From NCBI RefSeq assembly GCF_000143415.4, contig NW_003314306.1, positions 232,029 through 296,028 of the forward strand: 64,000 nt of DNA, in the 5' to 3' direction. Source of the stretch: Selaginella moellendorffii (lineage: Eukaryota; Plantae; Lycopodiophyta). Both the position numbers and the translations under genes were made by a program. Numbering within the stretch: the first letter of the stretch is position 1; every line of letters starts with the position of its first letter. Shown here in pieces: positions 1 through 64,000 of the stretch. Below the pieces are notes generated by a model that was given only the letters and a program-made list of their open reading frames with translations, was not told the DNA's origin and did no database searches.

Positions 1-593
1 CTTATTAGATGGTCCTAGTTTACACTATTATAATTAATTATATAGTAATATATAGAGTTTCAAAAGGATGTCTGTTCTATGAGAATCTTTGTGTGACATG
101 AGGCTGGACGAGGTACGCCTAGTTAGCAGACGTCCAGATATAAGTGTCCTGGCGTACCACCCGGTTCAACATGCACCCCATTGGACCATTCGATACGTCC
201 GGCCCGAATCAACCTCGTCTCCACTTGCACACTTGCACGCACGGTCATCTAGCTTCGCAATTAAATGCCTCTGCAAAATATACTGTTGATGAAAATTTAA
301 CAGAAAGAGAGAATTCATATTATCATTTTCTTTTCCAAACTATGGTGGACGAGAACGAACACGTCCTTGTGAGAGGAGTCTTGTGCGATGTTGAAAACTT
401 TGCCCCCCCTCGGCAACTTAAACGCGGGGAGCTGCAACTGGACTGACCTCTAGGAAAACAATTCTGGCCAATCCAACCAACGCAGCAGCTAAAACCTCCT
501 AGTCTACAAACTCGAAAAAAGAGAGAAAAAAAAAAAATACAGACCCTTGTCGAAAGAGTTTGATGATGCAAAGTTAGTGTGTTCTTCCGCTTT

Positions 594-1414
594 TCAATCC
601 ATGACGCAATTCGCTGGAGCAAAGCCGATCCTGGAGCGCTCGAGGTCGTGCTCGATCAAGTAATCCTGCTGCTGGTAGTTTCCAATCACGTTAACTCCGC
701 CCTGCGCGACCGCCCCGGCATTCACGAACGCCAGGCAGATGGTCACCACTTGCGGCGTCCTGGCCAAAGGTACCCACACACTCGCTTCTCGGAGCTCCAT
801 GTCTACGTTGTTCTTGAAGTGGAGCGTGACGAGCGGAGCCCTTGGTAGCCTCGAGTAACCGGCAGCTACGTCGTAGCACAGCTCGTTTGTAAAATCACTT
901 CCGCTCGTTCGATTGAGGTGTAAGACCCGGCGTCCAAACGCTTCCACCAGTGCTGTGTGAGCCGGCTCCACCAGGAAAGACACCGTCGTTCCAGAGTCGA
1001 AATAAGTTCCACCGTTCCCGAGCCTGTCGATCTTGAATGCCGAGCGTGGGATGTGGAGCAGCTCCCCCCCGACACTTATTCCTTGCAAGCCGACGTAGTA
1101 GAAGTCGACGATACTCGCAATTGGAGGCTCCTGCTCCAGAGATAGATACTGGAAGTGGTGCGCTGGAATTCCCGAGTCCCCGAAAATTATAACTCCGGAC
1201 GCGTTGAGATGCTCTGCTCGGTTCGGGAAGCAGTAGGAGAACCTGTCCGATAGCCCGCTCTTACTCCGGCTCCCAATCTGAGCGGGAAACGAGAAACTCC
1301 CCCGGTTGAGTCCCAGAGTTCCCGACGAATAGTCTACCGGACGCTGGAGGTCTTTGCTTGCGCAGCCGAATATCACATCCCCCAGCGTCGACGGCGCTCC
1401 ATCCCAGCTCTGCA
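594..1414 (-). CDS. A1-family (nepenthesin-like) aspartic protease, C-terminal part; the N-terminus falls in the assembly gap 1415-2221
   Basis: Translation shows FGC..GTLGLNRGSFSFPAQI, FSYC, FYYVGLQGISVGG, the second catalytic motif FDSGT, VIGNYQQQ and the C-terminal RIGFAPANC. Confidence 0.9.
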
Positions 1415-2863
1415 NNNNNNNNNNNNNNNNNNNNNNNNNNNNNNNNNNNNNNNNNNNNNNNNNNNNNNNNNNNNNNNNNNNNNNNNNNNNNNNNNNNNNN
1501 NNNNNNNNNNNNNNNNNNNNNNNNNNNNNNNNNNNNNNNNNNNNNNNNNNNNNNNNNNNNNNNNNNNNNNNNNNNNNNNNNNNNNNNNNNNNNNNNNNNN
1601 NNNNNNNNNNNNNNNNNNNNNNNNNNNNNNNNNNNNNNNNNNNNNNNNNNNNNNNNNNNNNNNNNNNNNNNNNNNNNNNNNNNNNNNNNNNNNNNNNNNN
1701 NNNNNNNNNNNNNNNNNNNNNNNNNNNNNNNNNNNNNNNNNNNNNNNNNNNNNNNNNNNNNNNNNNNNNNNNNNNNNNNNNNNNNNNNNNNNNNNNNNNN
1801 NNNNNNNNNNNNNNNNNNNNNNNNNNNNNNNNNNNNNNNNNNNNNNNNNNNNNNNNNNNNNNNNNNNNNNNNNNNNNNNNNNNNNNNNNNNNNNNNNNNN
1901 NNNNNNNNNNNNNNNNNNNNNNNNNNNNNNNNNNNNNNNNNNNNNNNNNNNNNNNNNNNNNNNNNNNNNNNNNNNNNNNNNNNNNNNNNNNNNNNNNNNN
2001 NNNNNNNNNNNNNNNNNNNNNNNNNNNNNNNNNNNNNNNNNNNNNNNNNNNNNNNNNNNNNNNNNNNNNNNNNNNNNNNNNNNNNNNNNNNNNNNNNNNN
2101 NNNNNNNNNNNNNNNNNNNNNNNNNNNNNNNNNNNNNNNNNNNNNNNNNNNNNNNNNNNNNNNNNNNNNNNNNNNNNNNNNNNNNNNNNNNNNNNNNNNN
2201 NNNNNNNNNNNNNNNNNNNNNACAATCAAGCAGCATCTTCACCAAGCTCATGAATGCCTTATCAACGAGGAGAAAACCAACTTAAACAAATTGCAAGAGA
2301 GAAACTTACGAGGATCTATATTGCGTGACGACGATTCCTTGCTCGGCTCGGCTCGACCGCTCGTGTAGAAAAACCCCGCTGCAAGCGATTGACCAAGCGA
2401 ATTCTCTGGACGACTTCTACCATGTTTCCAAGGGATTTAAGACCTGGTTGCGTTGTTTCCAAAGGATCTGCAGCTGAATTTTGTGAGAATGATTATGAAC
2501 TGCGGTTGCCAACGAAAATATATATCAGGCAAATGATTGTACGGTTGCCGCGAGTTAAAGCCAAGCCTGCGTAAGCGGTCATGTCCATCACTGAGAGAAA
2601 CAGCGGATTATTTCCAGTAAATTCAGAAAATAAACAAATAGTAGCTTACAGATTAGACAAGAGCATGACGTTTTGACCATGTGTGAAGTTTAATCAGCAT
2701 GACGTTTGTGTCAAACGCCGACGAATCTCTTAGTTCTGCCAGAATTACAAGCAAAAAGGTGTTACATACAGATACGAAAATGCTGTACACAAACGGAAGA
2801 CTCCCTCGCAGATTCGAAGGACAGGGCGAGCACTCAAGCCTGGGTCAGCCTACAACGATTTCT

Positions 2864-5265
2864 CTATGCCTGTCCACATTTGCGAAGACATCTAAAACCC
2901 TCTTCTTCGTACTCTTGTCTTGTAATCCAGAAATCAGATGTATCCTGCGCGGTTGAGCTGTTGAATTAGCAAGTAAAATGTTTTCAAGTACCTTCATGAT
3001 GCCAGCTAAAACTGCACCACCCAAGTAAACCATGTGCTTCCGCCGGGGAGGGTCTTCAATTCGAAGCTTGAACTTCTGCAACCATTTGTAGTTTAGAAAC
3101 GAAACGACAATAAGACTGCCTTCACCTTCAAACCCTCTTTATTTCCTTTCAAAACTGTCTTGAGGTAAAAATCTCGAATCTCCCTCTCTAACCTGGCCAA
3201 AGGAGACGAAACTGTACATTTGAAATCAAGAGCTCTAAATAGAAACACTTACCGGCTAGGTAGACCAGGATACATTGTGCTTCCTCCACTTAGGACAATG
3301 TGTTGATAAAGCTGCAGTCCTACCACAAGTAAAAATCTCAAGGACACAGCAAAAAAGGATTACCGTCATACGATTGTCAATGTCCATTTCTTGAATGCAT
3401 CTGAATACAAGCTCGGCAAGTCCTCCTCCTTCCATATCCAGCAGTTCCTGGACAAAACTCTCTAAAGTTACAACGTGAATACCAGCAGAAGTAACAGTGC
3501 TAACCGGATTGAACAACGCTTCTGGTGCTTGGAAGCGTTCCGCGCCTACCTTTATGACTCGTCCATCTGGCAACTGAAAACAAACAGATTTTATAAGTTC
3601 ACTCAAAGTTACAAATTACAGACCGTATATTGCTTCACCACAATAGTTGTCTCCAGTGCCAATTGAGTTTCTCGCTTGTAGTCAAAACTTTAAGACAACA
3701 ATTTTAGTTAGAAATCAGTTCGTGATCTAGCACGCTGACAAACCTGACATAACATAGCTTCTCTTTCATTTCCCTTACTGTTTCAAAGTCCGCGCTCCTG
3801 TTAAAAGCGTACCTGCAAGGAGAAAAAGAAACGCCAAGCTAAAATGAACTAGTATAAAAGCAGTCAGCTTTACCCTCTACGGAGCAGAAGATCGATAAGG
3901 TAGGAGGTAACATGACGCCCTGCAATATTCATGCGTTTTGTGAGGTGAGGGAACGAGTACCCATCTACAACAGGTACCTGGCACCACGGTTACAGTTACA
4001 ATCGAGATGACAAACGAGAAAGATAAAGTAGAAGTGGATACTTACAATGTGTGTAACTCCGTCTCCAGAGTCAACTACGAGCCCCGTTAATAATCCTGCT
4101 CATTCAAGAAAACACAACAGTACATTAATGTAAGGTCTTTGCTCCAAGAACCTTGGGCATAGAGTGTTAAAACGGCCTGAATTTGGATATAAACAGCTGC
4201 AAAATTGTACTTCTCAAACATAGTCTCAACCTGATCAAAACCTTTGGTTATGGCTAGAAACCAGGTTCAAAATAACGTACCATTTTTTCGCGATTCTTAG
4301 TAGGATTAAGTGGAGGATCAGTAAGCAATATTTTGCACTCCGAAGGGCTAATCTGTAATATTTCACCATCATAGATGTACCACAAAAACATTTGAATCGT
4401 GCAACTTACTTTTAGAACGTTCTGAAATGCATGATCCCAGACGTGCCCCATATCTTCCNNNNNNNNNNNNNNNNNNNNNNNNNNNNNNNNNNNNNNNNNN
4501 NNNNNNNNNNNNNNNNNNNNNNNNNNNNNNNNNNNNNNNNNNNNNNNNNNNNNNNNNNTGTCTTAGTTCTGTACACGCATCCCCCACAACTATGTCCTGC
4601 CTCTTACATGATTAAAAGAGCGAAAAGAAAATTTTGAAGAAGCAAACTATACCTTTAATTCCTGCTCCGTGAGCGACTCTTCGTACCGGAGCATTGGCCT
4701 TCCAACCATGCAGGGAAAAACCGCAGTGGGAAAATTCTCACCCGCAAACCCGCATTTGATGAACTGCACGAAGAATAATAGTCACTTTCTAATGAGATAT
4801 CAAGATCCAAAAAATCCGGACAGCAAGGAGGAAGAATAAATCTCTCTCGAGTCTGGAGGTGGTATTTATCTCTCTCTCCAGCAGACGCTCTGGAACGAAA
4901 AGAGCTCGTGTATGAGACACAATAAATTTGTCTTTCTTTCCCAACCAGGAAAAGATATCTAGAAAGGAGTTTCCTTTCAGGGAGAGCCCAAACAAGCCAA
5001 CAGAACAAATATAAATCGAAAATGCGGCTGGAAGATCGTCCTGAGAGAAATCACGGATTCTCACAGAGAGCAAGCAAGAGCACGGATTATCCCGACTAGC
5101 AGTGCCTCAAATGCAGCAGGGAAACCAAGGCGAGAAGGCGAGAGAGAGGAGAAAGAGAGACCAAGTACAGATTTCCTCCCTAGAATGCACAGCTGCGAGC
5201 GCTGGAGCCAAATTTCGAGATCTTACCCCTGTTCCATTGTCACAGACGATGACATCGTGTGCCAT
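2864..5265 (-). CDS. ARP2: Actin-related protein 2 (Arp2/3 complex), multi-exon; gene span given; small gap at 4459-4558
   Basis: Exon 1 (5265-5227) reads [13 protein letters not shown] followed by a GT donor. Other exons give [37 protein letters not shown] and [24 protein letters not shown]. Last exon [26 protein letters not shown] ends in TAG at 2864-2866. Confidence 0.95.
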
Positions 5266-5378
5266 CGCCAGAGGATCGGCGCCCCCAGCACCTCGCGAGA
5301 GAGGAAGGGACCACAAACCCTAACCCCGTTATTTTGCTGTAGACAGAGCATTAGGGTTTTTCGGGGTAGAGTAGTGCT
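5266..5378. promoter_or_regulatory. Probable bidirectional promoter between ARP2 and MRS2 with two inverted telo-boxes
   Basis: 113 bp separate the divergent ATGs; AAACCCTAA at 5315-5323 and TTAGGGTTT at 5351-5359. Confidence 0.6.
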
Positions 5379-7241
5379 ATGCAGCATTTGCGGCATCGAG
5401 GAGGAGGAGGAGGAGGAGCTACGCCACTGCTCGGCGGCGCGGACGCATCGATCGCCGCCGAGAATGCCGAATTCAAGGCGGCGTCCGGGCGGACGCCCAT
5501 GGGAATGCGCAAGAAAGGAATGGGGGTGAGAATGTGGCTCGTGATCAACAGCTCCGGCGTCCAGCGCCTCGAGGCCGGTAAACACGCGATAATGCGAAGA
5601 ACATCGCTGCCGGCTAGGGACTTGAGGATTCTGGACCCGCTGCTGTCGTATCCATCCACGATTTTGGGGCGGGAGCGCGCCATCGTCGTGAATCTAGAGC
5701 ACATCAAGGCGATTATCTCGGCTCACGAGGTCCTGCTTCTCAATTCCAAGGACCCTCTCGTTGCTCCGTTCGTGGACGAGCTTAGAGGTCGGCTTCCAGT
5801 TCACTACAACGCTCTGGGACAACAGGTAATAAAAGGAAGTTTTATTCTCTCGTACTTTCTCTTATACGTAAGAAACTTTCCAGGTTCCAGGGGATGGTGG
5901 TGGTGGGATGAGCGACACCGAAATCCCATCGAGACCATCTCAGGATGATGAAGCTAACGGATCCATCGACGCCTCCATCTCATTAGAAGCTCCTGAAGGT
6001 TCCAGTTTCAAGTTTAGCAATGATCTCCAGAACAAAGGCGGGCCTAGCGTATTGCCTTTCGAATTTCGAGCTCTGGAAGCTTGTCTCGAGGCTGCTTGTA
6101 GTTGCCTTGATGCGGAGGTGATTCAAGCTCTTTCCGGGTTCGCTATTTGAATTAATCGTTTTCTTACAGACGAACGCACTGGAACAACAAGCATATCCGG
6201 CCTTGGACGAGCTCACGTCGAAGATCAGCACACTCAATCTCGAGCGTGTAAGATTGATAAAGTCTCGGCTCGTTGCCATATCAGGGCGTGTCCAGAAGGT
6301 AAGAGCTATCATTTAGATGCTTCTTACGCTTTGGGTGATTTTTTCTTTTTCTTTTTCGTGATTTTGAATCTCAAAGGTCAGAGATGAGATAGAGCAATTG
6401 TTAGACGATGATGGAGACATGGCTGAAATGTACTTGACAGATAAACTATCTCGCCAGCAGCTGGATGGAGTGCCATCGCCTCCTGCCTATGACATGGACG
6501 AGGAAGAAAAAGACAATGCTGAAGAGAACGAACAAAGGTAGGTCTTTGTACTAAGTTCTGATTTAATCCTTGCTTTCAACAGGCTCGATGAGAGACAGGC
6601 TGCCGAGAAGAACCAATTCATGTAAGAAAGTTTCCTTTCACTGCGGTGTTCGCTGAATTTTGGACGTTTCCAGGCCCGACGTGAAAGCGGAAGCTCAAAC
6701 CGCGTTTGAAGCCATGCGAGAAACTTTGAGTGGACTTCACAAGGGCGATGGACTCAGCAGCAGCTCCCGGAGCAGCAACAAGAGCAGCAGTAGCCACAGC
6801 AACCACCCAAAGCAAAACCTCGACGTGGAGGAGCTGGAGATGCTGCTCGAGGCCTACTTCGTCCAGATCGATGGCACACTCAACAAGCTCTCAACTGTAA
6901 GTTTCTCTTTACTCTTATTCCAAAGAGATCGATTCCAACCTTTGCAAACTTGTGCGCAGCTCAGGGACTACGTCGAAGACACGGAAGACTACATCAACAT
7001 AATGCTGGACGACAAGCAAAACCATCTCTTGCAAATGGGGGTGATGCTCACGACCGCGACGCTGGTGGTGAGCGGATTCATCGTCGTCACTGGGATCTTT
7101 GGGATGAACATAAGGATCTCTCTTTTCAACGAGGGGACGCTCACGCAGTTCCTTTGGGTCGTCGGCGGCGCGGGCGTTGGAGCGCTCCTGGTGTATATTC
7201 TTGTCATTGGATGGTGTAGATATAAGCGCCTCCTTGAATAA
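5379..7241 (+). CDS. MRS2: MRS2/CorA-family magnesium transporter, multi-exon
   Basis: LPARDLRILDPLLSYPSTILGRERAIVVNLEHIKAII, LPFEFRALE, ELEMLLEAYF, DTEDYINIMLDDKQNHLLQ, GMN motif and two C-terminal TM helices. Confidence 0.95.
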
Positions 7242-7244
7242 ATC

Positions 7245-7298
7245 TGGGCCGTTAGATATGACTCATATTGGGATCGTTCTGCTGTGACCTAACCCTAG
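7245..7298 (+). promoter_or_regulatory. Ribosomal-protein-type promoter elements (site II motif and telo-box)
   Basis: TGGGCC at 7245-7250 and AACCCTAG at 7291-7298, directly upstream of the RPP3 ATG. Confidence 0.5.
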
Positions 7299-7305
7299 GG
7301 CGGCC

Positions 7306-8042
7306 ATGGCGGTATTTACATTCGTGTGCAAGCACACTGGCGGCTCTTGGAGCGCCAAGCAACGGGGAGGCGATCTAGAAGGCAGCGCTGCGAATCCGCT
7401 GGAGCTCCAGAAGCAGATGCGCGATCTGGCGCTGCAATCCGCGGGCGCCGGTGCCGTCTCTGTGGATTTCGCGCTCATCACACCCTCAGCTGGGGTTCTC
7501 CAGGTAAGCGATCGTTCGTTCTGTGCCTGGTTTCGTTTCTAGGGTCCTGGTAAAAGCAGAGGTTTTTGATCTTGTAAATGAGAGAATCTCTCGTCGATCC
7601 CAGGTAGATTTCTCTTGCATCATTTTAGGTGGTGAGCTGCTGCTGTGTCCTCCAGGCAGATGGTTCAATCCATGGTGCTAAATTTGTTTTCTTTTACTCT
7701 TCTAGATCGAGTTTGCTGAGTGATGTAAATCGAAAGACCGATGAGCTATGCCAGTTTTTGGCTATCGCTCTGTCCATGAGGTTTCTTTTATGTCATAGTT
7801 ACACTGACAGCAATCTCTTGACTGATATCTTTAGTTTACTCGTTTTGAGTCGCTCACTCTTCGTGTTGGTGATCTAGGTGATTGTTGGAGGCGGCGCTGG
7901 CGGAGCAGCGTTCGCTAGCGGTGGTGGAGCTCCAGCGGCTGGTGGCGCCGCTGCCGCTGCCCCAGCCCCAGCGGAGGAAGAAAAGAAGGAAGAGAAGGAA
8001 GCCAGCGAAGACGAAGACATGGGATTCTCCCTCTTCGACTAG
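7306..8042 (+). CDS. RPP3: 60S acidic ribosomal protein P3 (exons 7306-7503 and 7878-8042)
   Basis: MAVFTFVCK N-terminus, Ala/Gly-rich hinge and C-terminal EDEDMGFSLFD*; GT-AG intron 7504-7877. Confidence 0.95.
7713..7813 (+). ncRNA. Intronic box C/D snoRNA, SNORD46/U40 (yeast snR63) type
   Basis: Box C GTGATGT at 7720-7726, box D CTGA at 7804-7807, terminal stem TTGCTG/CAGCAA. Guide GTCATAGTTAC is complementary to LSU rRNA GTAACTATGAC. An internal hairpin is also present. Confidence 0.85.
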
Positions 8043-8269
8043 GTGCGCTTCCCATTGCGCTTCTTTCCTTGTTTTCTTGCTCAAGCTAGAGAAACTTACG
8101 ATTTTTGGATCACTCTTGTCTCGTTTGTGGGCTTCTAAAGATCTGGGGCCTTTCCCGGCCACTCCAGCTCCCAACTTTGATCATCCACAAGAAAACCAGC
8201 CACATTGGAACGTTGTGCCTTCGTCGCTCCCATACGTAAAACTTGAGGAGTGAAGAGAGAGGTTCGAAT

Positions 8270-8615
8270 ATACCCTTGTCCGCTAGGCCGCCGGCGGCGA
8301 TGAGGCACTTGCCGCCGGAATAGATGTGGTGCGCGATGAAGAGGCGATCCGACGGCGACGTAGTGGAGGAGATCGACGGCGAAGAGGGCCGCGCTCCACT
8401 CCATGATCTTGTTCTGGAGGGCGTCGAGGATCCAGGTGATGGCTAGGGTTGATGCGACGAGGCTGTGCGCGAAGGCGATGACGCTGCTGCAGGCGCGGAT
8501 CCGCCTGGCGCCGCACCAGCGCCGGAAGCAAATCGACCAGGCGATGATGTACTGAGCCAGGATTGCGCCGGCGCTGCTGCCGCCGCGAGATTCTGGGCCT
8601 GGGATTGAGCTGCAT
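8270..8615 (-). pseudogene. TLC (TRAM/LAG1/CLN8) domain membrane-protein gene fragment, frameshifted
   Basis: Minus frame reads ..IRACSSVIAFAHSLVAST..LQNKIMEWSAALFAVDLLHYV.. and, after a frameshift, LFIAHH. This matches the plant TLC pattern DLLHY..FIxHH. No start codon, and segments are missing. Confidence 0.6.
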
Positions 8616-8650
8616 TGTCAAAATCAAATTTCATCTTGCGCGGGAGAACT

Positions 8651-8884
8651 TCACAAACGCTTTGAGCACAACTTCCATCCCGATTGTAGGTAGAGCTCAA
8701 GACGGACCAAGACGTGTCCAGTTAGTAAGTCGTTAAACGGGTACACAAGCCGGTTTGATGGGACCACATACCGGTTCATCACAACCACACCAGAATGTTT
8801 CCTGGCCGACTCAAATACCGGAGGTGCACTGCAAGTGTAAACCATTGCCAAGAGGAAGGTCATCAAAATAAAGAGCCTCGTCAT
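8651..8884 (-). pseudogene. Shortened paralog (77 aa) of the orphan secreted protein at 21148-21654
   Basis: Signal peptide MTRLFILMTFLLAMVYTCSA and motif PSNRLVYPFNDLL match the 21.1 kb ORF; upstream DNA is also similar. Confidence 0.6.
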
Positions 8885-9399
8885 TGAAAATCCAATAGAA
8901 TGTAAGGGTTTGGTATCATTGTTATGACAAAGTGATTTCCTCTTTTTTGTTTTGCTGAAAATATACTTTAGAGTTCTCTTTTGTTTTGCTGGAATTACTT
9001 CCAGTAAAACAAATGCCAAGAATTTCTTGTTAAGTTGGAAGGGGATGGGGACAAGAACAGGACCTGGAACTCTTTCAACAATGCCCTTCACATTGAAAGG
9101 TAGAATCTTTGTTAGGTTAGTATTGTCATTGAATCAATATAAGCAAATTTATTTCCTTTTCCATAGTTTATGTTCTTACATGTCTATTTAAAAAATGCTT
9201 TGGAGATGTGACACCGTGATATTCAGCCTCCAAAACTTGAGCCATGTAGTGGAGGAGCTTGACAGCGAATAAGGCAGTAAATGGGGGAATTAAATCCAGA
9301 GTGTGAGATGGAGAAAATTTGCATGGCATTATATGGTTTTTCTTGTTAAATGGCATTTATGAAAAAAAGAAAGAAATTGGGTGAAAACTTACTAAATAT

Positions 9400-12300
9400 G
9401 GAATTGGAGAACTAGTCCACAATGTGAACAACTGAGCTAAAACATTGGTCCCAATGCAAACTAGACCTCCAAGCAAAAGCCACCACCTCCGAGGCCATAA
9501 TCGAGCCTCTATTGTCTTTAAAGTGCTAGAAGCCCATGTGTACCAAATTTGCCACTGGCTTGGGGTCACCGAAAACTGTACACCACACCTGCTATGCAAT
9601 CCTCCACTGTGTCTGCCAAGTCCGTGTCATCGGCAGCCAATCACGGTTGCAGTAGTAGATTCAAGTGTATGATCATCGATCACGCCTCCAGTAGAAGATT
9701 CAAGTGTATGATCATCAATCAAGGCTCCAGTAGAAGATTCAAGTGTATGATCATCGATCACGGTTGCAGTAGTAGATTCAAGTGTATGATCACCGGGTTC
9801 CTGAGGATGAGCTTGATGGCCTTCTTACATGCCTCCTCAGTCGGCTCATTTGGCACTCGTTGAAGCAAGTGGCCACTTCATGTCCATCTTGTAAATACAA
9901 ACGCTTTATCGCTGCTTTGGTGAGGGGAGCAATGGTGCATCCTTTTGACACCTCTTGAACACTTGGAATATCAACCACCCCACAAATGTTGCCTGGGAAA
10001 ATGAATGAAATAGAATCCCAAGTCTATAATTCATGTCTCTGTCTTTATCTTGCAATAGTGAGCTTCCAGGGGACTTTCTAAAATGCCAGGAGGTGCCTCC
10101 CTCTCCATGGACGAAGAAACCTTGGCAATTGAAGGGCACACAGTTAGAAACTCAGCCAGTCAAATAAAACTGAAAATATTACATTGCTGCGATCTGAATA
10201 ACAATCCCAGCGTCCAAATTTGTATCTCCCAAACCAACACATCCCCAATCTCACAACCGTAGATAACTTTCAACTTCAGAGTTCTCACTGTTTGAATGGG
10301 AGCACAAGAACTTGGTCATATAGGAGCAATCTGAGCCGGAAGAAAGTTTTACGCACCATTAAGTCCATGGGAATTAATCTCCTGTAGGCGTCTCCGTATG
10401 GTTGTAACATAGCCTTGTCGATGAGGAAAAGTAAAAAGCCCACATATGTTGCATTGGCTCTTGGTACGGTGTAAATGTACGGATGGACGTGTATAAAGGA
10501 GAGGAGAGAGAGTAGGGTCATTACTTTTGTACCTTTTTTCGAAGCAAGGAAATGAAATGGCTTCCCATCTTTGACATGCCAGACAGGGATTTTCATTTTC
10601 CATGTAACTAGTGTCCAAGCTGAGGATTAAGATCTATGTTAATATGTTTTCAAATCACTTATGATGTGCTTTGCATTGCCTATGTTAATTGTGTGGTCTC
10701 ATTTTATTTTGTTTGTATGTTTTCTTGGGTAGGGTTCAAGCAACCAGTTCTCAGCATTACCTTCATTGACAGTAGGTTATAAATGATTGTCCACTCGGTG
10801 TTCGGGATGTCCAAGTAGTGCTGGATTCCTATTGAATGTCTGCTGAAGCACTTAGTTCTTTTAGTATTGGGATCTAGCACTTGTGATAGGTGACACTTGG
10901 ATTTCAACCCAACTTATGATGATTTGCAATTCTTTTTTGTGAGTAGTGATGTATGTTTGTTTTTCTTTGCATTTTTGTTTTGGAGCTTGAGACATACAGA
11001 CTTCTAGATTCAACCCTCAATTAAATATACACTTTTGGAAAATGGATTCTTCTTCATCATTGACATTTTCCTTTGTGGGTGACACCCTCTTTTCTACACA
11101 CTGGGACATGTGCACCCTAGTGAGTCGCCAAACTGGTACAGTATAAATGTATGGATGGATGTGTATGGTGATATAAAGGAGAGGAGAAAAAGTAATGTCA
11201 CTACCTTTGTACCCTTTTTGAAGCAAGGAAATGAAATGGCTTCCCAGCTCTATCAGAGAATTCCCTGGTGTTGTTCACCATGTCTCTATTTTGACACAAG
11301 TCCCTGGCAAAGGGAAAATACCATCAAAAATTAGCATGCAAAGTTGGAACTCTTACCTTCACACGCAACCAATATGTTGTGGCCTCCAGAATTGGTGCCG
11401 CCATGTTGACACTTCCTGATTCCTCAAAAATTTGCAATGCCACTGTCGCAAAAGAGTCTCTCGTAGTTGGCCCTGGCCACCCTACATTGTCAGGATTTTG
11501 TCCTACTGCTCCCAGTGTATTGCCTGTTTGTTTAGCATGTGCCGCACAAAGCTTGCACCATTGGCCCAATCGAATTCCTTATGGCCACCAATGCTCTTGA
11601 GTATTTCATCTTCCATGCAGTTTGCAACACCACAATGCTCAAGCAGCTTGTGTTTAAGCCACCGCACCAGTGACAAGAGGCCTTGGTTGTCAGCTAGATT
11701 CGTGATGAGTTCAACTGCGGAGGTGGTGTCGTTAATTGCGGCAGCCTCCTTGTTATGCAACGGTCTGCATCTTGGACTGCAAGAGCTGCCCTGTACTCCT
11801 TGCACGCATCCATCCACCTTCTCTGCTTAATTTCAAACCTGCATGAACCTCTTGCTAGCAATAGAATAAACTAGTATTCTCGAAGTGCTGCTTATGTGGC
11901 CATATGTGCATTGTCTAAAATATCTGAAACAGGCACTGGAGCCTCGGATTGCAGTCTTAATCGGGAAAGGATGGCAGTGGACTGCCACTACTTCACCCAA
12001 CTGTTGCCTCCTCCTGTGGCCTCCACGTCCTTGTCATCTTCAGCTTCTCAATGGTGCAGGTGTTGGTGCACTTGCCACAAATCAAGGGTGGTAAAGTATT
12101 AAAAGTTTTGTGGAGTTTTAGCACTATCACTTTTCTTCAAGCCCGAGCAGAGCTTTGGTAGAGATTCCAATACTTGTCTGTCATGTGGTTCATCATGTTG
12201 TACAGAAAAACTACAGTAGCCTAGCATACATTGCTCTTGTTGCAAACCACCTCACGTTTCATCAGCTTCCCAACATGGTGGCTTGATTGCAATCTCTCTA

Positions 12301-12600
12301 ACTTGGCCAACTCTACCTCCCCTTGTGGGATTCATATACAAATGCCCCAATCTGCAGCTGGGATGTTACGGGGTGGGTCTTGAAGGATATGTTGAATGGC
12401 ATGTTGGACCATACAACCCCTACACCTAATGGCATGGTTTCTGTGCTTTTGATGGAGCAATGTACCAGTAAGTTATACATCTATTAAACTTGTCGCCACC
12501 CAACAACCCCTTGAATGTTCTTAAGTAAAAGCTACCTTGATTTTCTTGCATTGAGACCACCACTACCACCACCACCACCACCACCACCATTCCCATCCTA
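9400..12600 (-). pseudogene. Decayed coding-like region of unknown identity, probably transposon-associated
   Basis: Chain of 60-100 aa minus-strand ORF pieces broken by stops and frameshifts, a poly-Gly-coding tract near 12560, and internal duplications; no family recognised. Confidence 0.3.
9640..9792. repeat. 39-bp tandem repeat, about 4 copies
   Basis: Unit ATCACGGTTGCAGTAGTAGATTCAAGTGTATGATCATCG with variants. Confidence 0.9.
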
Positions 12601-13928
12601 AGTCATCTTCAACAATCAATCCAATCATTCAACTATATTGTCTTTATAACAAGAGAGGAAAAATTGTCCAGCTAGTCAATTCAAATATGTCTAATTGTTC
12701 ATTTAGAACACTTTTCAATAATCATTTCATTTGAAGCATAAAATTTAGAGTTTAAGGTAAGGATAATATGTTTAGCTCACATTTGCTAAAATAGCATTAG
12801 ATTTCATTTGGCTATATTTTACGTGCCATGCTAGTTTTAATGTTTAGATTCTAGATGCTTTAGAACTATTATAATATTTTTCTACACTCCTTAGCCATAT
12901 ACTTGGGACTTCAATCCCTTTATTTAATGGTTCAAGACCTTGAAACTTGGATTCCACTTTGTTACATTTAGCATATATGTGGAAGTGTTAGGTTTTGCTT
13001 CATGGTTAGCTTATAATAATTCACTATAGTATAAAGTCAAAACCTCATGCATTACAAATATGATAGCTTGCTCTTTGTGAACTTGAATAATAAAAATCAA
13101 GTGAATCATATGGAATGGAAGCATTGGTAAGAGAGTATAAGAGTTTAAAGTACTATATTGCCTTGATCCAAACATGAAGATAGTTACTCCCTTAGTGTAA
13201 TGCATAAGTACTCACAAATGTTAGTTTTTTTATATAAGTGACTATAAGTCAGTAATAGGAGGCTTATATCCAATAGAAAGTAAGAACACATACGAGTGGA
13301 AGAAAAGATTTTAAGTGGATCTTTGACTATATCTATAGCTTATTATGGCTCTAGTAATAGGCTCTCTTAGCTAGTTTCTTGCAAGTGCTATAATAATTAT
13401 ACTTTTGAACAAAACATAAATGTACATTTGCCAATATTCCATATAGAGTAAATATATATAACTCAAGTATCTTGAGCACAAAAGTTGCAGCACTACTTAT
13501 AGAAGAAAAAACTATCATAAAGTGTTCTTCCACTTGGTTACCAAAATATTAAGCTATTTTCTATTGATTAACTTTTTGAAAGTCATATCATAATAACTTC
13601 CTTACCTTAAGTCATTCAACATTAATCAGTAAAATGTGCATCTTACTTTTTGGGATACTCTAAACTACTTCAATATATGCCACATCCTTGAAAGAAGGGT
13701 TTTATATGAACCTGATAAGGCTTTATGTTAAACCAACTATAGCACATGTACTTATGAGATGAAATTTAAATATATTATCACTGTGAATTCTTGGAACTTT
13801 AGGGGATATATAGAAATAAAATAACCATTAAAAGTTTTTTATCAAGTAATTGCTCTTTTTCCAATTAGTTTAAAAGGAAACAAATAGGGTGCACTATATG
13901 TAATATTAGAGCAAATAGCATAGATTTA

Positions 13929-14295
13929 ATTCCCATTTATTAATGGCTAATTAAAATATAATATACCCATTGAGCAAAGTATATTTTTATAATTTTAAGG
14001 TATCCACTGTGGATTGCGGTATGAGTTGATTCCCATTGATTAATGGCTACTTAAAATATAATATACCCATTGAGCAAAGTATATTTTTATAATTTTAAGG
14101 TATCCACCGTGGATTGCAGTACAAGTCGATTCCCATTGATTAATAGCTACTTAAAATATAATATACCCTTAAGCAAGGTATATTCTTATATTTCTAAGTT
14201 ATCTATCCACCCTATTGATTAATGGCTACTTAAATATAGTATACCCTTGAGCAATATATATTCCTATATTTCTAAGGTATCCATTGTAGGATTGT
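13929..14295. repeat. 100-bp tandem repeat (about 3.5 copies) within an AT-rich repeat family also seen at 39.5-39.9 kb
   Basis: ATTCCCAT recurs at 13929, 14029 and 14129; the flank 13790-13940 resembles 39480-39630. Confidence 0.8.
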
Positions 14296-15699
14296 AGACT
14301 AATTTACTCATATAAAATAAATAGTCTACATAATGAAAAAATTAGTAGATTGAGTGTAGAAATTCTACACAATGGAAAAATTGATAAATTTAATGTGGAA
14401 ATGGAGGTGTTAGTTCTTCTTGGTTCAATAATTAATAATACATTGACATCTCTAAAGGGGGAGGGGGTTGAATGCACTAACTAGTTTCTTCATATAGGAA
14501 GTGAGTGTGTTAATTAGTTTCTTCATATGGAATAATTAATTTATACAATGGAAATATTGGTAGATTCAATGTAAAAATGGAAGTGTTGAAATTGGTAGAT
14601 TTAGTGTGGAAATAAATGTGTTAGTTCCTTTTGGCTCAATTGTGAGAATATTGATGTAATGCATGTGGTTTTTACCCTTCATCGTATGGTGGTTTACCAT
14701 AGAATAACTATATAATGGAACCTTAACTCTCCACATACCACATGCAATATACCATGTGTCTAAGAGTAGTAGAGAGGAACCTAAGTTTTAAGGCTTTTGG
14801 CCATTAAATAAAGGGACAGAACTAAACTTCTAAGTATAGAACTTAGAAACAAAAGAACCAAAACACAGAACAACTCTTGAGTATATAGCTTAAGGACTAG
14901 CAGAGCAGTAGCGGAAAAAGCCTCTATCAATACAAATTGAAATATTTCTTGTTGTTTATTTGATAGTACTCATGAACAAGGACTTGCCAACAAAATGATC
15001 CAATACACCATAGAATAAAATCCAACCTTATAGCATGCCTAGGAAAAGATTGATTGGATAGGAACCTTCATCAAAGCACTTAACATTTGCTATGGAAGAC
15101 CAACACCACCACAACCAACACTTTCCATCTTTTATATACCATTGCATGTATGAACAAACCCCATTCCACCTACACAATGAGTTTGCTGCAACTTGCTCAC
15201 AGCCAAGGAGCAAATACCCTAGGCTAAGAGCCTGCAATAGAAGTTCTGATCTATACATTCTTGGCTCAATGCCTATGTTGAATGGTGTATGACCCATTGA
15301 TGACTACATTGGAATGGGCATATAGTGCATGGGTGAAAATTTATCTAACAATAAAGTATATTCTAAAATATTCTTTAATATGAGAAAATTCACTAATGGA
15401 TATTCGATTTGTACCTATGGGGCACTAACATGTGGGCCCATGAAAACCTATGCATGGTTTTTTACAGATTGCACTATATATGATAGTGTAGGAGGTTAGT
15501 TACTTGTTTTTAATATCCATATCCCCAAAACTTTGACTGCTTTTATGGAATTTAGCGGGGTTGATTTTTGGATGTGGTGGATGTAGCATACTTTTTTTTT
15601 TTTTTTTTTCTTTAAACCAATTGAACAATGGGGCAATTCCTTAATGAGATAGGCATTTATATTGTATTTTGTTGAATTGAGTTAGCACTTGATACTTAC

Positions 15700-18600
15700 A
15701 TAAACTTTTGTAATAGTGACATAAGCATTACTTGTAGTACTACTCAATTGATGATCAAATGATTGTGATTTTTATCATATCTAGTGTGATTGTAAATAAT
15801 ATATTTACAAAGTTGCTTAGTTAAAGAATGTTCAACCTTGAAGTGGTTAATGGAGAAAATAATCTACTTGCAAGAAGTAGCATTGTATTAAATTTGGCTA
15901 AGTTCCCAATAGTGATTCATTTTATGCTAAGTTGGTACTTTAGCTTCTAAAGTTTACTCATAAAGGTTTTAAAAAGGGTATAACATTCACTTGCTATAAT
16001 TTATTAATTTATTTGTTAGCACTTAGAGTAAATTGTTAGATTAAAACAATATGTAGTTGAGGCATTAACATTACTAACACTTGTGTTAATGGAAGTGACA
16101 TTATTATATCGAGTGAAGAGGAGTCTTTTTTAGAGCTTGATTTTTATGTAATTTTTCTTATTAGTGTTTTTGCTTTACATTTGATTTTGAAGGTGATTGA
16201 AGAAGAATATTAATGCAATATAGATATTTGAAAATATGGTCTTTGTGATTAAGTTTTGGGTATTTATTTGCATTTTGTAGATGTTAGTGTTGGATTTGGA
16301 TATATGAGTATGATATTCAATACTTAAGCATATTGTTTATATTGAGGTGAACCTATATGAAGTTGTAGGTGGGAGAAAGTAAGTTAAGTCTTAAGAGTTT
16401 ACATTCTTAGACAAAGAGTCATTTTTTCTCTATGATGATAAATTTTCCATAAATTTTCTTAAACTTTTTTAATGCTGATCTATTGATCATTTTACTTAAA
16501 AACCATTTCATTTTCATAAGTCATTGCAAGCTAGTGAAAGAGTTAAAGTTGATTTTGGTTAATTTAGACTTTAGTAGGTAGTTTATATAATAAGGCCAAA
16601 AGGGATGCTAACTTTTGAATTGAATAAAGTTTAGAGTTGGTGTAAAAAAGTGGTTATTGCATTTTTTTTAAAAAGTGATTCTTGTACCTTTCTTTTATAC
16701 ATTATATTTGGTGGTAGGTTGCACCTTACATTTCATTAGACTTTATGAGAGTAATGATGTTTTATTGATCTTGACTTGGTGGCCTCATGTTTTAGTTAAA
16801 GATAGTGATGTCCAACTTAGTTGTTTATAGTTGAGATGTTAGTACCTGTACTATAGTTTTATTTATTAGGAAGTTATATACCATATAAGTCCATTTTATA
16901 GTCTTCATTTTAGTTTCGACTAAGTATTGATCATGTATAGTTAGCCTCTTCAGTTATACTCAAAGTTGTTGGGCAAAACATATTAGTGAGCTTATCACAG
17001 TTAAATTAGATTCAAGTAGTCATTTTATCTGTACTTGTCAAGTTTTTATATGTTATACATGGTGTGTTACTTTCTTGTTGGACTAATATATCACTTAATG
17101 ACATGAGTTTTGTTTTGTGTATGGATCTTATAAAAGTGAGTTAAATAGTGATTATTAGTTGCTTTGCGACTAGTGATTACTTATATGCTTTGTTGAGGAC
17201 TATTAACATTTTTTTAGCTTAATGATGATTTAGCAGTGATGGGTTTGATTATTGGATGGTATCATAGAGGATCATATCATTGGCTTTACATTATTTTTCC
17301 ATGTTAACATTTTAATTTTATCTTCATTGATATTTTCTGATTATATATAATTTGTAGAGTTAGATTTCATTAAGTTTTAGACGTGGTGATTCACTCATTG
17401 ATGAAGTGTTGTTTGTAGTTGAGTATTATTAAAGGTTTGATCTTGGATATTGAATAAATTATCTTTAACCTTAACTAGCTTGGTTGCTAAAAAATTTTAA
17501 GTGGTGATTCATTTTTACTTTCTTTTAGTTTTGTTTTAGTGTTGATGACATTGAAGTGATGCACTACCATTAATATTATTAAAGTTGAGATTGGAGTGAG
17601 ATGAGATGTCTTTTCATAAGATTGATATTCAGTTTCATTAATCTTGATATAAATAATATTGATGATTTTGGCTCTAGATTTGTGTGCATTTCTAAAGATC
17701 TTTTAGTGATAAATTGTTGAATATAGTTTTGTTGTGCTTAACTTTTGAATTGATACAGACATATTTTTTCATTAACTTTAGCATTATGAAGTTTGGCTTC
17801 TAAATATGTTAAGGAGGATATTATGGGTTGTACTTTGATTTCTTTTTTAATATTGTAGTTCATATGAAACTTGCGATCATTATTAGGCAAGACTTGGTTA
17901 TAGATTTTTTCAAGCTTTTAATTCTTTGAGTTTCATACTTATTGTTCCATTTGTTATTAATTGCTCATTAACTTTGATGTTGAAGTTAGTATTTGCATCT
18001 AGTAATCATTGGTGGTGATTCATTGCCCTCTAGATCAATTAATTATCTTTATCAAAGGTTTTGCTAAATTATTATTAGTGTTAAATGATTTGCCATTCTT
18101 CAGAGTAATAAATTATTTTTTGATGATGATTATGCATTTCTATATTGATGGGATGATTGATGATCTTCATGATGGTTAATTATTATCTTAATGAATTTTG
18201 GCTTTCCGCACTATCACATATTCTTTGTAATTTGCTCTTAATTGATCTCGGTAAAATATTACTAACATTTGTTTGAGCAACTTAAATTCTTTAGTATTAT
18301 TATCAGGATCTATTCAAATTCGCTAATACAATAATCAGAGTGAACTAGTGTTTGTTGGCTCTTGCAGCATTTATTCTATTATGTTGATTATTATTACAAT
18401 TGGGTTTGATAGATTGGATGTTATTTCCTTTAGGTGATACATATATAAGTATTTTGCTTGCTAATAGATAGTACTTTGTGTTTTTGAGTTGTTTTTTGTA
18501 AATTGTTTAGCATATTATCTATAATATTTGATAATTAAATTTTATCATTGAGTTTTCTTGATGATTTACTTGTCATTAAATTTAATTGGTTGGTTAATCC

Positions 18601-19500
18601 TATGTCTTTAACCTTTAATGATCTTGATGGTTTTTATAATACTTGTTTATTGGATGATAACTACATTGGAACACTTTTATGTTCTAATATATGATTTATT
18701 TACTAATAATTTGGTCTTTAAGATATCATTGTTTTTTATTTTAATATTTTCCATCTTTTGATTTTTGGGTTTAAGTACTGATGAGTTTGGTTTGTTTGCT
18801 CAAGAGGGTTGGGGCCTTTAGCTTCTCTTTCTATATTACTTGTAGACAAGGGCATATCATCTTTTATAAACTAAGTGACATTTAGAGTAACAAAGGTGGT
18901 TGACTCTGTTAATCATTTCTTTGTTAGTGACGGTTGGAAGGTGTCTAAATTGTAGCACATTTACGTTAAATAGAGAAGTTTCCTCCTAACTCATTTAAGT
19001 TGGTGCATTTTCACAAAGTGTGAACAATTGTGAACTTTTCCTAAAGTTATTTCCTTGGCAGTAGTCTAGACTAGAATATGTATTAACATGGATATTAATC
19101 TTCCTTTGGGGGGGGGAGAGTGTTACAAATGTGATTGTGGGTATCAAAAGTTACATATTAGTGAGTCTTAGATATCAACTTCCATTTGAGTTAGTTAAGA
19201 AATTAGTTATTATATATGTACTTATGCCAGATATATATAAAGTAAGAACTCCTATGTATTTCTTGTTGAGCATTCTTAGCTCGGTATGAGAAATTTATAT
19301 GTTAGCTTGCACTTACTAGTGTTGAGAACCCCTATGATATTGAGTTTGGTCTTTCAATATTTGCTAGGTGATAGCTTACCATGTTCACCAAGACACTCTC
19401 ACTATTATTTCCCCATATATTGGTTTTATTTAGTTTTACTAGCTATTTATGGAAAGTGCTTAAATCTATCAATTAGGCATATGTGCAAATGTAAAGTTTA
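15700..19500 (+). mobile_element. Old, heavily decayed LTR retrotransposon remnant
   Basis: Polypurine tract GGGGGGGGGAGAG at 19108-19120 followed directly by TGTTACA (LTR-like start); the internal region is very AT-rich, CpG-poor and lacks ORFs; boundaries are approximate. Confidence 0.5.
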
Positions 19501-21147
19501 TCTTGAACACAATAATGATAATAGTCGGCAGCATGCTGGAGTTAACTCACAGCAGCAGCAGCGTGAATGGGACTACAGTTGTGAGCCCGGCCGTGAGCGC
19601 TGGGATCGGTGCTTGGGAATGGGATAACCAGGAAAGAGGACCATTGTCAAGAACACTAACAGGGACTTTCGACGTGTTTTTCTTCTCTAAGTTGCTCCAT
19701 TTTTATCCCTTTAGAGTTTGATCACAACATGATCAAGAGGAAGTTGATGAAGGCAATTGTGTGGAGGAAGATGAGACATTGCTTTTGAGAGAGAAATCAT
19801 TATGCTGCTCATACAATAGAACAATGTAAGCAANNNNNNNNNNNNNNNNNNNNNNNNNNNNNNNNNNNNNNNNNNNNNNNNNNNNNNNNNNNNNNNNNNN
19901 NNNNNNNNNNNNNNNNNNNNNNNNNNNNNNNNNNNNNNNNNNNNNNNNNNNNNNNNNNNNNNNNNNNNNNNNNNNNNNNNNNNNNNNNNNNNNNNNNNNN
20001 NNNNNNNNNNNNNNNNNNNNNNNNNNNNNNNNNNNNNNNNNNNNNNNNNNNNNNNNNNNNNNNNNNNNNNNNNNNNNNNNNNNNNNNNNNNNNNNNNNNN
20101 NNNNNNNNNNNNNNNNNNNNNNNNNNNNNNNNNNNNNNNNNNNNNNNNNNNNNNNNNNNNNNNNNNNNNNNNNNNNNNNNNNNNNNNNNNNNNNNNNNNN
20201 NNNNNNNNNNNNNNNNNNNNNNNNNNNNNNNNNNNNNNNNNNNNNNNNNNNNNNNNNNNNNNNNNNNACCAGGTCCTGCATTGTCCAGGCACCAGAAACA
20301 CCATGGTGGAATTTATCTTCTAATATAATACTGGGATCTTGCTAAATGACACTTTTGAGGTCTTGGCAATCACCATCATGTTGTGGATCCTCAGGACCTT
20401 CTTCAGGATATAGAGCTGGCACAGGAAGGATGGATTGTTAAGCACTCAATCGTGCACTATTGGGCTTAACTTGTCACAATCCACAAGCTGCCACAATGCT
20501 TGCAATCTTATTGCATGGTTCTTAGACTGCTGTGAGTTCTCCTCCCAGCCTGAGGCTGCTCTGATCACTAGTGTATAATGCTCTGAGCTTGCCCACAGCG
20601 AGCACACCAATTCCAAGTTGTGTCATGGATTAGTCATTGATGCTCATGTGAATAGGCATCAGAAATTTATCCAATAAACATTTGCCACGTGGACCTGAAA
20701 ATTTATGCATGTTTTTACACCATAGGTTTAAGCTCATTTGCAACAAAGAGATTAAAAAAGTGCAATATATATAGATATGTGTGCAAGAATGGATGTTTAG
20801 TGGCTTTGCTAAACTCATGAAATTTATTGTTTGAAAGGTATCTGAAAAGATTCCCGCAAAACAGAATATTTTCTCTTGAAAAAGAATATTTGTGCATGAA
20901 TATTAGGAATATATTAGGTATATCCAGGCTGTCAAAACGCGGCTAGATCGCGGCTGTGCACATGCAAACTTTTCATATTTTTCTTGTTACTATAAAAAGT
21001 TGATGTAGCAAACCAAAAGAGAAATCAAAAGTCTGTTTCAACAAAAATAAAAGAGAAATCAATACCAAATGTGTGTGTTTATATATATATATATATATAT
21101 ATAAAATACTATTGATAAATTCTAGTTTCAATTTTCTTGGATTATCA

Positions 21148-21654
21148 ATGACAAAGCTCTTTAGTTTCGTGATCTTTCTCTTGGCAATGGCTCTCACTTG
21201 TAGTGCAGCTCAGCAGGGTTTGTTTAGGTTTTTGCTCGACTACAACTTGCTCAGTGTAGCGCAGGTGAGAGAACTCATGGTCGAAGTGCTCAATCGTGTC
21301 CGGAACCACCGCAACAACCTGGCGATAGTGGGCGAGCCAATCACGTGGGTTGCTACGCTTGCGGAAGACGTGCGGGTGTGGGTGCAAGTCCGAGTGATGG
21401 ACGAATTTTGGCATGAAGATCGGGATGGAATATGCTCCACCCCATCAAACCGCCTCACGTACCCGTTTAGAGACTTACTGAACAGTGTTTTAGAAATGAC
21501 TGAGTCAGTCAGGGAGCAGCTCATTGATCGGGAATTCTGGTACGGCTATGTGGAAGTTGTGTTCCAGGTGTTCGGGATAGTATATCGCATCGAAAGGGAC
21601 AGGAGCCCTAGAACTTCAAATACTGAGCTCTTTAGACAATGCCCTATACATTGA
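21148..21654 (+). CDS. Orphan small secreted protein, 168 aa, intronless
   Basis: Intact ORF with a hydrophobic signal peptide MTKLFSFVIFLLAMALTCSA, CpG retained in an otherwise AT-rich setting, and a paralog at 8651-8884. Confidence 0.7.
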   Translation: MTKLFSFVIFLLAMALTCSAAQQGLFRFLLDYNLLSVAQVRELMVEVLNRVRNHRNNLAIVGEPITWVATLAEDVRVWVQVRVMDEFWHEDRDGICSTPSNRLTYPFRDLLNSVLEMTESVREQLIDREFWYGYVEVVFQVFGIVYRIERDRSPRTSNTELFRQCPIH

Positions 21655-21769
21655 CTTTGTATTGTTAAATAGAATAGATTATAAATGTTCTATAATGTCT
21701 ATTATCCAGCCATGAAAAATGCTTTATACTCTGGTATAACATCCAAAACATTCCCCCGAGACAAAATAT

Positions 21770-21812
21770 CAAGTGGGATTCGAACCCATGCCCTTGTGGA
21801 CCGACCCTGTTG
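21770..21812 (-). other. tRNA-Leu-like 3' half (tRNA pseudogene or SINE fragment)
   Basis: Minus strand GGTCCACAAGGGCATGGGTTCGAATCCCAC resembles a Leu variable arm plus T-arm/B box; no 5' half found. Confidence 0.35.
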
Positions 21813-22094
21813 AAGCTGATCTTGGTAGGCCCATGATTGAAGATGTGATCCCCTCCCCTTTCACTGCCAAGCAATTGTCGCAGATCCACCAGATGGAACT
21901 TGTGGCTAGAGCGTGAGGCGTTGGCCAAGCTCCAGACCAAGGATCCGTTGTTTTTCTTTCCTCTGTCAAGGCAAGGTCCTGTGTTTTTTTCACCATTTTT
22001 TTTTCATTTTTTTCTACAAGTCAAGCAGAAACGATGCATGGTTATGTAGAAGAAAACCTTCTTTTCTTTGGAAGTTCTAAAACTCTGGTTTTGC

Positions 22095-22468
22095 AGCCCC
22101 AAGATGCCTATGGGTGAGCTAAACCAAGGGAATCCAGTGCTGCACTAGACGTTTCCACAACATCCATCGAGCTTTGTTCTTAGATCCCTTTTTCTTTGGG
22201 CGTTCACAAACCATTGACGCTTAAAACAAGTGGATGGGAGAAGGCTCACATTTTGCAGTAACATCTAGTGACAACTTTGAGATGTGGGGTGCAAATGCTT
22301 GACGAGTGCATGGAAGGCGTGTTGCGACTCACGAAATCTGACTTCCGGAAGCCGCTCAACATTGGAAGTGATGAGATGGTGAGCGATGGCGGACAAGATC
22401 CTGGGCTTTGAGACGAAGAAACTTCCAATCCACTACATCCCCGGGGCCGGAGGGAGTTCACGGAAAAC
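22095..22468 (+). pseudogene. GME: GDP-mannose 3,5-epimerase gene fragment, frameshifted and deleted
   Basis: Pieces in GME order: QPQDAYG, RFHNI, NFEMWG, DECMEGVLRLTKSDFRKPLNIGSDEMVS, KKLPIHYIPGPEGV. Confidence 0.85.
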
Positions 22469-22574
22469 ATGACTTCTTACTGAATTAGCGTTCCAAAAGT
22501 TGACTAATATTTGACCGCTGACTAAAAGTTTAGTCCATGTATATTAAAACTCCATAAGAGCCACACACTGCTCG

Positions 22575-24573
22575 CTAGGGCGGGACGTGCTCTGCGTGGA
22601 TAATCGAGCATGCCGCATCTTGGGGTGCTATCGTGCGACCGTTTACGCGCAGCTGCTGAGAGTGATCGATCCTCACGGTTTTAAACGAGTAAACCTTTGC
22701 ATTAACAAGAGTTATAATCTTGAAAAGAAGAAAGGAAAAAGCATCACCTTGTTCCCCCGTTGAGCACGTACGCTGTGAAGCAATGGTTCCAGCAAACTCA
22801 AAGAGTTGCCCTCTTTCATCTGTACACCTGAGCATGAGTGTAACTGAGGATTGAATAGCTTTGCGTACCATGCCCTCCCGAATCGCGTACACCGAAACCA
22901 CGAAACACGTTCCCTCTGAATCGGCAGCCAGGTAAAAGCTGCAGCAGAGAAAGAGAGATCAGCAGCGCTGGAACTACGACGCCGGTAGCTTACAGAGGCA
23001 CAGACTTATCGTGCGAGATGACTGACAAAACTTTGCAGTAGACGACGCTCCCTTTGTTAAATCCTTCTTGAAGTAACGTTATAGGCACTCGTTTGAACGA
23101 GAACTGCCCTGTGTAAAAACAGAGTCCACATCAGTAAAACAAATTGTTTCTTGCATACGAACCACTTTCAGTGGCCAAGGAAGAAATCAGTAATGAAAGC
23201 TTCTTCGGTTTGATCCAACCCTGAAAAACATCTCCACAACTTCAGGAAACCACAGCTGATAACTCAGCAAGGAAATACCTTATTTGCAACAGCATCTTCC
23301 AGCTTAGACAAAAGCTTGACAATTTTATCAATTTCGTCCTTCGCAGGGAGCCCAGGGTCCCGAGTACTAGCTGCGTCGTATGCTCTCAGCGCTCTCTCAT
23401 AATCTTCTAGGTACTGATGCACCTGTAAACCAAAACGAACAAAATAAGACTTTGCAAAAAAGCATTGCAACTTACTATTGCGCTGTTGAAATACAGATCA
23501 GGATTACCATTAGCCAGCACGTCTTTCTCCTGTAGATAATGGAACCGTCAGAAGAAAACTGGCACCACACAAAAGCGAGTAAACGCAACCGCATTTTGAT
23601 AGGCCTTGAGAGATTGGTGGAGCTTTTGTCGGTCCCATGCTCCGGTCACAAAAAAGCTCGTCAAAAAGGCGTTCCCTAGCGTGTCTGTTGCAAACATGCT
23701 TCAAAACACTTCCACATAAAAAGAACGATAAAGAAACCTTCTTACACCAGGAGTGTCCATCTTTGACATCCAAACACACTGCTTCCTTGGCGTGCTTGAT
23801 GCTTTCTTCAACCATCTCGGATTCGTTTGGGGTTCCTATTAAGCAAGAAAGTCACAAGCCGGTAAACAAAACAAAACGGGCTTAACCTTTTCCAAGTCGC
23901 CGCTCCAGCATAGACAGTTGCTGTAAGATCTTCTTATTTGGTCCCTGCAAACTTATGTCAGCGAAAACGAAGAAAAAAAACCAAAGAAGAAGAAAAAGAA
24001 GAAACCTTTTGAAGTCCCAGGCTGAAACAGTTCTTTGCTGAAGAAAAGTCTCCCTTCTTCCAGAAGCAATTCCCCAGGCAGGACCAAGCATCCACAATAG
24101 AAGGATCCAGCTTCACCTGCCTCAGGTTCAACAAGAGTGGTACTTAAGAACATCCTTTGCTGCAAAGGAATAAGGTAAGATCAGGGAATGCAGCATTATA
24201 TCGCGGTCTTTTACGTGCTCTCTCGTCAATCCAGCCATGAAAAATGCGAGGGTCTAGGCGAGCATACCGCTTTGGAGAGGTGATCTTCGGCCTCTTTGCA
24301 ATACTCCGGCATAACATCCAAAACTTTCCCCTTGAAATACTCCCAGAGCGCACGGCGAGGGGGCAGCTTCTTGCATTCTAAGCGAAAAACGTAAGAGAAA
24401 GCCACATTTCCGAGATTCTCACCTAGAGAGATGCCATCGAGGGCCGCGATCAGCTCCTTTGCGGATCGCTCCAGGCGATCCCTCTTCTCGGCGGCGTCGA
24501 GAGGAAAGAATGTGTCCCGCACCTTGTAGAGGCTCTCGATCGCCGGCTGCAGCGCCTCGAGTGACGACGCCAT
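22575..24573 (-). CDS. TTC5: Tetratricopeptide repeat protein 5 (TTC5/STRAP) homolog, multi-exon
   Basis: LYKVRDTFFP, KGKVLDVMPEYCKEAEDHLSKA, W.CLGNCFWKKGD, KHAKEAVCLDVKDGHSW, NPDLYFN, YLEDYERAL and a C-terminal OB-fold segment. Confidence 0.9.
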
Positions 24574-25797
24574 CGCCGCGCTGCTTCCGCACTGCCCTAG
24601 AATCCCACTTCGTAATAAGTAATTCCCAGGATATGCGTTTTAAGCTTCGTCCACGTGGGCGGCTGGGATGCGCGCCACTTGGCAGACATCCATTGAGAGC
24701 ATAGCTGGCAAGTGTGATTCAAGGAATTTTCCTCATATTATTTAAATATTTTTCGTGACTTGCATCATACGCATTAATCCACAATTTAAAAAAAGTTACA
24801 AAAAATAAAAGTATAAAATATATACAAGAGAATTGAAGAGAAACTCCCAAAGAGAAGCTTCAATTCAAAAGTCGCAACAGATCCTTCGATCGCTACACAC
24901 AATTCCTTCTGCTTCGAAAATGCCGTGAAGAACTTGCCATCGAACAAGAACACACACGCAATTTAAACGCGTCATTCAGTCAGAAAGGTGGCAGTGGAAC
25001 TTTTACTTTTCAGGTGTTGAGACATCCAAGTCAATGGATCTGATGACCATCACAAACAATAATCACCATCTAAACTTCACTTCAACCACAAACTCTTAGT
25101 TGAGCATAGAAAGTTTTAAACATCAGCGCAGCCCACTGTTGCAAAGCCGGCACTTAAAACAATGCCCAAAACTCGAACAAGAGAACTCTCCTCAGCCGGC
25201 CGAGCAGCCTCTATGTCGGCCTCAATTCACGACACCAATGTGGCTTTCCACGTAGCTCTCCTTCCCTTTCACCTTTCCAAGAGCCAAAAGATCTCGAAGA
25301 TCACAAAGGAAAGAAAGGAAACATGTTTAGCGCGAGGGCAAAGTGATTTGCCGCATCTGGACTGTTGTTGGCTATAGGAGATCATCCAGGAACCCTGAAA
25401 AGCAAGAAGTTGGTGTGTAGCATAGTAGCAAAAGTGTTGGGATAAGAGAGAGAGAGAGAGAGCTAGGTTAGAGAGAAAGATTGCTATAGTTTACGAAGTC
25501 GTCTTAGTGTTTGACCACTGTTCCTGGGGAGAAAGAATAGAATTTCTCGCGACTTTTAAAAGCCAGCGCCATTCCACTTCCCTTACTCAGGTCATTTTAG
25601 TCACACGCTCACGGTTTTCTCTCATGCACGTCGCCCTCGCTGCGCTATCTTTTCCAAGTCCTCGCGTCTTCCTTGAATTCCCGGAGGAAGATCTGCCCCC
25701 CCCGCGATCGAATTCCTGGGAAGATCTTCTGCTTTTTGTTTTTGTAGCGGAATCTCGAAGTTTTTCTTCCTTGGCGGCCTTCTTTTTCCTCTTCCGG

Positions 25798-27135
25798 ATG
25801 GCGGTCCAGTCGCGGCCAGCGGGCTTTCCCTCATTCGCTTCACCGCCCAAGCGCGATCGTCACACCAAGGAGAGAATTCCGCGGAGTTTGCTCCAGCTCC
25901 AAAGCTCCACCGCCACGACGAGCGAATCAGCGGCAGCGCTGGAGAGACAAAACATTTGCAAGCTCTCGGCGCTGCTCAAGGACACCAATCTCCTGCCCGA
26001 GAGATACGTGATACCCGAGAGCCACCGCGCGCGATTGTCCCACGACGCCTTCCTCCCCGAGGTGGAACTCCCAATGATCGACTTTGAGACGCTAAAGTCC
26101 GGGGCTGGCACCGAGATCCTCGCTCGCGAGGTTGGCAATGCCTGCCGCGATTGGGGGTTCTTCCAGATCGTCAATCACGGCGTCCCGGGCGACCTGATCC
26201 AAGAGATGCTGCTCCATGCCGACCAATTCTTCCACCTCCCCTACCGGCAAAAGGAGAAGGCCGCGATCTTCCCAAGGCCTCTGGGCTACAATGGCCGCTA
26301 CACGGACCTGTCCTCGAGCGCGCCGTGGGTGGAAGCCATGGCAATGCAGCAAACTCCATACTCCACCGTGGATAAGACGGTGGACAGAGTCTGGCCGGGA
26401 GAAGGCAATCCAAGGCTAAGGTGAGAGCCGCGAGATGGTCGAAACTCTGCTCGATCATCCAATTCTAACTTGATTCCTTTCGCCCATGATCCAGGAGAGC
26501 GCTGCGGAGGTACCACGCCGAGATGGAGAAGCTCGGGCAGAGTGTTGTCCAATTGATTGCCCTGAGCTTGGGCCTGGAGAGGAGAACCTTTAGCCGCCAC
26601 TTCGAGGAGAGCTCCTCCACTTTCCGGTGGAATCACTACCCTCCATGCCCCTTGCCCTCCAAAGCTCTGGGCCTCCTCGCTCACTCCGACCCCTCCGCGA
26701 TCACTATACTCCACCAGGATAGTGTCGGTGGTCTCCAGATACGAAAAGATGGCCGATGGATCGCTGTGAAGCCACGGCCAGACACATTCGTGATCAACTT
26801 GGGCGATGTCTTTCAGGTATGATCGATCGATGGAATGATCTGTGCTATAGTTCTCGAAACTTATAATGTCCCAATTGTTCTTCCAGGCCTGGACGAATGG
26901 AAGATACAAGAGCGTGGAGCACCGAGCGGTGGTGAACCAGAAGCAAGGGAGGCTCTCCATGGTTTTCTTCTACGGCCCACAAGAGGATTACGTGATCACC
27001 CCCCCGGATGAGCTCATCGATGAAGATCATCCTCTGCGGTACAGGCCCTTCACTTGGGGGGACTACAGCGCCGCCAGGCTCAGCATCCCGGCGCACGGCA
27101 AGAGACACTTGGACGTCTTCGCAGGAGCCCTGTAA
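25798..27135 (+). CDS. 2-oxoglutarate/Fe(II) dioxygenase (DOXC), gibberellin 20-oxidase-like; exons 25798-26420, 26495-26816, 26887-27135
   Basis: LPMIDF, ACRDWGFFQIVNHGV, NHYPPCP, HSDP..TILHQDSVGGLQ, NGRYKSVEHRAVVN, RLS; intact HxD..H and RxS motifs. Confidence 0.9.
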
Positions 27136-29176
27136 TGACAAGGAAGGATTTCTTCTTCTTCCTTTTCTCCATTCCTCCTCTTCTAGAAGGGTCGCGACTT
27201 CCGAGATTGTTGGAAGAGGGGCTCTCGTGTGGTTTTATGATTATCGATCATCGTTTCACAGAGAGAAGAGAGAGAGAGAGGGGTGAGAACGCGGAAAGCC
27301 ATTTTTTGTAGCCTGTGGAAATAAAACACGTAAGTTCTTGGAAGAAATAGTCGTGTATAGTGAACTGCAAGACGCAACTCTTGCAACACTCAAGTTCCTT
27401 CTTCTGATCTAGAAGAAGGAAGACGCGGTGATGAACAAAGTGACCAAAGCTTATCCTTTGTCTCATGATGTTTGTTTGGATCATCAATTTCAACTCTTGG
27501 TCAGAATCCTCTTCCTCTTCTACTTCTTTGAACAAGGAGTTACCCACACGGAGTAGAGTTCTCAAACTTTTTTAGGTTGCGAGAGTGACACTGTCCCTCT
27601 GTCGTGGTTTCTAATGTTTCATGCCACCTTTTGCTTTATAAAAAATTCCCGAAAATCTTTACACTCTCCCTGCGTGTAGATCCTTGTCTATGATCATGGG
27701 TTGACACGGCGAGAGGACCGAGAAATTGGAGAAATTCTTACGGCACCCAAGACATGCCCGGCTCCACACTAAGCCCATGATTTAGAAACCGATCCCTCCT
27801 GGCAATAAGAAAAACAATTCGCCTCTGTTTGTGATACTCCCAGGGATTTGATACCTCTTGTTGTCACAAGTGAGGTGTTGCAGTGTCAAGTGTAGCATCA
27901 GGATCATGTGAGTGGGGTCAAATTTCTGTTCAAGTTCCCCTCTGTTTCTTGTTCACCTTGTTCCTCGCTGACCAGAAAAGAATTGAAAGAAAAATGTGCG
28001 GACTTTATACAGTCCCGATGACCTGCATGTGCCAAGTGCCGGATCTCTGTTCGCAATGCAGTGTACTCCCAATAACCACTGCAAAAAAACCCAAGGAAAA
28101 TGATGGAAAAATCACTCTTTTCTTGGTCTTTTGGATTTCTATTCCGTCGACCCTGTTTGTTTGCTGCTGCTGCTACTGCATTCGTGCCGGTCCTTGACGA
28201 CGACTCTCCATCCAAAGCAAGGAGAAAAGAAACAGGAAGACGAGCAGGAAAAGACTTGTAAACTCGTTGGTGTGTGGGAACTTGCAGGGACCGTTTGTAA
28301 TAATCCAAACTAAAAAACCTGTGCGCCCCTCTACCAGTCTAGACTCTAGATTCTCCCATCAACCGCAAGAGGCACGAATAATCAATCGGCCGCCTGCGCA
28401 ACTTTCCTCTTCCTGTCCCCCAGTTCTCTGGATTTGTTCACTCTTTCGTCGCCTTTTTTTTTTGTTTTTTTTTTTTGCTGCTGTTGAGTCAACACTGGAA
28501 GATGCCCCTTATAACTGCCTTCGCTGAGATCACCCAAGCGACCAAAAACTCTTTTTTTTTGTTTCCTGCTCGAGTGGGAGCTGGAGTTTTGCCGTCAAAA
28601 CCCCCATTCATTGTGCACATGGCCGGCTGCTGCTTGAACCCAGAAGTTGTATAAAGTACCTGAGAAAATTTCTTTGCGGCTGCAATTGAGAAAACATGCT
28701 CTCCCACTCCGACACACGCACACCGCTTTCTTAATTTTCCTCTTTCTCCGCTTTTGCATTTCTTTTTTTCTTTCTTTTTCTCGCTTTTTTGCTTGTTTTC
28801 CTGTTCTTCGGTTCTAGAACACCAGAAAAAGGGGTAATTTTTGTGTGGTTTTTTGGTCAACTTTGGCGCCGTGATTGACTCTCTATATCTAAGTATGATG
28901 ACAGGCATGCCATATTCTCGGTCCGACAGTCCACCCAGAGAGCATCTAATGCTTGCCATGTGATCCACAAGCACCACATTGGTTTTAATTCATGATCTTC
29001 CAAAGAACGTAGAAAATGTGTGTGTGGCTCTGAGTGAATGTAAGAGCTTTTGTCAAAGACAATCATTCGTAAACGGCCCCTCCACTCACTCACCTTAAAT
29101 CTATTAGATTGTAAGATCGTGGCAGCCCTAGAAATTTCTTGGGGGTTTAGGTTTTTTCTAGCGCTAGGGCGGGGCG

Positions 29177-31455
29177 ATGGCGCTGGGGTGTGCCGCTCTT
29201 GGATCGTCCCCGTGCGCCTCTCTTCCAGGTAATCTTGACCGATTCGCTGCGCTCTAGCGCCAAATGCTGGCTGCAGGAGCATCGCATTCCTTCGCCGTGG
29301 GGTCGAAATTTTGCTCGAGGCTCTGCTTCTCCGGTAAGAGTCGCTGTTCTGTTTTCTTGATCGGGTAGAACAGTGACGAAGCTATCAATCCAGCTCGTCC
29401 TAGAGGCCGACTGCAGAGGTGGGAGAATTCTTCTAGAAGGCTTTTATTCGCGAGGATCAGGGCATTAAGTTCGCAATCTGCGGGGGGTAGCGATGATCGT
29501 AGCACGACTTCTGAGAAATTTCTCAATCCTTACGTCTGGTCCGACAGAAAGGTATGTGTTCCATTTCTTTCCACGTTGACAAAGAGCTCTAAAGTCTTTT
29601 CTTGCTGATGTGTAGAGCCCCAGAATATGTATACTGGGTGGTGGCTTTGGTGGTTTATACACTGCCTTGCGGCTGGATTCTCTTGTGTGGACACCAGAAA
29701 AGCGTCCGCAGGTTCTCAGCCTTTATTTTCTGACCAGTTTTATGGCTTGCTTCCTCAAGGACGTTTTCTTTTCCAGATTTTACTTGTGGATCAATCCGAG
29801 CGTTTCGTTTTCAAGCCGATGCTTTACGAGCTATTGTCAAAAGGTTACGACTTCTCAGAAAAAAAGAAAAAAAAAATGCCCCACATTTTTTCTCCTGACT
29901 CACGATGTGCAGAAGTTGATGTCTGGGAGGTAGCCCCACTATTTGCAGACCTCTTGGCGAGCACAACCATACGCTTTCTAAAAGACAATGTCAAATCCGT
30001 GTCACCTTTTGATGCAGTTGCTGACGATAACAAGTCGTCAGCATCTAGCATCGGTGGTAAGGTGTACCTTGAGAGCGGAATTCAAGTCGAATATGACTGG
30101 TAAGCTTCCAGTGTTCTCATCCTTTTTACTTTTTTTTTTCAAACATTTAAACATCTGACTCACAGATATCAGGCTAGTATTGGCGTTGGGTGCTGAAACT
30201 AAGATGGATATGGTTCCTGGAGCACTGGAACACGCCCTTCCTTTCTCGACTCTGGAAGATGCTCTCGTAAGCTTCGGTTTTCTTTTTTCTTTTTCTTTCG
30301 CCTTTTCCATTTAGATTGCGTTTTTAGAGCCACTCATGCTTCTCACGTCTTTAGAGGCTGGAGAAGAGATTGGAAGAGCTGGAAAGGGAGAGGTTTGGTC
30401 CGAAGCAATTGCCCATAGATGTTGCTGTTGTCGGGTCCGGCTATTGTGGCATTGAGTTGTCAGCTACGGTTGCGGAGAGGCTTGGTGAGCGTGGTCGAGT
30501 GCAAGTGATTGATGTCAATTCAGAGATCTGCCCTTCAGCACCTACCGGAAACAGAGAAAAAGCTTCGGAGGTAAAAAAAAAAAAAAAAGGAGAGGACGCA
30601 AGTGTTCAGTCTTACTCATCAATTATTTTGCAGGTATTGTCATCTCGCAACGTCAAGCTGGAGCTGGGATATTTTGTAACTAATATTGCTCTCAAGGATT
30701 CCAACGAGCCAGAGAAAAAGAACAAGCGGGTGGTTCTCGAGTTAAAGCCAGCGAACTCAAGGAACACTCGTAAAGCCCCTCCCAGCACATTTCTGGAAGC
30801 CGACTTGGTACTATGGACGGTCGGAGGCAGAGCGTTGGTTCCAAAGGCCTTTCCTACAAACGGGCGTGGACAGACGGACACTGACGAGACTCTACGAGTA
30901 AAAGGACACCCTCGCATCTTCGCGATTGGAGACTCCGCTGGTAACAAAGACAGCTCTGGAAGGCTGCTGCAAACAACAGCACAGGTACTGACTCTTTTTT
31001 TCGCGCTCAAATAACGTTTTTTCTATGTAGGTCGCGCTTCAGCAAGCTGACTATGCCGGATGGAACTTGTGGGCCGCGATCAACAACAGGCCACTTCTAC
31101 CTTTCAGGCTAGAAAGTTATTGTCCTACTCTTTTGTTCTGATCGTTTTCTCCAGGTACCAGCACTTGGGCGAGATGATGACGCTTGGAAGGTATAATGGT
31201 GCTGTTACGCCCAGTTTCTTCGAAGATATCACGCTGGACGGTGTACTTGGTCATACAGGTAGAACATCTTTTTTTTTCTTCCTGTTTACCATCGTTTTCT
31301 TTGAATTTCTTGCAGCTAGAAAGCTCGCGTATCTCTATCGCCTTCCCACAAACGAGCACCGCCTCAAGGTTGGAGTAAGCTGGCTAGCGAAATCGGCCGT
31401 GGACGCGTTCTCGTACGTCCAGGGTACGGTACTTAGCTTAGCGCAAAAATCGTGA
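29177..31455 (+). CDS. NDC1: Type II NAD(P)H dehydrogenase C1 (NDC1), multi-exon
   Basis: RICILGGGFGGLYTALRL, VDQSERFVFKPMLYELLS, VAVVGSGYCGIELSAT, TDETLRVKGHPRIFAIGDS, FRYQHLGEMMTLG, ARKLAYLYRLPT. Confidence 0.95.
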
Positions 31456-31521
31456 TTAGTGTAAAGTGTAGTGATAATAATGTGAAGTTTAGGGCTTATG
31501 GGAATTTGAAATTTAGGGCTT

Positions 31522-33219
31522 ATGGCCGAGGTGGGAGAAGAGGAGGGCTGGAGATTTCTCTACGAGGCGCTGCTGCGAATCTCATCGCTGCGGCTGCTGC
31601 TCACCAAGGATTTGGTGGCGCCGTCGGTATCGTGCAATCGCGGGCTCAAGGCGTCCCTTGGACGATTCTCGTCCTGTTTGGAGCTGGTTTGCGAGTGGCA
31701 ATCGGAGCGAGAATGCGGGAAGCGCGTGGTGTTGCGCGTTCCTCTCCCATTGTGTCCTGTCGATCACGGGGCGCCGGTGGAAGCGGTGGCGCGGGAGGAT
31801 CACATCGAGGTTAAGCTCAGAATGGTGAGTGGTGGAGCGAGTTTTTTGCTGAGCAGCGAAATGGGAATGCTTCCGAGCACAAGTAAGTTTCTTTGATTTT
31901 CCTAGACTCTAGCGGAAGATCTGTATTGTTTTCCATAGATGAATCATCCGAGCTTGCATCACGCGCACCGGAAATTATTCTTGGCTGCAGGGCTTGCAAG
32001 GCGGCGATCACACGAGGAGGATTCGAGTAAGAAAATCGAGTTTTTATAGGAGGAAGTAAACTCTTTTGTTCTTTTATGCAGGTCAGTGCTGGAACTTCCC
32101 TCCGTTGATTGGAGAGAGGCCACGGACGACTGGTTTGGAGTATGTTGCTGTGGCTCCAGTATAAGAACCGAGTCAATCGTTGCAGGGTTTGAGAAAAACG
32201 TCACCGCCTCGCACGGGAAACTCCTGGTTGGAAACTCGACATGCATCGTTCACGCCTCGGATCTTTGCCAGGCATCACCACCAGTTGACAGCGCCTGCGA
32301 TAGAGCGCAAGAAAAGGAGAAGAGCGAGGCTGGTGCTCTCGAGGTAGAAGTAAACGGGGATACAAACCAGGGTAATCACAGGCAACACACTTCGGTTTTC
32401 CGGGGGCACCAGCACGATGTCTGCTGTGAAAAAAATGACTGCGTTACTACTCGTGAAGAACATACGTCAGGTCCAGGTTTCTACGACTTTCTCAAAGGTC
32501 CGGTGGAGCCAATGAACAGCGGTACATGGCAGCCATTCAATTGCCTCGAGTGCTCGTCGCTGATTGGAGTTTTCTTAGAACCAAACGAAGGCCAAACACC
32601 GAAACCAGCCGTCCATCTGTTCAAGCGACACATACTAGCGGCTGAAAACACACTGACCAAGGAGTCATTCAGGTACTCGTTCTCTATCGCTTTATTTTTC
32701 TTCTTGCTCCATTCTAAAGTAGAGTGTTGGCTTTCTTTTCTTTAAGGCACCACACTCTTGAGAAGGACTTTACCAAGGAGCTCGTATCTAGAGCCGAGCA
32801 AGACTCTTCCTATAGATACGTCGTTCGAGGCTTGAGACTTAAAAGACCAATGCTCCAGGTGGTGCTTGTAAATGAGAACTCTCTCGTTTTCTCTGGAGCA
32901 GTGGTGGATTCCAAGAGACAAGTTTCCCTTGGCTCTTTCACTCCAGCGGCGAGTGCGATGCTTCAAGATTGTAGCGAGTTTGAAGAACACGAACTAACGT
33001 AAGTATCTTATTTAATCCAGTGATGCGGTATCACTAACACGCAAAATTTCGTTCTCCAGTATTGTAGAGGAGTGGTGTACACGCCATAACGTGGACGACA
33101 TCTTTCTCCTCGAGGAAGAGATAGCCATGCTGCTGACAACAATCCGTGCAAACCAGGAATTTTACCCGGCCTCGTACAGCGTGAATCAAGGTTTTCGGCT
33201 GTCCTTCCTGAGAATATAA
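31522..33219 (+). CDS. UBE3D / E2C-binding protein (HECT_2 family) homolog, multi-exon
   Basis: WRFLYEA, CRAC, ELPSVDWREATDDWFGVCCC, CLECSSLIG, HLFK and C-terminal YPASYSVNQGFRLSFLRI*. Confidence 0.8.
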
Positions 33220-33320
33220 ATACGTAAGTTTGTACAAAACAATCGATCCATCCTGCGCTGTGTTAGTATCCTTCACACAAAACTATCAAATGAAGCTAAG
33301 TACCTTTTTTCTTGAATGTT

Positions 33321-35690
33321 TTAGAGATGATCCTGCGGCTTTGGAGACAAGAACATCGCAGTGTACATGCGAAGCTTGTCCGAGTCCGAGGCAGCGATGC
33401 TGAGCCTCCGTTCCAGTCCAGCACCCCCACGGTTTCTCGATGTTCTCGCTGGCTCCGCTACTGAGACCCTGGCCGCCTTGAAACGCCTCCAAGCCAGCTG
33501 AATGGTAACCGCGGCCCAAGTCCTCCATCCGGATGAGTAGTATCTCGCGGTCCGCTTGAGCTTCTCGTTCGCAAACTCGGTCCGGAAGTGGTCTGTCACG
33601 TACTTGAGATCGCGAGCTTCGAATCCGAAGGCTTCCACCGAGTCCAAGCACCTCAGCGTCGCAATGGACGGGGGTAGCCGGTCGACGAATGGCCTCCTGA
33701 GGCACCACGACAGAAGCTCGTCCCCGCAAAAGCTCCCGGGCTCCATGGTGAAGATACTCGTCTTGTTCTCGCTCAGGTTGTGGATGCTTTGCAGCCTGCC
33801 CCGGACGATGAATAGCATCCGCTGCACTGGGTCTCCGGTTCGCGAGATCTACATGGAATGACACCACTGTGCATGAAAAACACACTTTGGGATGGTTGCG
33901 AGGCTCGGTGCTTACCGTCTCGCCTTTGATGAACATCAGGGGCTTGACGCGGTCGCAGATGGTGTCGAGCACGATCTCGTCCATTTGGTAGAAGAGAGGG
34001 ACCTGACGTACGAGGTCCAGGCAAAGGTGGCGCTTGACATCCCGCCGGACGCCCTCGGGTAGCTCGCGAACCATGGCGTGCTCGTCAACTCCACGTAAAG
34101 CGGCCCATTTCTGGCGCTCGTATTGACGAACACGGTGCCTCAGCCGAGATGGCAGCTGCCTGCGTTTCATCCAAACCTCGAGGTCTCTGATTTTCAGCCG
34201 CATTTCCTCTTTCTTAGCCGTCATCGAGTGCAAGAAAACCTGTCGAAGTCAAAGGGTCCTACTAAATAAGTTTCCTCACAGAATGCATGAAGTGACTTAC
34301 TTGTATGTTTCCTATCAACAGTGTGAACAGCATGAGCCCACACGTAATGACTAGAATGCTGAAAATGACCTCCAGCATTTGATTGCTTGGAACCATAGCA
34401 TTGCCAAAAGAGCTGGATTTGAAAACAAGAAAAATGTAAGAGTTAGCATGTTTCCCGTCAAAACTCTGTACCTCAAAGTCATCAACCCCCAGAAGATAGG
34501 ATAAAGAATGCGGTTTAAGAAGTTCCTGGAGGTAGTCAGCGGCAAGGCGGTTATAAAAATCCCGTACTTGAAAACATCACCCTTGTTCTCCAAACAAGTG
34601 GGAGCAACATCTGCATATAGCTTCGCAGATGTAAGCGGCGAAGGATCAGAGAACCGTGGACCGTATAAGATGGCATGCGAGGACCCCAAATCCCGGACAT
34701 TGCAACCAGCTTTCATTTTGCACTGGTCATACAAGCACGAAGAAATCCTCTGCAAAGCAAGGAGATACCAACAAGCTCCTGCGGCCTGCAAAGCCAAGAA
34801 CGTGAGCAAGAACATCGAAGAGAGTTACTGCCATCTTACGTGAGCCGCCACGAAGTATGCTGTCAAGTTAAGAGCGAAGCCCCACCAGGCGGTCCCGAAA
34901 ACGTATCCAGTAACTCTTTGCATCCGCGGCACTAGAGTGATCAAGTGAAACACTTTGTAGACGAACTGGATCGCGAATGCCACTAGAATGCTTGTCATCA
35001 TCCCACTCATTTTACCTCCGCTCCTGATCATCTCTGGAACGACACCCCATATAACTATCTGCAAGAAAAACGCAAGTCAAACCATTTGTGTCGAGGAAAA
35101 ACTGAAAAGCTTGCCTGTAAGATAGGAAAAACCACGAAGAGATCGAAAACGAAGCCGCCGGACGGACGAAGGTAGTGCAAAGCAACCATCCTCGCATCCC
35201 AGACGAGCTTTCCACTTCCAAGGACGAGGGACTTCCGAGCGACATAAGCAAGCTTGAGCTGGAGCCATATATGCCAGAGATGCATCAAGTCGCTCACGCA
35301 GCGGAAGAGCGTCACGAAGATACCAAACCAGCCGTCAATGTAGAAGCAGTAGCGGTGTGGACTGATGGCCACCGTGTAGAGAAACAGCGGCTCGATAGCC
35401 AGAGCCCAGAACCTGGAGAGGAGGAAGACCCGGTTCCAGGCGATGATGGTCTTGCTCCTGGGATCCAAAACTTTGCCGAAGATCCACGTCTTGTAGAAGC
35501 CATCTGGTTTTGGCGGGGGCTCGTGATGCATGAGTGAGACACCAACAGCGCCTTCGAGCATGTAGGAGCTGCCTCGGTCATGGTCTGTGACATGGTGAGG
35601 AGGAGGGCCGCCGAAAGAGTTGTATGGAGGAGGACCGGAGCCTAGCGGACGAACAGCAACATCCGGCATGCTATTGACTTTGGCGGCCAT
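33321..35690 (-). CDS. CNGC: Cyclic nucleotide-gated channel, group IV-B (CNGC2/CNGC4-like), multi-exon; start codon uncertain
   Basis: VLDPRSK..WNRVFLL, MQRVTGYVFGTAWWGFALNL, YPIFWGLMTLS, CNBD (FCGDELLSWCLRRPFVDRLP) and IQ region RYYSSGWRTWAAVTIQLAWRR. Confidence 0.93.
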
Positions 35691-36904
35691 CACACCAAGC
35701 TCGAGTGCCTGGAACGAGCGAAAGATTAGATCCTTGAACAGAGTCGATAGAACATACACAAGGCAAGCGCCAGAAACAAAAAAAAAATCCTCGCAGGACT
35801 CTCACAAATCAGTAAAAGGAATCCTTTCAGACTAAGATCGATGAAAAGAAAGAACGAGAGAAAGATTAAATCCGTCGATAGAACACACACACACACACAA
35901 AAGGAAAGCACTTCCATATAAAAAAGAAATTCCTCACAGATCACAACTGGTGAAAAGAATCCTTCGCGTCGGACTGAGATCGATCGATCAAATCTGCGAG
36001 AGAATCGCACGGGCAAAACATCCAAAGGGCAAAGAAGCAAGAATTTCCCTTGCGGTGATCGGGCCCGCAGCATCATGATAGCAATGGAAGAAAAGCGCTT
36101 ACCAGTATAATGTCGGGGATGGAAATGCGAGCTCCACCATGGAAAGCGGAGGAACAGCCGCTCCTCCTGTTGGTCCTCCTGCGGCCTCCACATCTTCGCT
36201 TTCTCCTGTATCACAAGATCGCAAGAAAACGCCGATCGATCAAGGTCAAGAGCAAGAACGCACAGGAGAATCGATTGACCGACTGGCGCCACATCGCGAG
36301 ACGATTCTCGGCCAAAATTTCACGTGAGAAGAGCCACCAGCATTGGAAGAAATCGACCGAGCACGGAAGAACCCTAAGAAAATCCGCTCTTAATACACTA
36401 GATTGCCACGTGTCGCTATAGGGACCGTCCGATCTAACGACTTTAGAATATGCGCGTAATGAATACCTCTTGCCACCATGCTGATGCTTTTTTCCATGGT
36501 TTAGAAATTTGAGATCTACTTGCTCGTTTGCAGCCAAAGGAATCTAGTGAGCTGCAAGTTAAAAGCTTAAGGGATGCCATGCCATGGGTTTTGGGGGAGA
36601 ATGTGAACTCCAAGCGTTGAGTGAGTTGAACCCTATGACACTAGAAATTGCCCAACAAATGCTGTGCGGTTGAGAAAGTGAAATCCCCCACAATTGGCCC
36701 TCTCCTCTCCTCCTCTCACACCCAAATTCACTGTTATAAATCTCACCTTTGAGTGGACTTTCCTCGTTACAGCAAAGTATTGACACCAGGTCTGCCAAGA
36801 ATGGATCCAGCAGTATTTCTATGTATTCATTCTCGTCTTTTCAGCTGTACTTTAGCACTAATTTAAGTCATTGATCTCTCCAAAGTCAACATGGATATAT
36901 CATT

Positions 36905-37105
36905 GCACTGAAGCCCACCCACACCTCCATTGAAATCAAGCAAGGATCACTAGTAACCATCTGGAAATGTTCAAGTTAGGTGAAGAAATGCAATTCTTTT
37001 AGTGAGGCCCACCCATGCCTCCATTGAAATCAAGCAAGGATCACTAGTAGCCATCTAGAAATATTTAAATTAGGTGGAGAAATGCATTCTCTTACTGAAG
37101 CCCTT
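36905..37105. repeat. About 94-bp tandem duplication
   Basis: GCCCACCCA..CCTCCATTGAAATCAAGCAAGGATCACTAGTA repeats at 36913 and 37007. Confidence 0.8.
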
Positions 37106-37324
37106 GCCCTAGTGTTCTAGAGCCAAAAAACTTATGTTGAGCATAAAACAATCTTAGCCACCACATCAACACAAGCATTGACAGCAACTTTGACACTTAG
37201 AGCTTGCAATGTAAGCTCTAGAACCCCCGGCACAGGTGCTTGCCTTATGCAATGCTCATAAGGGGAAAATATAACATATACAGGCCTTTAAATAATAGGT
37301 ACATTTGCCTACCATTTTACTTCT

Positions 37325-37640
37325 TAACTCCCCCTCAAGTTATCTACATCCTAAGGTTGATTTTGTGCTTGTTGAAAAGCTGTGGCTCCAAGGCTTTTGT
37401 AAGGATATTTATTGTTATTTCTTTTGATCTCCTATGCATTAGTATGATGTTGTCAATTTCAAATAAAGTAATGGTATATTTTTACATGCTTGGTTCTCAC
37501 CTATAACACTGGATTGTTTATGAGTGAAAGTGTTGATGAATTAAATTCAGACTTTTTAGATAACAACTACAGACTAGCCTATTTGTTGCTCATAGAAAAT
37601 CCAACAATAACATAGTAATAACTCATGATAACTAATACTA
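37325..37640 (-). mobile_element. Ty1/Copia RNase H 3' end remnant
   Basis: Minus strand NILTKALEPQLFNKHKINLRM (degenerate ADxLTK motif) followed by PPT TGAGGGGGAG. Confidence 0.65.
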
Positions 37641-40600
37641 ATATTGCCAATTCAAATGTAAACTAATATGCCTCACTCAAAAGTTTAAGAAAAAGCTCAT
37701 AAAAATGGTACATTTTAGAATCTAGCTAATACTAAGCAAAAACTAATACAACATGGTATAAATGGTATGCACCAAAATCCATTATATTGTGGTAATAATG
37801 AATATATAGATGACTTGATCATCACAACCAAAAAACAAATTCTAAAATCAAGTTTTACTTTAATATTTTTGGTTTGCTTAAGCAAACCTATGGGATGGTA
37901 GTGAATATACCTAGAATATCCTTGGATATTCTGGGATATTCTACCATCTAACGGTTGGTATTCATTTAGATTAATCTGGTATTTATAATTTATAAACATG
38001 TTTATAATTTATAAACTTTCCTAAACCCTTTCTAGTATATTCTTTTTTATTCTATTATCTAATGGTTGATATGCAATAAGATTAATCTTGTGTTTATAAA
38101 TTACTAACATGCTTATGATTATAAACTTTATTTGATCAATTAGATTAATAAGTAATAATAAAACTACCATTAAGCAAACCAAGCGTTGCTACATGCAACG
38201 CATAGCAATTTATTAAAATATTACCCAAGAAAATTGATAAATTTCCTTAATCTGTGATAAACACAACAAAACAATCACATGTTACCAAGTTGATATTGCA
38301 TCACACACCATATGTTTATTACATCATATGGTAGTAAACTCATAAGGTAGGATTCTATACTCTACCCACCTAAAAATTTCTCTTACTCTCTTTTGCCTTT
38401 GCCTTTGCTCCTTTTTGTAATAGTTACATCCTTTTTAATATACCACAAAAGGGTACACATTAATTTTTATTTTTATCCACGTTATAATGGATTAGGGTGC
38501 CATTTTAATTTACCCTTACAACTTGGTAATTCATATGCTATAAGGATTGTAATAAGGTACTTAACTTTGGTAGAGCTATTGTTTATAAAGAGGGAGGGCA
38601 TGGTTCTAGTTCCAATTTCAAGAAGGCTAGGATATTATGTTTCAAATACAAAATTTAGATATAGATTTTACAACTTGTTTATCTTTGGAAAAAAAGAGAA
38701 ACAAAAGTCAATTATAAAAATATATATAACCTAGTGACTCACTTGTAATTATATAACCTCAACTTAGTTGCTATCTAGAATATTAATTTTCAATTGTATC
38801 ATCCAGAATAACATTTTATTGTAGAGACCTTCATCAAATGTTTAAGAAAGCTTTGTATCCTTCTTCATCTTTGCAATAAATTCATTGCTAAAGTAGAATG
38901 GTTTCCCTAATGGGATATTTCTCATAATTGCTAATCTGCTTTTACTTTTTCACAAGTTCATCCCATTATAACTCACATTGATTTATTATGCAATGAAATC
39001 TTTATGAATATAAAATTGTGAAGATGCATAGCCATTTTTTTTGTTCTTTCATAATTTTTATATGACCACTACCTTCTAGATCCTTCTCCCTTTCCATCCT
39101 TTTTATGTATTAAAATTATGTTCTCATTAGTAAACCATTTTATTTTCTATTTTTTATTTAAATTTGGTTTATTCTGGGAAAAATGTTTAGAAATTAAAAA
39201 ATAAATATAAATTATAATGATTTTACCTCTGAAATATTTATTACTCTATCAAGACAGCCAAAAAAAATAATAATACTATAAATGAGGAATTTTCAATTCC
39301 CCTTTATACATCTTTGTTGCAAAATTGTATTTAAAATGAAGTAAGAAAAAAATTAAAAAATAAAATTAGTTCAAGGAAATAAAGATAGTTTACATTGTAG
39401 AAATGTTTGGAACAAATCCAATCACTAGATTAAATGTACTAATATTAGGCTAAAAGTTATTATAAAAATTTGCAGTAGATTTTTGGAATGTTAGGGGACA
39501 TATAGGGATAAAAGAACCATTAAAAATGCTCTTTCAAGCAATTGCCCTTTTTTAGTTGGTTTTAGGGGAGAGAGATAGGGTGTGTTACATGTTGTATCAA
39601 AGAAAATGATATGAATTTGATTCCTATTTTTAAAATTTAATATACCTTTGAGTATAATATATTTTTACTCCTAAAATTGAAATTATATGTATAGGGTATC
39701 CATGAGTATGTTGATAGTCAATGAGGATATTGACATCTCTAAAAAGAGGGTAAATGTAACATATATGATCATAGGATAAAATTTAGATATATTGTAATTG
39801 TGGATTCTTAGAATTTTTGGGGATATATAAAAATAAAACACTAAAAGCTCTTTTATCCCCTTTTTCCAGTTACCTTACAAGGATAGAAATAGAGTATATT
39901 ACAATTCCTAAGTGTATAATCTACTTTTAGCATGTTTAAGGGTTACATTTTGCTTCATAGTTATTATATAGTAATTCATCATAAAGTATATAGTCAAAAT
40001 TATATATACTACATTTAGTATTAAAAGATTAGTCTTAACTCAAAATCTATTTAATGAGCCTAAGAAAAAGTTTATATATTATGGTATAAAATTATACATG
40101 CCAAAGTCCATATTAAGGGACATATGCAAAGCCACAACAATTATACATGTACCCACTCGAATCATCATTTTCATCTTTAAATATATAACAATTGCAAATA
40201 TCGAATAAAGTAATAGTATTTTCTTACATATTTAGTTCTAACTTATAACACTAGATTATTTATGAGTACAAGTATTCACAAATTGTCATGGTATATGGAG
40301 GCAAAAATTATTTCGAAGAGTCATTCTGTATTATAATATTGAACTAATGTTGCATTTATTCCTTCCACTTTAAAGGCATTTTCACTTGAAAATCTTTCTT
40401 GAATAGTGTTTGATTCTTCAATAAATTTTGGATTATGTTCTATAATATATTTTAAGAATTTATAAGTGGGTTTACATTCTTTTTTCAAACTATTTTTTTG
40501 TAATTTCATTTCATTTGTATTGTCTTTTTTATTATATTAGAATCTTTAGTGGAAATATTCCCTATATGTGAGGGGATAATCTTTTGATACTACCTAGTTA

Positions 40601-41043
40601 GAAATGTAAACATAGTATGCATCTTTTTCATAGATACCGAATTTAACTATGCTATAAATAGAAATAAATCTTGAAGGAAATTTTATTAATAAAAAAAAAT
40701 GAATGCCCTCTTACTTGTTTTAGAAAAGTGCAATTCTGCCACTTTCAAGAAATGCCCCATATATTTTCTAGTGTTTGGTGGAAATAATGGTAATGATTAG
40801 TATGATGGTATATATGCTCTTGCGACACATTGCAACATCATGCACCCGAAAGACTACCATGAAATCTTTTTTGAGATGGTAAAGATAAAAATGGAGACAC
40901 ACGAGTACTATGGGTAGTATTGCGAAAAGAACACTCAGAAGCATATAAAATGAAAAGTGAAATGAAAAAGCATATTTTTATTAATTATATAAAATATAAA
41001 AAGTTTTATTGATAGAGAATAAACATCGATAGTGTTGGAAAAT

Positions 41044-44000
41044 TTAGTTAGCTCCAAAAGTTTTCTGCAACTCAGCAATAGTAAGGCTTGCTTGGTATAT
41101 ATGAATATCCACTTTAGGATCCTGGTGCAAGATGTTGATGAAGATGTAGTACATATGCTTGTAAGGAGCATATGCCTTCCCATGTTCCTCGTGCTTCGTA
41201 AAGTCTGGACATGTGCAAGAAGGAAAGTCGTGAATGGCAATTGTGTACTCTCCACCTTCTGTTTTGACTACGTACTCATTTGCAAGTGCAGTGATGTACT
41301 TCATGGAGAGAATCTCACACTCAAGTGTTTGAACCAAGTTTATTTTACCTTGCTTCTACTTGAAAACGGTACCAATAAATTTAACTGCCTTACCTTTTCA
41401 TGCTGGCCTCCTATGCATCTCTGTAGGAATAATCTTGGTTCTGTCACTCATGTCTCCAATTCTCCTCTCAAGATTGAAACCAGATTTCTCAAGGTTTTCA
41501 ATCTCATCTAAGGTGAGTGTGACCCCATTAGCAACCGGCCATTCTTTAGGTACTGCATCAGGTTTAGTCACTATAGTGTCTTTAAGCCGCTTCGTATGGT
41601 TGGCGTCAGTGTTGCAACAATATAGTTAGCACCAATCTCAAAAATCCTGCTTGCTTTTGTTCCCCATAAAAATATGGGGCTGGAACAGAAGCAGATTTGT
41701 CACCACGAATCCAGGCCCAACACTTGCCCCTCGGAAGCATCCCCACACACCTTATATTTAATTTTGCTGGCACGCGTCGGATTGCCCATTGCTTCGGCTC
41801 CATGCTACGATAAACAATTTCAATTTGTTGTGATGCACTCTCTTCATCAGCCACTTGAGGTGGCTCATTCCGAGAGTGGTGTTTTGGAGCAGAATGGTAC
41901 TCGACATCAGGCTTGTGAGAGCTTTCGCTCCAAGGTCCGTACCAACATCTTCCCCAGCAAAGGAAAAATGACGCTTTGAGCAGACAGTCTTCACCAACAG
42001 AAGCTCGGGGAGTGTACTCCATAGATATGCCACAGACCACTTTCTCAACTGCAGTTGCCACTATTTGGACAGGTGGAGTTAATTTTCTCTTCATCCTATC
42101 ATGTAACATCTCAATAGAAGGCCTTGTTCCCATGTATCTTCCTTCCTTGAATGCCAGTGCTTTTGAAGATTGCTTTATAGCACGTATCAAATCTTATAGA
42201 TAGGCTTCGTATATACTCATCTTCCCTTTCCCTGCCTCAGAGGAACGCCAACTCCAGTGCTTACTTTCGTAGAGATTCACAGTTGGGGTGTATGCGAGGT
42301 CTTCAAGTGGTTGATCCTAATGGAAAAGGCAATATTAAGAGGTAATAAAAGGAGAAGAAAAAATAGAAACCAACCTGAAAAGAGTGATATCCCCACTAGA
42401 ACATCCTAACTTCCCACCATCCTAACCATGACTCAAGTTGTGGTAGGCAACTTACGTCTATATGGCCATCTTCATGCCACCACATTCAGATCTCGTTTGC
42501 TTTTGCTTCATGCTCTTTTTCAGAAGGTGCAACTTGCAATTGTTTGCACAACTCCTTAAATATTGATTGAAACTCTGGCTTGATAAGGTGGCAGTGCTGG
42601 TTTAGGCTTTGAGCCCAATGGAACTCACAAGTCCTCTCACGACCTTCCAATGGCTGACCATTCCCAAAAACTGCTCGAACACCATTCCAGTTTGCACCAG
42701 CCCCATCTGCCATGAAACTGCAAAAGTTTACAAGCTTACCAGTCCGCTTTAGGACAATATCGGAGAGGGACTTCCAAAATATTTTCTGTGTTGTTTGGTC
42801 TTGTACTTTAAACTCTGTTGTCGCAATTGTTAAGTTACAACGTAGCCTATGAAAACACAAATATTACAACAATTTCAATATAATGAGAATAAAAATTACT
42901 TTGGGTCATATATATGAGCTTCCATGGTTGTCCAACCTGATACACGCTCCGTATGGTCAAAATGTACCCATGTATTTGCAAGGTCACTAGACCCAAACAT
43001 GTCCATTCGAGAGACAAGATCTACACTAGAGGCAGGGCCCATGGTAGACATTTTGAAGACGAAGGAGCACTCTTGCTCATTCACAACTTGGTCTGGAAAA
43101 AAATTTCTGTGGATGAACTCGTATGGACAGGTCTATTTCAATTCAAGGATGGAGTCAATTTTTGATTGCAACTTTCCCTCTCAAGATTCATACATCCAAG
43201 ATTTTATCCTAAAAAATATAATATAAGAAAAAATTATTATTATAACATATGAAATATAACGGATGTACCTCCTTAAGCTAATAGGAGGTTGTACTCCTCG
43301 TAGTAATTCTTGCAAGCTAGCCTCGTTTAGTTGAGTCTTTTGGCAACCTGGATTGAGTAAAGTGTTTGCAATAAAATTCTTGAGGACGGTCTTCTGAACA
43401 TGCTTTGGAGTTGTAAATGAGTTTCTCATAGTCTCTTTTTGCACAACATCTTTAAAATAGTTGAGAGAACTCCTTTGTATCCCTTCCTGTATTGGATGCA
43501 TGTGTGTGCCAACATGCACTGTAGGTCTTCCAACCACTCCATCCCATGAAAGAAAGTAGTACATCTTGGCCTCGCAAATAGCATGACATAGAGGAGAATT
43601 TTTGCAGAATCAACACTTGAATCCAACAGCAATGGTGTCACAGGTTAGAAGATTGACTGTAGACCCTTCAAAAAATATAGAGTTTCTACAGCGGTCTCGA
43701 TTGCATGCTTCATCTATACAATCTAAATGCCTACCACAATAAACTATAGACACTATGCCTTCAAAATGTTGGAAGTGTGTGGTTTTGATCTTGCACAAAT
43801 TGTGGACATCTTACTTGGTTTCCATCCCCTTTCGTTTGGAACCTGTGTTGCTAACAAGAGGTGGTAGCTTGAAGAAAATGTTGCCGTTGTAGGAAGATGG
43901 AAGCTCACTCACAAGCCTATACAAAAACAAGTGCACGTCGATTGAGAGGCGTGAAAACTAGAAAGCATTGCTAACGGCTTTGAATATTGTTGAAGTTGGA

Positions 44001-44191
44001 GCTGAAGCTAGAGCTGGAGCTGGTGAATTTGGCACCGACACTAGCATGACTTCTCCACTTGAACTAGAAGAGGATGAGAAGATAACAACTGACTCTTGCT
44101 TCACATTCATTTTGGTTGGAGTGCATTTGGCATTTTGACTGGAGATCCAAACACTCGAATCTCCTTCGACTTGGAATTTTGTAAATCCCAT
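41044..44191 (-). pseudogene. Mutator/IS256-superfamily DDE transposase with N-terminal Cys/His region and C-terminal SWIM finger; spliced, with stops and frameshifts
   Basis: WVHFDHT (D1), FMADGAGANWNGVRAVF (D2), TCEFHW (CxxH), TVNLYESKH (E), SWIM-like SCTCPDF..APYKHMYYIF. Confidence 0.85.
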
Positions 44192-45271
44192 TGTTGTCCA
44201 CCCTCGCCCACACCAGAAAAAAGAAACTCCAAGTATGCAACTATACCGGTGTCATTGCGAATCACAGCCTCTAAAGAAATAGAGCCAAGACGAAGATCAA
44301 AACGCCGACATAAAAAACTTTCAGAAACAATACTCTGAGAGAATGAAAGAGGTGGGTGATCTCAAAAATGAAGAAGAAACCTTTCCATCATTCTCAATAG
44401 GTTTTAGAGTTCTCTCTATTTATGCTACTTGTAAAAATCCATAGTGAAACATAATTGAAATTTAAATAGAGTAATAAGAAGATAACATACAAAATGAATT
44501 TAAATTCTATAGCAAATTTAACATGTTCAAGTGTGACAGTATTAATATTACTGTCATCTATTATAATGTCTGATGCATGTATACATATAGATCCAAGGAA
44601 GGATTTTCAGCACGTGAAGTTTGATAGTTAATAATGATACCAGTAATGACATTCTGCTATAGTGTGTTAAAAAAAGAGATCCAATCTGACTGTCAGTATG
44701 TGTGATATATCAAGTTGTCAAATTTTAAGTGGTAGATGATAATAAATCTTGATAATAAATCTTGTCAAATCTTATTCTTCACTGACAGATTTTATTTGTA
44801 GTACAACTCAAGTTTTATCTATAATTGTGAACACTGCTCAATGACATTTAAAGCACGTGTCTATTGTTTAGGATCTAATACAACACACAATAAATTTCTG
44901 GATGAGGATTCATCTATTCATAAATGGATATAGTACAACATATTTTAACATGCCTTATTTATACTCTTTAAAGTTCTTGTAATAATTCCACAATATGTAC
45001 AAAATATTGATGAGAATGCATCCTTTCTAGATAATTTATAAAATATAATATCATATCTCTAATAACAGAAATGTTGATAGGTGCTAGTTATATCATCATT
45101 AAAATATACAAAATAAAGAAGCATAATTTACATATAATAATAATGATAAGATAAAATAAAATCAAAGATATTGTGATGGTTGAGATTTAGGTTATTCGGA
45201 ATGAATGGCCAGGATGAGAGATTGGTTAAGGTTAGGGCAGCCATCAGGTTAACGTTAGGTTACTATTCGAA

Positions 45272-45465
45272 GAGATTGAGAGATTGAGCACGAAGGAGAT
45301 CGAGGGATTGAGCACGAAGGAGATTGAGGGATTGAGCGCAAAGGAGATCAAGGGATTGAGCGCAAAAGAGATTTAGGGATTGGGCGCGAAGGAGATCAAG
45401 CAATTGAGTGCACAAGAGATCGAGAGATTAAGCGTGCGAGCAGGAGAGATTGAGCACACAAGAAA
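45272..45465. repeat. 24-bp tandem repeat, about 7 copies, just upstream of the ParB-MTase ATG
   Basis: Unit GATTGAGCACGAAGGAGATCGAGG with variants. Confidence 0.85.
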
Positions 45466-45488
45466 TCCAGCACGATCAAGAAGGAAAG

Positions 45489-48400
45489 ATGCCACCAAGG
45501 GTGAGTTTCAATTTGATTGCTTCCACTTCCATTTTTTTCTTGCTTCTTTCTTGATTGCTTCTTTAGGGCCAGCCACCTCAGGCAGTTTTTCTGGCCGAGG
45601 GGCCAAGGTTATTTGAATAACCTTGGCCCCTCGAATGGCCAAACTGCCCGAGGTCAAGTTTGGGCCGGCCACCTCGGGTAGTTTCGCTGGTCAAGGGGCC
45701 AAGGTTATTTGAATAACCTTGGCCCCTTGGCCGAAAAAAAATGCCCGAGGTCGAGCCCGGGCCGGCCACCTTGGGTAGTTTGGCCACCCGAGGGGTTAAG
45801 GTTATTTGAATAACCTCGGCCCCTCGGCCAACAAAACTGCCTGAGGTGGCCAGCTCGGACTTGACCTTGGGCAATTTGGCTGTTTGAGGGGCCAATGTTA
45901 TTGAAATAACCTCGGCCCCTTGGGTGGCCAAACTGCCCAAGGTTGAGCTTAGGCCGGCCATCTCGGGCACTTTGGCTGCCCAGAGGGCTGATGTTATTCA
46001 AATAACCTCGGCCCCTCCGGCCCCTAAAGTGCCCGAGGTCGAGCTCGGGTTGGCCACCTTAGGCACTTCGGTGGCCGAGGTGGAGTCTAGGCCCACTTGA
46101 TTTTTTTTTTCTCTTTGACTGTTTGAATTTCTCATTATTTTTATTTAGTTTGATTAACAAAATTTTTTCTTTTGTAGAAAAGGAAAATTGTAACATATAA
46201 AAAGGTTGTTGGAGCCAAGAAGACATGAAAAGTTCAATTCAGCACTGACGATGACATCATGATTGACATGTCCATTGGCACAATAGAGACACATTTAGTT
46301 AGAGATTCACCACCTCCACCACCATCACCTCCACCATCACCACCTCCATCACCGCCATCGCCACCTCCACCACCTCCATCACCACCTCCACCACCAACAT
46401 TGCCACCGCCACCACCAGCATTGCCACCACCACTGCCACTATTGCCTCCACCCCTGCCGCCACTGCCACCACCACCACCTCCACCATCACTACTGCCACC
46501 TCCACCTTTACTCCTCACTAGCCCACCACCAGTGCAAATCTCTGAAGTTGGACAATCTAGTGGTGTTCACGATAAGGAACATGAGGAACAGTCTGGAGCT
46601 GAAAGAGTTGCAGACCTTCCTGACAACGTAGTGGACAAGCGCTTCCAAAAGATTGTTATGCGGATAAGGGAAAAAACAGTTCACCAAACACTTGAGGCGC
46701 TCAAGTGGCTAGGCCCTTGTGACTTGATCAAAGAAATCCCCCTTTGTCATTTGCAGTAGATGAACTTTGTCCGCACAACATCCAAGTATGTCAACCCGGA
46801 TATATATAGCTTGTTCAAACAGAATGGCCTTGCAACAAATATCAATATGTTTCTAGTCTCTTTTTGCAAGCCAGGAACAATGGAGATCATTACCGTCACA
46901 CCCGAGATTGTGAATAGCTGGGATCCTATTTAGAGGAGGAAGTCCCTAGAATTTTATGACATGCTTATTAGACATCCTAAGACTTGACAACTTGCGGGGA
47001 TAATGTTCCAAATTATTGACGGTAACCACCGATATGGAGCTTGGATGAAGTGTATCGACGATCATTTTTGCGATGATCCCGTCTACCATATCAATGTTCC
47101 AATCGGCTATGTCTATGCGAGGGGACCTTTGGATGTCAACAGACTTATCTTGGCCTGCCAAAAGATTAATGCGTAAGTTTTATAGTTTTACCTCTAGCTC
47201 CACTTTAACTTGTTTTGTTGTGTTTAAATGTAGGCTTGGGCAGTTCGCTGTTCAGAAACAAAACCTTGTCCATGACATCGAGTAACTTCAATTTTTAGCA
47301 GACTTGAGTGAGGATGACATCTGCCAACATTATGGTGATGATCTCGCAACACTTGTTCGGCACTCACACACTCGAAATGATGGTACAACTTGGTTCAATA
47401 ACCCAATCAATTTTATGCTCGCTGTGTGGTGTAAGGTATGTCTTTCCCTTTTTATTTTATAAAAGCCTCTTTTAATTGTTTTGGTTTTTAGGCTTTGATG
47501 AAGGTTAAGCAAGATGCTTACAAACTTGCATATCCGAAGAAGAGTTGGGAAGAGCTCTCAATTGAGTTCGTACAAATTAAGCACAAAATTCAGCATGCAA
47601 AGTCCTCAAAGTTGAAGAAACTAATATGCAATCGCAAGCCGAAGGAGTGGCTAGAGACTATAGCCAAAATTTCTTCTTATGAATGTAAGTTTCTTATCAC
47701 ACTTCATTTTTCTCAATTATGCATATGTTATTTTTGTAGTGAACAAAACTCCAGATGACATGATTTACAATATCACAAAATCAAAGCTTCTATATAAGTA
47801 ACAGATAGAGACTCTAGAGTTCCTCAATGTTTGTTTGATGAATAGAGAGAAAGGACTACCAGAACTATTTGAGAACATAATGAGAAGGGTTGTCTACATC
47901 ACGCAAACTATAAGTGAAGGTGAGAAGTTCTTGGCACCACACATTAGTGACGATCCAGATGGCACATTCATGTCTTTCGACACTTATATCAACATGTCAT
48001 TAGAAGGGATTGAAGAGGGGTGGCTGCCAGAGAAGTCTACAAGTATAACAATTTATGATTGCCAACATGGTCAGCCTTATTTCATGCGACGTGCAGCTTA
48101 TAGGTATAATATAATTTCTAAGATTGTTTTTTAATATATATTATTTACAGGTATCTTCGATAGAGAGGCATGCCATTTGAGGCACCAGTTTGCACTCGAC
48201 TTGTTGCAAAAGGTGTAATGGATAGAGGAATGTACCCAACAATATTTGAGAGAGTTCCGAAGGCACGGAAGATAGAATGCCCTTGGGAGTTGGAGCTCAT
48301 AGGGAAGGAGACCTCTACACTAGATCACAAGGAAGTTATCAATGCTAGCAACAATGGTAATGCAAGTGACAATGGAGATGAGGATAAAGAAGCTCCAGAT

Positions 48401-49748
48401 CAAGTTCGTGTTCCACCATCAGACAGCCAGGATCAGGCTCCAGTTCAACCATCGAACAACCAAGATTCGGATTAGGTTTTACCAGTAAATAACGATGATC
48501 AAGTGGTTCACAGAATATCACATCGACCTCGAGGTAAGCAAAAGTGAATTTTACAAACTAAAGGTGGTAATACATGTTTTTTGCAGCAATGACTGTTGAA
48601 TTTTATTCCATCTCGACAAGATGCTCATGAAGAGGAGTTGGAGGAACTCTCATCGACAACACACCATATGATGGTAGCATACTTATTACTTTTTTCATTC
48701 ACTTAGCTCTTTTATAAGTTTGTCTTGTGTCCCCAATAACACAACGAGGCATTATGGGTATCTTCATTGGCTCTTACAGTAGATTGTTGACATCTTTCAT
48801 GGAAGATGACATCAATATGGATATACAGCGCCAGTTCAATTGTTGGTGCCGAAAGATACAAAGGCCTTTGCTCCTAGTTGCGGACGTCATTCTCTTCGAC
48901 TTTCTAGATGGTCTTTCAGATATCGATGGGAAAGTTGAGGATTAGAACTTTCTCACACCTGACCATGTGTGCAATGCATTCCTATTGTCCGAAGCATTTA
49001 TGCTCGAAGCTAGCCATGTCGTTTTCATCCTACTGAATAACCCCAATTGGATGTATGAGCTTATGACGTGCACAACAGAAGTTCATTTCAAGTCATTCTC
49101 TTCCAGGTGCATCATGGATCCTATTGGTGTCAATACGAGGGGTGTCCAAGGGAAGCCTGAAAAGGTGAGTATGTATATTTTTATCTAATTTCTAAACATT
49201 TTTATTTTCTAGGTTATGATGTGGACTTATCATGCCTTTTGCAGCGAACGTGCAACACGTGTTTTGCTTGGGTACGACAGTTCCACTAACATCATACCTA
49301 ACTTTGTGGATGAGCAAATCTGCAACACATTTCCAAAGTACCAATTTTGAGCTCCATCGGCAATGCAAGTCTTGCTTTGCCCACCAGATGGTGTTGTGAT
49401 TAATTGCACAGCAGGTAGTGGTTCTATGGTGGAGCCAGCACGTGACTTTGGTAGGTCGGTGTTTGCTATTGAAGAACATCATTTCCTCAAATGCCGGCTT
49501 AGAGGATTTCGTGAGTTGCCTCCAACTTCAAGGAGGTAAATTATGTTTATTAAAATTTCAATATATGTTTAATTCTATTTTATAGATCACAGTCACCTGG
49601 ATTTTCTAGAATTGAAGGCTTTGGAAGTCTTCCTGACTATGCAGAAGCCATGGCTCAACATATGCAAGGTGAATCTTCCCCACAATACCAATATAGGAGG
49701 AAGTATAAAAGAAATCATTATGTTGATGATGAGGCAAAAGAAAGTTAA
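45489..49748 (+). pseudogene. Spliced gene for a ParB/Srx-like domain fused to a beta-class N4C/N6A DNA methyltransferase-like domain; several in-frame stops
   Basis: Exon 1 ATGCCACCAAGG|GT (45489-45500) splices in frame to 46178, giving MPPRKRK. Then a poly-Pro tract, FQIIDGNHRYGAW (DGNHR 47018-47032), ADVILFDFLDG (about 48880-48912), CPPDGVVINCTAGSGSMVEPARDFGRSVFAIE (about 49378-49473), and the end YVDDEAKES* at 49748. Confidence 0.7.
45565..46095. repeat. 96-bp-period array of alternating palindromes and inverted repeats, 5 units
   Basis: Perfect 18-bp arms CGAGGGGCCAAGGTTATT-tg-AATAACCTTGGCCCCTCG at 45596-45633; palindrome centres near 45614, 45710, 45807, 45903 and 45999. Confidence 0.95.
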
Positions 49749-50057
49749 TTGCATCCTTACATAAAATGGAAAGCTTGTTATATGTTAGATATTAGTGAAA
49801 GTGTCAGATGTCAGTAAAATTGTCAGATGTCAGTGTCAATGTCAGATATCATAATTGCAGATTATCATTCTCACCTGTCACCATCACTTTGTAGCGCTTG
49901 TGTGTTGCCATCTCCTCCTTCAACATTTTGTAAACAATTGTATATGATATGATAGCACCTTCTAGAACAAAGTATGTTACCTACAACTAATATCATTTTA
50001 TTATATTTTTTCTTTTAATAGTGAAAATACTATAGTATAGTAAAGTAATTTTAGATC

Positions 50058-50603
50058 TTACATTCCACTGTAGGGTGGCCTAAAAACCCCATATTTTGCA
50101 TTAGCCGATGCAATGTTTCCCAAAGGGATGTTGTTCCTCACCATAAAGCGATAGTGGGTATGTGTCCATAACTCATTCTTGAATCTATTGTACATCCACA
50201 CATGCACATTTTCCAGACCCGCCGTTGAGCAATTCCTACAGTGCTCAAGAAAAGTTTGTAAACCTATAGAGCCATTTGTCTTGTCCAAGAAAAAGTAGCA
50301 TATTGGACACCAAATGTAATAGCATTTTGTGCTTTCAAGTAGTCCCACCATATTAGGAGCAAGATCTTGCAAAAACATGTGGTATTGCTCTTGAAGCGCT
50401 GGAGGCAATCCCTCTCTAGTAGCAAGATTTGAAATTTCACATATAGGGAGCTCTAGTTCAACTTCACTAGAACCCTCAACAGAAAAAAAATTGTTATGTG
50501 GAGGTGAAAGTGGAATATTGGTAGAACTTGAGGATGGAGGTGGAGATTGATATGAAATGCTGGGGGGCTAAGTACAAGTAGCAATGACTCTCCTTTGAGC
50601 CAT
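50058..50603 (-). pseudogene. About 180-codon gene with a Ser/Pro-rich N-terminus and a putative Zn finger; one in-frame stop
   Basis: ATG at 50603 is in frame with ORF 50058-50408; YIWCPIC..FLEHCRNC..H pattern. Confidence 0.5.
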
Positions 50604-51617
50604 TTCAATACAAACTTCTAAGGAGCTCAAAGAGAACAAAAAACCTATGATAACTATAACTTTTCTAGATAGTTTATATACTAAGTTTTAGTCTTGAGAA
50701 TGAGGCTTATTTATTATGACACTGACAATACTCAGATTCTTTAAATGTCAGTCTTGGAAATGAATCTTCATAATCATAGCTTTCTTGTAAACATAAGAGC
50801 TTCTAGAATTTTAAATTATCGTGTATACACATGCTCTATCATTATGATGAATCCTACTTTACTACATATATATTCTTTTCTACACATGCCAAATGTCTAG
50901 GGAAATAAATTGCAAGGAAATATAGACCACATTATAGTGGTAAAGCACGTTGGCACGCTACCATTCTCTCATGTGAAATTGCCTTTCAATTTTAGAATTC
51001 ATGTGAGAATTTTAAAGGTTGATCAATTTTATATGCAAGATCTTCCTTTAGGAAGAAATCTCTTATAGCCATATCAACTTCTCGTTTAGGGGTTTCTTGA
51101 TTAAGTACTTCTTTGAGTATTGAATATAGATCAACTTCTGAAATTGGCTCAATTTTAAGGAAAACTTATTATTCTTAGAAATCATTTAAGTCTTCCTCCC
51201 GATCATAATATTGAGTTTTAAAGGGTTGATTTTTCTTTTCCAACTATATAGTGGAAGTAATGGGCATAGATATTTTCTGGTTGCCCTGTTCTATACACAA
51301 GAAATCATTTTTATAATATTGGTTTGTGCAAGCAATTTTTATCCAAGGTCTGCTTAGTAGAGTTTTATAGGTAGAATGTTGTCGTGTCATTTTAAACACA
51401 ACATAATTGAGTTTGTACTTTAAGTTAGCTACATTGATTAAAACATTTCTAATAATTCCAATAGGCCTGACATTTTAGTCATTAACCATTTGTACATTAT
51501 ATAGTGTTGGTATAATTGGGCCTAGGCATAATTCTTTGCAAATACACTCTTCTAAAATATTCATACTTAAGCCATCATCAATAAGAGTTTTAGATAATAG
51601 ATTCTTGCCAATCTTTA

Positions 51618-54600
51618 TGTAAGCGATTAATTTTTCCATTCTACTTTAGTCACTTAACCGCACCTCTGACCATTTGGAGGAGTCTCATTCGCAACCTCCA
51701 TAAGTCCCATTCAGAACTTGGGGCTTGCTAGCCCCGCGAATGGCATCCACGCCACTCAACTTGTACACTTGGTCCAAGTGCTTCACATGTCCGATCCCAT
51801 GACCGACACCCCAAAGTACCACTGACATACCAGCCCGTTACGCTAGGCCATGCCCATCCACCTTGGTCACGTCGGTGGTCCAACACCACTTGCATTACAA
51901 TCCCGTCTCTCAAAGACTAGGCCATGCATCCATGAGTGGCTATCCCAGATCCACTCCATAGCATCCTCAGGATGCCTGCAGACATGGGGAATTATAGCCT
52001 TCCCCAATGTCTCCTTTCCGGTCCCCACCAAGTCCCTTCCTGTCCATGGTTGTGTTCACCAACACTGCCACTGGATCAAGGCCCACAGGCCCGACCACTA
52101 AGTCCAACTGTCCTCTGGGACTTTCTCACTGTGTGACTCGGTCCCTTGTCACCACACTAGGGGGCTGCTCCTCTTTCTTTCCACAGTCTGGGACTTTGGG
52201 GCAACATTTTGGAACACCGTGGCCCTACGCGGGCCTCGTGGGTACTCTCTTCGCCTTCTGCCTTTGGGTGCTCTAGCCATGGGCTTAGAGCGAGGTTCCG
52301 TTAAGCCACACCAGGTATCCAAGTAGGTAGTGCCACCCACACTTGGATTGGGAGCATTGGCCAGTTGATCTCCCGGGGGAACTAGAGCCGGCTCTTGAAC
52401 ACTTCACCAAGCTACCCCATTTGTCGGTCCGTGTTCACTCTAATCTTGGACTTCCTAGTGGGCAGGTCATCACCCAACACTGGGTCCGGCCTTCCTGGGC
52501 CAAACTGGCCTTTCCTGGCCAAACTGGCTCCACTGCAATCCTCCCCCTACTATACTTTTGGAGCTCACCAAACCCCCCAGGGTCTGGGAGACGAACGCTT
52601 TGGGCTTTCACCCTCTCAGACTCGAACTCAGACTCGGACTCAGACTTGGACTCGGACTCGGACTCAGACTCAGACTTGGACTTGGACTCGGACTCGGACT
52701 CGGACTCGGACTCGGACTCGGACTCAGACTCTGACTCGGGCTCGGTCTCGACCTCGGCCTTGGTCTCGGTCTCGGTCTCGATCCTGATCTCGGTCTCGGT
52801 CTCGGTCCCGATCTCGGTCTCGGTCTCGGTCCCGATCTCGGTCTCGGTCTCGATCCCGGTCTCGGTCCCGGTCTCAGTCTTGACTTCGGACTCCATCTCA
52901 GGTCCATTTCGGACTCCATCTCGGGTCCATCTCGGACTCCACCTTGGGTCCATCTCGGGCTCCATCTCGGGTCCATCTCGGGTCCATCTCGGACTCCATC
53001 TCAGGTCCATCTCGGACTCCATCTCAGGTCCATCTCGGACTCCATCTTGGACTTCATCTCGGGTCCATTTCGGACTCCATCTCGGACTCCATCTCTTGTC
53101 CATTTCGGACTCCACCTTGGACTCCATCTCGGGTCCTTCTCGGACTCCACTTCGGACTCCAACTCGGGTCTATCTTGGGTCCATCTCGGACACTTCCACG
53201 TGTCATATGTTGGTCCTTTTGGGTCCCTTTTTGGAGCCTCACTTATTGCTCGCTTCGTGCTCATTCCTCAAGCACTTCGTTGGGAGTTCCACTCCCACTC
53301 TCAACCTTTTCAAGTCGGAACTTTTAGTCCAAACGTGTTACGTTCATTTGGCTTTCGCTTCGGCCACTACCACGTGTCACCCTTTTAGCTCCACTTTGGG
53401 GCCTAGGGATTTTGTGTCTCACAACTCCACCACCCATAGACGAAGTTCGATGTCCTCATCGAACGATAAACTATTTTATAAAGTAATACCAACTTGTATT
53501 ACCGTTTCCATCTTTGGCCCCTCGCCAATATTTGTCAATGGTCTAATATTGAAGGCTCACCATGCCTTCCCCATCCTCTAAGGAGTGTAGTCTCTCCAAC
53601 TTAGAGACTGATTGGACCACTTGTGGTGGTTTTCTCCTTTTTATTGGTTTAGTTCTCACTAAACTTGTTAGAGACACCTTCTCTAACTCAATCCCACTAC
53701 TCATTCTCGAGTGGTCTCACTTTCCATTGATATAATCCTTGCACTTTGGAACCTTTTAATTTTGACTTCTCAGAGTCAATTTCCTAGGTGTCTCTGACAC
53801 CTTACGTTGCACATGGTGCAACTCCACTTCCTGTCCTAGGAAATTCTTTATTTGAGGGCACCATCATCCTCTCTTCGATATTGTGCCACCCTTGGCACTA
53901 AATTCCAGCTATTGTAATTTGTGCTAGGGTTGTCTATGGCCCTATCATTTGGCTACTTTACCACTCCATCCCTTGGAGCTTCCCCCTTCGCCAAATCAGA
54001 GCAATTGGGAACCTATCCTTGGAAACACATTGCTTTCCAATAATCTGTTATCATTTAACACATTAGTGTTCTTGGACTAACTTTACCATTTGGCTTCTAT
54101 CTCATGATTCCCATAGCCTTTTTCTTAGCCACTAGTCTTTTGCTCCTATCCTTGATTGTTGCACCACGCAACACAGAATCGTCACCTCCATTCTCGAGGT
54201 ATTCTTTCAATTCCATAGCAAAGACTTTGCTTTGCCAAGTCTAGAGGGTGTTCACCCTTAGTATGTCTCCTTAGCATTTTTTTGCTATGGGCTCTATTAT
54301 GGCCCAACTTTGAGACCCTCCGATGGATCTCTTATAGAGACTACTTTCCTCAGACTTATTATGCCATTGCATTGACAGCTCATTTCCCTTAGGTGTTCCT
54401 CCCACTTGGTCACCTTGACCAAGCCACACCATCATCAATAGTTCCAATCAACACTTTGAACTTGGAATTTTATCCCTTAACCTCACAAGGACCTTGTCTT
54501 TGTTTTAGCCATAAGATCATCTAGTGATCTAACCTTGGCCCCTTAACAGGTTTGCCAATACATATTAGGTTTTCCCGACCTTTAAGTTGTTCACCATGAC

Positions 54601-57600
54601 CCTGGGGGCATCCCCCACACTTGGCGGTGCACCCAAGCCAGCCCTTTCGGCCAAGGGTCCATAACAACTGAGACTAGGTGTCCCCATCTCATTCACCACG
54701 ACCTTGGTGCCACTTGCACCAAAGTGTTCAAGTTAGATATGCTGAGCTTTCACACTAAGCAATCCAACCGTATATCACGACTTCGAGGCATCCCTCGCTT
54801 GGCGGTGTGCCCAAACTAGTCTCCCCACTAAGAGTCCATGACCACCAAAATATAAGTGTCCTCATATTCCAAACCATCACCACGCCCTAGTGAGTTGGGA
54901 CTCGAACCCAAGCACTAGAGGGTCGGGACTCGAACCCAACCTCCATATACACATCTACGGATGGCATCACATAGGATGCCTAGCGTGACTCCCCACACCG
55001 GTGCACTAACTTATACTTAAAATGCGCTATAGATCACCGCTTAGGAACTTAATTCCTTCACACTGCCAAGTTTTCTCACTTGACCAGTCTGTGATCATGC
55101 ATGGACTCCTCCATGTTTGGCCCCATGGGCCACCCCTTTGAAGTTGGCTCCTTCAACTAGGGTATTCATTCCCCTGACTTGCCAATCTCACTTAGCAAAT
55201 CATCCGACCACTGTAACATGGTTCATGCATAAGCGTGAAAGTCCTTAACTATCGACTTTCGTTCAAAGCCCTCTCTTTGAATACTCGGGAACTACTTCTC
55301 TAATCTTGATAGCCTCGCCTCATGGCAAGCTTCAAGACTACGCTTCTGCTGCGCCACTCTAATTTCGCGCACTCTATAAACCATTTACACTTGGATGTCT
55401 AGGTACTTATCTACCTAGGGGAACGTTCAAGGAACTCTGTTCCTTAGCTTGCTAAGGTCTTTCCATTTGCAAGCTTTCCAATTACCATATAGCCTAACAT
55501 GGACAATCCCATACTTTAGACTTTCCATGGCATCCCGGTCGCTAGTAACAACATGCTTGAGCACCCACTTGATTTTCCACTCCCAACTTGCATAACCACC
55601 CTTGATCATGTCTGTCCGCCCAAGCTAGCTGGGAAAACAAAGTTACATTTCACTCTAACCTCTTCAGACTAACCACCCTTTTCAGGCCCATCACTAGCCT
55701 TGCCAAAATCCCCTTTTTGGCTTTGTCTAATTTGGGTAAACGAACTTCTCTCGTCTCCGCAACCTTGGACATTTGGATAGCACATCCTATCCATCATTCA
55801 CTAGGGACTTTGTCCCTTGGGCATTATCCATTGCCCTCATGCCACCAAATACCACCTTCTGGTGTTCTAGAGTGTTTGGGTGTCCCAATGATGGTCTCTT
55901 TTTGACAATGAGCATTCCCCTTTCGACATTGACTTACTATATCGCAACATAAGCAATTTATCCCCCATAAAGGTATATCTAACTTCCTTATCCCAATAAG
56001 AAGTCTTAAGTAGTTGCCTTTTACTAGTTTAACAATTTATTTTGCATCTTTTGCTTAGTTGCTTTATAGTTGTCAAGTTCTACAACTCATTGCTGGTGCT
56101 TCCACACCTCCATCATTATCTGGGTCACCACACTCTAACCGCATGCCTTCCAGCATAGGCTATGCTATTCCCATTTCCATTGGGATTCCTTTAGAATGGG
56201 TTCTCATAAACCCGCCAACTTGACCTCAAGGCAACACGCCTTGGCACATTCGGTGTCTCCACACCATTGGCTCCACGAGCCTACCTTTATGACACTTCTT
56301 ACTAGTGTCTAGGTCTTTTTGCCAAGACCAATATGGTTGTCTCTTATGCCAATTATCCATTAGCATTGCACCATAGAGTTCACGCACAACTTTGCATCAA
56401 AGTTGTTTTCTTCCGGGAAACTCCTTCTCACGACTTTAGCGTGGCACCTTCTGCCATCAATGAGATACACACTGCTCTCATGCTTGTATCTCAAGATCCT
56501 CCCCATCCTTCGTGGGGCACCACACACCTCAGTCCAAATGCTTTCCTCAAGCCTTTAGAGGATTATACCTTGACTCTATTAGAGTCATTCAACTTTTTGG
56601 ACTTTGTTAATCCGATGACCCATGAGGTCCTACCTTTGAGGTGCTAGCTCATTGGAATACAACTCCTTGTATTCATGTCCTACTCCAAGGACCATCTTTT
56701 GCAAGTGTTACTCCGACACTCGATTTTTTCTCTAGGGGCAACCTTTCGCCCCTTAGGACCACTTGTCCATGTGATGAGAATACCAACTCATCCTCTAAGT
56801 ACACCCCCAACTCCTTGGGTTGTTCCAGCATTTATTAGAGGTAGCCCCGGCTACCATTTCAAGGACTTGTGTCCTCTTCCGTATTTGACCTCCCATGGTC
56901 ATCAATTTCGGTCTCAAATTTATGAGCACTAGCCCCAACTATATGAGGGTAATCTTGTGACTCCTTTATTGTTTTGGAGTCTGCATCTTGCCCGTGATCC
57001 CAACGATAGTTGTTTACTGCTGCGTCAAACGCTCATTTGGATCACATCCTCAACTCTCTAAGGAAACCCTTACATTGTTCCCAAGATCCCAAAGTCGTTT
57101 CATTATTGACCCTTTTCTATCCACCACGTTGTCTACAAGTTCACACATGAACTGTAATGGAGAGCCATGTCTTCCCGACCTGCTACTCCTCAAGGATAGG
57201 CCCACTCCTCGGACCTTTTGATGCCAACACCAGTGGTGATATACTTGAGCACCAATAAAAGTCGGACTAAGGAACAGCTCCGATACCAATTTGTAAGCGA
57301 TTAATTTTTCCATTCTACTTTAGTCACTTAACCGCACCTCTGACCACTTGGAGGAGTCTCATTTGCAACCTCCATAAGTCCCATTCAGAACTTGGGGCTT
57401 GCTAGCCCCGCGAATGGCATCCACGCCACTCAACCTGTGCACTTGGTCTAAGTGCTCCACATGTCCGATCCCATGACCGACACCCCAAGGTACCACTGAC
57501 CAACCCGTTACGCTAGGCCATGCCCATCCACCTTGGTCACGTCGGTGGTTCAACACCATCTACATTACAATCCCGTCTCTCAAAGACTAGGCCATGCATC

Positions 57601-58769
57601 CATGAGTGGCTATCCCAGATCCACTCCATAGCATTCTCAGAATGCCTGCAGACATGGGGAATAGCCTTCCCCAATGTCTCCTTTCCGGTCCCCACCAAGT
57701 CCCTTCCTGTTCATGGTCGTGTTCACCAACACTGCCACTGGATCAAGGCCCACAGGCCTGACCACTAAGTCCAACTGTCCTCTGGGATTTCCTCACTGTG
57801 TGACTGTGTCCCTTGTCACCACACTAGGGGGCTGCTCCTCTTTCTTTCCACAGTCTGGGACTTTGGGGCAACATTTCGGAACACCGTGGCCCTACGCGGG
57901 CCTCGTGGGTACTCTCCTCGCCTTCTGCCTTTGGGTGCTCTAGCCATGGGCTTAGAGCGAGGTTCCGTTGAGCCACACCAGGTATCCAAGTAGGTAGTGC
58001 CACCCACACTTGGACTGGGAGCATCGGCCAGTCGATCTCCCGGGGGAACTAAAGCTGGCTCTTGAACACTTCACTAAGCTACCCCACTTGTCGGTCCGTG
58101 TTCACTCTAGTCTTGGACTTCCCAGTGGGCAGCTCATCACCCAACATTGGGTCCGGCCTTCCTGGGCCAAACTGGCCTTTCCTGGCCAAACTGGCTCCAC
58201 TGCAGTCCTCCCCCTACTATACTTTTGGAGCTCACCAAACCCCCCAGGGTCTGGGAGACGAACGCTTTGGGCTTTCACCCTCTCAGACTCGAACTTGGAC
58301 TCGGACTCGGACTTGGACTCGGATTTGGACTCGGGCTCGGTCTCGGCCTCGGCCTCGGTCTCGGTCCTGATCTCGGTCTCGGTCTCGGTCTCGATCCTGG
58401 TCTCGGTCCCGGTCTCGGTCTTGACTTCGGACTCCATCTCGGGTCCATCTCGGACTCCACCTCGGACTCCATCTCGGGGTCCTTCTCGAACTCCACTTCG
58501 GACTCCAACTCGGGTCCATCTCGGGTCCATCTCGGACACTTCCACATGTCATGTGTTGGTCCTTTTGGGTCCTTTTTTGGAGCCTCACTTATTGCTCGCT
58601 TCGTGCTCATTCCTCGAGCACTTCATTGGGAGTTCCACTCCCACTCTCGACCTTTTCAAGTCGGAGCTTTTAGTCCAAATGTGTTACGTTCATTTGGCTT
58701 TCGCTTCGGCCACTACCACGTGGCCCCCTTTTGGCTCCACTTTGGGGCCTAGGGATTTTGTGTCTCACA
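51618..58769 (-). mobile_element. Two-LTR retrotransposon with a decayed internal region (probably Gypsy); LTRs 57292-58769 (5') and 51618-53423 (3')
   Basis: Both LTRs run TG..CA. The 5-bp TSD CTTTA is at 51613-51617 and 58770-58774. PBS TGGTATCGGAGC (tRNA-iMet type) is at 57277-57288 on the minus strand. A purine-rich tract adjoins 53423. Confidence 0.95.
52615..53190. repeat. GGACTC/GGTCTC hexamer and CCATCTCGGACT 12-mer arrays inside the LTR
   Basis: Directly visible; shorter versions occur at 58285-58540 and 60110-60475. Confidence 0.95.
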
Positions 58770-59249
58770 CTTTATATCAATTATAAAAACTTCATTATCA
58801 TAATCTCTTAGCTTAATTATAATGGCCATAGATGAGATTAAAGTTTCTTCCTTTTTAGGTGAGAACTCTCCAAGCAATACAACTCTAAGGTAAGGTACTA
58901 TAGTGAGAAGCTGGCCTAGAGTAAGTGTAATTCTAACATTTAAAATGCCTTTTGTTACCTTCTTCTCATCCTTGCCATCTAGCTTTAGTATAGGATTTTC
59001 TTTTTGTGCTAGTGGTAAATTTATGTCAGCCTGTAAAGGTGTAAAACTCTCTGTGTTAGAATCACCATTTTTCAAATCGACTTATGGTTGTGAGTTTTGG
59101 AGTTGTTGAGTGATTTTTGCACTGATCTTTTCCTTCTGGTACCATTGAGAGTTGAGGATGATTTCTACTTCATCATCACTCTCTTCCTCTTGGCTTTAAA
59201 ATTTAGCTCTTTTTCATTGGGCTTTGGTCATAACACAAAAGCTAGATAA

Positions 59250-60707
59250 TGTAAGTGACTAATTTTTCCATTTTACTTTAGTCACTTAACCACACCTTCG
59301 ACCATTTGGAGGAGTCTCACTCATAACCTCCATAAGTCTTATTCCAGACTTAAGGCTTGTTATTCCCGAGAATGACATCCATACCATTCAACTTTTGCAC
59401 TTGGTCCAAGTGCTCCACGTGTCTGATCCCATGGTCAACACCCTAAGGTACCACCGACATATTAACTTGTTATGCTAAGGCCATGCCCATTCACCTTAGT
59501 CATACCGGTGGTCTAACACCATCTGCATCACAGTCCCATCTCTAAAAAATTGGGCCATCTATCCATAAGTGATCATCCTAGATCCACTCCTTAGCATCCT
59601 TAAGATGCCCGCAGACATGGGGAATAACATTCCCCAATATCCCTTTTACAGTCCCCACTAAGTCCCTTTTTTATCCATGGCCATATTTGCCAACACTACC
59701 ACTTGGACAAAGCCCACAGGCCTAACCACTAAGTTCTATGGTTCTCTGGGACTTCTTCACCACATGACCGTATCCTTGATCACTACACTAGAGGATTACT
59801 CCTCTTCCTTTTCACAGTTTGGGACTTTGGGACAACATTTCGGAACACCATGGTCCTACACAAACCTTATGGGTATTCTCCCCACCTTTTGCATTTGGGT
59901 GCTCTAGCCATGGGCTTAGAGCAAGGTTCCATTAAGCCACGCCAGGTATCCAAGTAGATAGTGCCACCCATATTTAAACTAGGAGTATCGACCATTCGAT
60001 CTCCCGGGGGAACTAGAGTCGGCTTTTGGAACCCCTTGCAACCAACACCCCCCCCCCGCCTAGGGGACGATCACTTTGGGCTTTCACCCAACAATTTGTA
60101 TTAGTATTTGGACTCGAACTCGGATTCAGACTCGATCTTAGTCTCGGTTTTGGACTTGGACTCAGTCTTGGTCTCGATTCCATCTCGAACTCCATCTCAA
60201 ACTTCATCTTGAGTCTATCTCGGACTTCATCTCAAGTCCATCTTAGACTCCATCTTGGGTCCATCTCGAACTCCATCTCGAACTTCTTCTTAGACTCCTT
60301 CTTGGACTCCATCTTGGACTTCTTCTCGGACTCTATCTCAGACTCCATCTCGGACTCTATCTTGGACTCCTTCTCGAACTCCATCTCAGACTCCTTCTCA
60401 GACTCCATCTCAGACTATTTTTCAGACTCCATCTCAAACTCCTTCTCGGACTCCATCTCAGACTCTATCTTGGACACTTCCACATGTCATATATTGGTCC
60501 TTTTGTATCCCTTTTTGAGAGATTTACTTATTGCTTGCTTCGTGCTTATTTCTTGAGCCCTTTGTTGGGAGTTCCACTTCCACTCTCGACTTTTTGAGTC
60601 AAAGTTTTTAATTCATATGTGTTACACTCATTTGGCTTCCGCCTCAGCCACTACCATATGGCACCCTTTCGGCTCCTCTTTAGGGCCAAAAGATTTTATG
60701 TCTCACA
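59250..60707 (-). mobile_element. Older solo LTR of the same family as 51618-58769
   Basis: Collinear with the other two LTRs, TG..CA ends, no internal region; flanks GATAA and AATAG fit a decayed 5-bp TSD. Confidence 0.85.
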
Positions 60708-63700
60708 AATAGCTCTTCTATATTTGACCATTTTACCTCAACATACTTAGTTGCAAATTGCATATTCTTAAGAGGCCTATCATTTTTGCTTGAAAATTCA
60801 GATTGATTGTATGGCCTAGGATAGCAAGTAGGAGTTTTAATTTGATCATACTCTTTTAGCCTTTTATAATTTCTAGGCATAATTTATAGGTTGATCATAT
60901 TCTCTAAGCTGATTATAGTCTTTAGGCTTATTTTCCTCACAACTAAGTGAATAATCTGGAAAATTATCTCTATGCGGATAATCCTAATGGTCATCTTGCA
61001 TTTCAGTAAGTGGGTATTCATATTTAGTGTTTCGATTACATTCATCTTATAATAACTTTTATTGTCAAGTGGATAATTTTGCCAATGTGTTGTTTTATCA
61101 ACTCAGGTTGACTGTTGGCCTCCTAGTCATTTAAATAAGGTTCTACACTCCTTAGTTGAATACCCCTTTTTTTCACAAAATTGGCACTTGATCAACTAAA
61201 GTTTGCATTCTTCTTTATTATAGCCTTTATTTTTGCATTTGGTACACCAAATCCCTTATCTAAGATTGGTTTGCAATTTGAGGCTTTTTAAATGACTAGT
61301 TTTTTTATCTATAAAAGTTATCTTTTCATTTAACTTCACTATATTTACCATATTATATTTTTTTATAAGATCTTGGTAGGCAATCATGGTTTTTTTCAAA
61401 TCATTGAAATCTACATAAGCTCTCTTTATCGCATGTTCATGATAAATTTTTTTGAAGCCTTATATATATATGCGTAGGCATATTATATCTAACACTAAGT
61501 CTTTACAACGTTTATAGTGCTTGTTAAATCGAGTTGTATATTCCTCGATTGTTTCAAATTTTCTTTGATAAAGCTTTTGCAACTCATAATAGTTTTCTCC
61601 TAGATTTATTTCCATAGAGAAAGTTTTAAAGAAAGATTATTTTTATGTATTTTGCAATATGCAGTTATGGGTCCTCTTTTTTTATTTCAGAATAGGATAG
61701 ATATGTGATGGTGGTGCTTATTGCCGTTCCTGCAATTGCTATTGTGCTTATTTCAATTTGACAAAAAAACTCTGTTTTGTAATTACTATAGGTAAAATAG
61801 GTGTTTGGTTTGTAGAGGAACATAGATCACCTTTAAAGAGTAAGAGTTGTAAATTTAGCTCTTCTTCCTTTTGTGAGGAATCACTTTAGTTTTTTTGTAT
61901 TCCTCTACTCTCAGTTAAAGCAAAGGCATTTTCTATGTGCCAATACTACCAAAGAGGAGTAATGTATGGATTCACATATTCTTGATAACCATCAAAGTTA
62001 TATTGGGATTTTTGATTTCCTCTTTATTAAAGTGTACTCAATATGCTTTCAACTCGCTCTCTTTCGAATTTTTCTTTAACTTAGTTGAGCAATAATTTAT
62101 TCTGTTCTAAAGGGAGGTTAAGATTACAAATATCACGAGCAAGTGCTTTGTAATCTCATTCTAGATCTTGTGAATACTTCTTTTCAAACTGTTTTCCGTT
62201 CATTAAATTGTGAGGGAAATGTTATATATCTATTACCTTATTTAGTATGATAGTGACAATTTTATACATAAAGACTATGCCCTTTAAAGTTTTATAAGTA
62301 AGATTAATTGTTAGTTTATGCCTATATATTTCAAAGTTTGTTAGCATTGTTACTATGGCAAGCCTAGTTATTATGCCTTGTTCATGAAGTGAGTGGTACA
62401 AAGTTTTGGTATGTAATGTATTCTTCTTGTAAATTGAACTATTTGTCACTCTTAGAAGCAAACATTTAGCTTCCCAATCAATTTTAAAATAGGGATGGAT
62501 TTCCTCTAAAGGCTAAATGTCTAAGACATTTTTTATATGAAAGTCCTAAAAAAATTTTGAGCAACAAATGTTGTTTTTCATAGAGTATTTATCTTGCTTA
62601 GGTGTGGTCCACCTTAAGCTCTTTGGAAGTTTGTATTGAAAATGGCTCAAAGGAAAGTCACTACTGTTGGGGGAAGGAGGGGCGCCTCCCCCAACGCTCG
62701 CTCAAACACGAGAAATGCTTCACTGCTCTTTGCAAAAATGCCCCCCCTCGCCCTTGTAAGGCAAGGGTTTTATACAAGGAAGATGGGGAATATTCTAAGG
62801 ACCAGAATATTCCCTCTCTCTCTCTCACTCTCCCAATGGCCACGCCCTAACATGCGACCACGGTGGATCGCGCTGGCTCCAGACGCGCAAGAACCCTCCG
62901 AAGAGTGTAGAGTGTACCTCTGCTACTGATGCCAAGTGTTGGTAACTGCGTGAAATAGTAGAAACTCTAGAAAACAGGGTGGAAAAGAAAGAAAAGAGGT
63001 AGGTGTGAAGTTTGGAGACAGGGAGAAAACCCGGTGGGAAACTCTGTAGTCAAACTGGACCCTGAAGTTGAAGAAAAGTGTAGAAAAAGTGTGAAAAGAG
63101 GAGAAAAATAGAGGAAAAAGAACGTGAGTACCCAAAGAACTTAACCCGTACCTGGATTTCGGCTCAGGAAAGTGTAATATGCAAATGCAACCTCTTGATG
63201 ACTTCTGGTATGCTCCAAGGATTGGCCGAAATCAAGAAAGAAAGAGAGGTAGAAGAGGGGATGCGTTGCCCAAGGGTGGTAAGTGTGGAAATGATGAAAG
63301 ATGGAGTGATATGGTGGAGCGCCGAGATGGTGGTGGCACTCTGAAGTGGTAGCCATTGATAACCATTGGCCCGTAGAGTAAGCACTGACCACTCGGAGTA
63401 GCCGGTAACCGGTAGCCGGTAGCCGGGTACCTGTAACCTGTAACTGGTAACCACCTACTCTCGCTCCTACTCCTGCGCCAGCTCCAGCACCGATATGGTG
63501 GAGTGATATGGTGGAGCGCTGAGATGGTGGTGGCTCTCTGAGAAGGTGGCCAGGCTGATTTGTCGGACTGAAGAAGTCAGCAGCTGAAATGGACGGCATA
63601 GTCGCTGGGTTGCCGGTAAAGAGAGGTGGCATGTGTCCACTGAGTGCTGGAGCAGAAGAAAGTGGCTTCGGCTTCTGTGGCCTCGCCTAAAGATCCACCT

Positions 63701-64000
63701 AGGTGCCTTGAGTGAACAAGTTCACCTGGTTGGAAGAAAGTTGCTCCAGAAAAGCTAGTGCATCGTCGGCAAATGGTCATAAGGACATCCCGAAAATGGC
63801 ACGTCCAAATGAGGTGGTGTCTGTTGCTGCTGGTGTGCGTATGTGTGTCCGTGGTATGGTGTAAACGTAACCTCAAATGGAGATGTGAATGATGGTGAAA
63901 GAGTGAAAGATGCAAGACAGACATCTAGAGATAAGTGCTGGCAACGCTGTTGGGAGTGAGTGGTGATGGAACTGTGAGTGTAGATGATATGGAATGAGTG

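Follow-up and report, generated by a model that had tools for sequence, protein, structure and literature searches.

The question raised by this locus is whether a decayed transposase gene and the gene facing it on the opposite strand, lying between about 41 and 50 kb of the 64-kb stretch of DNA analysed here (the window), belong to one mobile element that carried a DNA-binding or DNA-marking protein of its own. Few transposons encode their own DNA-recognition or marking protein, and those that do are informative about how mobile DNA evades, or manages, host silencing. The window comes from a plant-type genome, in which typical land-plant-type host genes are found, including those for a CNGC channel, an MRS2 transporter, a 2OG oxygenase, and an NDC1-type dehydrogenase. 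An earlier note on this DNA had proposed a new transposon system of roughly 10 kb, in which a Mutator-type transposase is paired with a ParB-DNA methyltransferase fusion, a palindrome array, and a Zn-finger gene. The reading that we favour, with a probability of roughly 0.7, is that the region represents a dead copy of a large cut-and-paste DNA transposon, consisting of a divergent DDE transposase and a ParB/Srx-fold/methyltransferase-derived accessory gene, with the palindrome array between them and directly upstream of the accessory gene. Both window genes have homologues in multi-copy elements elsewhere.

The minus-strand gene (approximately 41047..44331) is a real, decayed DDE transposase, as the earlier note had held. 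A 125-aa core piece (42489-42863) matched 179 proteins at E<=1e-3 in a phmmer search (best E 2.7e-20, 43-46% identity), and the window pieces are collinear, by tblastn and tblastx, with the full-length relatives L004, L006, L012, L013, L014, and L019. Read from the sequence of the same strand, a Cys-rich N-terminal region (~43810-43440) is followed by the first D of the DDE triad in FDHT (~43000), the second D in FMADGAGANW (~42700) with C-E-F-H thereafter (RERTCEFHW), the E in TVNLYESKH (~42270), and a C-terminal SWIM-like CxC...(Y)xH motif (41047-41355); the triad blocks are kept in relatives. The gene is interrupted by one true GT-AG intron of 53 nt (42847..42899, minus strand), the removal of which joins HIYDPK to LRCNLTIATTEF and thereby matches the uninterrupted relative P0151 (CHVYDSKYCKVMTIAN), and it contains at least nine in-frame stops.

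The affiliation of this transposase can be stated less firmly. Its lineage appears to be only distantly related to Mutator/MULE transposases, and the label "Mutator-type" is only weakly backed. The DDE triad and the C/D-x2-H motif after the second D, which fit the label, are both present; the latter is common also to hAT, P, and Kolobok transposases and is therefore not specific to Mutator/MULE. The MULE family PF10551 matched 3 of 27 transposase relatives (best E 9.5e-4) and was the sole family to match more than one of them, but it matched neither any window transposase piece nor the closest full-length relatives, P0151 and P0152. The SWIM zinc finger is a candidate: a motif of this kind is seen in the window (CTCPDF...APYKH), with Tyr at the expected third Cys of CxCxnCxH, whereas the SWIM family PF04434 had no match in the window and only a weak one in the L004 relative (E 0.076). 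No Pfam or NCBIfam model matched any piece of either window gene.

The plus-strand accessory gene begins with an exon at 46229..47173 (ATG at 46259), for which the evidence comprises tblastn/tblastx homology, a family of 78 proteins, fold models, and a donor read from the sequence. It is a single frame that contains three in-frame stops and is followed, after 47173, by the donor GTAAGT; it encodes a Pro-rich, low-complexity N-terminus followed by a ParB/Srx-like domain (IKEIPLC..., IIDGNHRYGAW, ILACQKINA). The exon matches that of L013 at E 6e-9 (tblastn, 29% over 136 aa) and is collinear with L013, L019, and M35r (tblastx), and its multi-copy family is distributed over dozens of large contigs of one assembly as well as JGI contigs. 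The family shares the motifs EIPLC and DGNHR..AW, the second of which, as W-D-G-N-H-R-x-x-A-W, is almost invariant (IIDGNHRYGAW in the window); we take DGNHR to be the D-G-x-H-R / G-x-x-R nucleotide-binding strand-loop motif of ParB/Srx proteins. Stops of the window exon fall at Trp codons of the family, and across the whole window gene there are at least four in-frame stops.

Profile searches gave this domain no name: none of the 78 family members carried a Pfam domain, the family profile had 0 matches in the PDB at E<=10, and the window accessory pieces had no profile match to ParBc (PF02195) or to solved ParB/Srx proteins in Pfam, NCBIfam, or the PDB. Its fold was therefore approached through two AlphaFold2 models of moderate confidence (pLDDT 61.5 and 64.5), built from sequences ~50% identical to each other and compared with the PDB by Foldseek. 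The ParB/Srx fold occupied most top ranks for the first model (sulfiredoxin, Noc, ParB, KorB) and all 14 best matches for the second (Noc, sulfiredoxin, PadC), none of them significant (target-normalised TM 0.45-0.60, all E >= 0.12, none at 0.001). The motifs, together with these consistent, non-significant fold matches, suggest that the N-terminal domain is ParB/Srx-like, a weaker statement than that first made. The middle part of the gene (47286..48472, plus strand), with open pieces at 47286-47459, 47492-47755, 47802-48131, and 48164-48472, is assigned by position only and had no match to Pfam, NCBIfam, or the exons of relatives.

Downstream, also on the plus strand, lies a candidate N-terminal half of a methyltransferase-like domain (48718..49185), which was aligned manually, without statistical support, to the corresponding exon of relatives (VDLVIADMPEDL...PEWN / VHLLLVNQPSDTF...PDWN); it carries LLLVADVILFDFLDG at the position expected for motif IV and one in-frame stop where relatives have Trp. 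A candidate motif I region (DGVVINCTAGSGSMVEPARDFGRSVFAIEEHH, 49351..49536, plus strand) is placed by motif resemblance only, through the string TAGSGS...GR..FAIEE, and searches gave it no significant support (E 3.7 with the family profile; best PDB match the motif I region of TRM61, E 1.3). Just 3' of it, a short conserved segment (49629..49745, plus strand) matches L019 14160-14276 (tblastx, 44% over 39 aa) and keeps the order of the other matches. A Pfam search of the window methyltransferase part found no PF01555 match. The last exon of relatives does match this family (N6_N4_Mtase) at E 9.5e-5 (L014), 0.005 (L005), and 0.2 (L013); the matches lie towards the motif I end of the profile (positions 170-218 of 221), all below the gathering score of 26.7 bits; a precomputed "weak" match to PF01555 exists for L019. 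In L013, L014, and L005, an exon encoding VDLVIAD.../...YLDDxGG precedes the one matching the motif I end, which is the beta-class order, and the two window pieces follow it, the motif IV region standing before motif I. The C-terminal domain is thus probably derived from beta-class (N6_N4) DNA amino-methyltransferases, to judge from the matches of the relatives; for the methyltransferase-like part named in the earlier note, the window itself contributes one motif I-like string.

Such an accessory protein could be an active DNA N6-adenine or N4-cytosine methyltransferase, targeted to the element by its ParB-like part and writing a self-mark, for example against silencing, as has been proposed for the algal proteins (PMC12477816); self-marking and silencing evasion were also among the roles suggested in the earlier note. 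This reading would accommodate the relatives' matches at the SAM-binding end of PF01555, the top ranking of CcrM and DpnA when the profile of their last exon was compared with the PDB (E 0.3-0.8), and the canonical-looking G-x-G that the window keeps in motif I (TAGSGS). The catalytic motifs, however, argue against it. Motif IV reads ADMPED in the JGI lineage (8 sequences), NQPSD in the ENA lineage, and ADVILF in the window, so that the first Pro and the aromatic residue of the canonical (D/N/S)PP(Y/F/W) are missing from every version seen, and a profile of the motif IV exon found no methyltransferase in the PDB. In relatives, motif I is degenerate as well, its F-x-G-x-G glycines being lost (none is left in L013), and the HP(T)xKP element of CcrM is replaced in the alignment with the exon profile. 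Because motif IV is non-canonical, the relatives' motif I degenerate, and the motif IV exon profile devoid of methyltransferase matches, methylation activity of the family appears doubtful, and we regard an active enzyme as unlikely.

The spacer between the two genes contains the palindrome array (45566..46080), described in the earlier note and confirmed by Tandem Repeats Finder and an inverted-repeat search. It comprises 5.4 tandem units of 96 bp, each of which is an ~80-bp near-palindrome or hairpin centred on GGGGCCAAGGTTATT TGAATAACCTTGGCCCC, and it stops ~180 bp short of the ATG at which the ParB-like gene starts; within the 64 kb its core occurs nowhere outside the array, with 0 matches expected by chance. 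A 24-bp tandem repeat in seven copies (45268..45434, Tandem Repeats Finder) occupies another part of this divergent intergenic spacer. In the ENA lineage, a different palindromic motif, TTCGGNNCCGAA, is present in 13 copies in L019 and in 9 in L013, with 0 expected; these copies cluster in intron 1 of the ParB-like gene and upstream of that gene. Palindromes gathered around the accessory gene are thus seen in one other lineage, and the window array is a candidate cis-binding array. It could instead be a foldback/MITE-like or satellite insertion that binds no protein, or a hairpin source of small RNAs that trigger silencing of the element. Three observations would fit an array of that kind: the hairpins greatly exceed a typical parS half-site pair in length, relatives do not have the palindrome sequence (its core had no exact match among metagenome contigs), and no repeated palindrome was found in the JGI lineage. 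Yet the location of the array, immediately 5' of the ParB-like gene, has parallels both in the ENA-lineage clusters and in the published inverted-repeat arrays adjoining PAG3 (bioRxiv 10.1101/2025.02.11.637652), and within the window the core is unique to the array, which makes a non-binding origin improbable in our view.

Whether these parts travel together is best judged from the relatives. A minus-strand transposase, a spacer of 2-7 kb, and a plus-strand ParB-like/methyltransferase-like gene follow one another at three loci of one ENA assembly (L005, L013, and L019) and on the JGI contigs L014/L015, whose ParB exon is only 45% identical to that of L013. The head-to-head order and orientation claimed for the window are hence conserved in three divergent lineages, which have diverged to 29-45% protein identity. 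Since paralogues are 80-90% identical in nucleotide sequence over a common stretch of 17-20 kb, with both genes and the spacer collinear, the view that the transposase and the accessory gene form one mobile element is supported. The dimensions given in the earlier note fared less well. Its spacing of 1.3 kb gives way to gene starts mapped here ~1.9-2.0 kb apart, and the size of ~10 kb is not established, nor are the element boundaries defined, because neither terminal inverted repeats (TIRs) nor target-site duplications (TSDs) were found. No TIRs flank the genes in the window or occur in the relatives' available sequence, and no TSDs of 8-11 bp were found, the relatives' sequence stopping short of the right ends. 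The left end (GGGGGGGTATAACATGAGCTG) is sharp and common to the paralogues, no inverted copy of it was found in the sequence available (right ends not reached), and the relatives' elements are at least 17-22 kb long.

No search supports the Zn-finger gene as a part of this linkage. It is a 169-codon open frame on the minus strand (50061..50567) with a C-x4-C-x2-C...H-C-x2-C pattern, and its membership in the element is unsupported: the best Pfam match was the NOB1 Zn-ribbon (E 0.4), the PDB returned atlastin at E 0.057 and nothing else, and no related locus has a counterpart. An LTR retrotransposon begins at 51.6 kb of the window, and the neighbourhood is therefore a mosaic of transposable elements. 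That the transposase, ParB-like gene, palindrome array, and Zn-finger frame are unrelated neighbours or nested insertions would suit these mosaic surroundings, the isolated Zn-finger frame, the want of common TIRs/TSDs, and three other transposase loci (L006, L011, L012) with no accessory gene in their available flank, but the order and orientation kept in three lineages and the collinear paralogues make it highly improbable and, for the transposase and accessory gene, largely refute it; the Zn-finger frame and, formally, the array may be such neighbours.

We thus return to the dead copy of a large two-gene transposon. Nothing in the window copy is functional, given the stops in its transposase (at least nine) and accessory gene (at least four), and its value is therefore that of a family marker rather than a working system. 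An active copy would be expected to make an accessory protein whose ParB-like part recognises the palindrome array of its own element, by analogy with ParB-parS and KorB-operator recognition. The bound protein might then mark the DNA of the element; more probably, since the catalytic motif IV is degenerate, it would serve as a clamp that binds DNA in a sequence-specific manner and governs the divergent promoter shared by the two genes, the chromatin state of the element, or both. The window, the ENA lineage, and the JGI lineage form a comparative series in which the ParB-like domain is conserved and the catalytic motif of the methyltransferase is lost, suggesting that the selected activity may be DNA binding, not methylation. 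A more far-reaching proposal, tentative and on balance doubtful, is that of a previously unclassified, widespread giant MULE-like lineage reaching the streptophytes, whose fast-evolving self-recognition protein would combine a ParB/Srx-fold NTP-dependent clamp with a catalytically dead methyltransferase turned into a DNA- or SAM-binding module, a separate palindromic site array co-evolving in each lineage; such a protein would serve as a parS/KorB-like clamp on the divergent promoter or chromatin, and not as a methylase. If true, the clamp reading would place a plasmid-type partition and repression module in eukaryotic nuclear transposons.

Several known systems resemble this design to different degrees. 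Phage and plasmid fusions of ParB with an N6_N4 methyltransferase (PF02195 + PF01555) have the same domain order and the same association with mobile DNA; they are recognised by Pfam and keep DPPY, whereas in the family described here Pfam detects the motif I end alone, and the genes contain introns and reside in eukaryotic transposons. The Mutator-like VANDAL elements of Arabidopsis carry the anti-silencing protein VANC, which is thought to recognise repeated motifs of its own element and alter the epigenetic state of that element. They belong to the Mutator superfamily, to which the window transposase may be distantly related, and they too carry an accessory protein, but VANC is unrelated in sequence and fold, and causes loss of methylation without a methyltransferase-like domain.

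The closest counterparts are algal, and the claim of a new system was overstated because transposons of brown and red algae with the same design were described in 2025: ParB-like and DNA-methyltransferase accessory proteins opposite the transposase of giant DNA transposons in a brown alga (PMC12477816), and tandem inverted-repeat arrays adjoining a ParB-domain accessory gene in red algae (bioRxiv 10.1101/2025.02.11.637652), with green algae also credited by both papers. Sola1-1_Ec32 of Ectocarpus is a 21.5-kb DNA transposon with one accessory gene opposite the transposase, for the product of which binding and modification of its own element have been proposed (Genome Biol 2025, PMC12477816). 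Compared by description, it shares with the window family the giant size, the single accessory gene, and its strand opposite the transposase. It differs in its transposase (called Sola1, whereas the only profile signal of the window family is a weak MULE one), in its brown algal rather than plant-type host, and in that the methyltransferase motifs are degenerate here. In red algae, the Plavaka-associated genes PAG2 and PAG3 of the Bostrychia genome paper, with an N6-adenine methylase carried too, belong to a cassette reported with Plavaka, Zisupton, Mutator (Chondrus crispus), and Fanzor elements (bioRxiv 10.1101/2025.02.11.637652). The inverted-repeat arrays beside PAG3 parallel the window palindrome array, again by description; the red algal functions are divided between two separate genes, a ParB-like domain with a 2OG oxygenase (PAG3) and a methylase with a SET domain (PAG2), whereas the window family unites ParB-like and methyltransferase-like parts in one gene and has no conserved third gene. 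The window element is a further example of the design reported for algal transposons in 2025: it widens the host range of the ParB-like/methyltransferase cassette, so far described in brown, red, and green algae, to a plant-type genome, and it adds one more transposase lineage to those with which the cassette is associated.

The region between 41 and 50.6 kb of the window is a real composite transposon remnant, in which a decayed transposase gene on the minus strand is paired with a plus-strand accessory gene comprising a ParB-like and a methyltransferase-like part. The minus-strand stop-to-stop pieces from 44331 to 41047 contain, in order, four recognisable transposase parts (a Cys-rich N-terminus, FDHT...GWTTMEAHIYD, FMADGAGANWNGVRAVFG...RERTCEFHW, and TVNLYESKH), followed by a C-terminal motif, CTCPDF...APYKH. 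Pfam and NCBIfam scans of all transposase pieces of the window returned zero model matches, and a profile of the transposase family found no significant match in PDB. Searched with phmmer against the full library, a 125-aa core piece retrieved 179 proteins at E<=1e-3 (best 2.7e-20, 43-46% identity). Because the pieces are ordered as in the full-length relatives at L004, L006, L012, L013, L014, and L019, the first of which is a JGI contig carrying the relative protein P0151 and a second ORF, they represent a real transposase homologue over its whole length. The gene was formerly spliced, as the earlier note had proposed: a 53-nt GT-AG intron lies at 42847-42899, and its removal restores HIYDPK-LRCNLTIATTEF, in agreement with uninterrupted relatives. 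At least nine in-frame stops now mark it as a pseudogene.

The Mutator-type label previously attached to this transposase can be kept only in a looser form. A C-x2-H motif is present after the second D, and PF10551 (MULE), the sole Pfam family matching more than one relative, was found in 3 of 27 relatives, each scanned singly, with a best E of 9.5e-4, but the MULE assignment is not secure; a SWIM match appeared once among the relatives (E 0.076). Judged by Pfam profiles, the transposase may be described as distantly Mutator-like; Sola1, the superfamily that bears the analogous accessory gene in Ectocarpus (PMC12477816), may be an alternative. In more distant transposase relatives (28-31% identity) at L001 (10001-15806) and L002 (10001-14446), an OTU cysteine-protease domain stands at the N-terminus, a convergent zinc-finger gene of C2H2/Di19 type comes next, and both loci lack a ParB-like gene. 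At L012, a long tandem array (4300-6600), which on the minus strand gives a repeating reading of GLGMQMRGPGAGIRIREGG type, is situated upstream of a transposase copy that is nearly intact, and an accessory gene was undetected in the available flank.

The accessory gene runs from an ATG at 46259 in a single frame, with three in-frame stops, to a GTAAGT donor after 47173. This first exon reads IKEIPLC...VR...WD..(stop where Trp is expected)..EF...IIDGNHRYGAW...ILACQKINA. A CCA/CCT-rich microsatellite at 46308-46506 gives the N-terminus a long poly-Pro/Ser tract, its opposite strand giving poly-Gly. In tblastn, the ParB-like piece matched the flank of the transposase relative L003/L005 (E 8e-6), and the ORF found there belongs to a family of 78 proteins from dozens of large contigs of the ENA assembly ERZ25073694 and from JGI metagenome contigs. 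The first exon of the window matches the L013 exon at E 6e-9 and, in tblastx, L013, L019, and the merged L003+L005 contig. None of the 78 family proteins has a Pfam domain, Pfam/NCBIfam scans of all open pieces of the accessory and Zn-finger genes gave nothing usable, and PDB sequence searches yielded nothing significant for the window piece and no match for the family profile. The fold was approached through AlphaFold2 models of two relatives about 50% identical to each other, P0202 (pLDDT 61.5) and P0250 (pLDDT 64.5). In Foldseek, ParB/Srx-fold proteins rank highest for both, namely sulfiredoxin, Noc, ParB, and KorB for the first model, and Noc, sulfiredoxins, and PadC among the best 14 matches, all of this fold, for the second (target-normalised TM <=0.60), although every match for either model has E >=0.12. 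Since these rankings coincide with a WDGNHR..AW motif that is nearly invariant across the family, a ParB/Srx fold is probable, rather than proven, for the first exon, and the ParB call of the earlier note is retained at that strength. The L014 exon of the JGI lineage (L014/L015) contains two in-frame stops (9845-9847 and 9989-9991), whereas P0248 and P0250 have an uninterrupted ORF over the ParB-like exon, so that this lineage holds both decayed and apparently intact copies.

In the relatives, the accessory gene continues through several further exons. The last of these matches positions 170-218 of the 221 of PF01555 (N6_N4_Mtase) in three lineage members, with E of 9.5e-5, 0.005, and 0.2, all under the gathering score; the L019 exon has a weak precomputed PF01555 match, and a last-exon profile places CcrM and DpnA on top in PDB (E 0.3-0.8). 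The preceding exon has the layout of a beta-class N-terminal half, VDLVIAD... followed by ...YLDDxGGL.L.MP, and its motif IV profile found no methyltransferase and nothing significant in PDB. The methyltransferase-like domain looks catalytically degenerate, as judged from its motifs: the catalytic tetrapeptide is DMPE or NQPS, as against (D/N/S)PP(Y/F/W), and the relatives have lost the glycines of motif I. In the window, two plus-strand pieces (48718-49185 and 49351-49536) follow in the expected order, and the second retains TAGSGS...GR..FAIEE. Neither piece is statistically detectable, the motif I piece has no significant PDB match, and exon profiles of the relatives did not recover this part from the six-frame translation of the window. 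The methyltransferase label given earlier is nevertheless a reasonable reading of position and motif, with the backing of the relatives.

The association of the two genes recurs beyond the window. A minus-strand transposase, a spacer of 2-7 kb, and a plus-strand ParB-like/MTase-like gene are found in the window, in three paralogous copies of one assembly (L005, L013, and L019, the ENA lineage), and in L014/L015, whose ParB exon is just 45% identical to that of L013. Over 17-20 kb, and a nested insertion excepted, the paralogous copies align collinearly with 80-90% nucleotide identity. The earlier note, whose observation was mostly right, had set conserved linkage against independent occurrence of the genes, and its view that they form one element is borne out for these two. 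Transposase loci L006, L011, and L012 showed no accessory gene in upstream flanks of up to 8.3 kb. A sharp left end, GGGGGGGTATAACATGAGCTG, is common to the paralogous copies and lies some 450 bp beyond the transposase stop (L013 750-770; merged L003+L005 contig, L003 13423-13442); on the other side, the copies continue for at least 6.5 kb past the last accessory exon, in sequence that contains no long ORFs. Within 30 kb, a fuzzy search found no inverted copy of GGGGGGGTATAACATGAGCTG, an outcome that points to TIRs that are very short or missing, or to a more distant right end. No TIRs emerged either from a repeat search and word-7 blastn in the window, or when the flanks in L013, L014, and the merged L003+L005 contig were searched by blastn. 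Neither TIRs nor TSDs were found in the window or its relatives to back the proposed boundaries and size of about 10 kb; given the extent of the relatives, the element may formerly have been much longer, perhaps with the LTR retrotransposon that starts at 51.6 kb inserted into it.

Within the spacer, the palindrome array at 45566-46080 is real and consists of 96-bp units, each an approximately 80-bp hairpin, whose core occurs nowhere but in the array and has zero exact matches in metagenome contigs. Just upstream, in divergent spacer, a 24-bp tandem repeat, CGAAGGAGATCGAGGGATTGAGCA, is present in seven copies (45268-45434) and is not palindromic. The ENA lineage has another near-palindrome, TTCGG-YR-CCGAA, with 13 occurrences in L019 and 9 in L013 against 0 expected; each 171-bp tandem unit ahead of the ParB-like gene holds one, the first intron has five at 25-bp spacing, and pairs follow beyond. 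Alongside the window palindrome unit, this palindromic site of the ENA lineage, TTCGGYRCCGAA, is a putative target of the ParB-like domain. No repeated palindrome was found in the JGI lineage; a lineage-specific cluster of palindromic sites adjoining the ParB-like gene is thus seen in two of three lineages, and the array plausibly belongs to the element. Past homology and layout, any mechanism is one that we infer.

The Zn-finger ORF (50061-50567, minus strand), formerly counted as a third gene, finds no support as part of the element: Pfam, PDB, and the related loci provided neither homology nor a counterpart in any relative. The C2H2 zinc-finger genes of L001/L002 were considered as support and rejected, as they show no similarity to it. 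Directly after this ORF, and after a run of six G at 50562, begins the left arm of an inverted repeat pair of about 50 bp (50583-50636 and 62614-62665, ~88% identity, 12 kb apart) that flanks the LTR-retrotransposon cluster and could represent TIRs of another DNA element or a short repeat in two copies. To the right of the region, from 51.6 kb, two direct repeats of ~1.8 kb (51618-53423 and 57292-58769; 95-97% identity, ~5.67 kb spacing) resemble the paired LTRs of a retrotransposon. A more diverged third copy lies downstream (59250-60595), and all three contain (CTCGGT)n hexamer and 23-bp microsatellite-like arrays; this cluster bounds or interrupts the region on the right. To the left lies an AT-rich stretch (GC 0.26 at 38-40 kb). 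The surrounding DNA is plant-type and nuclear, with long open pieces that we take, from reading their translations, to encode an aspartyl protease, an MRS2/CorA-type Mg transporter, a 2OG oxygenase, an NDC1-type NADH dehydrogenase, and a cyclic-nucleotide-gated channel. Assembly gaps occupy ~1400-2200, where the aspartyl-protease-like gene is broken, and ~19750-20270. Two small paralogous ORFs, 8651-9091 (minus) and 21073-21654 (plus), share signal-peptide-like starts (MT[RK]LF...LLAM..TCSA) and an SNRL.YPF.DLL motif, and may be a host secreted-protein gene pair.

The design of this element has published precedents. The 21.5-kb Sola1-1_Ec32 family of Ectocarpus encodes, opposite its transposase, a 1104-aa protein that combines a ParB-like domain with a DNA methyltransferase domain of N4C/N6A type (PMC12477816). 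The Bostrychia genome paper presents the accessory genes PAG2 (N6A methylase and SET) and PAG3 (ParB-like and 2OG oxygenase, with adjoining tandem inverted-repeat arrays) and reports them in association with Plavaka, Zisupton, Mutator, and Fanzor elements (bioRxiv 10.1101/2025.02.11.637652). ParB-N6_N4 fusions are, moreover, typical of phages. The claim of a new system has therefore been overtaken by the literature of 2025 (PMC12477816; bioRxiv 10.1101/2025.02.11.637652), to which the present remnant adds a plant-type host, a further transposase lineage, a ParB-like family that Pfam does not recognise, and an apparently degenerate methyltransferase.
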